A stretch of 38,695 bases of DNA, taken from positions 1 to 38,695 of the forward strand of contig JAHJRX010000035.1 in the NCBI GenBank assembly GCA_018830565.1, read 5' to 3'. This DNA comes from a bacterium (GTDB lineage Bacteria > UBA9089 > JAHJRX01). This document shows, one piece after another, positions 1 to 38,695 of this stretch. The notes under the pieces are model-generated. The model did not search any database, had not been told where the DNA came from, and saw nothing but the letters and a program-made list of their open reading frames with translations. The translations under genes were made by a program, and so were the position numbers. Each line of letters starts with the position of its first letter. Within the stretch, counting starts at the first letter, position 1.

Positions 1-155
1 AGAAAGGTGCATATTCTTCCATTGGATCACCCTTGGAGGAAGTTTAAAATAAACCCATATAAAAGATCATTTTTATCTAATACAAAATAGGACATTTCTA
101 TTTAACGGAAAACAGGACATTTTCATTTTGCTGTTACAGGAGAAAAGATTGGATT

Positions 156-183
156 GGGGTCAGACCTCGAAAGCAGAATTAAC
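156..183. repeat. left terminal inverted repeat (28 bp) of the IS-like unit
   Basis: Exact reverse complement of 1171-1198, read directly from the sequence. Confidence 0.9.
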
Positions 184-1143
184 TATACCCTCTACTTTCT
201 TTTGAAATTCTTTATGTTTGTTTATCTGTTCTTTTACTCGAATACTTGTTTTACCTATTGCAGTCGAAGTTACTCCAAACATCTCACCTATTTTCTTATT
301 ACTCAATCCAGTGTAACTATATAAAATATAAATCGCTACATCCCTGGCTGTCTCCTGCCGAAATCTTCTCCTTTTTATTATTCTATCCTTCTCTACCCCA
401 AATCCATTTATTACTGCATCTAATACCTTTTCAGCAACTTCGTTATCACCCAACCTTCTCTGTTGTGGTAATTCACTGTTTATAACCTTTCTGTTCACAA
501 ACTTCTTCTCTATCCAACTAACAAATTTATCACTACCTAAAACTAATCCATATCTTATCTTTTCTAAAATCCTCTTCTCCTGCCCACACCTCTCCATTAT
601 TAACTGTTGATATTTAATCCGGGCATCTTCTTCACTCTTCCCTAATCCTCTTAATACCTCTTCTCTCAATACCCATTTATGTACTTTCTTTATCCCTGCA
701 TAATCATGATAACTGCTCCATTTATACTCATTTAATTCCTTTACCATTCCTGCCCGAATTGGATTTAAGTGAATATAAAAACTTAAGTTTTCCCAGTAAT
801 TTTCTTCACCTACAAGTATGCTTTTATATCGTCCTTGAAATAAATGTCCGCTTCTGTTATGTCTCCGATTGTAGTAAACACTATAAGATGTTTGTAACCA
901 CTGTATTGCCCTGGAAAGATTTGCCTCTTTAGTACGCAATAATAAATGATAATGATTCCCCATTAGCACAAATGCAAAAATCTCTATCCCAAATTTCTCT
1001 ACAACCTTCTCAAGGTATTCTAAAAAACGATGATAGTCTTCATTAATGGTATATATCTCTCCTTGAGCAACTCCTCTTGACATAACATGATAAACTGCAC
1101 CTTCGTATTGTATTCTCCAAGGTCTTGCCATAATAGTTCTCAT
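160..1143 (-). CDS. Y1 (HUH) tyrosine transposase of the IS200-like / REP-associated (RayT-like) class, fused to a C-terminal DnaA domain-IV-like HTH
   Basis: 327 aa. HUH motif GNHYHLLL. C-terminal segment RDVAIYILYSYTGLSNKKIGEMFGVTSTAIGKTSIRVKEQ resembles the DnaA C-terminal DNA-binding domain (R.IAMYL....S...IG..FG.RDHTTV). The ORF lies between the 28-bp IRs. Confidence 0.7.
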   Translation of the reverse strand: MRTIMARPWRIQYEGAVYHVMSRGVAQGEIYTINEDYHRFLEYLEKVVEKFGIEIFAFVLMGNHYHLLLRTKEANLSRAIQWLQTSYSVYYNRRHNRSGHLFQGRYKSILVGEENYWENLSFYIHLNPIRAGMVKELNEYKWSSYHDYAGIKKVHKWVLREEVLRGLGKSEEDARIKYQQLIMERCGQEKRILEKIRYGLVLGSDKFVSWIEKKFVNRKVINSELPQQRRLGDNEVAEKVLDAVINGFGVEKDRIIKRRRFRQETARDVAIYILYSYTGLSNKKIGEMFGVTSTAIGKTSIRVKEQINKHKEFQKKVEGIVNSAFEV

Positions 1144-1170
1144 AATAACACATCATTCTTATTTTGCCAA

Positions 1171-1198
1171 GTTAATTCTGCTTTCGAGGTCTGACCCC
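1171..1198. repeat. right terminal inverted repeat (28 bp) of the IS-like unit
   Basis: Exact reverse complement of 156-183. Confidence 0.9.
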
Positions 1199-1216
1199 TA
1201 CTATGATAAAAAAAGC

Positions 1217-1245
1217 TTGATTTTAGTTATAAAAAAACATAAGAT
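1217..1245 (+). promoter_or_regulatory. candidate sigma70-like promoter (TTGATT-17-TAAGAT) immediately outside the IS right end, reading into the BioB-like gene
   Basis: TTGATT at 1217-1222, a 17-nt spacer, TAAGAT at 1240-1245. The ATG at 1255 has no Shine-Dalgarno, so the transcript may be leaderless. Hexamers in an AT-rich genome are weak evidence. Confidence 0.25.
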
Positions 1246-1254
1246 AACTTAGAA

Positions 1255-2238
1255 ATGATTGATGAAAGATTAACAAAGATAGCTTTATTAGTTATAAAAG
1301 GTCTTGATTTAGGGATAGATGATGCTCTTTATTTAACTCAAACTCCTTTATTTGAACTTTTATTCTGGGCAAATTACCTTCGGGAAAAATTTAAAGATAA
1401 AAAGATTGATACTTGTAGCATTATCAATGCCAAAAGTGGTAAATGTTCCGAAGACTGTAAGTTTTGTGCTCAATCAGCTCTTTATCAAACCCAAATTCTT
1501 ACGCATCCCTTAGTAGAAGAAAAAAAGATCTTAGCAGAAGCACATCAAGCAAAGCTTGACGGAGCCAAGAGGTTTGGCATCGTAACTAGTGGTAGAAAGC
1601 TTAACTCAAAAGAGATAGAAAGAGTCTGCCAAGCTATCAAATCTCTAAATCAAGAAGGTGAAATTCTTCCTTGTGCTTCTTTAGGCAAGCTCACTTTGGA
1701 ATATATTCATTTCCTTAAGGAAGTAGGCTTAAAAAGATATCATCATAACTTAGAAACTTCAGAAGATTTTTTTTCAAAGCTTTGCTTGAGTCATTCTCAT
1801 GCAGAAAGAGTAGAAACTATTAAATTGGTAAAAGAAGCAGGACTTGAGGTTTGTTCAGGTGGCATTTTTGGGGTAGGAGAGACATGGCAGGATAGGATTA
1901 ATGTTGCTTTCAAGTTACGAGAGTTAAGGGTTGACTCTATTCCCTTAAATTTTCTTAATCCTATTTCTGGTACTCCTTTAAGTAGTATAGAGAGAATAGC
2001 TCCATTTGAGATATTACGAATAATTGCCCTCTTTAGATTTATTCATCCTCAAAGAGATATCAGATTAGGTGGCGGGCGAGATGTTAACCTCAGGGATCTT
2101 CAAGCCTGGATGTATTATGCTGGAGCTAATGGAGTGATGATTGGAAATTACCTCACTACCTCAGGAAGACCACCAGAAGAAGATCTTAGGTTCATCAAAG
2201 ACTTTGAGCTGGAAGTGGGTCTAGAGAGGAAAGATTAA
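1255..2238 (+). CDS. biotin synthase (BioB) family radical SAM protein
   Basis: CSEDCKFCAQS matches the radical-SAM CxxxCxxC motif. BioB-like blocks include YHHNLETS, EVCSGGIFGVGET, LPCASLG and DIRLGGGR. The position equivalent to E. coli BioB Cys97 is Gly (KRFGIVTSGR), so the auxiliary [2Fe-2S] ligand set is incomplete. No bioF/bioA/bioD are in the window. Confidence 0.65.
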   Translation: MIDERLTKIALLVIKGLDLGIDDALYLTQTPLFELLFWANYLREKFKDKKIDTCSIINAKSGKCSEDCKFCAQSALYQTQILTHPLVEEKKILAEAHQAKLDGAKRFGIVTSGRKLNSKEIERVCQAIKSLNQEGEILPCASLGKLTLEYIHFLKEVGLKRYHHNLETSEDFFSKLCLSHSHAERVETIKLVKEAGLEVCSGGIFGVGETWQDRINVAFKLRELRVDSIPLNFLNPISGTPLSSIERIAPFEILRIIALFRFIHPQRDIRLGGGRDVNLRDLQAWMYYAGANGVMIGNYLTTSGRPPEEDLRFIKDFELEVGLERKD

Positions 2239-2242
2239 AGAA

Positions 2243-3067
2243 GTGCCAGAAGAAAAGAGTAAAAAGACAAGGATGGAGATTAAGGAAAAGATAGAGCAGG
2301 TAGAAGTTCTTCTCAAAAAAATGGGTAGTGTTTTAGTAGCTTACTCTGGTGGGGTAGATTCTACACTGGTCATTGAGATAGCTCGTAGGACATTAGGAGA
2401 AAAGGTATTAGCAGTTACTGCTAAATCTCCTCTTTATTCTACAGAGGAGCTTAAAGTAGCAAAAGCTATGGCAAAAAAATTAAAAGTAGCTCATTTGATA
2501 ATCGAAGGAGATGAATTAAATATCCCTGGTTTTGTTGACAATCCTAAAAATAGATGTTATCTTTGTAAAAAAGAATTATTTGAAAAACTTTTTCAAATAG
2601 CTGCCAAATACAAGCTTTCTTATGTTTTAGATGGCTCAAATGTTTCTGATATTTCTGATTTTCGACCAGGTAGGCAAGCAGCTAAAGAGCTTGGTGTCTG
2701 CTCACCTTTAGAAGAAGTAGGCTTGACCAAAGATGAAGTGCGACAGGTATCAAAGATGATGGGTTTATCTACTTACCACAAACCTTCCTCAGCTTGTTTG
2801 GCCTCTCGGTTTCCTTATGGTAAACAAATTAGCTTTGAGACCTTAAAGATGGTAGAGAAAGCAGAAGAATACCTTAGAAGATTAGGTATCTGGCAAGTTC
2901 GAGTAAGACATTATGAAAATCTCTGTCGAATTGAAGTAGAAAGACAAGACTTGCCTATTCTTTTAGCTAAACAAGGGAGAATAGTTGACAAATTTAAGAA
3001 ACTTGGCTACATTTATGTGACTCTCGACTTAGCAGGGTATCGCTCTGGAAGTATGAACGAGGAGTAA
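2243..3067 (+). CDS. larE: LarE-like PP-loop ATP pyrophosphatase / sulfurtransferase (ATP-dependent sulfur transferase family)
   Basis: PP-loop SGGVDST near the N-terminus. An ACLASR-type Cys motif is present at SSACLASRFPYG, plus a CYLCKK pair. Three Cys is compatible with the [4Fe-4S]-type LarE subfamily. Confidence 0.6.
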   Translation: MPEEKSKKTRMEIKEKIEQVEVLLKKMGSVLVAYSGGVDSTLVIEIARRTLGEKVLAVTAKSPLYSTEELKVAKAMAKKLKVAHLIIEGDELNIPGFVDNPKNRCYLCKKELFEKLFQIAAKYKLSYVLDGSNVSDISDFRPGRQAAKELGVCSPLEEVGLTKDEVRQVSKMMGLSTYHKPSSACLASRFPYGKQISFETLKMVEKAEEYLRRLGIWQVRVRHYENLCRIEVERQDLPILLAKQGRIVDKFKKLGYIYVTLDLAGYRSGSMNEE

Positions 3068-3070
3068 AAA

Positions 3071-4150
3071 ATGGCCAAACGAGTGGTAATAGCCATGAGT
3101 GGCGGAGTAGATTCCTCTACCGCCGCCTACTTACTCAAAGAAGCAGGGTATGAGGTGGTGGGTATTACCATGGATCTTCTCCCGTCCAGCTGTAAAATTG
3201 AAAAAGCAGATAGTTGTTGTTCTTTGCAAGCATTTCCTGATGCTCAAGATATAGCTGATCAATTAAAGATTGAATATTATCTCCTTGATTATAAAGAAGA
3301 GTTTGAAAGAGAAGTAGTCAGATATTTTGTGAATGAGTACCTTAATGGTCAGACTCCAAATCCGTGCGTGGTTTGTAATGCCAAAGTAAAGTTTGGTTTA
3401 TTGCTTGATAAAGCTAAACAATTAGGAGCAGATTATTTAGCTACTGGTCATTATGCCAGAGTCTTAAAAAAAGATGGACGGTATGTTATTGAAAAAGGAA
3501 AGGATCTAACCAAGGATCAGTCTTATTTTTTATATCGTCTTTCTCAGTATCAGCTAAAACATCTCCTTATGCCTCTCGGTGAACACAAAAAAGAAGAAGT
3601 AAGAAAGATAGCTTATTCCAGAGGGTTAAAAGTTTATAATAAACCAGAAAGTCAGGAAATATGTTTTATTCCTGATAATCATTATCAGGAGTTTATTAAA
3701 AAGAGATTAGATAAAGATCAAGAGCCTGGTTTAATTTTAGATAAAAGCAATAAGATATTAGGTAGGCATCCAGGGGTAGCTTTTTTTACGATTGGCCAAC
3801 GTAAAGGATTAGGCATTGCTACAGGCAAGCCACTTTATGTCTTGTCTATTGACTCTAAAAAGAATGTTCTGGTAGTTGGCGAAGAAGCTTTATTGTATCG
3901 TCGAGAATTAATAGCTCAGGAAGTAAACTGGATTGCTATGGAAAAGCTGACCGCAGAGATGGAGGTTATGGCTAAGATTCGCTTTCTTCATAAGGAAGCC
4001 GAGGCTATTATTACTCCAATCTTAGATGGAAAAGTAAGGATAAAATTTAAAGAACCACAGCGAGCTATAGCTTGCGGTCAATCAGTAGTCTTTTATCAAG
4101 AGGGGGTGATTACAGGAGGAGGGGTAATTGGAAAAGAAGATACCTCTTGA
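3071..4150 (+). CDS. mnmA: tRNA-specific 2-thiouridylase MnmA
   Basis: N-terminal PP-loop MSGGVDSS. The 359-aa length and overall block pattern are typical of MnmA/TrmU. Confidence 0.8.
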   Translation: MAKRVVIAMSGGVDSSTAAYLLKEAGYEVVGITMDLLPSSCKIEKADSCCSLQAFPDAQDIADQLKIEYYLLDYKEEFEREVVRYFVNEYLNGQTPNPCVVCNAKVKFGLLLDKAKQLGADYLATGHYARVLKKDGRYVIEKGKDLTKDQSYFLYRLSQYQLKHLLMPLGEHKKEEVRKIAYSRGLKVYNKPESQEICFIPDNHYQEFIKKRLDKDQEPGLILDKSNKILGRHPGVAFFTIGQRKGLGIATGKPLYVLSIDSKKNVLVVGEEALLYRRELIAQEVNWIAMEKLTAEMEVMAKIRFLHKEAEAIITPILDGKVRIKFKEPQRAIACGQSVVFYQEGVITGGGVIGKEDTS

Positions 4151-4961
4151 TGATAACGATTTACTCCAGATAAAGATGGAGGCAGAAGTAGAAAGTTTTA
4201 AAATAACGAGAATTAGATTAAAAGAAAAAGAAGAGGTTGAGGACAAAGTAATTAAAGAAACTCCCTTAACTATCTTTCTAAACGGAGAAGAATTAGTAAC
4301 TTTACTCTGCACTCCTTGTCAGCTAATATATTTAGCGATAGGATTTTTAGCTGGTGAGGGTTTTATAAAGAAGAAAGAAGATATCAAGGATATCTCCCTC
4401 GATCAAGAAAGAGGTATCATCAAGGTTGAGGTAGAAGATAGTTTAGAGTTAGTAAAAAAGAGTTTTGCCAAAAGAATGATTACCTCAGGGTGCGGAAAGG
4501 GAACTATATTTTATTCAATTAATGATGTCTTAGGTTCTTCTATCATCCAGAGTAAGATGAAGCTTCATTACTCTGAGGTTTTAAACTTAATGAGAGAATT
4601 TCAAAATAGCTCTCTTTTATTTAAAAAGACTGGTGGTGTTCACAGCTGTGCCTTATGCCAAGATGGAAAGATTCTCAAATTTCAAGAAGATCTTGGTCGA
4701 CATAATGCCTTAGACAAGGTTTTAGGGGAATGCTTCTGGGAAGGAGTTTTTACTTTAGACAAGCTCATCTTGACCAGCGGTAGGATAACTTCAGAAATCT
4801 TACTTAAGGTGGCAAAATGGGAAATTCCAATGATTATTTCTCACGGCGCTCCTACTGACTTGGCCATTAAACTGGCAGAAAAACTTGGCCTAACTCTGGT
4901 AGGCTTTGTGCGTGGGGAAAAGATGAATATTTATACTTATGAAGAAAGAATTTTAATTTAA
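4128..4961 (+). CDS. fdhD: FdhD/NarQ-family sulfur-carrier protein (formate dehydrogenase accessory sulfurtransferase)
   Basis: SGCGKG Cys loop and a GGVHSCAL block. The ORF overlaps the mnmA 3' end by 23 nt; an alternative start is Met16 at 4173. Confidence 0.6.
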   Translation: MEKKIPLDDNDLLQIKMEAEVESFKITRIRLKEKEEVEDKVIKETPLTIFLNGEELVTLLCTPCQLIYLAIGFLAGEGFIKKKEDIKDISLDQERGIIKVEVEDSLELVKKSFAKRMITSGCGKGTIFYSINDVLGSSIIQSKMKLHYSEVLNLMREFQNSSLLFKKTGGVHSCALCQDGKILKFQEDLGRHNALDKVLGECFWEGVFTLDKLILTSGRITSEILLKVAKWEIPMIISHGAPTDLAIKLAEKLGLTLVGFVRGEKMNIYTYEERILI

Positions 4962-4973
4962 AGGAGAAGGGGA

Positions 4974-5879
4974 ATGCAAAAAGATTTAGTGGCCAAGATA
5001 GAAAGTTTAAAAAAGGAGAAAAAGGTGGTTATTTTAGCTCATAACTACCAAAGAGGTGAAGTTCAAGACATTGCTGATTTCGTAGGAGATTCTATCGATC
5101 TTTCCAGGAAAGCAGCTACTACTTCAGCTGAGATTATACTCTTTTGTGGAGTGCTATTTATGGCAGAAGCTGCCAAGATTTTATCTCCAGGGAAAGTAGT
5201 TTTACTACCAGATTTAAAGGCAGGTTGCCCCTTAGCTAATATGATTACTCTTAAAGAACTCCGCCAAAAGAAAAAGGAGTATCCAGGGGCAGTGGTGGTT
5301 TGTTATGTCAACTCAGCCGTAGAGATTAAAGCAGAGTCAGATATATGCTGCACTTCTGCCAATGCAGTAAAAGTAGTAGAGTCAATTCCTCAAGATAAAG
5401 AGATCATCTTCATTCCCGATAAATGGTTAGGAGACTATACTTCCAGAATAGCCAAAAGAAGATTAATCTTATGGGATGGTTATTGTGCTACTCACCTGAA
5501 GATCTTACCAGAAAATATCTTACTTCTTAAGGAACGTTATCCAAAAGCTGAAATCATTGTTCATCCAGAATGTACTCGTGATGTAATAGAGATGGCTGAT
5601 CAAGCCCTAAGTACTATGGGCATAGTTAAATGGGTCAAGGAATCAAAAGCCACGGAATTTATTATTGGAACCGAAAATGGCATCATCCATCGATTAAAGA
5701 AAGAAAACCCAGAGAAGAGATTCTTCCCAGCTTCAGTCTTAGCTGAATGTCCTAATATGAAATTAACTACCTTAGAAAAAGTTTTGTGGGCATTAGAAGA
5801 GATGAAATACCAAATAGAAATTGAGGAAGATATTCGCCTAAAAGCAAAGAAAGCCGTGGAGAGAATGCTTGAGATCTAA
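4974..5879 (+). CDS. nadA: quinolinate synthase NadA
   Basis: N-terminal HNYQRGEVQDIADFVGDS. Three conserved cluster Cys are present (AGCPLA, GYCATH, AECPNM). Length is 301 aa, and a GGAGAAGGGGA ribosome-binding site sits upstream. Confidence 0.85.
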   Translation: MQKDLVAKIESLKKEKKVVILAHNYQRGEVQDIADFVGDSIDLSRKAATTSAEIILFCGVLFMAEAAKILSPGKVVLLPDLKAGCPLANMITLKELRQKKKEYPGAVVVCYVNSAVEIKAESDICCTSANAVKVVESIPQDKEIIFIPDKWLGDYTSRIAKRRLILWDGYCATHLKILPENILLLKERYPKAEIIVHPECTRDVIEMADQALSTMGIVKWVKESKATEFIIGTENGIIHRLKKENPEKRFFPASVLAECPNMKLTTLEKVLWALEEMKYQIEIEEDIRLKAKKAVERMLEI

Positions 5880-6092
5880 TCAAGCAAAACAAGTTGGCTA
5901 AAAAACATTACTTGAAATCTCAGATTGTTGTTTATGCTCCTAATAGAATCTACAAAGAAAAAACCTTTAAATTTAAAAACTTACCAGTTGGTTAATTTGG
6001 TAGGGTTGTCATTATTTATTATCCTGACAATGATAGTAACCTATCAAGATATAGTCAGACTTATAACTTGAATAACAAACCAAGCAAAAAAG

Positions 6093-6140
6093 GTCCAGCC
6101 AAGAGGGAATAGAAATCTCTTGGCCGATAAGAAAAATATA
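6093..6140 (-). terminator. candidate rho-independent terminator for the minus-strand SPFH operon
   Basis: On the minus strand, stem GGCCAAGAG, an 11-nt loop, then CTCTTGGCC, followed by TGGACCTTTTTTG. The T-run starts 6 nt after the stem, about 85 nt downstream of the 6209 stop. Confidence 0.35.
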
Positions 6141-6208
6141 TCATGAAAAATAAATGCCAACATTAATGGCAACCAACGAGATTGAGCCTTAAAATTTCAT
6201 GATCAAGG

Positions 6209-6487
6209 TTAATCCTTGTCAAATGAGGATACCTTGATCATTTCTATGGGTAGTTCTCTACCACAATACTTGCAAACTACGGCATTTTCTTTAATGATCT
6301 CTGTACAGTAGAAGCATGCTTTAGTGTATCCTTTAGATGCCAAAGGTGGAAGGACAATAATAACCGCTATAAGTAACGGAGCAATTACACACAAGAAAAA
6401 CCACAAGATGGGGCTATGTCCCTTTTTTTTAGCGATAATACTTCCTACGATACCTACGATAATAAACAGAATAACAACTCTAAACAA
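6209..6487 (-). CDS. small membrane protein: two predicted TM helices plus a C-terminal zinc-ribbon (CxxC-x13-CxxC)
   Basis: 92 aa. Hydrophobic N-terminal two-thirds, then CFYCTEIIKENAVVCKYCGRE. TTG start with a weak Shine-Dalgarno. Lies immediately downstream of the SPFH gene on the same strand. Confidence 0.45.
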   Translation of the reverse strand: MFRVVILFIIVGIVGSIIAKKKGHSPILWFFLCVIAPLLIAVIIVLPPLASKGYTKACFYCTEIIKENAVVCKYCGRELPIEMIKVSSFDKD

Positions 6488-6518
6488 GGAATTCTCTACT
6501 TTTCTTATGATTATTTGT

Positions 6519-7376
6519 TTATCTTCTCTCTATTTCACCTGCACTAATAAATGGCACAGCGCCACTACCCGTAACTTGGGGAAGTATTCCGTTCCATTTA
6601 TCTATAGCTTTGAGGTTGGCCTCTATCTTTCTCAGTTCTATCAGGTCTGGTGTAATATTTACTTTCTGTAACCTTAATGACTCTGCCTCGGCTGTGGCTG
6701 CGGTAATCTTCTGCTCTGCCTCGATCTTTATCCTATCCAAGTCTCTCTTTGCCTTTAGGGCAAGTTGTTCTGCGGTTTGCTTTGACTCAATAGCTTCCGT
6801 AAATATCTCGGAGAAACTAAATGAGACAATAGAAAACGCATCAACGGCTATATTATACGCTAATAGTCTTTCAGCAAGTTCTTCTTTTATGGAATCGCTT
6901 ACTGCTGCCCTCTTGGTGATAAGCTCTTCTGCTGAATACTTGGCTGACACAGCTTTCATTACCTCTTGTATGGCCGGGTCTATAATCCGTTCCTTGAATT
7001 CTATCCCCAGAGTTTGATAGACAATATTTGCCTTATCAGGTATGACATGATAGTTGAGCGCCACCGCTGAACTCACATCCTGAAGATCAGCCGAGGCAGA
7101 TGCAGCATCTGTCCCTGTCTTCTGAACCTTAACATCCATCAGGACAACCTTCTGCATTATAGGTATCCTAAAATGCAGTCCTTCTCCAAGCACATCTTTC
7201 CCGACAGCGCCAAAATTAAGAACAATTCCTCTTTCGCCTGGCCCAACCATGGCCCATGGATGGAAAAACAAAAAGCCAATCAGAATTGCTCCAATAATTA
7301 CAGCCAGCCTCATAGGACCTCCCTTCATTGCAGACTGCATGGCCTCCTTAGCCCTATAAATATCTCTTTCATCCAT
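6519..7376 (-). CDS. SPFH/band-7 (prohibitin/HflC-like) membrane protein
   Basis: N-terminal TM helix, SPFH core (GERGIVLNFGAVGKDVLGEGLHFRIP) and a C-terminal coiled-coil Ala/Glu-rich tail. A GAGGAGG Shine-Dalgarno precedes the ATG. Confidence 0.8.
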   Translation of the reverse strand: MDERDIYRAKEAMQSAMKGGPMRLAVIIGAILIGFLFFHPWAMVGPGERGIVLNFGAVGKDVLGEGLHFRIPIMQKVVLMDVKVQKTGTDAASASADLQDVSSAVALNYHVIPDKANIVYQTLGIEFKERIIDPAIQEVMKAVSAKYSAEELITKRAAVSDSIKEELAERLLAYNIAVDAFSIVSFSFSEIFTEAIESKQTAEQLALKAKRDLDRIKIEAEQKITAATAEAESLRLQKVNITPDLIELRKIEANLKAIDKWNGILPQVTGSGAVPFISAGEIERR

Positions 7377-7452
7377 TATACTACCTCCTCTTTAAAAATT
7401 TTAGTTAACGGCTGGTGGATAAAAGAAGCCCAGCCCTTTTGACCTGTGGATT

Positions 7453-7653
7453 TTATATTTCGACATATTTCGATAAAATTCTTTTAAAATCACTGTTAGC
7501 TAAATTTAATTCTTTAATAATATACCAATGTTTAAATATTGTCCACTTAATTTTTTCTTTTGAGATTATTTTTGAGATTATAAGATCAATTCCTCTATCT
7601 ATTTCCTCTGGTAATACTCTGGTAATAATTTTCATTTTGGCAGGCTGTGGCAC
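7453..7653 (-). CDS. hypothetical small protein (66 aa), weakly supported
   Basis: Open frame with composition similar to neighbouring genes. GTG start without a clear Shine-Dalgarno. Sits in a 390-bp otherwise non-coding gap. Confidence 0.2.
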   Translation of the reverse strand: MPQPAKMKIITRVLPEEIDRGIDLIISKIISKEKIKWTIFKHWYIIKELNLANSDFKRILSKYVEI

Positions 7654-7668
7654 AAGCCAAAATATTAT

Positions 7669-7697
7669 TTGACAATTTCTATAAAAGCAATTACCAT
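7669..7697 (+). promoter_or_regulatory. candidate sigma70-like promoter for the radical SAM-GT2 operon (TTGACA-17-TACCAT)
   Basis: TTGACA at 7669-7674, a 17-nt spacer, TACCAT at 7692-7697, about 70 nt upstream of the TTG start at 7770. An AAAGGGG ribosome-binding site lies upstream of that start. Confidence 0.3.
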
Positions 7698-7769
7698 CTC
7701 ATTTAAGTTAACTTATTTACTTTAAATTTACTTTAAAATTTTGTCTTTTAAAAATAAAGGGGTCTTTAA

Positions 7770-9530
7770 TTGAAGGTAGTTCTTGCTAATTCAGTAGGCA
7801 TAGATAAAGATGGTTATTATATTGTTCATTCTCCAAGTAGGTGGTCATTTTCTGCTAAAGATTATAAAGAGCAATTTACTTACTATCCATGGGAATTAGC
7901 TTACACTTCAAGTCTTTTGAAAAGAGAGACTAATAATAAGATTAAACTTCTCGATGGCTGCTTAGAAAAATGGGATTTTAAGAGATATCTTGAAGTACTT
8001 AAAGAAGAAAAGCCAGATTGGCTAATCATGGAACCATCGTCCCGGACTTATGATGAAGATTTGAGATTAGCTTTGGCTTGCAAAGAAGTGTTGGGCACAA
8101 AGTTAGTCTTTTGTGGTCAACATGCCATCGCTTATCCTGATGAAGTATTAAAAGCCGGGATTGATTATGTTGGTATTGGAGAGTATGAATATACTGTCTT
8201 AGAACTAATTCAAGGAAAGAATCCTTCTGGTATCCTTGGTCTTTATCCCAATCAGAGAAGACCTCTTTTAAACTTTAATACTCTTCCTTGGCCTGAAGAT
8301 GATGATGTGGCCCGGATAAAATATCATGAACCAAATTGTGAATATCAAGAGATCCAACTATATGCCACTAGAGGATGTCCTTTGCAATGTGTCTTTTGTG
8401 TCTGTGGGAATCTTTACTATCTAAAACCTAATTGGAGACCACGAAATCCTAAGGAGGTAGTAGCTGAACTTAAATACCTTAGGAATAAATATCCCCAAAT
8501 GGAAGGTGGGTTTTTTGATGAAGAGGTTCATAATGCTTCAAAAGCTTATATTCTTGAACTTTCTAAAGCTATAGTCGAAGCAGGATTAAATGACCTTCAT
8601 TATACCGCTATGTGTGGTTATTGGAATCTCGATCAAGAAATGCTTGCTGCTATGCGGAAAGCTGGTTATTATAAATTAAGGATTGGCATAGAAACCGCCA
8701 GCGCTAAGATTGCTGAATGCATTGGGCTAAAAAGTAAGTTTAACATAGAAAGACTGTATCAAGTTTTAGAAGAAGCAAAAGAAGCGGGAATGAAGATTTA
8801 CGGAACCTTTCTTTTTGGAGCCTTAGGTTCTATCAAGGAAGAAGACGAAAAGACCGCTCGTTTAATTCAAGACATAACCAGCAAGGATCTTTTATGTGAC
8901 TTGCAAATCTCTATTTGCACCCCTCAACCAGGGACTCCTTTTTATAAGATCGCCCAAGAAAAAGGATATTTAATTAATGAAGACTTAAGAAAGTTTGATG
9001 GAGCTCAATCTGCGGTAATAAGTTACCCGGCATATTCCTCAAATGATATTTATCAAACTTTTCGTTATGCTTTTCAATGCTATGATCAAGGCTTAGAAGA
9101 AAGAAAGAGGATAAAATTCCTACCTAAACTAATAAATAATTTACAAATTCATCTTTTGGATAACATCAAGAAGGTTTTACTTTTACGATCTGGAAGAATG
9201 TGGCAAGTAAATTTGGGAATGGAAGCGCTAAAGAAGATATTTCCAGACTCAAAGATAGATATTTTATGCCAAGCAAATATAAAGAATGTGATAGAAGACA
9301 ATCTTAATGTCAATAAGATTTATGTTTATGGAGATGGTTTTATCAACTTAGATACTTTTGATAAGTTATTGTTACCACAACTTACCAATGAAGATTTTGA
9401 TTTAGTGGTCGTCTTGTATAATAATTCAACAGGAAGAGGTTTTCAAGAAGTAAATAGATTAGCTATGTCTTTAAATCCTAAAAAGATCATCGCTATTAAT
9501 CCTGACGGAGAGATAGAGCAGGTGAAATAG
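7770..9530 (+). CDS. B12-binding-domain radical SAM enzyme (class B type) with a C-terminal GT9 N-domain-like Rossmann module
   Basis: Rossmann-like B12-binding region at the N-terminus, then radical-SAM CPLQCVFC (CxxxCxxC) in YATRGCPLQCVFCVCGN. The C-terminal ~120 aa KVLLLRSGRMWQVNLGMEALKKIFPDSKIDIL...VYGD resemble the N-terminal acceptor half of GT9 heptosyltransferases (K[IV]L[IV]IR..A.GD....P.L..L...FPDAEIDWL). TTG start. Confidence 0.7.
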   Translation: MKVVLANSVGIDKDGYYIVHSPSRWSFSAKDYKEQFTYYPWELAYTSSLLKRETNNKIKLLDGCLEKWDFKRYLEVLKEEKPDWLIMEPSSRTYDEDLRLALACKEVLGTKLVFCGQHAIAYPDEVLKAGIDYVGIGEYEYTVLELIQGKNPSGILGLYPNQRRPLLNFNTLPWPEDDDVARIKYHEPNCEYQEIQLYATRGCPLQCVFCVCGNLYYLKPNWRPRNPKEVVAELKYLRNKYPQMEGGFFDEEVHNASKAYILELSKAIVEAGLNDLHYTAMCGYWNLDQEMLAAMRKAGYYKLRIGIETASAKIAECIGLKSKFNIERLYQVLEEAKEAGMKIYGTFLFGALGSIKEEDEKTARLIQDITSKDLLCDLQISICTPQPGTPFYKIAQEKGYLINEDLRKFDGAQSAVISYPAYSSNDIYQTFRYAFQCYDQGLEERKRIKFLPKLINNLQIHLLDNIKKVLLLRSGRMWQVNLGMEALKKIFPDSKIDILCQANIKNVIEDNLNVNKIYVYGDGFINLDTFDKLLLPQLTNEDFDLVVVLYNNSTGRGFQEVNRLAMSLNPKKIIAINPDGEIEQVK

Positions 9531-10468
9531 TGAAAGTAAGTCTGGTGATTACCAATTGGAATGGAAGAAAGCTTTTAGAAGAATGTTTACCTTCTATCTT
9601 AAAGGTAGTAGACAAAGATAAAGATAGAGAGTATGAGGTATTAATTGTAGATGATTGCAGTCAAGACAATAGTGTAGAATTTATTAAGAGTAACTTTCCT
9701 TCCTTTAAAGTCCTTATCCCAGAACGCAATCTTGGTTTTCAAGGAGCTACTAATTTTGGGGTCTTAAATTCCAGTGGAGAAGTAGTCATTCTCTTAAATA
9801 ATGATCTAAAAGTTAGAGAAGATTCATTTTTTCCCCTCTTGGAATACTTTAAAAGAGAAGATGTCTTTGCGGTAGGTGGAAAGTTATTTCAATTTGACGA
9901 AACTAGTTATTTAGCAGGAAACTATCGAATCATATTTAAAAGAGGTCATTTTAGTATATTTACTGCTCCCCAATCAGATACTTCTTATTATATTCCTTTT
10001 GTTTGTGGAGGGGCAGGAGCTTTTGACAAAAAGAAATTTTTAGAACTTGGTGGTTTTGACAACTTGTTCTATCCCTTATACTATGAAGATATAGATATCT
10101 GCTATCGAGCCTGGAAGAGGGGATGGAAATGTATTTATGAACCAAAAAGTTTAATGTTTCATAAACATCAAGCTACTATTGCTACTCAAGTAAAGAAGGT
10201 AAAATATTTATCAGGTTGCAATAATTATCTCTTTACCTGGAAAAATATGACTGATTTTAGTTATATTTTAGCTCACCTCTTTTTTGTCCCTTTATTTTTA
10301 TTAAGAGACTTAATCAAAAGAAATTTTCGTTTTTGGAGATGTATATTTAAAGCCTTAAAGAAACTTCCTCAAGTCCTTCAAAAAAGGAAGAAGGAAAAGG
10401 GGCGAGATACACTTTCAGATAAAGAAGTATTAGCCCTTTTCGGCGCACCTTATCAAAATAATCTTTGA
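9530..10468 (+). CDS. family 2 glycosyltransferase (GT-A, DxD type)
   Basis: N-terminal VSLVITNWNGRKLLEECLPSI...EVLIVDDCSQDNS, plus YEDIDICYRAWKRGW. GTG start overlapping the upstream stop (TAGTG), so it is coupled to the radical SAM gene. Confidence 0.8.
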   Translation: MKVSLVITNWNGRKLLEECLPSILKVVDKDKDREYEVLIVDDCSQDNSVEFIKSNFPSFKVLIPERNLGFQGATNFGVLNSSGEVVILLNNDLKVREDSFFPLLEYFKREDVFAVGGKLFQFDETSYLAGNYRIIFKRGHFSIFTAPQSDTSYYIPFVCGGAGAFDKKKFLELGGFDNLFYPLYYEDIDICYRAWKRGWKCIYEPKSLMFHKHQATIATQVKKVKYLSGCNNYLFTWKNMTDFSYILAHLFFVPLFLLRDLIKRNFRFWRCIFKALKKLPQVLQKRKKEKGRDTLSDKEVLALFGAPYQNNL

Positions 10469-10523
10469 TTATCTTCTTCTTTTCATCATTTGACGTCATT
10501 TTGGGGCGATAAATTTGTTATTC

Positions 10524-11651
10524 TTAAATGAGATTATGTACCTTTAATAACCCCACTATTTCTTGATAAACTTCTTCTACGGTAATTAATTGCATACATT
10601 TGGCAGAAGTAGGAGCATCAAGACATATTTTTCTATAACAAGGAGCACATTCTAAATCAGGGACCATAGCTTTACCTCGATTGTAGAAATATACTTCTTG
10701 GGCACAAGTAGAGCCAAAGATAGCTAAGACTAATCTCTTTAAAGCAATCGCAAAATGCATGGCAATAGAGTCTCCTGTAATAATAAGATGACAACTATTT
10801 ACAATACCAGCAAACTGCATCAAAGTGTTATCGCAACCAGTGTCAATAATCGGGAAATCTACCAAAGATTTAATCTGACTATTTCTTTCCACCTCTTCTG
10901 GTCCGCCCAAAAGTAAGACCTTGGCTTTTAATTCTCGATGGAGTTTATTAGCCAAAGTCACATATCCTTCCAGTGTCCACTTTTTAGTAGCAAAGATAGG
11001 TCCACAACCAGTGTTAAGTCCGATCACTAAATCGCCTTCTTTTATTTCTTTACTTTTAATAAGATTTTGGCCATATTTTAAATCTTCGTCACTAACTGGT
11101 AAGATATATTCTTCACCTTGAAATTTTAAACCAATAGCTTCAAAGATAAACTCTTGATAACTTTGTTTATTTTTTTTAAACTTTAAGGGGTCATTAATGC
11201 CTAACTGGAAAGAATATTCTGCTTCTTTATTTAAAGGATAGATATTACCATGAGCTTCTAAACCATAGCCTAATTTTTCTTTGCTTTTAACGAGGCTGGC
11301 TAAACTTGTGGCTCCTGTATCTTTATCTAAGCAATATAAGATATCAAATTCTTCTACTTGTAATCTTAGAATTGTATTTAGGTCTAAGATGTACAATTTA
11401 TCAATCAAAGGATTTTCTTTTAATAACTGAAAAGAAGCTTTATCGGAGACCCAAGTAATGTGACCAGGATCATATTTTTCTCGGAGAAGTTTTAAGAGAG
11501 GGGTAGTGCGAAGCACATCTCCCATGGCGCCTAATTTGATAATTAAAAGCCTTTTGCCCATAGGTTTGTAATTTGAGCAGTCTTCACAGAGGCTCTTATA
11601 TTTACATGGTTTTTCTCCTATCAAATAACGACAATCTAATCTCAATTTCAT
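10524..11651 (-). CDS. family 9 glycosyltransferase (ADP-heptose:LPS heptosyltransferase-like) with an N-terminal Cys4 extension
   Basis: KRLLIIKLGAMGDVLRTTPLLKLLREKYDPGHITWV matches the GT9 N-terminal signature. Full GT-B length. It is preceded by CRYLIGEKPCKYKSLCEDCSNY (C-x8-C-x5-C-x2-C). Confidence 0.75.
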   Translation of the reverse strand: MKLRLDCRYLIGEKPCKYKSLCEDCSNYKPMGKRLLIIKLGAMGDVLRTTPLLKLLREKYDPGHITWVSDKASFQLLKENPLIDKLYILDLNTILRLQVEEFDILYCLDKDTGATSLASLVKSKEKLGYGLEAHGNIYPLNKEAEYSFQLGINDPLKFKKNKQSYQEFIFEAIGLKFQGEEYILPVSDEDLKYGQNLIKSKEIKEGDLVIGLNTGCGPIFATKKWTLEGYVTLANKLHRELKAKVLLLGGPEEVERNSQIKSLVDFPIIDTGCDNTLMQFAGIVNSCHLIITGDSIAMHFAIALKRLVLAIFGSTCAQEVYFYNRGKAMVPDLECAPCYRKICLDAPTSAKCMQLITVEEVYQEIVGLLKVHNLI

Positions 11652-11708
11652 ACTTTTTCTCCTTTTGCCTTTTCCTTATTATATCTTATTGATATTTTAG
11701 TGTCAAAT

Positions 11709-11835
11709 CATTTATAATTACCAGACATTTATAATTACCAGATATAATTATAGAAAAGAGAATATTTTGAAATTTTAGTAACATCATTTAGTAAAATATC
11801 TTTGTAATTTAGCGCCAGATTGTTTATAATTACCA
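11709..11835. promoter_or_regulatory. three copies of TTTATAATTACCA in the divergent GT9/glyS intergenic region
   Basis: CATTTATAATTACCAGA at 11709-11725 and 11726-11742 (perfect tandem), and GTTTATAATTACCA at 11822-11835. Each copy contains a TATAAT-like hexamer. Confidence 0.4.
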
Positions 11836-11878
11836 AAAAATAAAATAAATGGTGGCTGTTCCGAATCAAAAGTGAACA

Positions 11879-13945
11879 ATGGAAGTAAAAGATTTAGTGT
11901 TAGAGATTGGAAGTGAAGAGATGCCTTCTTATGCGATGGAAAAAATAATCCATCAATTAGGGGATAAGACTTTAAATATCTTAAAGAGAGAAAATTTATG
12001 GTCCGAAAACATAGAGACTTATGGCACACCAAGAAGATTAGTTGTCTTCATTAAAAATTTAGCTACTAAGACTAAAGAAATAACTCAAGAAATAATGGGC
12101 CCAGATATCCAAATCTCTTTCGACGAAAAAGGAAACCCTACCTCTACTGCTTTAGGTTTTGCTAAATCTCATCAAGCAAAAGTTACCGATTTAAAAATTA
12201 AAGAGACTCCCAAAGGAAAAAGAATATCTATCTCCAAAGTTATTTCAGGAAAAGATACGGCTTGTCTTTTACCGATTATTCTTCCTGAAATTATTAACTC
12301 TTTATCTTTGCCTAAGACCATGCGTTGGGAAGCTAAGGATATTAAGTTTATTCGACCCATAAGATGGATCCTATGTCTTTGGGGAGAAGAAAGAGTTAAT
12401 TTTTCCTTAGGAAATATTATTTCTTCTGTTGTAACTTATGGCCATCGGTTTAAGACTAATCAAGGAATTGAAGTAGCTAAAGGAGAAGATTTCTTTAAAG
12501 TTTTAAGAGATAACTATGTGATCCTGGATCAAAAAGAAAGAAAAGCCCATATTTTATCTCAGCTGAAGAAAAAGACAGCGGAACTAAAAGCTATCTTAGT
12601 GGAAGATGAAGAATTATTAGAGAGAGTTACTTATCTGACTGAATATCCTTCCGTTTATTTAGGCAGGTTTAATCAAGAATTTGTTAACTTACCTCAAGAA
12701 GTCTTAATTACTTCCTTAAAAGAACATCAGCGATGTTTTTCTTTAAAAGATACTCATCATTGTCTGTTGCCTTACTTTTTATTAGTGAGTAACTCTTTTT
12801 CTAAAGAAGCAAGTGGTAACATTATTCAAGGTAACGAGAGGGTAGTATTAGCTCGTTTAACCGATGCTTCTTTCTTCTTTAAGGAAGATCAAAAGGTACT
12901 TTTAAAAGAAAGAGTGGAGAAAGAAAAAAATATCATTTGGCAGAATAAATTAGGATCTTTATGGGATAAGACCCAAAGACTGATTAATTTAGCTGAAATT
13001 ATCTCAAAAGAGGTTAGTCCAAATCTAACTGAAGCCATTAAAAGAGCAGCTTTTTTATGTAAAGCTGATTTAAGTACCGAGATGGTCAAGGAATTTCCTA
13101 ATCTTCAAGGAATTATGGGTTATTATTATGCTAAAGCTGCTGGGGAAAAAGAAGAAGTAGCTTTAGCGATTAAAGACCATTACTTGCCTCGATTTGCAGA
13201 AGATACCTTACCTCAAAACAAGATAGGAGCTATTTTAGGAATAAGCGATCGTTTAGATACCCTCGTAGGATGTTTTTCTCTTGGCATTTCTTATCATAGC
13301 TCTCAAGATCCTTATGGGTTTCGACGACAAGCCCAAGGAATAATTAATATTCTCTTAAATTTTAAAATAGACGTTTCCTTAGATAAATTAATAGATGAAA
13401 GTTTAAATATTTGGGAAATCAAAGAAGAAAGAGAGAGACTTAAAGGAAATATCAAGAGTTTTTTAGAAGAGAGAATTAAGTTTATCTTTAGTCAGCGGAA
13501 GATTGACTTAGATATCATTGAAGCTGTAAGTAAGAATTTTAGTCTTCCTAATCGAGCTTTAGAGATTAGTTATCTGATTAAAGAAAATAAACAGCAAAAA
13601 GAATTTTTAGAATTAGCTACAGCTCTTAAGAGAATTTATAATATTCTTCAAAAGAATACTTATGAGGGTAAAATAAAAGATAACCTTCTTTTAGAAGAAG
13701 GTGAGAAGAAGTTATTTGAAATTTACCAGGGTCTAAAAGGAGAGATACTAAAGATGTTATTAGAGCAAAGATACCAAGAAGCTTTAGATAAACTTACTTG
13801 TTTTACTCAGCCGATTAACTATTTTTTTGATAAAGTTATGGTGATGGTAGAGGATGAAGAGTTAAGGCAAAATAGGTTAGCTTTACTTTATCAAATTAAA
13901 GATCTTTCTTTGAAACTTATTGATTTTTCTAATCTTAAGATATAG
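11879..13945 (+). CDS. glyS: glycine--tRNA ligase beta subunit
   Basis: 688 aa. The N-terminal MEVKDLVLEIGSEEMP and overall organisation are typical of GlyS. No glyQ is adjacent. Confidence 0.8.
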   Translation: MEVKDLVLEIGSEEMPSYAMEKIIHQLGDKTLNILKRENLWSENIETYGTPRRLVVFIKNLATKTKEITQEIMGPDIQISFDEKGNPTSTALGFAKSHQAKVTDLKIKETPKGKRISISKVISGKDTACLLPIILPEIINSLSLPKTMRWEAKDIKFIRPIRWILCLWGEERVNFSLGNIISSVVTYGHRFKTNQGIEVAKGEDFFKVLRDNYVILDQKERKAHILSQLKKKTAELKAILVEDEELLERVTYLTEYPSVYLGRFNQEFVNLPQEVLITSLKEHQRCFSLKDTHHCLLPYFLLVSNSFSKEASGNIIQGNERVVLARLTDASFFFKEDQKVLLKERVEKEKNIIWQNKLGSLWDKTQRLINLAEIISKEVSPNLTEAIKRAAFLCKADLSTEMVKEFPNLQGIMGYYYAKAAGEKEEVALAIKDHYLPRFAEDTLPQNKIGAILGISDRLDTLVGCFSLGISYHSSQDPYGFRRQAQGIINILLNFKIDVSLDKLIDESLNIWEIKEERERLKGNIKSFLEERIKFIFSQRKIDLDIIEAVSKNFSLPNRALEISYLIKENKQQKEFLELATALKRIYNILQKNTYEGKIKDNLLLEEGEKKLFEIYQGLKGEILKMLLEQRYQEALDKLTCFTQPINYFFDKVMVMVEDEELRQNRLALLYQIKDLSLKLIDFSNLKI

Positions 13946-14092
13946 ATATAACGACAAAAATAGTTGACAAAATATAAAAAATTGGGCGGTGTCCGACAAT
14001 AGTTTAGTTATAATGAGGTATCTGAAAAAAATATAAAAAAGGTGGATTATTCATTACAAATTTATCATTGCAAGGTGTAAATTTAAAATGCT

Positions 14093-14215
14093 AAATTTGC
14101 AATTTAAAATGAATTTATCCCCATCTTACACAATCTTACACAAGTTAGCTATTCGCAGGAATCACCTAAAAATTCGGGAATTTAGACTATAAGATTACCT
14201 ATAGCCTTTTTCTCC
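14093..14215 (+). ncRNA. copy A of a repeated intergenic element (conserved ~52-nt core, then a weak hairpin and T-run); candidate sRNA or cis-regulatory/terminator module
   Basis: Core AAATTTGCAATTTAAAATGAATTTATCCCCATCTTACACA[ATCTTACACA]AGTTAGCTATTC with a 10-bp internal tandem duplication. Followed by AGGA..CACC.AAAA, a CTATA-N8-TATAG hairpin and CCTTTTTCTCC. Nearly identical to 20742-20859. Confidence 0.45.
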
Positions 14216-14292
14216 CACGGAGTTATTAAAAGAGATGAAGAGGAAAGAACTAAAAGTCTAATTTTTTGGTAAAAAGAGGCGAATATATTTAA

Positions 14293-15081
14293 ATGAATCT
14301 TATTATTCAAATTGGAAATAAAATTTTAGAATCTCTAAAAAATATTAACCAAATTATTCAATTACTTGTAGATGCTGTTATTTCTCTTTTTTATCTTCAA
14401 AAGAGTAGTTTAAGAGCAAACATGAATGTCCTCTTCTCCCAAATAAGGTTTACTGGAATAAATGCCTTACCCTTAGTTAATAAACTAGCGCTTCTTTTAG
14501 GAATAGTGGTCATTATCCAAGCAGCTACTTATTTACCAAAGATTGGTGCTTCTGACTATATTGGAAGCATTATCACCTTAGTTATTATTCGAGAATTAGG
14601 TCCCCTGATGGTAGCTTTTATCGTCATTGGCCGGTCAGGAACAGCTATTGCTACCGAACTATGTAGTATGAAGATTAACCATGAAATCAATGCTTTAGAA
14701 GTGATGGGTATTAATCCATATCAGTTTATCATTATTCCTCGGCTTTTGGGAGTAGCTATCTCTGTCTTTTGTCTGGTTGTCTATTTTGATGTGATTGCTT
14801 TGGGGGGTGGTTATCTGGTCTCTTATCTAAAGATAAAACTACCTCTAATTGCTTTTATGAGTGGACTAAAACAATCTCTGGCTTTGAAAGATTTAATCTT
14901 AAGTGGAGTTAAGGGTTTATTATTTGGCTTTACCATTGCCACGATTGGTTGTTATCAAGGGTTAATTATTAAAGGCTCGCTTACTGAGATACCCCAAGCA
15001 GCAACTAAGACAGTGGTTAGATCGATCTCAACTATCTTTTTCTTTAATAGTTTATTAGCTTTTATCTTCTATTATTCATAA
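14293..15081 (+). CDS. mlaE: MlaE-family ABC transporter permease (phospholipid/lipid asymmetry transporter permease)
   Basis: 262 aa with multiple TM segments and MlaE/Ttg2B-like conserved blocks. Followed directly by MlaF and MlaD homologs. Confidence 0.75.
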   Translation: MNLIIQIGNKILESLKNINQIIQLLVDAVISLFYLQKSSLRANMNVLFSQIRFTGINALPLVNKLALLLGIVVIIQAATYLPKIGASDYIGSIITLVIIRELGPLMVAFIVIGRSGTAIATELCSMKINHEINALEVMGINPYQFIIIPRLLGVAISVFCLVVYFDVIALGGGYLVSYLKIKLPLIAFMSGLKQSLALKDLILSGVKGLLFGFTIATIGCYQGLIIKGSLTEIPQAATKTVVRSISTIFFFNSLLAFIFYYS

Positions 15082-15100
15082 CTTTCTATTATTTATAACT

Positions 15101-15850
15101 ATGGACAAAGAAGCTATTATTCGTTTAGAGAGGGTCTTTTTAGAAGATCTCAAAGGAGGTTCTTTAAGAGAGATTACTTTAAGTATTTATCCCGGAGAAA
15201 TCTATGTCCTGACTGGCCCCACCGAAGCTGATAAAGTAACCTTCTTAAATCTTTGCTTAGGACTGATAAAACCTCAAGAAGGAGAAATCTTGGTAGGAGG
15301 TTATGATTTTAAAAGAGCTACTTACCACCAGCTCATAGATTATCGTCGTAAACTCCAAATTAGTTATATGGCTTACCCACCAGCTTTAATTAGTAATAGG
15401 TCGATCTTAAGTAACTTACTTCTTCCTTTGGAATACCACTTTCCTAAAGGCAATCATCTAAAAAGAACCAAAGAATTACTGGCTTTATTAGGGCTGTCTA
15501 AATATGAAGATAAATTACCATTTGAACTCTCTCTGGAAGAAAAAAGGTTGGTAGAATTAGCCAGAGCCTTAGTTAGTCAACCGCAGATTATCTTTTATCG
15601 CCAACCTTTAGAAAATTTTGACTCTTTTCTACAACAAAAGATTGTTAAGATCATTAAGCAGTATTCAGAAGAGATGAGTTGCACCAGTATAATTGTAGCT
15701 AATCATTGGCTGCCATTTATACCCATTGCTCATCGTTTTGGGATATTAGATCAGGGAAAGCTAATATACTGTGGTTCCCCAGAAGAGCTTTACGCTAGCA
15801 ATGAGCCACCAGTCCAGCAATTTATTAATATTCAAAAAACTATTAGTTAG
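15101..15850 (+). CDS. MlaF-like ABC nucleotide-binding subunit with degenerate catalytic motifs (probable pseudo-ATPase)
   Basis: Aligns along its length to MlaF. Walker A is GPTEADKVT (consensus GxxGxGKST). The signature is LSLEE (consensus LSGGQ). Walker B is IIFYRQP, so the DEP acidic pair is replaced by RQP. Confidence 0.7.
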   Translation: MDKEAIIRLERVFLEDLKGGSLREITLSIYPGEIYVLTGPTEADKVTFLNLCLGLIKPQEGEILVGGYDFKRATYHQLIDYRRKLQISYMAYPPALISNRSILSNLLLPLEYHFPKGNHLKRTKELLALLGLSKYEDKLPFELSLEEKRLVELARALVSQPQIIFYRQPLENFDSFLQQKIVKIIKQYSEEMSCTSIIVANHWLPFIPIAHRFGILDQGKLIYCGSPEELYASNEPPVQQFINIQKTIS

Positions 15851-15875
15851 CTATATGCCAAACAAGGAGATAATC

Positions 15876-16823
15876 ATGAATCTTGAAAGAAGATATAATT
15901 TTTTTGTAGGATTATTTGTCATTGTTGGATTATTAATCTTTGTAGGGGTAATCTTTATCACCTTCCAATCAAAGTTTATGAAGAAAGGTTACTACCTAAA
16001 GGTAAATTACCATAACCTTGGTGGTCTTCAAGAAGGAGATGAGATAACATTAGGAGGTTATCAAGTAGGACATTTAGACAAGATAGTCATGAGCTGTCAG
16101 CCAAAAGTTTATTTTAACTTATCCTTATTTATTGAAGAAGATGTAGTTATTCCTAAAGAGACGATCACTAAGATTGCCAGTAAAGGGCTGATTGGCCAAA
16201 AATATATTGAACTAATTCCACCTAAAGAGAGTAAAGGATTTCTTAAGCAAGGTGACCAGTTAAAAAGCCTGGAATTTGAAGGAGATGTTCTTTTAGCTAA
16301 AGCAGAAGAAGTAGCTGACAATTTTAACTTAGTCGCCAAAGATATCTCTGCTTTCTTCGAGGCTAATAAACTTAACCTGGCCTTAGACACCGTTAATAAA
16401 GAAGCTCAAGAAATAACGACTAACTTTAATCAGACTTTAAGTACCGTTAATAAAGAAGCTCAAGAAATAACGGCCAACTTTAATCTTCTTACTACAGAAG
16501 CAAAGGAAACTTTCCAGTTAGTCCAAAAAAACTTAATTAAGATTGAGCAAGTCATAGAAAGCTTTCAACAAACCACTAAAGATATTAGCCAGGCCACAGA
16601 GGTGGTATCTGGTCATAAAGAAGAAGTTACTAAAGTTATCTCTCAATTAGACCAGAATTTAATCTTGTTAAGTTCTGTTTTAGTTAATTTAAATGAAATT
16701 ACCAGCGAAAATAAGAGCCAAATTAAGAATATCCTCCAAAATTTAGAAGTTACCAGTAAAGAAGTTCAAGGCTTAGCCAAGGATTTAAAAGAAAGACCCT
16801 GGAGATTAATCAGGAAAGAATAA
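15876..16823 (+). CDS. mlaD: MlaD-like MCE-domain protein with a long C-terminal helical extension
   Basis: An AAGGAG ribosome-binding site precedes the ATG at 15876; the six-frame ORF from 15771 is an upstream in-frame extension. N-terminal TM, an MCE domain (YYLKVNYHNLGGLQEGDEITLGGYQVGHL...GLIGQKYIELIPP), then a ~170-aa predicted helical tail containing an 18-aa tandem repeat. Confidence 0.75.
   Translation: MNLERRYNFFVGLFVIVGLLIFVGVIFITFQSKFMKKGYYLKVNYHNLGGLQEGDEITLGGYQVGHLDKIVMSCQPKVYFNLSLFIEEDVVIPKETITKIASKGLIGQKYIELIPPKESKGFLKQGDQLKSLEFEGDVLLAKAEEVADNFNLVAKDISAFFEANKLNLALDTVNKEAQEITTNFNQTLSTVNKEAQEITANFNLLTTEAKETFQLVQKNLIKIEQVIESFQQTTKDISQATEVVSGHKEEVTKVISQLDQNLILLSSVLVNLNEITSENKSQIKNILQNLEVTSKEVQGLAKDLKERPWRLIRKE
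16389..16496 (+). repeat. in-frame 54-bp tandem duplication inside mlaD (TVNKEAQEIT[TA]NFN repeats)
   Basis: ACCGTTAATAAAGAAGCTCAAGAAATAACG.C.AACTTTAATC occurs twice with period 54. Confidence 0.8.
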
Positions 16824-16825
16824 TC

Positions 16826-16855
16826 TTGACATCGACTCTTTGATGTGGTTATATT
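16826..16855 (+). promoter_or_regulatory. candidate sigma70-like promoter with extended -10 (TTGACA-17-TGgTTATAT) upstream of the aminotransferase gene
   Basis: TTGACA at 16826-16831, a 17-nt spacer, TTATAT at 16849-16854 preceded by TGG, about 45 nt upstream of the ATG at 16899. An AGTGAGGAAA ribosome-binding site is present. Confidence 0.4.
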
Positions 16856-16898
16856 AACTAATAGTTTTTAAACTACTTTTTAAAAGTGAGGAAAAATT

Positions 16899-18092
16899 AT
16901 GATTTCTTGTCGCGCTAGTAAATTATCTCCTTCAGCTACTTTAGCTATTACCTCTAAAGTAAACCAGATGAAAGCCCAAGGTATTGATGTGATTGGATTT
17001 GGTGCTGGTGAACCTGATTTTGATACCCCTCAAAAGATAAAAGAAGCTGCAATTATTGCTATCAAGCAAGGCCAGACTAAATATACGCCCACTTCTGGAT
17101 TACCAAAACTTAAAGAAGCCATCTGTTACAAGTTTAAGACTGAGAATAATTTAAACTACACTCCAGAAGAAGTCATTGTCTCTTGTGGAGCAAAACATTC
17201 TCTCTTTAATATCATCTTAGCTCTTTGCAATAAAGATGATCAGGTGATTATTCCTGCTCCTTACTGGGTAAGTTATCCTGAAATGGTTAAATTAGCCGAA
17301 GCGGTGCCTGTATTGGTAAATACTTTAGAAGAGAATAACTTTAAACTTACTCCTGAGGCCTTTAGAGAAAATATTACCAAGAAGACTAAAGCGATAATTA
17401 TTAATTCTCCTTCTAATCCGACGGGAATTTTATACGAAAAAGAAGAACTAAAAGAATTAGCCGAGATAGCCTTAGAAAATAATATTTTTATCATCTCTGA
17501 TGAAATTTATGAAAAATTAGTCTATGAAGATAAGAAGTTTGTGAGTATCGCTTCACTTGGAAAAGAGATTAAGTATCTTACCATTACCGTAAATGGAGTT
17601 TCAAAGGCATACTCAATGACCGGCTGGAGAATTGGCTATACCGCGGCTAATAGATATATCATTCAAGCTATGGCTAACATTCAAGACCACTCTACTTCTT
17701 GCCCTAACACCATCGCTCAACATGCAACCATAGCAGCTTTAGAAGAAGACCAAGCTAGTATAGAAGAAATGCGCTTAGAATTTGACAAGCGAAGAAAGTA
17801 TATGGTAGAAAGACTCAATAATATTATGGGTGTGAGTTGTGTTATTCCTTACGGCGCTTTTTATGTTTTTCCTAATATTTTAGGCTTATTTGGCACCAAA
17901 TATAAAGACTATCATATCGATAGGGCTAACTCATTAGCTGAATATCTATTAGAAGAAGTTAAAGTAGCTGTAGTTCCAGGAGAAAGCTTTGGAAGCGCTC
18001 AAAATATTAGACTATCTTATGCCACCTCAATGAAGAATATCATTGAAGGTTTAACCAGGATCGAAGAAGCCGTAGCTAAGCTTACTAAATAG
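16899..18092 (+). CDS. class I/II PLP-dependent aminotransferase (aspartate aminotransferase-like)
   Basis: GFGAGEPDFDTP N-terminal block and the PLP-Lys context NGVSKAYSMTGWRIGY. 397 aa. Confidence 0.75.
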   Translation: MISCRASKLSPSATLAITSKVNQMKAQGIDVIGFGAGEPDFDTPQKIKEAAIIAIKQGQTKYTPTSGLPKLKEAICYKFKTENNLNYTPEEVIVSCGAKHSLFNIILALCNKDDQVIIPAPYWVSYPEMVKLAEAVPVLVNTLEENNFKLTPEAFRENITKKTKAIIINSPSNPTGILYEKEELKELAEIALENNIFIISDEIYEKLVYEDKKFVSIASLGKEIKYLTITVNGVSKAYSMTGWRIGYTAANRYIIQAMANIQDHSTSCPNTIAQHATIAALEEDQASIEEMRLEFDKRRKYMVERLNNIMGVSCVIPYGAFYVFPNILGLFGTKYKDYHIDRANSLAEYLLEEVKVAVVPGESFGSAQNIRLSYATSMKNIIEGLTRIEEAVAKLTK

Positions 18093-18117
18093 TTAAGAAT
18101 AAATTTAAGAGGAGTTT

Positions 18118-19128
18118 ATGTATCAAGCAGTATTAATTAAAGGAGATGGCATTGGGCCAGAAGTGGTAGAGGCAGCTTTAAAAGTCATTGAAGCTACAGG
18201 AGTAATTATCAAATGGCATCAAGAAGAAGCAGGTGAAGCAGCTTTAAGAAAGAACAATACTCCTTTACCAGAATCTTGCTTGGCCTCTATTAAGACTTAT
18301 AAGGTAGCCCTAAAAGGACCTCTTACTACCCCTATTGGTTCTGGCTTTTCAAGTGTTAATGTAGCTCTTAGGAAAGAACTTAACCTATATGCCGGTGTTC
18401 GACCAGCTATATCTCTTCCTATAAAAGGGACTAAATATGAAGATCTAGATTTAGTCATCATTAGAGAAAATACAGAAGGAATGTATAGTGGAGTAGAACA
18501 CTTTATCGATAAAGAAAGAAGTGCGGCCGAGTGTATTCGAATCATTACCCGTAAAGCAAGTGAAAGAATTGTTCGATTTGCTTTTGAATACGCTAAGCAA
18601 AAAAATCGAAAGAAAGTTACCGTTGTCCATAAAGCTAATATCATGAAAGCTACTTGTGGCTTATTTTTAGAAGTAGCCATGGAGACAGCTGCTCTTTTTC
18701 CAGAAATTACCTTTGAAGATCGGATTGTAGATAATATGGCCATGCAACTTGTAAAAAAGCCTCAAGAGTATGATGTCATTGTCACCACTAACTTATTTGG
18801 GGATATTCTTTCTGATCTTTGCGCGGGACTGGTAGGAGGGTTAGGAGTAGTCCCTGGAGCTAACATTGGAAGTGAATATGCTACCTTTGAACCGGTCCAT
18901 GGCAGCGCTCCCAAGTATGCTGGCCAAAACAAGGCCAATCCTACCGCTACTATCCTTTCTGGTGCGATGCTTCTTGATTATTTAGGAGAAAACAGAGCTT
19001 CCCAAAAAATTACCGCGGCCGTAAAACAAGTATTAAAGGAAGGTCGTGAGGTAACTTATGATTTAGGTGGCCAGGCAACTACTTCTCAAATGGCTCAAGC
19101 TATAGCTGATATGATTAAAAGTATCTAA
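18118..19128 (+). CDS. icd: isocitrate dehydrogenase of the isocitrate/isopropylmalate dehydrogenase family (NAD-type, ~336 aa)
   Basis: [21 protein letters not shown] matches the IDH substrate-loop motif. [19 protein letters not shown] is also present. Tartrate dehydrogenase belongs to the same family and cannot be excluded. Confidence 0.6.
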
Positions 19129-19203
19129 CTTACCATTAAAAATTAACCTTAAAAAAATATTAGTTGCATAGTACTACCAAGCACTACCAATTTCACTAAG
19201 TTT

Positions 19204-20133
19204 TTGTCTTTCCATTTCCTATGTCCGGTTTTCGTTAACAACTACTATAAGAAAAATCCAATGAGTATTTCTAAAGAAAAATTTATCGAGGTTATTTATT
19301 CATTAATAAAGAAGACGGTCATATCTTCGCCTTTAGATGTAAAAGAAGCTTTAAAGAAGTGTCTTTTTCAAGAAGAAGAGCTTGGTAAATACCAGATAGG
19401 CTTAATGTTAGAAAATATAAAATTTGCTGAAGAAAAAGAGCTACCTCTTTGTCAAGACACCGGAGTGCCTATATTCTTTATTAATTTAGGCAGAAAATTT
19501 TTTCTTGATTTTAATCTTAAAGAAGCTTTAAAGATAGCGGTTATAAAAGCCACCAATGAAATTCCCTTAAGGAGAAATGTAGTTTGTCCTATTACGCGGC
19601 GATATATTGGAGATAATGATAACACCGGAGCAGGCTTTCCTTATGGCTGGTTTGATCTTACTGAAAATGACTATTTAGAGATTACCTTTTTGCCCAAAGG
19701 TGGCGGTAGTGAAAATATGAGTAGTCTGAAGATGATGAACTCGGTAACTTTGCTTAAAGAAGTGGAAGAATATGTCGTAGAAACCGCCATTGACTTTATG
19801 GGTAAGCCTTGTCCTCCTTATATAATGGGCATAGGAATTGGAGGGGGGGCTGATATTGCTCTTCATTTAGCTAAGAAAGCAACTCTTCGTTCTCTTAGCC
19901 AAAGAAATTCTGATCAAGAAATAGCCAGATTAGAAGAAAGATTGAAGGAAAAGATTAATGCTTTAGGCATTGGTCCTATGGGCAGAGGAGGAAAAAATAC
20001 CGTCTTAGCTGTTAATGTTGAAGTAATAGGAGTCCATACTTCTGTTTATCCGGTAGCCATCACTAACCAATGCTGGCCTGGAAGAAGAGCCAAAGTTAAA
20101 ATATTTTCTGAGGAAAAGATAGAATTTGAATAA
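19204..20133 (+). CDS. Fe-S hydro-lyase alpha subunit (class I fumarate hydratase / L(+)-tartrate dehydratase alpha family)
   Basis: LCQDTGVP, CPITRR and GKPCPPY Cys motifs. The true start may be Met20 at 19261 (MSISKEKF). Confidence 0.7.
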   Translation: MSFHFLCPVFVNNYYKKNPMSISKEKFIEVIYSLIKKTVISSPLDVKEALKKCLFQEEELGKYQIGLMLENIKFAEEKELPLCQDTGVPIFFINLGRKFFLDFNLKEALKIAVIKATNEIPLRRNVVCPITRRYIGDNDNTGAGFPYGWFDLTENDYLEITFLPKGGGSENMSSLKMMNSVTLLKEVEEYVVETAIDFMGKPCPPYIMGIGIGGGADIALHLAKKATLRSLSQRNSDQEIARLEERLKEKINALGIGPMGRGGKNTVLAVNVEVIGVHTSVYPVAITNQCWPGRRAKVKIFSEEKIEFE

Positions 20134-20734
20134 CTTAAACTTTATTTACTTAAAGACTCCTTTATCTGAAGAAACGGTGAGAAGATTAAAAGTAAGGGAC
20201 ATTGTTTTCTTAACAGGAGAGATTTTTATCTGTCGAGACTTAGCTCATCGTAAAATTATGGATGAGTATCTCTTAAAAAACAAGAAGCAAGATTTACCTT
20301 TTCCTTTAAATAATGCGGTCATCTTTCACACAGGAGCAATTATAAAAGAAGAAAATCTTAAGTTTATCCCTATCTGTGTAGGCTCTACCACCAGTATAAA
20401 GTTAGAATCTATCGAGCCTACTTTCATTAAGGAATTTAATTTAAGAGGCGTCATTGGCAAAGGTGGAATGGGTAAAGAAACAACCAAAGCTATGCAAAGA
20501 TATGGTTGTGTTTATTTTGGAACTATTGGTGGAGCAGCTGCCCTGCTTACCAAAGGAGTAAAAGAAGTATTAGCAAATTTTTGGTTAGCTGAAAATGGTC
20601 TTACGGAAGCCGTGTGGAAGTTAAGAATAGAAGACTTTGGTCCCTTATTTATAGATATTGATAGCTATGGAAGAAATATCTACTTAGAAAACAAAGAAAG
20701 AATAATAACTTCCTTGAATAAAATAAGGACTTAA
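20126..20734 (+). CDS. Fe-S hydro-lyase beta subunit (class I fumarate hydratase / tartrate dehydratase beta family)
   Basis: 202 aa, overlaps the alpha gene by 8 nt. GVIGKGGMGKETTKAMQRYGCVYFGTIGGAAAL is typical of FumB/TtdB. Confidence 0.7.
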   Translation: MNNLNFIYLKTPLSEETVRRLKVRDIVFLTGEIFICRDLAHRKIMDEYLLKNKKQDLPFPLNNAVIFHTGAIIKEENLKFIPICVGSTTSIKLESIEPTFIKEFNLRGVIGKGGMGKETTKAMQRYGCVYFGTIGGAAALLTKGVKEVLANFWLAENGLTEAVWKLRIEDFGPLFIDIDSYGRNIYLENKERIITSLNKIRT

Positions 20735-20741
20735 AAGGTCG

Positions 20742-20859
20742 AAATTTGCAATTTAAAATGAATTTATCCCCATCTTACACAAGTTAGCTATTCAAGGACA
20801 CCACCGAAAATCTTCCTTTATCGTCTTAAGTCTATGACTTAAGGTATAGAGTTTTTTTT
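20742..20859 (+). ncRNA. copy B of the repeated intergenic element (core, then a weak hairpin and T-run)
   Basis: GAAATTTGCAATTTAAAATGAATTTATCCCCATCTTACACAAGTTAGCTATTC is identical to the copy A core without the 10-bp duplication. Followed by AGGACACCACCGAAAA, a TCTAT-N10-ATAGA hairpin and GTTTTTTTT. Begins 8 nt after the fumB-like stop. Confidence 0.45.
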
Positions 20860-20923
20860 AACTACTTTTTTGCCAACCTGATTTATTTGTCTTAAAGAAT
20901 CTCAAAGAATAAGAATATAAAAT

Positions 20924-22159
20924 ATGAAATATGAATTATTGATTGCTTTTAGATATGTAACTTCTAAACAAGGAAAAAGATTTGTCTCTCTAATTACCCT
21001 TATCTCCATCTTAGGTGTAATTGTTGGCGTAATGTCTCTTAATATGGTTATTTCAGTCATGAATGGATTTGAAAAAGATCTTAAAGAAAAAATCTTAAGT
21101 AGTAATGCTCATATTTTTATCACTGATATTCAAAAAAAAGGAATTAGTAATTACCCTTTGCTTATGAGAAAGATTTCAAACTCAGAAGAAGATATTTTAG
21201 GCATTGCTCCTTTAGTTGAAGGTCAGGCAATTTTATGTTCTAAATATCAAGTAGCAGGAATAAGTTTATTGGGTGTAAACTTAGAATTAGAAGCTAATCT
21301 CACTAATCTAAAAAAAGATATCGTAGAAGGAAGATATGAATTTTACCCTCAAGAAAAAGGTATCATTATCGGCAAAGAATTAGCCTTGGCTCTTGGAGTT
21401 TCTGTAAATGAAAAAATTACCTTAATTTCTCCTAAATATAATAATCTTACTAACATCAAAGGCGAAAAAGATTTAGAACCTCATGTTGAAGATTTTGTGG
21501 TTAGCGGTATCTTTGCTTCAGGTATGTATGAATATGATAGAAGTAGGGCTTATATCTCTTTAAATAAAGCTGGTGAAATATTTGGCTTTCACCAAGATAT
21601 TTCTACCCTAACTATAAAAGTTTCAGATATCTATAAAGCAGAAGAGATAGCTAATAAGATTAGAAAAAAGATTGGTCTTTCTTATTGGGTTTATACTTGG
21701 ATGGAGTCTAATAAAAATTTATTTTCTGCTTTAGCCTTAGAAAAAATAGTCATGTTCTTAATATTAGCTTTGATTGTCTTTGTGGCGGCTTTTAATATCA
21801 CCGCCAGTTTAGTGATGACCGTCGTAGACAAGACTAAAGATATTGGCATCTTAAAGGCTTTAGGAGCAAGTCAGAAAAGCATTATGTCTATCTTTATCTT
21901 AAAAGGTTTCATTATTGGCTTGGCAGGAACGATATTAGGAACTATTTTAGGAATAACTGGTTCTCATTTGCTTTCTCATTATCAATTCATTAAACTACCC
22001 AGTGATATTTATTATATCAATTATTTACCTATTTGGATTCAAACTCAAGATGTAATTTATATATTTTTTTCCTCTGTCTTTTTATGTTTTTTAGCCACTA
22101 TCTATCCATCTATGAATGCCGCTAAACTAGACCCAGTAAAGGCTTTGGCTTATGAATAA
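20924..22159 (+). CDS. lolC: LolC/LolE-family lipoprotein-releasing ABC transporter permease (FtsX/MacB-type)
   Basis: N-terminal FRYVTSKQGKRFVSLITLISILGV, a large periplasmic domain, and a C-terminal FtsX-like four-TM region. 411 aa. Confidence 0.75.
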   Translation: MKYELLIAFRYVTSKQGKRFVSLITLISILGVIVGVMSLNMVISVMNGFEKDLKEKILSSNAHIFITDIQKKGISNYPLLMRKISNSEEDILGIAPLVEGQAILCSKYQVAGISLLGVNLELEANLTNLKKDIVEGRYEFYPQEKGIIIGKELALALGVSVNEKITLISPKYNNLTNIKGEKDLEPHVEDFVVSGIFASGMYEYDRSRAYISLNKAGEIFGFHQDISTLTIKVSDIYKAEEIANKIRKKIGLSYWVYTWMESNKNLFSALALEKIVMFLILALIVFVAAFNITASLVMTVVDKTKDIGILKALGASQKSIMSIFILKGFIIGLAGTILGTILGITGSHLLSHYQFIKLPSDIYYINYLPIWIQTQDVIYIFFSSVFLCFLATIYPSMNAAKLDPVKALAYE

Positions 22160-22838
22160 TAGTCTCTTTAAGGCTGTCAATATTTCTAGATCTTATCAAA
22201 CACCCCACGGAAGTCTTGAGATATTAAAAGATCTTAACTTTTCAGTTAATAAAAAGGAGGTAGTAGCTATTTGTGGTGTTTCTGGGGTAGGTAAAAGTAC
22301 TCTCTTGCATCTTTTAGGTACCTTAGATAGACCTGATCAAGGAAGTATCTTATTGGAGGAAAGGAATTTATTAATGCTCTCTGATAAAGAGTTAAATAAG
22401 TTTAGATGTGAAAAATTAGGATTTGTTTTTCAATTTCATTATCTACTTTCGGAATTTACAGCCTTAGAAAATGTAATTCTTCCTGGGCTCATTAAAGGAG
22501 AATCTAAGGATAAAATTGAAGAAAGAGCAAAAATCTTATTATCTAAACTAAACTTAAAAGAGAGATTTTTTCATAAACCTAAAGAGCTTTCTTTTGGTGA
22601 GCAACAAAGGGTAGCCATTGCCCGCTCTCTAATTAATGATCCAAAGATAATCTTAGCTGATGAACCTACGGGTAATTTAGATTCTCAAACCGCCAGAGAA
22701 GTCTTTAGCCTTCTTTATGAAATAGTTAAAGAAAACCATAAAATTTTAATATTTGTTACCCATAATGAAGAATTAGCTAAGAAGGCAGATAAAATTTTCT
22801 TTTTAAAGGAAGGAAAATTGTTTGAAACTAATCATTAA
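22152..22838 (+). CDS. lolD: LolD-type ABC ATP-binding subunit
   Basis: Intact Walker [10 protein letters not shown], signature [15 protein letters not shown], Walker [12 protein letters not shown]. Overlaps lolC by 8 nt. Confidence 0.8.
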
Positions 22839-22888
22839 GTTTGATATACTTTATTATAAGTTTTATAATGAAAGGAGTATGATTATCT

Positions 22889-23764
22889 ATGTCCCTTTTA
22901 GTTTATTTAGATGGTAAGTTAGTCCCCAAAGAAGAAGCAAAGATATCTGTCTTTGATCATGGTCTTCTCTATGGTGATGGTATCTTTGAAGGAATTCGTT
23001 CATATAATGGCCGAGTCTTTAAATTAGAGGAGCATTTAAAACGACTATCTGATTCCGCTAAGGCCATTAACTTAAATATTCCTTTAAGCTTAAAAGAGCT
23101 TAAAGAAGCGGTGCTTTTAACATTAAGATCTAATAATTTAAAGAATGCTTATATTCGCTTAGTGGTGACAAGAGGAGTAGGTGATTTAGGCTTGGATCCT
23201 CAAAAATGTCCTCAGCCAACCATATTTATCATTACTGATAAGATTGTCTTATATTCAGAAGAGTTTTATGAGCATGGGTTGGAAATAATTACGGTGCCTA
23301 CGAGGAGAAATATTCCTGAAGCAGTGAATCCTTGTATCAAGTCTTTAAACTACCTTAATAATATCTTAGCTAAGATAGAAGCTACTAATGCTGGCTTTTT
23401 AGAAGCAGTGATGTTAAATAGTGAAGGCTTGGTTACTGAATGCACCGGTGAAAATATTTTTATTGTCAAAGATAGTTGTCTTGTTACTCCTCCTTGTTGG
23501 GTAGGTGCTTTAAGAGGCATTACCAGAGAAGTAGTCTTAGGCTTATCTTTAAAACTAAAGATTGAGGCTAAGGAAGATGTTTTAACGCGTTATGATTTAT
23601 ATACCGCCGAGGAAATGTTTTTAACCGGTACAGCCGCTGAGATTATTCCAATAATAACGGTTGACGGAAGAATGATAGGAAATGGAAAGCCAGGTAAGAT
23701 TACGACCAGCTTAAGAAATGCCTTTACAGAACTAACTCAAAATGAAGGAACGGTTGTTGCTTAA
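22889..23764 (+). CDS. ilvE: class IV aminotransferase (branched-chain amino acid aminotransferase-like)
   Basis: DHGLLYGDGIFEGIRSYNGRVF N-terminal block. 291 aa. AAAGGAG ribosome-binding site. Confidence 0.7.
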   Translation: MSLLVYLDGKLVPKEEAKISVFDHGLLYGDGIFEGIRSYNGRVFKLEEHLKRLSDSAKAINLNIPLSLKELKEAVLLTLRSNNLKNAYIRLVVTRGVGDLGLDPQKCPQPTIFIITDKIVLYSEEFYEHGLEIITVPTRRNIPEAVNPCIKSLNYLNNILAKIEATNAGFLEAVMLNSEGLVTECTGENIFIVKDSCLVTPPCWVGALRGITREVVLGLSLKLKIEAKEDVLTRYDLYTAEEMFLTGTAAEIIPIITVDGRMIGNGKPGKITTSLRNAFTELTQNEGTVVA

Positions 23765-23781
23765 AATTATGGTTAAAATTT

Positions 23782-23883
23782 TGTCAGCCTTTAAGTATCA
23801 GTCTATGGGGAATTTCAAGAGAAGATGCCAAGCCACTGCTACTTTAATTCCTGAGACAAAGCTTCCGGCTGACATCTGACGGC
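23782..23883 (+). promoter_or_regulatory. structured leader upstream of mcsA, carrying an 8-bp inverted repeat TGTCAGCC/GGCTGACA 76 nt apart
   Basis: TGTCAGCC at 23782-23789 pairs with GGCTGACA at 23866-23873. The 164-nt gap before mcsA is long for this compact genome. No CtsR heptad operator or CIRCE element was found. Confidence 0.3.
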
Positions 23884-23928
23884 TAAACGTTTACCTGTTT
23901 TGTTTTCTTACTACTTGGAGGTTAGATA

Positions 23929-24429
23929 GTGCTTTGTGATAATTGCCAGAAGGAGAAAGCTTCCCTTCATTACACTGAAGTTATTAATAATAGCTTAACA
24001 GAGATCCATTTATGTATGTCCTGTGCTCAAAAGAAAGGCTTGGATGATTCTTTTTCTCTTTCTTTTGCTAATCTCTTTACTGACCTAAGTTCTGACCTAA
24101 GTGAAGTTGGGGATATTAAAATTTCTTCTAAAAAGAAAGAAGGATGTAAGTGTTGTGGACTAACCCTTAATGACTTTAAAAAATTAGGTCTTTTTGGTTG
24201 TAGTGAGTGTTACGAAACCTTCTCTGCCAAGATTGAAAATATTTTGCAAAAAATTCATGGGGCTACTCATCACACCGGAAAAATACCTCGTCATATTTCT
24301 AAAGAGATCTCTTCCAAAAGAGAGATTATTAAATTGAGAGAAAAACTACAAAAAACAATAAAATTAGAAAAGTATGAAGAAGCTGCTAAAATAAGGGATA
24401 AACTAAAAAAATTGGAAGGAATAATTTAG
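23929..24429 (+). CDS. mcsA: McsA (protein-arginine kinase activator; zinc-finger plus UVR domain)
   Basis: Four CxxC pairs (CDNC, CMSC, CKCC, CSEC) and a C-terminal UVR motif YEEAAKIRDKLKKLE. GTG start with a GGAGG ribosome-binding site. Confidence 0.75.
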   Translation: MLCDNCQKEKASLHYTEVINNSLTEIHLCMSCAQKKGLDDSFSLSFANLFTDLSSDLSEVGDIKISSKKKEGCKCCGLTLNDFKKLGLFGCSECYETFSAKIENILQKIHGATHHTGKIPRHISKEISSKREIIKLREKLQKTIKLEKYEEAAKIRDKLKKLEGII

Positions 24430-24438
24430 TTAAAGTAG

Positions 24439-25473
24439 ATGAATACTTTTAGCTGTGATTGGTTAAAGAACAATACTCCTCACCGCGATATAGTGATCAG
24501 TAGCCGCATTCGTTTAGCCAGGAATGTAAACAAGATTCCCTTTCCTCATTGGGCGAAAAAAGAAAGTTTAAGAAAAGTGGTCTCTTTGGTCGAAGAAGCC
24601 ACAAAAAAGTGCCCTTATTTAATTAACTCTAAATATTATGATTTAGATAAATTAACCTCATTAGAAAAGCAGTACTTAATAGAAAGACATCTTATTAGTT
24701 TAGAACATGCCAATAGTAAAAATGGTCTGCTCATTGTTAGCCAGAAAGAGATGGGTAGCCTTATGGTCAACGAAGAAGATCATCTAAGAATTCAAAGCTT
24801 GGATGCAGGTTTAAACCTTTTCGAAGCTTGGGATCTTATTAATAAAATTGACGATTCTCTTTCCGAGGTATTGGATTACGCTATTTCTCCTCAATGGGGA
24901 TATTTAACGGCTTGTCCTACTAATGTAGGAACTGGAATAAGGGCTTCAATAATGATTCATCTACCAGCTCTTATCTTAACTGGACAAATAAATAAAGTAT
25001 TAAAAGGAGTTTCTCAATTAGGATTAACGATTAGAGGTTTATATGGAGAAGGGAGTGAAATCTTAGGAAATTTATTTCAAATATCTAATCAGATCACCTT
25101 AGGACGATCAGAAGAAGAGACCATTGATCATGTGGAAAAGATTTCAAAACAAATTATTAATTATGAAAAAAATGCCCAAGAATTGTTAATTAAAGAATCG
25201 GCTATTCAATTAGAAGATAAAACATTTAGAGCTTACGCTACCTTAACCCATGCTCGAGTTATTGATTCTAACGAAGCCATAAATCTTCTTTCTGTCGTAA
25301 GATTAGGGGTAAGCAGTGGCATATTAAAGGATATCTCCTTGGAAATTTTAAATGAACTTCTTGTTATTACTCAACCAGCTCATATTCAAAAATTTTTTAA
25401 CACTCCTCTTACTCCAGAACAGAGAGATGTAAAACGAGCAGAATTAATCAGAGAAAAATTTTCTATCACTTAA
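24439..25473 (+). CDS. mcsB: protein-arginine kinase McsB (phosphagen/guanidino kinase family)
   Basis: CPTNVGTGIRASIMIHLP matches the phosphagen-kinase active-site Cys block. 344 aa. Sits between mcsA and clpC. Confidence 0.8.
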   Translation: MNTFSCDWLKNNTPHRDIVISSRIRLARNVNKIPFPHWAKKESLRKVVSLVEEATKKCPYLINSKYYDLDKLTSLEKQYLIERHLISLEHANSKNGLLIVSQKEMGSLMVNEEDHLRIQSLDAGLNLFEAWDLINKIDDSLSEVLDYAISPQWGYLTACPTNVGTGIRASIMIHLPALILTGQINKVLKGVSQLGLTIRGLYGEGSEILGNLFQISNQITLGRSEEETIDHVEKISKQIINYEKNAQELLIKESAIQLEDKTFRAYATLTHARVIDSNEAINLLSVVRLGVSSGILKDISLEILNELLVITQPAHIQKFFNTPLTPEQRDVKRAELIREKFSIT

Positions 25474-25533
25474 AAGTTATTTTTAAATTTCAAATTAGCT
25501 AAAAACAATATCTTAAATTTGGAGGTAATATAT

Positions 25534-27981
25534 ATGTTTGAACGTTTTACGGAAAGGGCAAAAAGAGTTATTTCCCTTGCTCAAGAAGAAGCTAAAAAAT
25601 ATAAGCATAACTACATAGGTTCTGAACATTTACTTTTAGGTATCATCGATGAAGGAGAAGGAGTAGCGGCAGAAGTATTTAACAACTTAGATATTAATTT
25701 AGATAGCATTAAGATGGAGGTAGAAAAATTAGTTTCTCCAGGAGGGGGTGCTTTAACTTTAGGAGATGTTCCATTTACTCCTCATGCTAAGAAGGTCCTG
25801 GAGTTAGCCATAGAAGAAGCTCATCTCCTTAACCATAATTATGTAGGAACAGAACATATCTTATTAGGATTAGTAAAAGAAGAAGAGAGCGTAGCCGCTC
25901 GAATTTTATTAAATAAATTTAGTGCAGATTTAAACACCATCCGGGAAGAAATTTTAAAAATATTAGGAGGAACTGCCTTTCCTGTTACCTCTGCTCCTAA
26001 GAAGAAAAAGACCACCACTCCTGTTTTAGATGCTTTCTCCCGAGATTTAACGGAGTTAGCTAGGAATAACAAATTAGACCCGGTAATAGGCAGAGAGGAA
26101 GAGATTCAAAGAGTTATCCAAATCTTAGGTCGTCGAACTAAGAATAATCCTGTGTTTATTGGGGACCCTGGAGTAGGAAAGACGGCAATCGTAGAAGGAC
26201 TAGCTCAAAAAATTGTTCAAGGTCAAGTTCCAGAATCTTTAGCTAATCAACGAGTTGTTTCTTTAGATTTAGCCTCCATAGTAGCGGGAACAAAGTTTAG
26301 AGGTGAATTTGAAGAAAGATTAAAAAGAGTAATTAACGAAGTAAAACAATCTAAAGAGATCATTTTATTTATTGATGAAATGCATACCCTGGTAGGAGCA
26401 GGTGCCGCTGAAGGAGCAATTGACGCTGCCAGTATCTTAAAACCTGCCTTAGCCAGAGGAGAGCTTCAATGTATTGGAGCTACTACTTTAGATGAATATC
26501 GTAAATATGTAGAAAGAGATGTGGCCTTAGAGCGACGATTTCAACCTATTTATGTGGATGAACCAACTATTGAAGAAACTATTGAGATCTTAAAAGGATT
26601 AAGAGATCGTTACGAAGCTCACCATCGCATCGAGATTACCGATGAAGCCATTGAAACTGCCGCCAAGTTTTCGTATCGGTATATTTCTGACCGTTTCTTA
26701 CCTGATAAAGCTATAGATTTAATCGATGAGGCTAGCTCGCGAGCTAAGCTTCAACTTACTACCACTCCGGCCGATCTAAAAGATCTTGAAAAAGAAATTG
26801 AACAAGTCTCTAAAGAAAAAGAAGCTTCTATTAGTGAACAAGAATTTGAAAAAGCTGCCTCTTTTAGAGATAAAGAACGTCAGTTAAGAAAAAAATTAGA
26901 ACGAATAAGAAAGGAGTGGAAAAATAAACACGGCATTTCTGATCGCTCTGTAAAAGCAGAAGATATTGCTAATGTTCTCTCATCATGGACAGGTGTTCCC
27001 ATATGTAAATTAGTAGAAAGTGAATCTGAAAAATTACTCCGGATGGAAGAAGATCTTCATAAGAGAGTTATAGGACAAGATGAAGCGGTAACCATCATTA
27101 GTAAGGCTATTCGTAGATCTAGAACAGCCTTAAAAGATCCTTGTCGTCCCGCCGGTTCATTTATCTTTTTAGGACCTACCGGTGTGGGAAAGACAGAATT
27201 AGCTAAAGCCTTAGCTGAATTCCTCTTTGACGATGAAGAAGCTCTTATTCAAATAGATATGTCTGAATTTATGGAAAAATTTGCGGTTTCAAGGCTTACG
27301 GGTGCTCCTCCTGGATATGTAGGCTATGAAGAAGGAGGTGAACTTACCGAAAAAGTTAGAAGAAGGCCTTATTCGGTAATTCTCTTAGATGAGATAGAAA
27401 AAGCTCATCCTGATATATATAATATCCTTCTCCAAGTATTAGAAGATGGGCAGCTTACCGATAACTTAGGACATACTGTGGATTTTAGGAATACCGTGAT
27501 TATTATCACTTCTAATATAGGAGCTAGGGATATTTTATCTAATTCTGGCTTGGGCTTTCGTACTCCCGATGAAGAACGATCCTACGAAAAAATGAAAGAA
27601 AAAGTTACTTCAGAAACCAAGAAGATATTTACTCCTGAATTTATAAATCGGATTGATGAAATTATTGTCTTTCATCCTTTAAGTAAAAAAGAGATTGAAA
27701 AAATTGTGGCTATAAAGATTGAAGAACTAAATGAAAGATTGGAATCTCAGAATATCCAAATAGAATTAAGCAAGGAAGCAGCTAAGCATTTAGCTGAAAA
27801 AGGATATGATGTTGCTTATGGAGCTCGTCATTTAAGAAGAGTTATCCAAAAAGAAATTGAAGATCCTTTATCCGAAGATCTAATCAGAGGTAATCTTAAA
27901 GATAATGAAACTATCGTTATAACTATAGAAGATGGAAAACTTACTTTTAACAAGAAAGCTTCTTTAAGTCCCTCAAGATGA
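25534..27981 (+). CDS. clpC: AAA+ unfoldase ClpC (class III stress-response Clp ATPase)
   Basis: Starts [12 protein letters not shown] with a GGAGG ribosome-binding site; the ORF from 25519 is an in-frame extension. Two Clp-N repeats, two AAA modules (GDPGVGKT and GPTGVGKT), and a UVR-like linker. Confidence 0.85.
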
Positions 27982-30900
27982 TAAAAAAAATTACTATTTT
28001 AGTTTTAAGTATCTTTTATTTCTTTCCTATTTTAGGTTATAGTTTTCTTGTGTTAGGAGATAACTATAATTTAGCCGTGAAGCTTTATCGAGATGGACAT
28101 TATGAATTAGCGGCTCGAGAATTTAATGAATTTATCCTCTCTAACCCTGACCATGAATTAATTCCCTCTGCTTTATTCGTTTTAGGTGAAACTTACTTTG
28201 CTCAAAATAAGTATCCCGAGGCTTTAGAAGAATACAAAAAATGTTTTTATGTCTCTTTTGAAGAAGACTTGAAAGCTAAGAGCTTACTACGAATGGGGGA
28301 TTGCCTTCTTTTTGATGGTAAACATCAGGAAGCTTTAGCTAAATACCAAGAGATTATAGACGCCTACCCAACCAGTGAAATAGCTATAAAAGCCATTTAT
28401 AAAAAGGCGCAGTCATATTTCAAGCAAGGAGATTTGGAAAAAGCAGAACTTCTTTACGAAGAAATTACTAAAAAATACCCTCAGTCAGGATATGCTCTTC
28501 AGGCTTATTATTCCTTAGGGGTTTGCTATTTTCGTCAACAAGAATATCCTCAAGCCATCTTACCTTTGATAAAAGTATATGCTGAGTCAAAAGACCCTCA
28601 AATCAAAGGCGAAGTTTTATACTATATAGGAGAATGTTGGTATTTACAAAACGACTATGAAAGTACTATTTCAGAACTAAATAAATTCACTCAAGACTTC
28701 AAAAATCACCCCTTTTTTTATAAAGCTTTTCTTCTTTTAGGAAAAGCTTTTTTTAAGGCTTCCAAGCTTGATCAATCTTTAGCTAACTTTAAAGAAATAG
28801 TAGAAAACTGCCCAGAAGATGAGATCTTGTCTAAAGCTTTTTACTGGATAGGAGAAATATACTACGAAAAAAAAGATTACCCCCAAGCTGCTACCAACTA
28901 TAAATACCTTATAAAACATTTTCCAAAAGATGAGTTCCTTTTGTGGGCTAAGTACAATTTAGGCTGGTGTTATTTTAACCAGAAAGAATACGAAAAAGCC
29001 ATTGAGGCTTTTCAAGAATTTAATGCTTCTTTTCCCAGCCATCAAAATACACCTAAGGTTTACTTTCAAACAGGAGAATGCTTTCAAGCTTTAAGTCAAA
29101 ATAACCAAGCTTTAGAAGCTTATCAAGAGGTGATAAGCAAATTTCCACAAGATAGTTTAGTCCCTATCTGTTTATATAAAAAAGGAAATATTTATTATCA
29201 GCAAAAAGATTATTTAAAAGCAATTACTTCTTATCAAGAAATTATCTCTAAATTTAAAGAACATCATTTATTTCCTGGCGCTTTATTTTATAATGGCTTA
29301 TCTTGTTATTATCTAAAAAATTATCCTTCTTCTATAGAAAATTTCAAAGAAGTTATTCAATCTTTTCCCTCATCTGACTTGGCAGCTAATTCTTACTTCC
29401 AATTAGGCGAAATTTATTTAGAACAAAAAGACGCTGCTAACTCACAAAAATTTTATCAAAAGTTAATAGAAAATTTTCCTAAGTCAAGTTTAGCTCCTTC
29501 TGCTTATTATGGTTTAGCTACTTCTTTTTATCAAGAAAAAAGATGGGCAGAATCCGCTAATGCTTACCAAGATCTCCTTAAAAACTTTCCAGAATCTTCT
29601 TTAATTTATGAAACCTTATATGCTTTAGGAAATTCTTACTACAATAATAAGGAATATAAAAAAGCTATCTTTTCCTATCAAGAAATCTTAAAAAAAGATC
29701 CCAAAGAAAAATTAAGTATCGCTTCTCAATATCAGATAGCTTGGTGTTACTATAAATTAGAAGATTACCCCAATGCTCTTAAAAACTTTAAAGAAGTAAT
29801 TAATAATTTCCCAAAGGAAGAAGAGTACCAAGCTTCTTCTTGGTATTGGATAGCTTGGATTTATTTTTCTCAGAAAAAATATGACGCTTCTATAGAAACT
29901 TATGAAAAACTTATCAAAGAATATCCAAAAAGTAATTTAATAGCTAAAGCTTACTTAAATATAGGAAATTGCTTATTTAATCAAAAAAGCTATCGAGAAG
30001 CTGCTCTGGCTTATAAAAAAGTAATAGAAAAATATCCTTCCCAAGAAGAGATAATTAAAGATGCTTACTATCAAGTGGGACTTTGTTATTATCTGGAAGG
30101 GAATTTAAATAAGACCGTGGATCTTTATAAAGAATTACAGCAAAAATTTCCCCAGAAGGATTTTCAAGCTAAGCTACAGTTTGTGATCGCTAAGTCTCTT
30201 TATGACCAAAATGAGATTAAAAAAGCTTCAATAGAGTTTGAAGAAGTAGTTAAAAAATTTCCTAAAAGTCTGTATGAATTAGAGGCACTTTATTGGATAT
30301 CTCGATGTTATTTAAAGAAGAGTGAATATTCTTCAGCTATTACTACCATGAAAGAGCTTTTAAATTTGTACCCCCAGACAGATTATGCGGCTGATATTTG
30401 TTATAACATAGGAGTTTCTTACTATCAGCTAAAAGAGTATCAAAAAGCCATCTTAGAATTCGATAAGCTTACCCAAAATTTTAGCCAAAAAGATGATCTT
30501 ATCGCAGAAGCTTTGTACCTTAAGGGAAAGTCCTTACAAAACATTAACCAGACTACAGAGGCTTTAAAGACTTATCAAAGATTAATCTCTGACTATCCGC
30601 AAACTTCATCAGCCTGCAAGGCTTATTTAGAAAGAGGAAATCACTTTATAGCCGAAAAGGATTATCTAAGAGCGGAAGAAGAATATCTAAAGATTGCTAA
30701 TTATGACTTAACAAAAGAGATTGCGGCTGAAGCTCAATTTTATATAGGCAAATGTGCTTTTTTATCAAAGAATATCAATAAAGCTTTAGTTGAATACTTA
30801 AAAGTAGCTTATTTTTACCCAGAAATTACTAATTGGGCAGCTAAAGGCCAGTTTCAAGCTGCTTTAACTTATGAAAAAATGAACAATCTTCCTCAAGCAA

Positions 30901-31007
30901 AAAAATTATACCAATCTATTATTGCCACTTACAAAGATAGTCAAGAAGCAGAAAAGTCAAAAGCATGTTTAGATATTTTAGAGAAAAAAGCTACAAAATT
31001 ACCATAA
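27978..31007 (+). CDS. large periplasmic tetratricopeptide-repeat protein (~25 TPR units) with an N-terminal signal/anchor
   Basis: 1009 aa. Recurrent 34-residue pattern (..A.Y.LG..Y....Y..A...F...I..FP.S). Hydrophobic N-terminus [17 protein letters not shown]. Its ATG overlaps the clpC TGA (ATGA). Confidence 0.8.
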
Positions 31008-31042
31008 ACCAACCTAAGTTCTATTATCAAGAAAAGGAAGCT

Positions 31043-32683
31043 ATGTTAAAAAAAAATTATCTCTTTTTATCTTTAGCCATCTTAATGTTATTTTCTTCAA
31101 ATATTACCTTTGGAGAAGAAGAACCTGATATAAAACTTCCAGGAGTAACTATTATTGGCCAAGATAAATCACTCTTAGAAAAAGAAATAAAGCCTGAAAA
31201 GATAAAGATAAAGATTAAAGAAGATATTAGTCTGACTAAAGAACCCATTAAAGAACCTAGCTTAGAAATAGAAATACCTTTTCTCGAAGAAAAAGTTATT
31301 TTAAGAGAAAAGACTACTTCTTTAAAAAAAGAAGGGATTATTTCTTCCTTTGCCTTTAACGGAGGTAATGCTAATTCCTTAGAATATCAATATCTCTATG
31401 GCCAAAAGATTAAAAAAGCTAATACCTTATTTATTATAGAGAGAGGCAAATCTGATGGTTTTATTATTAATGAAAAGCGATTTAATAAGCATAGTCAGGA
31501 CAAGATATCCCTTAATTTAGATCTGCCCTTACTTTTGGAAGTACCTTTTAAGACTACTAATCTTAAGGAAGAAGTCTTTTTTTTCACGGAAGCAAAGTAT
31601 AACCAAAAAGAAGAAGATCTTCCTTTTAGTCAAGATGAAGAGATCTTTAAAGATTTAAAAATAGTTCTAAAAAATAAACCTTTTAAGATCTCAAATTCTA
31701 ATTTAAGCTTTATCTTTACTACTACAAAGAGTAAATTAATTCACCAAAAAAAGATAGAAGCTAACTTTACCGATCTTAGTCTTTATCTTTATACCTATCT
31801 TAAAAAATATTTACCTAAGCCTTATCCCTTAAATCTTTCCTTAAAGATCCAAAGAGAAGCTCTAGAAAAAGATAAAAGATGGAACTACCTGCTTTCCGCA
31901 GAAAGTAATAATATTGAAGTAAAAGATTATGCCATAAGGGTTAGCACTGATTATTATCACTATGATGGTTCTTCAAGTTTGGGGTTTAAGATAAATACTT
32001 TTTATCCTTATCGGAAAGATTTAAAATTATTTGCTACCTTGGATAGAAAGATTAATCTACCAACCTTTAGAGATATTTATGGAGTAGAAAAATATATAGA
32101 GACGACTATCCCTTGCTACTCTCCTCAAAAGACAGGAGAAATAGAAGGAGGTCTCAACTATCAAAAAAGTACTGATTTCTTGATCAGTAGTTCTTTATTC
32201 TTAGAAAGAACTACTGATTTTATCTCTTGGGGTGACCAAGATCATGATCAATTATACGAACCAATTAATATAAAAAAAGTTAAGCTTTCTGGTTTAAGAC
32301 TTAAGGTTAAAAAAGAACTATCTCCAAGTATATCTCTTCAAGGCAATCTTACTTATCACTTTTCCCTTAAGAATGAAATCCCAGGAGAATATCTTCCTTT
32401 CCTTCCCAAAGAAGAAGCAAAAGTTTGTCTAAAAATGCCAAACTTTAAAGGAATAGATCTTGAGTTTACCGCCACTTATAAAGGAAATCTTTATAGCAAC
32501 CATCAACAACCGATTAAACTAAAGAGTTTTTCCTTGTTAAGTTTTAAACTTGGTAAAAATATTGACGATCGCTTAGATGTCTTTATTTCTGGAGATAATA
32601 TTCTTAATAAAAAGTATCAAATAAGAGAAGGATACTTCGGTAATTTAGCCACTATCTTTGCGGGTTTTACTATTAAGATATAA
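31043..32683 (+). CDS. putative outer-membrane beta-barrel protein with a signal peptide
   Basis: The ATG at 31043 is preceded by AAAAGGAAG; the ORF from 30965 is an extension. Signal peptide MLKKNYLFLSLAILMLFSSNITFG. The C-terminal half has alternating-hydrophobic strands and ends ...YFGNLATIFAGFTIKI, which is OMP/TonB-dependent-receptor-like. Confidence 0.55.
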   Translation: MLKKNYLFLSLAILMLFSSNITFGEEEPDIKLPGVTIIGQDKSLLEKEIKPEKIKIKIKEDISLTKEPIKEPSLEIEIPFLEEKVILREKTTSLKKEGIISSFAFNGGNANSLEYQYLYGQKIKKANTLFIIERGKSDGFIINEKRFNKHSQDKISLNLDLPLLLEVPFKTTNLKEEVFFFTEAKYNQKEEDLPFSQDEEIFKDLKIVLKNKPFKISNSNLSFIFTTTKSKLIHQKKIEANFTDLSLYLYTYLKKYLPKPYPLNLSLKIQREALEKDKRWNYLLSAESNNIEVKDYAIRVSTDYYHYDGSSSLGFKINTFYPYRKDLKLFATLDRKINLPTFRDIYGVEKYIETTIPCYSPQKTGEIEGGLNYQKSTDFLISSSLFLERTTDFISWGDQDHDQLYEPINIKKVKLSGLRLKVKKELSPSISLQGNLTYHFSLKNEIPGEYLPFLPKEEAKVCLKMPNFKGIDLEFTATYKGNLYSNHQQPIKLKSFSLLSFKLGKNIDDRLDVFISGDNILNKKYQIREGYFGNLATIFAGFTIKI

Positions 32684-33204
32684 TGCCCACGGTCTATATT
32701 TCAATAGGTTCTAACCTCGATAAAGAAAGAAATATTACTCTTTGCCTTTTTAACCTTGAGTCTTCTCAAGAGATAAAAATAAAAAGGTTATCTAATATTT
32801 ATCTTACCTCACCGGTAGGACACCAAAGGCAAGAGGACTTTTTAAACTTTGTGGCTGAAATAAATACTTACTTAACCCCTCTCAATCTTCTTCTGAAGTT
32901 AAAGAAGATTGAGAAAAAACAAGAAAGAGAGTATGAAATATTTTGGGGTCCGCGAACGATAGATCTAGATATAATCTTTTATGATCATTTAGTCTTAGAA
33001 GATGATCAATTAACCATTCCTCATCGGCACATGGAGGAAAGAGCTTTTGTTTTAAAACCTTTAAGTGAATTAGAGCCTTTATATATTCACCCTTTCCTTA
33101 ATAAAAGCGTAAGAGAATTGCTTAATGAATTAAAAGAAGATGGCATTACCCTTTATGGAAAATGGACAAAGAAAGAAAGCCATTGGATAATAAATAAGAC
33201 TTAA
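32683..33204 (+). CDS. folK: 2-amino-4-hydroxy-6-hydroxymethyldihydropteridine pyrophosphokinase (HPPK)
   Basis: TVYISIGSNL...WGPRTIDLDIIFYD...IPHRHMEERAFVLKPL matches HPPK motifs. Its ATG overlaps the upstream stop. Confidence 0.8.
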   Translation: MPTVYISIGSNLDKERNITLCLFNLESSQEIKIKRLSNIYLTSPVGHQRQEDFLNFVAEINTYLTPLNLLLKLKKIEKKQEREYEIFWGPRTIDLDIIFYDHLVLEDDQLTIPHRHMEERAFVLKPLSELEPLYIHPFLNKSVRELLNELKEDGITLYGKWTKKESHWIINKT

Positions 33205-33285
33205 TTTTGTGAGAAAATGACTTGTCAATAATTATTACCACCAATGATTTTATAACAACAGCTAAAAGAAAGATGAGGTGTTTTG

Positions 33286-33939
33286 ATGTCCGATGTTAAT
33301 TCCTTAGAGAAAGAGCTAAGATCAGTAAAGCATTATAAGAATAATCGTTATAGAGGAATGGATCAAAGAATAATAAACTCTAAAGAGTTAGCGATTATAA
33401 AAAGGATATTTAGCTATTTAAATAAAGAGAGAAGAGATTACTCCTTGCTTGATGTTCCTTGTGGATATGGACGGTTTTCTCCACTTTTAGAAAAAGAATG
33501 GAAATTTACGAGCCTCGATATCTCGCTTCCTATGGTTTTGGAATGTAAGAAATCTCTTTCTTCTGCTTCAAATCAAGATTTTTTAGTAGCCAACATAAAA
33601 AAACTACCTTTAAAAGATAGTAGTTATGACTGTGTCCTTACCATAAGGTTAATTCAACATGTTCTGGAAAAGGCGGAACGGATAGAAATCTTTAAAGAAA
33701 TAAATAGAGTCACCAGAAGATATTTAATTCTTTCTTTTTACAAGAGAAGCAATATTCATCTAACCTTTAGAAGAATTGAATCTTTTTTTAACCGATCAAG
33801 AAAGAAAATAAGCATGCTATTATGGAAAGAATTTAAAGATGAGGTTGAATCTTGTGGATTTAGAGTTTTAAAAGTATTTCCAGTCTTAAAGTATCTTCAT
33901 GCTTCCCATATTGTTCTTTTAGAAAAACTGGCAGTTTAA
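33286..33939 (+). CDS. class I SAM-dependent methyltransferase
   Basis: Motif I LLDVPCGYGRFSP. ~217 aa. GAGGTG ribosome-binding site. Confidence 0.6.
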   Translation: MSDVNSLEKELRSVKHYKNNRYRGMDQRIINSKELAIIKRIFSYLNKERRDYSLLDVPCGYGRFSPLLEKEWKFTSLDISLPMVLECKKSLSSASNQDFLVANIKKLPLKDSSYDCVLTIRLIQHVLEKAERIEIFKEINRVTRRYLILSFYKRSNIHLTFRRIESFFNRSRKKISMLLWKEFKDEVESCGFRVLKVFPVLKYLHASHIVLLEKLAV

Positions 33940-33968
33940 TTAAATCGTAAATGTTTTGGCGCCAGTTG

Positions 33969-35534
33969 TCAGTTAAGACCAGGAACATTACTTAAATGTT
34001 TTATAGCTTGGGGAATATCGTTCAAAACATCACTGGCTATCAAAGAAAGTTCACCTCTTTCTTTAAGAGCTATATCTCCTGATAAACCATGGAGATATAC
34101 CCCTAATTTACTTGCTTCTAAAGGATTCAAGCCTTGAGCCAAGAACCCGCCGATGATACCCGTTAAAACATCTCCCATTCCTGGTGAAGCCATACCAGAA
34201 TTACCCGTAGAATTTATGAAAACCTCTCCGGTAGGAGAGGCAATAATTGTATTTGCTCCTTTTAAAACTAGAACAAGATTATATTCCAGAGCTACTTTTT
34301 GAGCATAAAAGATCCGATTTATTAAGATATCCTCAATCTTAGTCTTTAAAAAATGAGCTAATTCTCCAGAATGAGGAGTAATTATTACCGGTGCTTTGGC
34401 TTTCTTTAATATTTCTGGCTTTTCAGCTAAAGCAAATATAGCATCAGCATCAATAACCATAGGAATATTAATACTTTCAACTAAGTTATGAATAAGTTTT
34501 ATGGTTTCTTTTTCTCTGCCGATACCAGGCCCCAAAGCGATAGATTGGAATTTAGAAATTAAGTTCATTATCGTAGAATAACCTTTATAGCTAAAGCTAC
34601 CCAAAGGAGTCTCTGGTATTGGATGAGTCATTACTTCGGTTAGCTTAACTTCCAGGATAGAATTTAAACTTTCAGGAATACCTAAGATCACAATTCCACT
34701 TCCTGTTAGTAAAGCTGCTTGGCTGGATAAAGTAGCAGCTCCAGTCATTCCTCGACTTCCAGCCAATAAGAATATTTTTCCGCACCTACCTTTGTGGTCA
34801 TCTTTTAATCTTTTAGGAAGAAGTAAAGAAATATCTTCTTTTTCTAGATAATTTAGACATAAATTAGGATCATTAAGAAGGTCTTTAGGAAAACCAAGAT
34901 CTAATATCAATAACTTGCCAAGATAATTTATTCCAGGTGAAAGAAACATTCCTATTTTAGGAAGACCAAAAGTAAAGGTATAGGTAGCTTTAATAGAAGT
35001 ACCTAATAATTTACCACTATCCCCATTAATTCCTGAAGGAATATCTAAAGAGATAATAGGTTTTTTTAAAGAGTTAAGACAATTTATAATCTCAACAAAG
35101 TGATCCGATAGTCTTTCTTTACCTCCTATGCCTAAAATAGCATCAATAATCAGATCGAAGGAAAACAATTCATCTTTTTCTTTCTGGAAATTTTCTATGG
35201 AATTAGCCTTCCTTATAGGAATCTTAAGTGATTTAACTATCTTTAAATTAGTTTCAGCTATACCTTTGGCTTTCTCTTCGTCCATCATTAAAAATACCTC
35301 TACAGAGATATCTTGATTAAAAAGATGTCTAGCTATTACCAAGCCATCTCCGCCATTATTCCCCGGACCAACAAAAACAGCTACTTTTTTAAACTTTAAA
35401 TCAGGGAAGAGCTGGTGGAGACTTTCTATGCTCTTGATACCTGCATTTTCCATTAAAATAATACTTGGCATAAAGTATTTTTCAGTAGCCATCTTATCTA
35501 TTTCATACATTTGATTAACATTAGCAACTTTCAT
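33969..35534 (-). CDS. nnr: bifunctional NAD(P)H-hydrate repair enzyme Nnr (YjeF N-terminal epimerase plus C-terminal dehydratase)
   Basis: N-terminal YjeF_N block GPGNNGGDGLVIARHL. C-terminal carbohydrate-kinase-like domain with GDVLTGIIGGFLAQG. 521 aa. Confidence 0.8.
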   Translation of the reverse strand: MKVANVNQMYEIDKMATEKYFMPSIILMENAGIKSIESLHQLFPDLKFKKVAVFVGPGNNGGDGLVIARHLFNQDISVEVFLMMDEEKAKGIAETNLKIVKSLKIPIRKANSIENFQKEKDELFSFDLIIDAILGIGGKERLSDHFVEIINCLNSLKKPIISLDIPSGINGDSGKLLGTSIKATYTFTFGLPKIGMFLSPGINYLGKLLILDLGFPKDLLNDPNLCLNYLEKEDISLLLPKRLKDDHKGRCGKIFLLAGSRGMTGAATLSSQAALLTGSGIVILGIPESLNSILEVKLTEVMTHPIPETPLGSFSYKGYSTIMNLISKFQSIALGPGIGREKETIKLIHNLVESINIPMVIDADAIFALAEKPEILKKAKAPVIITPHSGELAHFLKTKIEDILINRIFYAQKVALEYNLVLVLKGANTIIASPTGEVFINSTGNSGMASPGMGDVLTGIIGGFLAQGLNPLEASKLGVYLHGLSGDIALKERGELSLIASDVLNDIPQAIKHLSNVPGLN

Positions 35535-37038
35535 GGTAACCCTTAAATAAAAAGTAATACTTAATCTTTTTATAGCATTTCTTTAACAGCTTGTAAATTA
35601 AGATTAAACCCCAAATAAGATCAAGGTGGTAGAATTTATACTTTATCCTTAACGAAGTAGTTAATTTCAGAAAATTATAAACAAATTCTAATTTAAATTT
35701 TTTTACCAGCTTAAGAGTAGAGAAGGGAGGATATAAGATCTCCAGATAGTATTGAAAAAACCTCACTACCTTCATTTCGTACCTAAGGTTAGTCCAGGGC
35801 ACCACTACCTCTTCTGTCTTAAACTTAGTCCATTCTAAAAGATTTAAAGGAGGTTTAAATCCATGCTCTTTAGCCATTTCAAAACCATAAGTTCCAGGCC
35901 AGGGAGAGTAATGATGAATAGAGATGAGACAGTTAGGATGAATATTCTTTAGTCTTAAGACTAAGTCAAATGTCTTCTCCAGGTCTTTAAAGCCATCTTC
36001 TTTCATCATTCCCACGATAAAAGAATAAGAAGGTCGAATATCATATTTTTTTAAGATCGTATTACATCTTTCAATATCAGAGAAAGTTATATCTTTCTGA
36101 ATAAGATCAAGGATCTTATTAGAACCACTTTCAGCTCCAAGGTATAAGAGACCAAGCCCACTCTTCTTCATATAAAGAAGAAGCTCTTCATCTAAATGCA
36201 AAACTTGATCAACTCTAATATTAGCCTCCCAAGTGATATTTAAGCCTTCCTCGCAGATGCTTTTAAGTATCTCTTTAGCTCTTCTTCGATGAATGAAGAA
36301 GTTAAAATCCAAAATATTTATCCGATTTACTTTAAATCGAGAGACTAAATATTTCAAGTCATCAACTACTTGTTCTACCTTTAAAGCATAATATCTATTC
36401 CTTCCAAAGGTAAGAGGAACGCAACAAAAAGCACATCTTCCGTAACAACCAATACTTGAAACATAACCTAAAATTCGAGACTGACCATCAAAACTTTTTT
36501 GAATATGTCTTTCTACTGGTATTAAGTCGTATGCTTTTCGATTGATAGGTTTTATATCTTTGATAAATTGTATTTCATTAACTTTGATCTCCTGACCTTT
36601 TCTATAGACTAAGGATGGTATCTTTTTAAAGTCCTCCTTATTTTCCAAAGACTTCACTAATTCCAAGAAGGCCAGTTCTCCTTGACCTCTAATAATAAAG
36701 TCAATCTTCTTGTCTTGGAGTATTTGTTCATACATCAAGGTAGGAAACCATCCTCCCCAAACTATAGGTAAGTTAGGAAGATGTTTTTTTATAAGGCAAG
36801 TAACCCGGTAGCCACTCTTAACTTGATTTCCTAAAATTAAGCTTATTCCTAAACAAAGAGATTTTTTAGATAGAGCCAGGAGTCTTTCTTCAAAATTATC
36901 TTCAATGTTGGCGTTAATGATGTTAACTTGATAGCCATTTTCCAAGAGAGGAGCAGAAATAGCCAAAAGTCCCAAGGGAGGATAAGAAGGAGTTTCATTA
37001 ATTAAGGGGTAAAATAAAGTTATCTCTTTATTAGCCAT
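35521..37038 (-). CDS. B12-binding-domain radical SAM enzyme (second copy in the window)
   Basis: N-terminal Rossmann/B12-like region (ITLFYPLINETPSYPPLGLLAIS). Radical-SAM cluster motif CYGRCAFC (CxxxCxxC). Basic/aromatic C-terminal tail. Start placed at MANKE; the ORF can extend to 37101. Overlaps nnr by 14 nt. Confidence 0.7.
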   Translation of the reverse strand: MANKEITLFYPLINETPSYPPLGLLAISAPLLENGYQVNIINANIEDNFEERLLALSKKSLCLGISLILGNQVKSGYRVTCLIKKHLPNLPIVWGGWFPTLMYEQILQDKKIDFIIRGQGELAFLELVKSLENKEDFKKIPSLVYRKGQEIKVNEIQFIKDIKPINRKAYDLIPVERHIQKSFDGQSRILGYVSSIGCYGRCAFCCVPLTFGRNRYYALKVEQVVDDLKYLVSRFKVNRINILDFNFFIHRRRAKEILKSICEEGLNITWEANIRVDQVLHLDEELLLYMKKSGLGLLYLGAESGSNKILDLIQKDITFSDIERCNTILKKYDIRPSYSFIVGMMKEDGFKDLEKTFDLVLRLKNIHPNCLISIHHYSPWPGTYGFEMAKEHGFKPPLNLLEWTKFKTEEVVVPWTNLRYEMKVVRFFQYYLEILYPPFSTLKLVKKFKLEFVYNFLKLTTSLRIKYKFYHLDLIWGLILIYKLLKKCYKKIKYYFLFKGYHESC

Positions 37039-37101
37039 ATTGAAATTTTCAGATTCCCTTGTGTGTGTCCGATTTCTGCACAGGTCGAAAAACTTGAACA
37101 T

Positions 37102-37251
37102 CGAGTATTAGGGAAAAATATAACCCAAGATTGCGTAGATACTCTCAATGTGGACATCAATGCTCACATTGTAGTTTCGTGTAAACTTACTGCTTTATGT
37201 TGTAGGGCAATTGTCGTGAAACTGAGTTTTTACACAGTCTGACCTTTGCCT
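37102..37251 (-). promoter_or_regulatory. structured non-coding spacer between fcl and the radical SAM gene
   Basis: Perfect 7-bp stem CAATGTG-N12-CACATTG at 37146-37171. Direct repeat TCGTG(T)AAACT at 37177-37187 and 37214-37223. GTGTAAA (37179-37185) pairs with TTTACAC (37229-37235). GC content is locally higher than the flanks. Confidence 0.3.
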
Positions 37252-38190
<939 letters not shown>

Positions 38191-38220
38191 TTATCTCCAT
38201 TTTATTAATTGATTTTCTGT

Positions 38221-38695
38221 TCAGGAAATACCTTTTTCTTTTAATATCCTTTCCCCTTCTCCAATTGGAATAAGACCTTCCAGTCTCATATCACTATCCA
38301 CCATAATCTTTACCAAATCTTTAAATCCTATCTTAGGTTGCCATTTCAACTTTTCTTTAGCTTTTGTAATATCTGCATGCAAAAATTCAACCTCTGTAGG
38401 TCTAAAGTATCTCATATCAATTTCTATGTAATCTTTCCAATTTAACCCCACATAAGAGAAAGCCTCTTGTAAAAATTCCTTTATTGAATGAGTCTGCCCT
38501 GTTCCAATTACATAATCATCTGGTTTGTCTTGCTGAAGCATCAACCACATTGCCTCCACATACTCTGGAGCATACCCCCAATCTCGTTTTGCTTCTAAGT
38601 TACCTAAGTATATCTTTTCTTGTTTTCCGGATAAAATCTTAGCAATACCCCTGGTTATCTTGCGGGTAACAAAGGTTTCACCCCTTCTCGGCGAC
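38221..38695 (-). CDS. gmd: GDP-mannose 4,6-dehydratase, 3' part (5' end lies beyond the window)
   Basis: The frame stays open to the window edge. Translation ...[70 protein letters not shown] matches Gmd C-terminal blocks. Confidence 0.85.

What the first reader, a model, noticed from the sequence alone, without database searches (positions are those of the whole stretch)
1255..5879. Co-directional cluster of five Fe-S/sulfur-transfer enzymes: BioB-like radical SAM, LarE-like, MnmA, FdhD, NadA
Five consecutive, tightly spaced or overlapping genes all deal with sulfur mobilisation or Fe-S chemistry, and no bioF/A/D or larA/B/C partner is in the window. The BioB homolog lacks the residue equivalent to E. 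coli Cys97, an auxiliary [2Fe-2S] ligand, so it may use a different auxiliary cluster or substrate. The LarE homolog has three Cys (CYLC...ACLASR), like the [4Fe-4S]-dependent LarE subtype that thiolates pyridine carboxylates. It sits two genes from NadA, which makes the pyridine dicarboxylate quinolinate. Together these suggest a pathway that installs sulfur on a pyridine-carboxylate or related small molecule, fed by a PP-loop/FdhD persulfide relay. Ordinary biotin and NAD synthesis would not need this combination.
Basis: partly seen in the sequence, partly recalled or inferred. Interest (0 to 1): 0.6.

Follow-up and report, generated by a model that had tools for sequence, protein, structure and literature searches.

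The report
Operon of sulfur-dependent cofactor enzymes
Five tightly packed genes encode ordinary, recognisable enzymes (biotin synthase, LarE, MnmA, FdhD, NadA) that all depend on the cell's sulfur and iron-sulfur supply; they are not a new pathway, but following up the BioB-LarE pair led to natural LarE-biotin synthase fusion proteins in other bacteria, which could point to the unknown sulfur donor of anaerobic biotin synthases.

Summary
Five co-directional genes at 1255-5879 are BioB, LarE, MnmA, FdhD and NadA, and each clears its curated NCBIfam cut-off. Gaps of 3-25 nt suggest one operon. BioB does lack the E. coli Cys97 equivalent (Gly108). It carries the published Type II pattern (Cys54/Cys140/Cys200/Arg270, Ser142, His163), so this is the known 'Type G' variant and not evidence of a new substrate. 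LarE is the known [4Fe-4S] type and keeps its substrate-binding residues. The five-gene unit is not conserved. The LarE-MnmA pairing recurs in all five nearest LarE relatives. The closest relative carries FdhD::NadA (fused), MnmA and LarE together. BioB is the newcomer: its four nearest homologs lie in unrelated contexts. Across 80 LarE loci from many phyla, the neighbours are LarC/LarB or sulfur-supply genes, MnmA and NadA. I read the cluster as an island of enzymes that use the same sulfur and Fe-S supply, each working in its own pathway. One new lead emerged: LarE-BioB adjacency, and fusions in both orders, recur in Kiritimatiellia. That could bear on the unidentified sulfide supplier of Type II BioB.

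The parts
1255..2238 (+). bioB: biotin synthase, Type II-like with Gly at the E. coli Cys97 position ('Type G')
   Evidence: TIGR00433 388.7 bits against cut-off 225; Radical_SAM and BATS domains. Best solved-structure matches are Type II BioB 8VDW (307 bits) and 8VCW (251 bits), against E. coli 1R30 (184 bits). C64/C68/C71 radical SAM motif; C54, C140, C200, R270, S142, H163 match B. obeum C52, C138, C198, R268, S140, H161; G108 matches S106 (PMC10813225).
2243..3067 (+). larE: PP-loop ATP-dependent sulfur insertase of the [4Fe-4S] (CXXC...C) type; an alternative start is ATG 2273
   Evidence: TIGR00268 327.1 bits against 150. SGGVDS at 35-40; C105/C108/C185 invariant in 22 homologs. S188/R220/R222 align with L. 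plantarum LarE S180/R212/R214. The motif is as described for T. maritima LarE (PMC9283937).
3071..4150 (+). mnmA: tRNA 2-thiouridine(34) synthase, with Cys at the E. coli Asp99 position (C99-x-x-C102 ... C198)
   Evidence: NF001138 447.2 bits against 284. Alignment to E. coli MnmA 2DER shows NPCVVCN against NPDILCN.
4176..4961 (+). fdhD: sulfurtransferase for the molybdenum cofactor of formate dehydrogenase-type enzymes (mechanical ORF from TTG 4128)
   Evidence: TIGR00129 227.5 bits against 140.9. Best solved structure is 2PW9, with the SGCG loop conserved. Several of the closest relatives have an N-terminal extension that looks like MobA, or a C-terminal one that looks like MobB, judged by eye only.
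4974..5879 (+). nadA: quinolinate synthase
   Evidence: NF006878 433.5 bits against 294. Cys85, Cys171 and Cys259 are spaced as the three cluster ligands of characterised NadA (ligand numbering from my own knowledge).
1144..1254 (.). 111-nt intergenic region upstream of bioB; presumed promoter region of the operon
   Evidence: It is the only sizeable gap on the 5' side. No Rfam match at E <= 0.1 in 1-8000. The promoter scan found no more sites than in shuffled sequence, so the promoter is inferred, not shown.
160..1143 (-). Divergent IS200/REP-type tyrosine transposase gene with a DnaA-C-like HTH; marks the left boundary
   Evidence: Y1_Tnp 50.8 bits plus Bac_DnaA_C 33.7 bits; REP_Tyr_transpos 69 bits, below its cut-off of 80. 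In relative L003, bioB instead follows mcsA-mcsB-clpC, which lie at 23929-27981 in this window.

Best explanation
The five genes form one operon of ordinary enzymes that each work in their own pathway. They share one dependency: all draw on the cell's cysteine-desulfurase/sulfide and Fe-S supply. BioB makes biotin from dethiobiotin, most likely using a sulfide carried on an auxiliary [4Fe-5S] cluster as in Type II BioB. LarE uses a sulfide bound to its [4Fe-4S] cluster to thiolate the nicotinate-derived precursor of the nickel-pincer cofactor. MnmA thiolates U34 of tRNA. FdhD passes sulfur to the molybdenum cofactor. NadA, a [4Fe-4S] enzyme, makes quinolinate, which is also upstream of LarE's substrate. 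Shown: gene identities, active-site residues, tight spacing, and which adjacencies are conserved. Inferred: co-transcription, the shared sulfur donor, and selection for co-regulation. The lineage-conserved core is LarE-MnmA, with FdhD-NadA in the closest relative; BioB joined recently.
For: Identities and residues. Spacing of 3-25 nt with Shine-Dalgarno-like sequences at the junctions. LarE-MnmA pairing in all five near LarE relatives: L008, L094/L095, L096, L097. L097 carries FdhD::NadA, MnmA and LarE. Census of 78 LarE loci from many phyla: LarC 17, LarB 14, CysK-like 9, Rrf2 7, MnmA 7, NadA 6, ThiF 6, cysteine desulfurase 5, BioB 2, FdhD 0. L020 shows LarE-Rrf2-cysteine desulfurase-NifU-permease-MnmA-NadA. 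L008 shows HcyBio-NIL/ferredoxin-Thi4-LarE-x-MnmA-NikR. Published precedent: Thi4 neighbourhoods recurrently contain sulfur-relay genes plus users, including LarE, FdhD, MnmA and BioB (PMC13325395). IscS persulfide recharges [4Fe-4S] LarE in vitro (PMC9283937). In a Brocadia locus NadA lies between LarC and LarE. BioB's four nearest homologs lie in unrelated contexts.
Against: No cysteine desulfurase, IscU, ThiS/ThiF or CysK gene lies in the window, so the donor is not part of this cluster. No promoter, terminator or regulatory RNA could be demonstrated. The five-gene arrangement was seen only in this organism. LarB, LarC and LarA were not found in the window or in the near-relative loci, so LarE's canonical role here is unproven. 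The census loci are not phylogenetically independent, so the counts overstate the number of independent events.
Confidence: 0.62

Rival explanations
1. Direct LarE-BioB partnership: the [4Fe-4S] LarE protein loads or regenerates the extra sulfide on the auxiliary cluster of the Type II-like BioB, or the two dock on the same donor as a complex. Under this reading the BioB-LarE adjacency in the window is functional rather than regulatory.
For: LarE::BioB fusions form about 9 clusters at 90% identity (582-641 aa, down to 53% identity), and one cluster has the reverse order, BioB::LarE, implying two independent fusion events. Unfused LarE-BioB pairs overlap in L062 (14 nt) and L100/L101 (4 nt). 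CysK sits directly upstream in L062 and L088-L090. The BioB partners are Gly-type (one Ala-type), like the window's. The authors of the Type II BioB paper state that the factor supplying the sulfide is still missing. The two papers I read that mention both proteins do not report this link.
Against: The fusions and most adjacencies come from one class (Kiritimatiellia). Only 2 of 80 LarE loci and 0 of 4 nearest BioB loci show the pairing. The fused LarE domains keep the residues needed for the canonical substrate. LarEs from lar and non-lar contexts intermix in the tree. L099 has CysK-BioB without LarE. The published neighbourhood search on 100 Type II genomes found no helper. A shared sulfur donor explains the fusions equally well.
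Confidence: 0.15
2. Coincidence: five unrelated housekeeping genes were brought together by rearrangement (a transposase gene lies next door), with no selective reason for the arrangement.
For: The five-gene unit was seen only in this organism. BioB lies elsewhere in relatives. FdhD was never near LarE in 80 loci from other lineages. Gene order differs in L097.
Against: LarE-MnmA is paired in all five near relatives. The same four genes are together, though rearranged, in L097, and two of them are fused there. LarE lies near NadA in 6 of 80 loci (about 4 lineages) and near MnmA in 7 of 80 (about 6 lineages), where roughly 0.5 of 80 would be expected for a 20-kb window in a 3-Mb genome (the expectation is my estimate).
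Confidence: 0.15
3. One reading: a dedicated new pathway in which a BioB-like radical SAM enzyme and a LarE-like enzyme install sulfur on quinolinate or another pyridine carboxylate, fed by an MnmA/FdhD persulfide relay.
For: LarE chemistry does thiolate a pyridine dicarboxylate nucleotide. LarE-NadA adjacency recurs. LarE-BioB coupling recurs. No canonical lar or bio partners are in the window.
Against: BioB scores 388.7 bits as BioB, against 55 for PylB and 66 for HmdB, and it keeps every Type II active-site residue. MnmA and FdhD are full-length equivalogs of enzymes with known, different acceptors. Several close FdhD relatives carry extra domains that look like MobA/MobB by eye. The unit is not conserved.
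Confidence: 0.05

Closest known systems
Type II biotin synthase with an auxiliary [4Fe-5S] cluster (Blautia obeum and Veillonella parvula BioB; Lachowicz et al. 2024, PMC10813225; PDB 8VCW, 8VDW)
   Same: Best solved-structure matches. Cys at the E. coli Ser43 position. All three Cys ligands, the stacking Arg, and the Ser/His pair proposed to hold the extra sulfide are conserved. The source organism has low G+C and belongs to an uncultured lineage whose nearest named relatives are Candidatus Desantisbacteria.
   Different: Gly108 replaces the Ser106 that defines Type II. This is the 'Type G' motif the paper lists but did not characterise. Among the 120 closest homologs, 76 are Cys43/Gly97 type and 20 are Cys43/Ser97 type.
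[4Fe-4S]-dependent LarE of Thermotoga maritima (Chatterjee et al. 2022, PMC9283937)
   Same: SGGxDS PP-loop, the CXXC...C cluster motif, and the third Cys shifted one residue from L. plantarum Cys176. The residues that bind the substrate phosphate are conserved.
   Different: No larB, larC or larA nearby. The neighbours are bioB and mnmA instead.
Sulfur-relay and sulfur-user gene neighbourhoods described around prokaryotic Thi4 (PMC13325395), and the Rrf2-cysteine desulfurase-IscU-MnmA type operons
   Same: Several sulfur-using enzymes (LarE, FdhD, MnmA, BioB) are co-located. The nearest relative L008 even includes Thi4 and HcyBio.
   Different: The window's cluster contains users only. No desulfurase, scaffold, ThiS/ThiF or CysK gene is present.
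lar operon (larA-larB-larC-larE) for the nickel-pincer nucleotide cofactor
   Same: LarE is an equivalog-level member. NadA supplies the pyridine precursor upstream of LarB's substrate NaAD. In Brocadia (L060) NadA sits with LarC and LarE.
   Different: LarA, LarB and LarC are absent from the window and from the near-relative loci. Only about 20% of the 78 LarE loci have LarB or LarC within 10 kb.

Membership tests
Biotin synthase BioB (TIGR00433) | Radical SAM CX3CX2C motif plus BATS domain, and a whole-protein score above the curated cut-off and above rival radical SAM families | tested here: met
   C64/C68/C71; Radical_SAM 77 bits and BATS 89.5 bits; TIGR00433 388.7 against 225. PylB 55 against 348; HmdB 66 against 321; HydE not among the listed hits.
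Type I BioB ([2Fe-2S] auxiliary cluster) | Ligands equivalent to E. coli Cys97, Cys128, Cys188 and Arg260 | tested here: not met
   Gly108 is at the Cys97 position. The other three are present (C140, C200, R270).
Type II BioB ([4Fe-5S] auxiliary cluster) | Cys at the E. coli Ser43 position, plus Cys138, Cys198, Arg268, Ser140 and His161 (B. obeum numbering) | tested here: met
   C54, C140, C200, R270, S142 and H163, from the alignment to 8VCW and 8VDW (PMC10813225).
Type II BioB ([4Fe-5S] auxiliary cluster) | Ser at the E. coli Cys97 position (the motif used to define Type II) | tested here: not met
   Gly108, which is the 'Type G' motif of the same paper. That residue is not a cluster ligand in the Type II structures.
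Biotin synthase BioB | Converts dethiobiotin to biotin; bioA/bioD/bioF or a dethiobiotin source present in the genome | not testable with these tools
   No bio genes in the 38.7 kb window. The rest of the genome could not be searched.
LarE, [4Fe-4S]-dependent type (TIGR00268) | PP-loop SGGxDS, the CXXC...C motif, and residues that bind the substrate phosphate | tested here: met
   SGGVDS at 35-40; C105/C108/C185; S188/R220/R222 aligned to L. plantarum S180/R212/R214; 327.1 bits against 150.
LarE, [4Fe-4S]-dependent type | Works with LarB and LarC to make the nickel-pincer cofactor for a LarA-family enzyme | tested here: inconclusive
   None in the window or in the near-relative loci. LarEs with and without LarB/LarC neighbours intermix in the tree.
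MnmA tRNA 2-thiouridine synthase | PP-loop, the two catalytic Cys (E. coli C102 and C199), and the three-domain architecture | tested here: met
   SGGVDS at 10-15; C102 and C198; all three Pfam domains; 447.2 bits against 284. Cys99 replaces E. coli Asp99.
FdhD sulfurtransferase | FdhD/NarQ fold scoring above the cut-off, and a conserved Cys loop | tested here: met
   227.5 bits against 140.9. The SGCG loop (Cys122 in the 277-aa ORF) aligns with 2PW9. The second Cys of the E. coli CxxC loop is absent, as in 2PW9; the E. coli motif is from my own knowledge.
FdhD sulfurtransferase | Associated with a molybdopterin enzyme or with molybdenum-cofactor genes | tested here: inconclusive
   None in the window. 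Some close relatives carry MobA-like or MobB-like extensions, judged by eye. In L097 a Molydop_binding gene lies about 2.9 kb downstream on the opposite strand.
NadA quinolinate synthase | NadA fold scoring above the cut-off, and three Cys ligands for the [4Fe-4S] cluster | tested here: met
   433.5 bits against 294; Cys85, Cys171 and Cys259. No nadB or nadC in the window.
Sulfur-relay / sulfur-user gene island | Co-location of several sulfur-using enzymes with sulfur-generating or carrier genes (desulfurase, IscU, ThiS/ThiF, CysK) | tested here: inconclusive
   Four sulfur users plus an Fe-S enzyme are present, but no generator or carrier gene is in the window. Such genes do accompany LarE in L009, L017, L020, L024 and L065.

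The most novel reading that the evidence does not exclude
The [4Fe-4S] LarE protein is the missing partner that delivers or regenerates the extra sulfide on the auxiliary cluster of Type II-like biotin synthases, at least in some anaerobes. Under this reading the BioB-LarE pair in this window and the LarE::BioB and BioB::LarE fusions of Kiritimatiellia are its genomic signature.
Probability: 0.15. Interest if true: 0.8.

Novelty: new member of a known kind. Interest (0 to 1): 0.4.

Why it matters
As a gene cluster it is ordinary. It adds one more example of sulfur-using enzymes being grouped together, and it shows that the 'missing Cys97' is the already published anaerobic BioB pattern. What could matter is the side result. 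How biotin synthase obtains and renews its sulfur is a long-standing question, and for Type II BioB the discoverers state that the supplier of the sulfide is still unknown. Natural LarE-BioB fusions, formed in both orders and kept over deep divergence, give a concrete and cheap experiment: express one fusion and count the turnovers.

Tried and rejected
(1) Five-gene conservation, from the BioB side: the four nearest homologs on long contigs have none of the other four genes. (3) The promoter scan found no more sites than in shuffled sequence. Terminator-like sites were more numerous than in shuffles, but none lies just after nadA on the + strand. Rfam found nothing in 1-8000. Operon boundaries therefore rest on spacing alone. 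(4) I asked whether LarEs with lar neighbours and LarEs with sulfur-supply neighbours form separate clades, which would have suggested a new function. An NJ tree without support values shows them intermixed, so I dropped the idea of a distinct non-lar LarE subfamily. (5) I considered that the BioB-like protein might be HydE, PylB, HmdB or lipoyl-synthase-like; the scores reject this. (6) I considered 16899-18092 as a hidden BioF; it best matches aspartate aminotransferase models. (7) FdhD::NadA as a general fusion: only one of the top 150 representative clusters (P0509) has it, so it is lineage-specific. (8) The 475-530 aa BioB proteins among the fusion-search hits are not LarE fusions; their Cys-rich N-terminal domain has no Pfam match. 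(9) I did not run structure prediction on the fusion. The tool returns no coordinates, so the distance between the two clusters could not have been measured.


Full report
OBSERVATION. The window has five co-directional ORFs at 1255-2238, 2243-3067, 3071-4150, 4128/4176-4961 and 4974-5879. Each clears the curated cut-off of an NCBIfam equivalog model: BioB 388.7 bits (cut-off 225), LarE 327.1 (150), MnmA 447.2 (284), FdhD 227.5 (140.9) and NadA 433.5 (294). Pfam agrees. Gaps are 4, 3, about 25 and 12 nt, with Shine-Dalgarno-like sequences at the junctions, so a single operon is likely. No promoter, terminator or regulatory RNA could be demonstrated. The same DNA recurs at 100% identity in a Logan assembly and at 99.6% in a JGI metagenome, so it is not a chimera. 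None of the ORFs of at least 120 aa in the 38.7 kb window is a bio or lar gene.

THE BioB. Gly108 sits at the E. coli Cys97 position (RFGIVTSG). This is already explained in the literature. Lachowicz et al. 2024 (PMC10813225) showed that anaerobes use 'Type II' BioB. In Type II, the Cys moves to the E. coli Ser43 position and the auxiliary cluster is a [4Fe-5S] cluster bound by Cys52, Cys138 and Cys198, with Arg268 stacking on it; Ser140 and His161 sit near the extra sulfide. The paper also lists Gly, Ala and Asp variants at the 97 position ('Type G' and so on). The window's BioB matches the two Type II crystal structures best (8VDW 307 bits and 8VCW 251 bits, against E. coli 1R30 at 184 bits). 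It has C54, C140, C200, R270, S142 and H163 at exactly those positions. Only the non-ligand Ser106 is replaced by Gly. Among its 120 closest homologs, 76 are Cys43/Gly97 type, 20 Cys43/Ser97 and 17 Cys43/Cys97. HydE, PylB and HmdB are excluded by score. Nothing points to a different substrate.

THE OTHER FOUR.
- LarE has the SGGVDS PP-loop and the CXXC...C motif (C105, C108, C185), invariant in 22 homologs. This is the motif that binds the [4Fe-4S] cluster in T. maritima LarE, which is recharged by IscS persulfide (PMC9283937). S188, R220 and R222 align with the substrate-phosphate-binding residues S180, R212 and R214 of L. plantarum LarE.
- MnmA has Cys at the E. coli Asp99 position, giving it a CXXC...C arrangement as well.
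- FdhD's closest relatives include five proteins with an N-terminal extension that looks like MobA, and one with a MobB-like C-terminus. I judged these by eye from the sequences and did not scan them. If correct, they fit its ordinary role with the molybdenum cofactor.
- NadA is a standard quinolinate synthase.

IS THE NEIGHBOURHOOD CONSERVED?
- From the BioB side, no. The four nearest homologs on long contigs (60-66% identity) have none of the other genes nearby, and three are followed by a short-chain dehydrogenase. In L003, bioB follows mcsA-mcsB-clpC. In this window that block lies at 23.9-28.0 kb, while bioB sits beside a transposase gene. BioB therefore moved here recently.
- From the LarE side, the LarE-MnmA pairing holds in all five near relatives: L008, L094/L095, L096 and L097.
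- The closest relative, L097 (69% LarE identity), has FdhD, NadA, MnmA and LarE together in a different order. There FdhD and NadA form one uninterrupted 564-aa ORF. A representative of that fusion (P0509) was the only one among the 150 best FdhD clusters.
- L008 reads HcyBio-NIL/ferredoxin-Thi4-LarE-x-MnmA-NikR, which is another set of sulfur-inserting enzymes.

BROADER CENSUS. I fetched 80 LarE-centred loci from reference genomes of many phyla, called genes, clustered the neighbours and annotated the clusters. Within 10 kb of LarE, in 78 usable loci, the counts were:
- LarC 17, LarB 14
- CysK-like 9, Rrf2 7, ThiF 6, cysteine desulfurase 5
- MnmA 7, NadA 6, a ThiI-like PP-loop protein 4
- BioB 2, FdhD 0

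For a 20-kb window in a 3-Mb genome I would expect about 0.5 of 80 by chance (my estimate). MnmA (about 6 lineages) and NadA (about 4 lineages) are therefore enriched even after allowing for related loci. L020 reads LarE-Rrf2-cysteine desulfurase-NifU-permease-MnmA-NadA. L012 reads MnmA-LarE-NadA. L060 (Brocadia) reads LarC-TPR-NadA-LarE. An NJ tree, without support values, intermixes LarEs from lar contexts and from sulfur-supply contexts; the window's LarE is sister to L008. A 2026 study of Thi4 neighbourhoods reports the same kind of grouping of sulfur-relay genes with users, including LarE, FdhD, MnmA and BioB (PMC13325395).

INTERPRETATION. The best reading (about 0.6) is an operon of ordinary enzymes that share a dependence on cysteine-desulfurase/sulfide sulfur and Fe-S clusters, grouped for co-regulation. 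The LarE-NadA link also fits the known route from quinolinate through NaAD to the nickel-pincer cofactor. The identities, residues and conservation pattern are shown. Co-transcription, the shared donor and LarE's canonical role in this genome are inferred. Pure coincidence is unlikely for the LarE/MnmA/FdhD/NadA core but cannot be excluded for BioB (about 0.15).

AN UNEXPECTED LEAD. Both LarE loci that had BioB nearby were informative. L067 encodes a 594-aa LarE::BioB fusion (LarE half 319.8 bits, BioB half 349.3 bits). L062 reads CysK-LarE-BioB with overlapping genes. A search with the fusion found about nine further LarE::BioB clusters (582-641 aa, down to 53% identity; where a source names the organism it is Kiritimatiellia) and one cluster in the reverse order, BioB::LarE (P0247). 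That implies two independent fusion events. The fused LarE domains keep the CXXC...C motif and the Arg pair. The BioB domains are Gly-type, with one Ala-type. I examined two unfused Kiritimatiellia BioBs. One has LarE overlapping it by 4 nt (L100/L101). The other has CysK overlapping it with no LarE (L099). CysK also precedes the fusion in L088-L090. The Type II BioB authors searched neighbourhoods, co-transfer and co-expression for the supplier of the cluster-bound sulfide and state that all attempts failed. Only four papers in the searchable library mention both proteins, and the two relevant ones I read do not report this link; subscription-only literature is not covered. The BioB-LarE pair in this window is an independent occurrence in another lineage. 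I put the probability that LarE directly services BioB at about 0.15. A shared sulfur donor explains the fusions as well, the pairing is absent from most BioB and LarE loci, and the LarE domains look canonical.

LIMITS. The rest of this genome could not be searched, so the presence of larA/B/C, bioA/D/F, nadB/C and a desulfurase is unknown. My gene calls in the fetched loci are heuristic. The tree has no support values.

Noticed in passing
L067:1644-3428; P0241-P0250; P0247; L062:660-2433; L100:5177-6984: Natural LarE::BioB fusion proteins (about 9 clusters, down to 53% identity) and one reverse-order BioB::LarE cluster. Where a source names the organism it is Kiritimatiellia, and the samples are mostly gut or rumen metagenomes. 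Unfused LarE-BioB pairs with overlapping genes also occur. CysK often sits directly upstream.
   Followed up: partly
L097:713-2407; P0509: An in-frame FdhD::NadA fusion (564 aa) in the closest relative of this cluster. Only one of the 150 best FdhD representative clusters has it. There is no obvious biochemical reason for the link.
   Followed up: partly
L008:53-6290: The nearest genome relative has HcyBio, NIL-ferredoxin, Thi4, LarE, an unannotated 191-aa protein, MnmA and NikR in a row. This is a second kind of island of sulfur-inserting enzymes, and it sits beside a nickel regulator.
   Followed up: partly
L003:8001-9717; L005:154-1858; L006:8001-9694: In three of the four nearest BioB homologs, bioB is followed immediately (overlapping in two of them) by a short-chain dehydrogenase (adh_short/KR). 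This is a conserved pair and may relate to pimelate supply.
   Followed up: no
P0276, P0277, P0280-P0282, P0284, P0286: BioB proteins of 475-530 aa with a Cys-rich N-terminal domain of about 200 aa (CxxC...CxxC, zinc-ribbon-like) that has no Pfam match.
   Followed up: partly
window 160-1143 (-): A 327-aa protein joining an IS200/REP-type tyrosine transposase domain to a DnaA-C-like helix-turn-helix. Y1 transposase genes also occur in relatives' loci (L006, L007, L094).
   Followed up: no
window 22889-27981: An Aminotran_4-mcsA-mcsB-clpC block is syntenic with relative L003, where bioB follows clpC. Here a 1009-aa TPR protein follows instead, which documents the relocation of bioB.
   Followed up: partly
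window 7770-9530 (+) and 35521-37101 (-): Two B12-binding radical SAM proteins score far below every curated cut-off (HpnJ-like 157 bits against 578; BchE-like 159 bits against 481). The first is followed by a family-2 glycosyltransferase. Their functions are unknown.
   Followed up: no
window 27978-31007: A 1009-aa protein made of 12 YbgF/CpoB-like TPR units, followed by a 572-aa protein with only a weak resemblance to TonB-dependent receptors.
   Followed up: no
P0361, P0363, P0364, P0381, P0390, P0416: [quoted passage not shown] I judged this by eye only and did not scan them against family models.
   Followed up: no

Follow-up and report, generated by a model that had tools for sequence, protein, structure and literature searches.

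Organization of the radical SAM locus

The locus centres on an open reading frame at 7770..9530 (+) that encodes a 586-aa radical SAM protein, beginning with a TTG start and ending with a TAG stop at 9528-9530. In our alignment the N-terminus of this protein lines up with those of 39 homologues, and a ribosome-binding site, AAGGGG, lies 8 nt upstream of the start. A GT2 gene follows on the same strand and a GT9 gene on the opposite strand. The features of the region are as follows.

7669..7697, + strand: promoter-like site TTGACA-17-TACCAT, agreeing with the consensus at only 10 of 12 positions, ~73 nt 5′ of the radical SAM start
7770..8210, + strand: N-terminal B12-binding-like Rossmann domain of the radical SAM protein, residues 1-147
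8337..9029, + strand: radical SAM core barrel, residues ~190-420
8376..8399, + strand: radical SAM cluster motif C203-x3-C207-x2-C210, invariant in 40 sequences
9039..9152, + strand: long connecting helix, residues 424-461 (DSSP on the AF2 model)
9162..9527, + strand: C-terminal GT9 N-half-like domain, residues ~465-586 (profile, hhalign and Foldseek comparisons)
9530..10468, + strand: GT2 glycosyltransferase, 312 aa, its GTG start sharing 1 nt with the stop codon of the radical SAM gene (TAGTG)
10524..11651, − strand: GT9 glycosyltransferase, 375 aa (PF01075, 56 bits vs a cut-off of 22)
11678..11706, − strand: perfect sigma-70-like match TTGACA-17-TATAAT (12/12), upstream of the GT9 gene

In a promoter scan, promoter-like matches were no commoner in this region than in shuffled sequence. 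The 1-nt overlap between the radical SAM and GT2 genes agrees with the translational coupling proposed in an earlier sequence-only reading of this DNA.

The AF2 model of the radical SAM protein (pLDDT 93.2, pTM 0.90) resolves four parts in order: a B12-binding-like Rossmann domain, the radical SAM core, a 38-residue helix, and a C-terminal alpha/beta domain of 120 residues. Membership of the radical SAM superfamily is clear from PF04055, which matches residues 199-365 (52 bits; cut-off 29.5). The B12-binding-like fold is visible in the model; the corresponding PF02310 score is 24.9 bits, under the cut-off of 32.1, and several paralogues and other family members pass this cut-off (for example P0010 at 47.7 bits). 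Two N-terminal motifs, H20-x-PSRW25 and Y38YPW41, are invariant in the family alignment. No membrane helix was found in the protein, in which the maximum 19-residue hydropathy is 1.13. The family comprises at least 680 homologues and is abundant in marine Nitrospinota.

The C-terminal domain is homologous to the acceptor half of GT9

We find that the C-terminal domain (hereafter the C-domain) is a homologue of the N-terminal, acceptor-binding half of GT9 glycosyltransferases, beyond chance. Comparisons with GT9 by hhalign gave probabilities of 94-97% overall; against the GT9 family profile the probability was 94.3% (E 1e-7), with the alignment confined to GT9 residues 31-144, and the controls, the GT9 C-half and the N-terminal Rossmann domain of the protein itself, both stayed below 1%. 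The full-length NCBIfam heptosyltransferase models RfaQ, HepIII and HepII matched the C-domain with E-values of 1e-3 to 5e-3 over profile positions 17-95. At the structural level, a Foldseek search of the C-domain against 350,542 chains returned only three matches at E≤1e-3, all of the GT9 fold. The PnsB1 chain was top among the GT9-fold structure matches and was also the best hit of the C-domain family profile among PDB sequences (E 0.0085; RfaF, 1psw, E 0.84). The sequence-only reading had likened the last ~120 residues to the GT9 N-half, an FPD block included, and had proposed a structural comparison; the profile, hhalign and Foldseek results all agree with it, and the block, FPDSKIDIL, is present and aligned to YDPGHITWV of the neighbouring GT9.

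Neither the C-domain nor the stand-alone C-domain proteins gave a match in Pfam scans. This includes the Glyco_transf_9 model that had been suggested as a check, and here the missing match carries little weight either way because PF01075 matches even the GT9 of the window (the whole 38.7-kb stretch of DNA that was analysed) only from residue 163, at model position 66. A flavodoxin- or B12-like identity of the C-domain was rejected, since hhalign against the protein's own B12-like domain gave 0.5% and no cobalamin-binding proteins appear among the top structural matches of the isolated domain. Our literature search brought up no relevant paper on a radical SAM-heptosyltransferase fusion or on the Nitrospina enzymes, in keeping with the earlier view that such a fusion is uncharacterised.

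The C-domain has motifs of its own, (I/L)RSxxR and YNNxxGxGY. Across the radical SAM family R473 and R476 are invariant and Q501, Y520, N552 and G580 are conserved. The residues R473, R476, Q501, Y520 and N552 are all positioned where parallel strands reach their C-terminal ends, the usual site of a ligand crevice. The donor-binding half of the GT-B fold was not detected: the 586-aa protein has no PF01075 match and ends with the half-domain. In HepI the proposed catalytic base is an Asp, D13, in the loop after strand 1 (PMC5713226). In our hhalign alignment G44-D45 of GT9, invariant among GT9 sequences, pairs with W478-Q479 of the C-domain, and at the catalytic-Asp position members of the radical SAM family have Q, H, M, E, F or other residues. 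Since it is without both the donor half and the catalytic Asp, the C-domain is not a transferase; it is a degenerate, non-catalytic copy of the GT9 acceptor-binding Rossmann half.

The C-domain is a mobile module

A profile of the C-domain matches proteins in 777 representative clusters (50% identity), and the domain is a mobile module that has no Pfam model and has not been described before. Its fusion partners include GT4, GT2 and GT-C glycosyltransferases, methyltransferases, and MptE-like, cytidylyltransferase, DegT aminotransferase and radical SAM proteins. A hydrophobic helix follows the C-domain in 68 of the 150 top matches, mostly within 10-40 residues, and stand-alone, tail-anchored copies were observed in 58 of the surveyed loci (the survey includes 78 genome-scan loci). 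In these stand-alone copies the second Arg (the R476 equivalent) is not invariant. The origin of the family in the GT9 acceptor half, together with its membrane-proximal setting among glycan enzymes, offers a starting point for the annotation of hundreds of hypothetical proteins.

Nitrospinota account for ~55 of the 78 related loci and for the bulk of the radical SAM family. In ~55 loci we observe a three-gene unit made up of a gene for a tail-anchored C-domain protein and two radical SAM genes that each carry the C-domain. This arrangement would fit a C-domain that acts as a homotypic assembly module and binds no substrate itself: through contacts between C-domains, soluble enzymes such as the radical SAM protein would be brought to a tail-anchored copy or to further enzymes of the pathway, giving a membrane-bound multi-enzyme complex. 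The presence of the same domain on many enzyme classes of glycan pathways and the frequent membrane helix after it point the same way, and PnsB1, named in its PDB entry as a photosynthetic NDH complex subunit, hints that the fold can take on a structural role. However, the most conserved residues sit at the ligand crevice after strands 1-4 and form no obvious surface patch, and no anchored C-domain copy lies inside the 38.7-kb window; we regard pure docking as a somewhat unlikely account of the domain.

Relatives of the radical SAM protein

Among curated families the best match to the radical SAM protein is HpnJ (TIGR03471; 157.3 bits, residues 34-436), and the next NCBIfam radical SAM family reaches at most 69.5 bits. 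The HpnJ score lies far under the equivalog cut-off of 577.6 bits, so the protein falls outside HpnJ proper and its chemistry may differ. The nearest solved structure is AprD4 (PDB 6fd2), with 18% sequence identity; the AprD4 family model (NF033070) gives 48 bits where the cut-off is 500, which likewise places the protein outside that family. AprD4 is the radical SAM 1,2-diol dehydratase of apramycin biosynthesis. The next structural neighbours, MgmA, TsrM and CysS, are cobalamin-dependent enzymes.

A B12-binding domain joined to a radical SAM core mostly goes with methylation (PMC9204698), and PF02310 exceeds its cut-off in several members of the family. It is therefore conceivable that the protein is a class B cobalamin-dependent enzyme acting as a C-methylase on a sugar in the GT2 product, with the C-domain as a substrate-recognition add-on. 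We consider this improbable: HpnJ and AprD4 rank clearly over all methylase families, and the PF02310 score of the window protein itself is below the cut-off. The B12-dependent C-methylation that the sequence-only reading gave as an example is not supported, the nearest relatives of the protein being of the non-methylating type.

The GT2 gene and glycan context

The product of the overlapping gene belongs to GT2 (PF00535, 83.1 bits vs a cut-off of 23.3) and contains a weakly hydrophobic helix at residues 240-262. With regard to specificity, NCBIfam and PDB sequence matches are generic only (MftF, EpsD, TarS, DPMS), with no NCBIfam match to the HpnI model. The radical SAM gene is immediately followed by a GT2 gene in 7 other loci with the C-domain and in 3 where the radical SAM protein is without one; orthologues of the window GT2 (32-71% identity) occupy this position in L001, L004, L006, L007, L019, L036 and L042. 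Homologues in several lineages sit within glycan clusters. L019-type clusters encode a GT9, a CmcI methyltransferase, the radical SAM protein, a GT2, an epimerase and a GT4; L084 combines PMT_2, a GT2, radical SAMs, a further GT2 and GT28_C; L073 contains a SPASM radical SAM, a radical SAM, two GT2s and a WecA/MraY-type PF00953 protein. The idea that a WecA-type initiating transferase generally accompanies the radical SAM gene was rejected: such a gene was found in only three loci, all with a radical SAM protein without the C-domain.

The co-translated GT2, conserved in the 7 other loci, and the glycan clusters of several lineages support a link between the radical SAM enzyme and glycan synthesis. 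The sequence-only reading had staked its case on a GT9-like C-domain and on glycosyltransferase neighbours of the orthologues. The former held, as did the latter for GT2 in other lineages, but no glycosyltransferase was found within 10 kb of the Nitrospinota three-gene units.

The neighbouring GT9 is probably an independent gene

The GT9 and GT2 genes converge tail to tail, with 55 bp between them. NCBIfam HepI, HepII and HepIII models match both ends of the GT9 gene product, confirming a GT9 that includes the N-half. The N-terminal Cys4 feature noted earlier is present (Cys at 7, 16, 22 and 25), alongside a C-terminal Cys cluster; the gene had been called divergent, and this orientation does not stand. 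This Cys-rich GT9 subfamily has 4892 matches in many phyla, versus 680 for the radical SAM family. One member, in a Desulfobacterales genome, sits in a lipid A cluster without a radical SAM gene of the family, and a 77%-identical relative of the window GT9 adjoins neither a GT2 nor a radical SAM gene. Any GT9 occurs within 10 kb in only 2 of the 78 related loci, and those two are 22-24% identical. On the context survey and promoter scan we reject the GT9 as a functional partner of the radical SAM enzyme, contrary to the earlier proposal; the gene is probably of LPS/lipid A type and independent of the radical SAM-GT2 unit.

That proposal had a cobalamin radical SAM enzyme methylating or rearranging a heptose or inner-core glycolipid with the neighbouring GT9, the half-GT9 handing over the acceptor. 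In its favour are the descent of the C-domain from GT9, in which the N-half binds acceptors of the Kdo2-lipid A type (PMC5713226), the B12-like domain, the closeness of the GT9 gene, and window genes that point to a diderm (for MlaEFD, for a BamD-like protein and for a TonB-dependent receptor). We nevertheless consider it very unlikely, because GT9 adjacency is not conserved, the GT9 gene stands apart as a convergent unit that has a promoter-like site of its own and belongs to a far more widespread subfamily, the closest radical SAM relatives are non-methylases, no heptose-synthesis genes of the gmhA/hldE type are among the annotated window genes, and no evidence points to a heptose or inner-core substrate.

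Proposed function of the radical SAM-GT2 pair

Building on domain homology, architecture, gene coupling and module distribution, which rest on direct evidence, we infer a substrate class, a chemistry and a role for the C-domain. The explanation we favour, with confidence slightly short of even, is the radical rearrangement, contraction or deoxygenation of a membrane-linked sugar, with the GT2 as partner and the C-domain holding the substrate. Under this explanation the radical SAM enzyme, of a non-methylating type related to HpnJ and AprD4, would abstract a hydrogen from a sugar carbon, and the sugar, carried on a lipid-linked membrane glycoconjugate, would then be rearranged, contracted or deoxygenated. 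The GT2 encoded by the overlapping gene would install or extend that sugar, and the C-domain would hold the anionic head of the membrane-bound substrate at the membrane surface. Because its nearest relatives carry out rare sugar ring chemistry on glycolipids and aminoglycosides, the family may make a membrane or envelope sugar not yet known.

Several observations count against substrate holding by the C-domain with a GT2 partner and radical sugar chemistry: the absence of a glycosyltransferase within 10 kb in Nitrospinota, the confinement of the WecA-like gene, the variation of the second Arg in stand-alone copies, and the fact that most B12-domain radical SAM enzymes are methylases, with some members of this family passing the PF02310 cut-off.

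A broader reading, which we put forward as doubtful in its full form, is that the C-domain is a widespread juxtamembrane module, derived from the GT9 acceptor half, that steers varied glycan-tailoring enzymes to a shared lipid-linked substrate or a tail-anchored scaffold. At this locus an HpnJ-like radical SAM enzyme and a GT2 would make a carbocyclic (cyclitol-type) or deoxy sugar on a membrane glycoconjugate. If true, Nitrospinota and several uncultured phyla would have a bacterial counterpart to the pathways that form hopanoid cyclitol ether or, in archaea, calditol. The GT2 and radical SAM pair is small enough for direct heterologous expression.

Comparison with known systems

Alg14/Alg13-type split GT-B enzymes have the N-terminal GT-B half as a separate, membrane-anchored protein, and in this the tail-anchored stand-alone C-domain proteins resemble Alg14. 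However, Alg14 and the complementary C-terminal half rebuild a transferase, whereas the partners of a C-domain protein carry the same half; in addition, the C-domain anchor is C-terminal and no complementary half was found near C-domain loci.

HpnJ shares the B12-like plus radical SAM layout of the window protein, but its model, of 472 positions, is without a C-terminal GT9-like domain. In its pathway HpnJ comes after HpnI, a GT2, and acts on a membrane lipid at its sugar head group (PMC13459092). For both HpnJ and the archaeal Cds the proposed reaction is contraction of a glycolipid's hexose head group (PMC9204698, PMC13459092), a chemistry that for HpnJ is itself drawn from genetics only. 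No hopanoid genes (shc, hpnH, hpnI, hpnK) are among the annotated window genes. AprD4, at 454-457 residues, differs in having no GT9-like domain and a soluble aminoglycoside substrate, and is reported not to bind cobalamin (PMC12931638).

The N-half of the GT9 heptosyltransferases WaaC and WaaF (PDB 2h1f, 1psw, 3tov) is in register with the C-domain from the first strand, but the C-domain is only half of a GT-B fold, and W-x replaces the pair that holds the proposed catalytic Asp. GT-B N-domains bind the acceptor, and in HepI positively charged N-domain loops are believed to bind the phosphates and carboxylates of lipid A (PMC5713226). A role of the C-domain in presenting a lipid-linked acceptor is plausible.

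Gene organization around the radical SAM gene

We found the radical SAM gene to be immediately followed by a GT2 gene, with a GT9 gene beyond it on the opposite strand.

Genes at and next to the radical SAM locus
7770..9530, + strand: radical SAM ORF, 586 aa, TTG start
Directly 3′ of the radical SAM gene, + strand: GT2, 312 aa, GTG start (PF00535, 83 bits)
10524..11651, − strand: GT9, 375 aa (PF01075, 56 bits)

The TTG start lies 8 nt downstream of an AAGGGG ribosome-binding site and places the N-terminus of the protein at the same point as in 39 aligned homologues. The Radical_SAM Pfam match (52 bits) covers residues 199-365, the cluster motif C203x3C207x2C210 is invariant in the alignment, and a B12-binding match at residues 40-146 is sub-threshold (24.9 bits vs a cut-off of 32.1). 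The TAG stop of the radical SAM gene (9528-9530) and the GTG start of the GT2 share one G, bearing out the translational coupling proposed in the sequence-only reading. That reading also described the GT9 gene as divergent; it is instead convergent, as the GT9 and GT2 stops face each other across 55 bp. The window further encodes the diderm markers MlaEFD, a TonB-dependent receptor, and a BamD-like TPR protein.

The GT9 had also been taken as a partner of the radical SAM enzyme; however, its adjacency looks incidental. The gene has its own perfect match to TTGACA-17-TATAAT, a 77%-identical relative has other flanking genes, and the GT9s encoded within 10 kb of radical SAM family members at two other loci (L004, L019) are just 22-24% identical to it. 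Its subfamily has 4892 matches in Desulfobacterales, Brocadiales, Planctomycetes, Omnitrophota, and others. A Desulfobacterales lipid A cluster, ordered LpxI, two further genes, LpxB, LptF/G, GT9, PMT_2, PAP2, GT2, PMT_2, PAP2, and an MsbA-like ABC exporter, contains no radical SAM gene of the family. The subfamily carries eight conserved cysteines in two clusters, C7, C16, C22, and C25 (≥90% conserved) and C335, C338, C343, and C352 (invariant), a pattern suggesting that this heptosyltransferase-like enzyme has two sites for metal or Fe-S binding.

The C-domain is derived from the acceptor half of GT9

The C-terminal ~120 residues of the radical SAM protein (the C-domain) had been likened to the N-terminal half of GT9, and several independent tests now agree that the two are specifically homologous. 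An AlphaFold2 model of the full-length protein, built from a 40-sequence alignment (pLDDT 93.2, pTM 0.90), predicts a radical SAM barrel preceded by a B12-like Rossmann domain and followed by a 38-residue helix (424-461) and then by the C-domain (468-584), a five-stranded alpha/beta domain with a terminal strand; modelled by itself, the C-domain has a pLDDT of 93.6. A Foldseek search against 350,542 chains returned only three matches at E≤1e-3, all of the GT9 fold: PnsB1 (9grx_1) and both chains of 3tov. The full-length NCBIfam heptosyltransferase models RfaQ, HepIII, and HepII align to the isolated domain through their positions 17-95 (E 1e-3 to 5e-3). Among PDB sequences, a profile built from 26 C-domains matches PnsB1 (E 0.0085) and 1psw (E 0.84). 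Profile-profile comparison with a 24-protein GT9 alignment gave 94.3% probability (E 1e-7, 109 columns), spanning GT9 residues 31-144 only. The control against the isolated GT9 N-terminal half gave 95.9%, whereas the C-terminal half of GT9 gave 0.6% and the Rossmann domain at the protein's own N-terminus 0.5%, arguing for specific homology rather than a merely shared Rossmann fold. The Pfam Glyco_transf_9 check says little either way, since PF01075 matches even the window's own GT9 only from residue 163 (model position 66).

The C-domain is not a transferase but a catalytically dead acceptor half, as both the donor half and the catalytic Asp are absent. A Pfam scan of the 586-aa protein finds no PF01075 donor-binding half, and the G44-D45 pair that is invariant in the GT9 alignment, whose Asp is the residue proposed as catalytic base in heptosyltransferases (D13; PMC5713226), aligns to W478 and a variable residue. 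The C-domain has conserved residues of its own: R473 and R476 directly follow strand 1, Q501 and Y520 follow strands 2 and 3, respectively, and N552 lies within a YNNxxGxG(Y/F) loop that follows strand 4. In the model R473, R476, Q501, Y520, and N552 all fall along the parallel sheet's C-terminal edge, the usual ligand crevice; this placement and the two Arg suggest an anionic ligand.

The C-domain is a mobile module

When we used the C-domain profile to search 1.84 billion representative proteins, 777 clusters matched at E≤1e-3, 168 of them at E≤1e-10. Among the best 150 of the 777, Pfam identifies 16 GT4, 16 radical SAM, 5 GT2, and 3 methyltransferase domains, 2 each of MptE-like and SPASM, and single DegT aminotransferase, GT61, and sulfatase domains, with PF01075 in none; the remainder are stand-alone proteins or fragments. 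The C-domain has a model in neither Pfam nor NCBIfam; it constitutes a new domain family with a clear evolutionary origin.

Architectures containing the C-domain (N- to C-terminal)
C-domain, hydrophobic helix, complete GT4
GT4, C-domain, anchor
GT2, TPR, C-domain, anchor
Multi-pass protein with putative GT-C-like N-terminal region, two C-domains, anchor
Methyltransferase, C-domain, anchor
Cytidylyltransferase, C-domain
Two C-domains, anchor

A hydrophobic helix follows the C-domain in 68 of the best 150 clusters, mostly within ~10-40 residues. Because of these trailing helices and the fusion partners, the module is typically membrane-adjacent and linked to glycoconjugate synthesis. In six proteins (P0257, P0276, P0284, P0306, P0317, P0324) a single strongly hydrophobic helix separates an N-terminal C-domain from a complete GT4. 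If it truly spans, the bilayer would separate the two domains, an odd arrangement for a nucleotide-sugar enzyme; alternatively, the helix may be interfacial or re-entrant.

Genomic contexts of the radical SAM family

The radical SAM protein has 680 homologues, mostly of 575-610 aa and 46-76% identical, in Nitrospinota, Lindowbacteria, Hydrogenedentota, Omnitrophota, Dependentiae, and unclassified bacteria. The full-length architecture is conserved, with query coverage of 96-100% (most 99-100%). Three patterns emerged from 78 genomic loci, and the neighbouring glycosyltransferase expected of orthologues was found in part of them.

In the first pattern, a single-copy radical SAM gene with C-domain has a GT2 orthologue (32-71% identity) directly downstream, in the window and seven other loci (L001, L004, L006, L007, L019, L036, L042); the translational coupling is conserved across phyla. 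Several of these loci belong to larger glycan clusters. One in Lindowbacteria encodes a GT9, a CmcI methyltransferase, another B12 radical SAM, the radical SAM with C-domain, GT2, epimerase, a MoaA-like radical SAM, and GT4. At L084, PMT_2-TPR, GT2, and two radical SAMs precede a pair of radical SAMs with C-domain that are separated by a 175-aa protein, and GT2 and GT28_C complete the series.

The second pattern, by contrast, comprises ~55 loci, mostly Nitrospinota, with neither GT2 nor GT9 detected within 10 kb. Here two radical SAM genes with C-domain flank a gene for a ~200-aa protein, for example at L079 (7605-11758) and likewise L012, L014, L025, and L059; at L079/L080 an SRP54/FtsY-type gene in divergent orientation immediately precedes the unit. 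In the middle protein, the C-domain leads into a strongly hydrophobic helix near the C-terminus (19-residue hydropathy 1.7-2.9) and a GEWxFRK motif, an arrangement expected of tail-anchored membrane proteins. The profile of this middle protein matches the fused C-domain (99.5%, E 3e-22), GT9 (95.7%, E 9e-9), and the isolated GT9 N-terminal half (96.6%). Such copies occur in 58 of the loci compared (78 from the genome scan and 6 from contigs); in the 38.7-kb window the fused domain is the only C-domain.

The third pattern, at six loci in Omnitrophota and candidate division B38, is a 55%-identical variant without the C-domain, directly followed by GT2 genes in three (L071, L073, L078). The L073 operon (8995-14438) encodes a SPASM radical SAM, the radical SAM, two GT2s, and a WecA/MraY-type PF00953 transferase; operons of this kind also occur at L071 and L069. 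The L073 variant, examined in detail, ends in a highly basic tail of ~50 residues that may be a membrane-binding substitute for the C-domain.

Other genes in the window

A second, unrelated B12-binding radical SAM of 526 aa (35521-37101, −; PF02310 55.6 bits, above cut-off) adjoins an NAD-dependent sugar epimerase/dehydratase gene (37252-38187, −), and the two may form another sugar-modifying pair. An ATP:guanido phosphotransferase (24439-25473, +), similar to the McsB protein arginine kinase, is directly followed by a ClpC/ClpB-type AAA+ chaperone (25519-27981, +). The McsB/ClpC-type pairing is best known from Firmicutes; here it occurs in a MAG with diderm markers. A 327-aa protein (160-1143, −; 323 aa as called in L081) unusually combines a Y1 transposase with a DnaA C-terminal DNA-binding domain.

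Proposed function of the enzyme and comparison with HpnJ and AprD4

The radical SAM core is HpnJ/AprD4-like. Its best NCBIfam match is HpnJ at 157 bits, far under the equivalog cut-off of 577.6, with the next best at 69.5 bits. Genetics led to the proposal that HpnJ acts on bacteriohopanetetrol glucosamine and contracts its glucosamine ring, giving a cyclitol ether, and an analogous reaction on a glycolipid has been proposed for archaeal Cds (PMC9204698, PMC13459092). AprD4, whose reaction is the dehydration of a diol in an aminoglycoside sugar, has been listed as not binding cobalamin (PMC12931638). The two nearest relatives therefore attack sugar rings without methylating them.

Tentatively, and at a little short of an even chance, we propose that the enzyme would catalyze a radical rearrangement, ring contraction, or deoxygenation of a sugar on a membrane-bound glycoconjugate built or extended by the GT2, with the C-domain holding an anionic lipid-linked head group, or the membrane surface, beside the active site. 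In the main rival reading, which is somewhat less likely, the C-domain would serve for docking, gathering soluble enzymes on its tail-anchored copies; docking and positioning are not mutually exclusive. The scenario of the sequence-only reading, in which heptose, the GT9, and B12-dependent methylation act jointly, is improbable, with nothing tying the protein to heptose.

The earlier observation is confirmed and its interpretation partly supported: the enzyme is a sugar-type radical SAM carrying an undescribed accessory domain, in an architecture that is real, widespread, and experimentally tractable. A sugar modification on a GT2-made glycoconjugate would parallel HpnJ, which is proposed to act once the GT2 HpnI has attached the sugar (PMC9204698, PMC13459092); here the radical SAM gene is itself translationally coupled to a GT2.

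What the first reader, a model, noticed from the sequence alone, without database searches (positions are those of the whole stretch)
15101..15850. Catalytically degenerate MlaF: all ATPase motifs mutated inside an otherwise intact mlaE-mlaF-mlaD operon
Walker A is GPTEADKVT, so both conserved glycines and the Ser/Thr are lost. The ABC signature is LSLEE instead of LSGGQ. Walker B reads YRQP instead of hhhhDEP, with no catalytic Glu. The rest of the protein aligns to MlaF, including the C-terminal helical extension that contacts the partner subunit. An Mla complex built on this subunit could not hydrolyse ATP. Three readings are possible: the system is passive or equilibrative, it needs a second ATPase encoded elsewhere (heterodimeric NBD pair), or the pseudo-ATPase has a regulatory role.
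Basis: partly seen in the sequence, partly recalled or inferred. Interest (0 to 1): 0.65.

Follow-up and report, generated by a model that had tools for sequence, protein, structure and literature searches.

The report
Conserved ATPase-dead MlaF in lipid transporter
An uncultured groundwater bacterium keeps, under purifying selection, a lipid-transporter "motor" subunit (MlaF) that has lost nearly every residue needed to bind and split ATP, so this MlaE-MlaF-MlaD system probably moves or holds lipids without ATP hydrolysis.

Summary
ORF 15101-15850 (+) encodes a 249-aa ABC nucleotide-binding domain between mlaE and a long mlaD. Its motifs read Walker A GPTEADKVT, signature LSLEE and Walker B IIFYRQP. 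The Q-loop glutamine is also lost.

It is not a sequencing error or a frameshift. The identical protein is encoded on contigs from independent assemblies. Three orthologs at 58-63% identity, all next to mlaE, share LSxEE/LLDEE and IIFYNQP, while Walker A ranges from intact to fully eroded.

It is not decay. dN/dS is 0.06-0.17, like MlaE, the predicted fold is confident and closest to E. coli MlaF, and MlaE keeps its conserved positions.

The clade nests in an MlaF subfamily (ALPLRYH motif, never LSGG) whose members have lost catalytic motifs in several other lineages.

The protein lacks the E. coli extension, and no MlaB was seen.

Best reading: a selected pseudo-ATPase that scaffolds MlaE, making the system ATP-independent. 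A rescuing partner ATPase is unlikely, because this subunit has lost both halves of the composite ATP site. The rest of the genome could not be searched.

The parts
14293..15081 (+). mlaE permease (262 aa), apparently fully functional
   Evidence: It scores 217 bits on PF02405. It keeps 52 of the 55 positions that are at least 90% conserved in 116 homologs. These include a conserved stretch (E131, A134, L135, G139, P149, R150) that I take, from its EAA-loop-like pattern, to be the NBD-coupling helix. dN/dS is 0.07-0.15.
15101..15850 (+). mlaF-like pseudo-ATPase (249 aa)
   Evidence: It scores 57.8 bits on PF00005. The AlphaFold2 model has pLDDT 94.5. The best PDB fold match is E. coli MlaF 6xgz_C, with TM-score 0.89 and rmsd 1.9 A. 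The identical protein is encoded on independent contigs. dN/dS is 0.06-0.17.
15215..15241 (+). degenerate Walker A, GPTEADKVT (residues 39-47)
   Evidence: Read from the sequence and placed by alignment. Orthologs have GPIGAGKTV, GPTSAEKTA and SDTSADKTT, so only A43 and K45 are invariant in this stretch.
15356..15382 (+). degenerate Q-loop region, QISYMAYPP (residues 86-94)
   Evidence: The canonical F-Q is replaced and the clade carries a 2-residue insertion.
15527..15544 (+). degenerate ABC signature, LSLEEK (residues 143-148)
   Evidence: Canonical MlaF has LSGGM(A/K/R). E146, E147 and K148 are invariant in all four clade members.
15587..15607 (+). degenerate Walker B, IIFYRQP (residues 163-169)
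   Evidence: Asp has become Arg (Asn in the orthologs) and the catalytic Glu has become Gln. Six of the seven residues are invariant in the clade.
15689..15706 (+). H-loop region, IIVANH (residues 197-202)
   Evidence: The His is kept in the window but is N or D in the three orthologs.
15876..16823 (+). long mlaD (315 aa): N-terminal hydrophobic segment (probable membrane anchor), MCE domain, long helical C-terminal region
   Evidence: PF02470 covers residues 37-116. TIGR00996, the MCE family model, covers residues 14-291. Homologous MlaDs in the subfamily hit the Pfam Helical_needle model. The AAGGAG ribosome-binding site and the ATG at 15876 are read.
16389..16484 (+). 54-bp (18-aa) direct repeat inside the mlaD helical region, with variable copy number
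   Evidence: There are 2 copies in the window and 3 copies in strain L002 (MlaD of 333 aa). The repeat is absent or reduced in ortholog L051.

Best explanation
The gene encodes a folded, selected, non-catalytic MlaF, a pseudo-ATPase. It still docks as a dimer on the MlaE dimer of a minimal MlaE-MlaF-MlaD (long helical MlaD) MCE system.

It has lost the residues that bind Mg-ATP (P-loop glycines and Ser/Thr, Walker B Asp, Q-loop Gln), the residue that activates water (Walker B Glu) and the motif that clamps ATP across the dimer (LSGGQ). The complex therefore cannot run an ATP-hydrolysis cycle.

The most likely consequence is that MlaFE acts as a static or thermally gated inner-membrane port, and phospholipid moves through the MlaD channel down its own gradient. 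That would be equilibrative transport or a lipid bridge.

What is shown: the motif loss, its conservation across about 60%-identical orthologs, purifying selection, a retained fold, a retained MlaE, and the operon context. What is inferred: no ATPase activity, continued assembly with MlaE, and ATP-independent lipid flow.

A further, speculative inference concerns the former ATP site. The conserved acidic signature (LSxEE) facing the conserved Walker A Lys (plus Arg167 in the window) may have been rebuilt into a direct protein-protein contact that holds the dimer in one state.
For: 1. Motif loss is real and reproducible.
2. Three orthologs, each directly downstream of mlaE, share LSxEE/LLDEE, IIFYNQP and the altered Q-loop.
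3. The re-fixed motifs are among the most conserved stretches in the clade (Walker B 6/7 invariant, signature 4/6). Walker A drifts (2/9 invariant, and still GxxGxGKT in P0002). This is the pattern expected if nucleotide binding is dispensable but the surface still matters.
4. dN/dS for MlaF is 0.06-0.17, against 0.07-0.15 for MlaE.
5. The AlphaFold2 model has pLDDT 94.5, and its best fold match is E. coli MlaF with TM-score 0.89.
6. MlaE keeps 52 of 55 highly conserved positions, including the conserved stretch I take to be the coupling helix.
7. Precedents from the literature. In E. coli, MlaFEDB exchanges phospholipid with MlaC spontaneously in both directions without ATP, and hydrolysis only imposes direction (bioRxiv 10.1101/2021.05.25.445566). 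The MCE systems LetAB and PqiABC have no ATPase at all (PMC13017536). Long MlaD is proposed to bridge the envelope in minimal MlaEFD systems (PMC10665443).
8. The surrounding MlaF subfamily shows other, apparently independent erosions of catalytic motifs (P0297, P0320, P0224, P0205, P0372, P0400). This suggests ATP hydrolysis is repeatedly dispensable in this MCE subtype.
Against: - There is no biochemical evidence. All of it is sequence-based and comes from uncultured MAGs and short contigs.
- In E. coli, Walker A and Walker B mutants of MlaF fail to complement (PMC7367683), so ATP use is essential in the one well-studied system.
- dS is saturated between clade members, so the dN/dS values are approximate.
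- K45 and, in the window, H202 are retained, and one ortholog keeps a canonical P-loop. Nucleotide binding in some members is therefore not excluded.
- The rest of the genome could not be searched for a second MlaF or a second MCE system.
- MlaF evolves somewhat faster than MlaE in the clade (identity ratio 0.85-0.92), which indicates some relaxation of constraint.
Confidence: 0.55

Rival explanations
1. Heterodimeric NBD pair. An active MlaF-like ATPase encoded elsewhere pairs with this dead subunit on MlaE2 and powers transport through a single functional site, as in asymmetric ABC exporters.
For: - Asymmetric ABC transporters with one degenerate site are common. This is established knowledge, and examples appear among the papers listed.
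- The rest of the genome could not be searched. The genome-contig scan found no close relative and contig walking failed.
Against: - In head-to-tail NBD dimers, each site is Walker A/B/Q/H of one subunit plus the signature of the other. This subunit lacks both sets. A heterodimer would therefore have one site without a P-loop or Walker B and one site without a signature, so no consensus site could form.
- Known asymmetric pairs confine their degenerate residues to one composite site.
- All four clade operons, and the related subfamily operons examined, carry exactly one NBD gene and at most one MlaE gene.
- The only other ABC ATPase in the 38.7-kb window is LolD-like and sits next to its own FtsX/MacB-type permease.
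Confidence: 0.12
2. Structural tether rather than transporter. The MlaFED complex has been repurposed as an envelope-spanning anchor or scaffold. The MlaD needle connects the membranes and MlaFE merely anchors it, with no lipid flux required.
For: - The ATPase is lost while all three genes are retained.
- The helical MlaD is long, and repeat copy number changes its length between strains.
- Related degenerate NBDs (P0297, P0320) sit next to mlaD-needle and TPR genes, with no mlaE directly upstream on their short contigs.
Against: - MlaE keeps 52 of the 55 positions that are highly conserved in its family, including charged and polar positions. This would not be expected for a mere anchor.
- No precedent for a non-transporting MCE complex was found.
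Confidence: 0.15
3. The protein is still a nucleotide-binding or weakly hydrolysing subunit that uses non-canonical residues. In this reading it is a regulatory ATP/ADP sensor that gates the channel.
For: - K45 is invariant. One ortholog (P0002) has a canonical GxxGxGKT P-loop, and the window keeps the H-loop His.
- E-to-Q Walker B variants of ABC proteins typically still bind ATP (established knowledge; one example is the EQ MlaF structure 7cgn listed).
Against: - The window's P-loop carries two acidic residues in place of glycines and lacks the Ser/Thr. The Walker B Asp that holds Mg2+ is Arg or Asn.
- The Q-loop Gln and the signature are gone in every member.
- Walker A is the least conserved motif in the clade, which argues that nucleotide binding is not under selection.
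Confidence: 0.1
4. Lineage-specific decay. The operon is on its way to being lost and the ORF is a not-yet-disrupted pseudogene.
For: - The clade is rare. It comprises one species plus three short Logan contigs, and a metagenome scan found no further members.
- MlaF evolves slightly faster than MlaE.
Against: - The ORF is intact in four lineages that have diverged to about 60% identity.
- dN/dS is 0.06-0.17.
- The altered motifs are themselves conserved.
- The predicted fold is confident.
- Strain variants differ mostly at synonymous sites.
Confidence: 0.04

Closest known systems
MlaF of the E. coli / A. baumannii / P. aeruginosa MlaFEDB complex (PDB 6xgz, 6xbd, 7d06, 7ch8)
   Same: - It has the same fold, with TM-score 0.89 and rmsd 1.9 A to 6xgz_C.
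- It has the same operon position, between or next to mlaE and mlaD.
- It shares the 'PL.EH/YH' region and the overall NBD architecture.
   Different: - Walker A, the Q-loop, the signature and Walker B are non-consensus. The D-loop also differs (ENFD). The H-loop His is lost in the orthologs but kept in the window.
- There is no C-terminal 'handshake' extension and no MlaB.
- It scores 81 bits against a cut-off of 441 on the MlaF equivalog model NF008809.
- In E. coli, Walker A and Walker B mutants are non-functional (PMC7367683).
Minimal MlaEFD system with long MlaD (Veillonella parvula; Grasekamp et al. 2023, PMC10665443)
   Same: - The operon has three genes, mlaE, mlaF and mlaD, without mlaA, mlaB or mlaC.
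- MlaD is much longer than in E. coli, with an extended alpha-helical region.
- The host is diderm. The window encodes an LPS heptosyltransferase family protein, a LolCE-like permease and a TonB-dependent-receptor-like barrel.
   Different: [quoted passage not shown] Here MlaF is catalytically degenerate.
- The window's MlaD is 315 aa, against 419 aa in V. parvula. No C-terminal beta-barrel was detected, though this was not specifically tested.
'RYH-type' MlaF subfamily (ALPLRYH motif; signature LS[MIFL]G[QE]x; operons mlaE-mlaF-mlaD(helical needle)-TPR).
   Same: - The dead clade nests inside this group in a neighbour-joining tree.
- It shares LPL(E/K)YH, and no member has LSGG.
- The operon layout is the same and includes a helical MlaD.
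   Different: - Most members keep Walker A, Walker B (DE) and the H-loop His. The window clade has lost all of these except the His in the window itself.
- No TPR gene follows mlaD in the window.
Asymmetric heterodimeric ABC transporters with one degenerate ATP site (TM287/288, TmrAB, TAP1/2, CFTR, ABCB11)
   Same: They are natural ABC NBDs lacking the catalytic Glu and/or a consensus signature that remain functional parts of the machine.
   Different: In those systems, the degenerate residues of the two NBDs combine in one site and leave the other consensus site active. Here a single NBD gene has lost both its Walker-side and its signature-side contributions, and it pairs with a homodimeric MlaE.
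LetAB and PqiABC MCE systems
   Same: They are MCE-domain lipid conduits that operate without any ABC ATPase, and their energy source is unresolved (passive or proton motive force; PMC13017536). This is the nearest functional analogy for an ATP-independent MCE system.
   Different: Their membrane subunits (LetA, PqiA) are unrelated to MlaE, and they have no NBD at all. Here the ABC architecture is retained with a dead NBD.

Membership tests
ABC transporter nucleotide-binding domain (Pfam PF00005 fold) | Significant match to the ABC_tran profile and a RecA-like plus helical subdomain fold | tested here: met
   The PF00005 score is 57.8 bits against a cut-off of 25. The AlphaFold2 model has pLDDT 94.5. 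The top 50 Foldseek PDB hits listed are all ABC NBDs.
Catalytically competent ABC ATPase | Walker A GxxGxGK[ST] | tested here: not met
   The sequence is GPTEADKVT. G42 has become E, G44 has become D and S/T46 has become V, while K45 is kept.
Catalytically competent ABC ATPase | Walker B hhhhDE (Mg-binding Asp and catalytic Glu) | tested here: not met
   The sequence is IIFYRQ in the window and IIFYNQ in the three orthologs.
Catalytically competent ABC ATPase | ABC signature LSGGQ/M | tested here: not met
   The sequence is LSLEE. Orthologs have LSTEE, LSVEE and LLDEE.
Catalytically competent ABC ATPase | Q-loop glutamine and H-loop histidine | tested here: not met
   The Q-loop Gln is absent (YMAYPP, where canonical MlaF has FQ). 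The H-loop His is present in the window (ANH) but is N or D in the orthologs.
MlaF (NCBIfam NF008809 / PRK11831 equivalog; E. coli-type MlaFEDB subunit) | Score above the equivalog cut-off | tested here: not met
   The score is 81.1 bits against a cut-off of 441. Several unrelated NBD models score higher, for example FtsE at 106.6 bits.
MlaF (E. coli-type) | C-terminal extension of about 25 aa ('handshake', residues 247-269) and an MlaB (STAS) partner | tested here: not met
   Query residues 24-243 align to MlaF 26-245 of 269, and the query ends 6 residues later. No STAS gene appears in the operon or within about 10 kb on either side. The extension is defined in PMC7367683.
MlaF in the broad sense (NBD of an MlaE/MCE ABC system) | Encoded next to an MlaE permease and an MCE-domain protein, with a solved MlaF as its closest structure | tested here: met
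   The gene order is mlaE, mlaF, mlaD. The best fold hit is E. coli MlaF. MlaF chains 7d06_B and 6z5u_K rank fourth and fifth among the PDB sequence hits.
Minimal MlaEFD / long-MlaD system (Grasekamp et al. 2023) | MlaEFD only, with MlaD elongated by a helical region and ending in an outer-membrane beta-barrel | tested here: inconclusive
   The MlaEFD-only layout and the 315-aa MlaD with a helical tail are met. A C-terminal beta-barrel was not detected by Pfam and was not modelled.
Asymmetric heterodimeric ABC NBD pair | Two different NBD genes, with degeneracy confined to one composite site so that one consensus site remains | tested here: not met
   Each operon has a single NBD gene. Both the Walker side and the signature side of this NBD are degenerate. 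Whether a partner is encoded elsewhere is not testable with these tools.
ATPase-less MCE systems (LetAB, PqiABC) | LetA/PqiA-family membrane subunit and no NBD | tested here: not met
   The membrane subunit is MlaE (PF02405), and an NBD-fold subunit is present. The resemblance is functional only.

The most novel reading that the evidence does not exclude
This would be a naturally ATP-independent ABC-type MCE lipid transporter. In this lineage the ATP 'glue' of the NBD sandwich has been replaced by direct side-chain contacts. The invariant Walker A Lys45 (plus Arg167 in the window) would face the invariant acidic signature Glu146-Glu147 of the partner subunit. That contact would lock MlaF2 in a fixed dimer and turn MlaFE-MlaD into a constitutively open, equilibrative phospholipid conduit.

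More broadly, the whole 'RYH-type' MlaE-MlaF-MlaD(needle)-TPR subfamily would be evolving away from ATP dependence, with repeated independent loss of catalysis. These would be natural intermediates between ABC-driven Mla and ATPase-less MCE systems such as LetAB and PqiABC.
Probability: 0.2. Interest if true: 0.85.

Novelty: new variant of a known kind. Interest (0 to 1): 0.62.

Why it matters
The direction of Mla/MCE lipid transport, and what ATP hydrolysis actually contributes to it, is a long-running dispute. In vitro, phospholipid exchange is spontaneous in both directions, and hydrolysis only biases it.

This locus is a natural system in which the motor has been dead for a long evolutionary time while MlaE, MlaD and the MlaF fold stay under selection. 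It offers a ready-made 'no-hydrolysis' MlaFED complex to reconstitute, and a way to ask what an MCE port does without energy input.

It would also be, as far as my full-text searches show, an undescribed case of a fully degenerate NBD encoded by the only NBD gene of an ABC-type operon, where the subunit is expected to pair with itself. Known degenerate NBDs sit in asymmetric pairs that keep one active site.

It also flags an uncharacterised MlaF subfamily with recurrent loss of catalytic motifs.

For annotation, this is a caution: 'ABC transporter ATP-binding protein' calls based on PF00005 can hide pseudo-ATPases.

Tried and rejected
- **Sequencing error or frameshift: rejected.** The identical protein is encoded on contigs from several independent assemblies. 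The nucleotide differences are 0-1 and synonymous.
- **Pseudogene decay: rejected.** This rests on dN/dS and on conservation of the altered motifs.
- **GTDB genome scan with the protein.** It returned only generic ABC ATPases at no more than 30% identity over most of the protein. The species is apparently not among the representative genomes, so neither the organism name nor close genomic relatives were obtained. NCBI labels the MAGs only as 'bacterium'.
- **Metagenome scan with a clade profile.** It found only one more contig of the same species (Ga0180008) and no new dead-clade members.
- **Exhaustive representative search.** The top of the list was dominated by two-domain ABC proteins. The useful output was the set of single-domain RYH-type relatives.
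- **Contig walking to look for a second mlaF.** It was unproductive. One short contig was returned, and one protein was not on record.
- **Rfam scan of the window.** There were no hits.
- **Terminator scan.** No intrinsic terminator was found after mlaD. There is only a strong promoter-like site (TTGACA-18-TATATT, 16826-16855) ahead of the downstream aminotransferase gene.
- **Dimer modelling to test the Lys-Glu contact idea: considered, not done.** The structure tool predicts single chains of window or database sequences only, and it returns no coordinates.
- **Literature searches.** They found no description of a degenerate MlaF or of an ABC NBD with both sites dead.
- These are E. coli MlaF (used) and E. 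coli MlaE (used). Where it matters, the conclusions are cross-checked against PDB chains.
Full report
**1. What is in the sequence**

Window 14293-16823 (+) holds three tightly spaced genes.
- mlaE is at 14293-15081 (262 aa; PF02405, 217 bits).
- An ABC nucleotide-binding-domain gene is at 15101-15850 (249 aa; PF00005, 57.8 bits).
- mlaD is at 15876-16823 (315 aa). PF02470 covers residues 37-116, followed by a long helical tail. TIGR00996, the MCE family model, covers residues 14-291.

The 38.7-kb window is 34% G+C. It also encodes a GT9 heptosyltransferase family protein, a LolCE-like permease with a canonical LolD-like ATPase, a TonB-dependent-receptor-like barrel and a large TPR/YfiO-like protein. 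The host is therefore a diderm bacterium. NCBI lists the source MAGs only as 'bacterium', and the contigs come from groundwater and subsurface metagenomes.

**2.

Reading the ORF directly and placing it against canonical NBDs gives the following.

| Motif | Window sequence | Change from consensus |
|---|---|---|
| Walker A | G39-P-T-E-A-D-K45-V-T | 2nd and 3rd Gly become E and D; Ser/Thr becomes V; first Gly and Lys kept |
| Q-loop | QISYMAYPP | Gln lost; 2-residue insertion |
| Signature | L143-S-L-E-E | consensus LSGG(Q/M) |
| Walker B | I-I-F-Y-R167-Q168-P | Asp becomes Arg; catalytic Glu becomes Gln |
| D-loop | ENFD | consensus SGLD |
| H-loop | ANH | His kept |

As an internal control, the LolD-like NBD of the same window has a canonical GxxGxGKS P-loop and scores 110 bits on PF00005, against 58 bits here.

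The E. coli extension is residues 247-269 (PMC7367683). Query residues 24-243 align with MlaF residues 26-245 of 269, and the query ends 6 residues later. No STAS/MlaB, MlaC or MlaA gene lies nearby.

**3. It is not an artefact**

The look-up read 9 contigs that encode exactly this protein, and the six shown come from different assemblies (two NCBI MAGs, two ENA assemblies, one JGI Aspo metagenome, one Logan run). They differ from the window by 0-1 synonymous nucleotides. A 99%-identical strain differs at 12 nucleotides, 8 of them synonymous.

**4. The degeneracy is conserved, and the pattern is informative**

The closest MlaE homologs (65-70% identity) lie on three short Logan contigs. Each has an NBD gene directly downstream.

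| Source | Walker A | Signature | Walker B | H-loop |
|---|---|---|---|---|
| Window | GPTEADKVT | LSLEE | IIFYRQP | ANH |
| P0002 / L001 | GPIGAGKTV | LSTEE | IIFYNQP | TNN |
| L051 | GPTSAEKTA | LSVEE | IIFYNQP | GIND |
| L052 | SDTSADKTT | LLDEE | IIFYNQP | TNN |

(Sequences.)

Across the four sequences, the former Walker B (6 of 7 residues) and signature (E146, E147, K148) are invariant in their new form. Walker A keeps only A43 and K45 and ranges from canonical to unrecognisable.

This suggests an order of events. The catalytic Glu, the Mg-binding Asp, the Q-loop Gln and the signature glycines were lost in the common ancestor. The P-loop then drifted because nucleotide binding was no longer selected. 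The surface that used to clamp ATP became fixed in a new, acidic form.

**5. The gene is under purifying selection and the protein should fold**

- Nei-Gojobori dN/dS among the four lineages is 0.06-0.17 for MlaF and 0.07-0.15 for MlaE. dS is near saturation, so these are rough values, but they are far from neutrality.
- MlaF evolves only modestly faster than MlaE. The identity ratio is 0.85-0.92.
- AlphaFold2 with a 70-sequence alignment gives pLDDT 94.5 and pTM 0.90.
- The best PDB match is E. coli MlaF (6xgz_C; TM-score 0.89, rmsd 1.9 A). Other MlaF chains and the mycobacterial Mce1 ATPase follow.
- MlaE keeps 52 of the 55 positions that are at least 90% conserved in 116 homologs. These include a conserved stretch (E131, A134, L135, G139, P149, R150) that I take, from its EAA-loop-like pattern, to be the NBD-coupling helix.

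**6. Wider context: an MlaF subfamily prone to losing catalytic motifs**

The exhaustive representative search and a profile search show that the nearest relatives at 30-38% identity share an 'ALPLRYH' motif, where canonical MlaF has 'AxPLREHT'. None of them has LSGG. A neighbour-joining tree puts the dead clade inside this group, apart from the LSGG-type MlaFs that include E. coli.

Most members keep Walker A, the Walker B DE pair and the H-loop His, with the signature LS[MIF]GQ[RK]. Several, however, are independently compromised:
- P0297: AASGSGKSL, LSLEMQ, LLLLDQP, no His.
- P0320: Walker A Lys replaced by Leu, LSEECK.
- P0224: APSGSHKSD, LTPNIK.
- P0205: GANESGKST, LSYNKR.
- P0372 and P0400: LSAAQS and CTAAQA.

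The three members whose neighbourhoods I examined lie in operons of the form mlaE, mlaF, mlaD (Pfam Helical_needle in two of them), TPR protein. Each has one NBD gene and one MlaE gene. For P0297 and P0320, the short contigs show mlaF followed by mlaD-needle, and also a TPR gene in L101, with no mlaE immediately upstream.

**7. Mechanism**

The following are shown:
- loss of essentially all catalytic and nucleotide-clamping residues;
- conservation of that state across orthologs;
- purifying selection;
- a retained fold;
- a retained permease;
- a retained operon.

The following are inferred from established ABC mechanism. Without the P-loop glycines and Ser/Thr, the Walker B Asp and Glu, the Q-loop Gln and the signature, the subunit cannot hydrolyse ATP, and the window version probably cannot bind Mg-ATP at all. 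It still serves as the cytoplasmic subunit of MlaE2.

The heterodimer rescue idea is weak. A composite ABC site needs Walker A/B from one NBD and the signature from the other. This NBD has lost both, so neither site formed with any partner would be consensus.

The most economical model is an ATP-independent MlaFED. MlaF holds MlaE in a defined state, and phospholipid equilibrates through the MlaD hexamer and its helical tunnel. Three published findings make this plausible:
- E. coli MlaFEDB and MlaC exchange phospholipid spontaneously in both directions without ATP.
- LetAB and PqiABC are MCE systems with no ATPase.
- Long MlaD is proposed to bridge the envelope in minimal MlaEFD systems.

A more speculative refinement concerns the former ATP site. 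The invariant Lys45 (plus Arg167 in the window) and the invariant Glu146-Glu147 may now contact each other across the dimer in place of ATP.

The main counter-evidence is that Walker mutants of E. coli MlaF are non-functional in vivo.

**8. Comparison with known systems and novelty**

The protein is an ABC-fold NBD and an MlaF in the broad, synteny-plus-fold sense. It fails the MlaF equivalog model (81 bits against 441). It fails every catalytic-motif criterion except the H-loop His, which the window keeps. It lacks the E. coli C-terminal extension and MlaB.

The system matches the minimal MlaEFD / long-MlaD type. No outer-membrane barrel was detected at the MlaD C-terminus.

Degenerate NBDs are well known in asymmetric heterodimers. 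My full-text searches found no description of a degenerate MlaF, or of an ABC NBD with both sites dead. I rate this as a new variant of a known kind.

**9. Limits**

- All evidence is computational and comes from uncultured organisms.
- The clade is small: one species plus three short contigs.
- dS is saturated.
- The remainder of the genome could not be searched for a second MlaF or MCE system.
- The tree is a simple neighbour-joining tree without support values.

Noticed in passing
window 16389-16484 (inside mlaD); L002:10776-11774: An 18-aa (54-bp) direct repeat (TVNKEAQEIT.NFNQTLS) lies in the helical 'needle' part of MlaD. It is present in 2 copies in the window (MlaD of 315 aa) and 3 copies in a 98%-identical strain (333 aa), and it is absent or reduced in the 51%-identical ortholog. 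The length of the periplasm-spanning helix therefore varies between strains. Tandem Repeats Finder did not report it.
   Followed up: partly
P0297 (L100:335-1078), P0320 (L101:217-891), P0224, P0205, P0372 (L057:5883-6611), P0400: Other members of the 'ALPLRYH' MlaF subfamily have, apparently independently, lost different catalytic residues. The losses include the Walker A Lys, the catalytic Glu, the signature and the H-loop His. The subfamily as a whole never has LSGG, and the members examined sit in mlaE-mlaF-mlaD(helical needle)-TPR operons.
   Followed up: partly
L100:1-2419 and L101:1-2874: In two of these degenerate lineages, no mlaE lies directly upstream of the NBD gene. A metallo-beta-lactamase-like fragment precedes it in L100, and non-coding sequence precedes it in L101. 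The contigs are short, so mlaE could lie elsewhere.
   Followed up: partly
window 15082-15100: No Shine-Dalgarno-like sequence precedes the mlaF start (TAACTTTCTATTATTTATAACT-ATG). mlaD has a clear AAGGAG and mlaE an AGAGG. The dead subunit may be translated differently from its neighbours. This was not examined further.
   Followed up: no
window 160-1143 (-): A 327-aa ORF combines an IS200-like Y1 transposase domain (PF01797) with a DnaA C-terminal helix-turn-helix domain (PF08299). The same gene is present at the same place on another contig (L099).
   Followed up: no
window 23929-27981 (+): A McsA-like (UVR) gene, a McsB arginine kinase gene and a ClpC gene form a cluster in what is otherwise a diderm-type genome. 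That genome encodes an LPS heptosyltransferase family protein, LolCE and a TonB-dependent-receptor-like barrel.
   Followed up: no
window 37252-38559 (-): A 112-aa ORF matches only the C-terminal third of GDP-mannose 4,6-dehydratase (PF16363 positions 231-332). It sits directly next to a full-length NAD-dependent epimerase/dehydratase gene. It may be a gene fragment or remnant.
   Followed up: no
window 16826-16855 (+): A near-consensus sigma-70-like promoter (TTGACA, 18 nt, TATATT; 11 of 12 matches) lies immediately after the mlaD stop codon. This suggests that the downstream aminotransferase gene is transcribed separately. No intrinsic terminator was found after mlaD.
   Followed up: no
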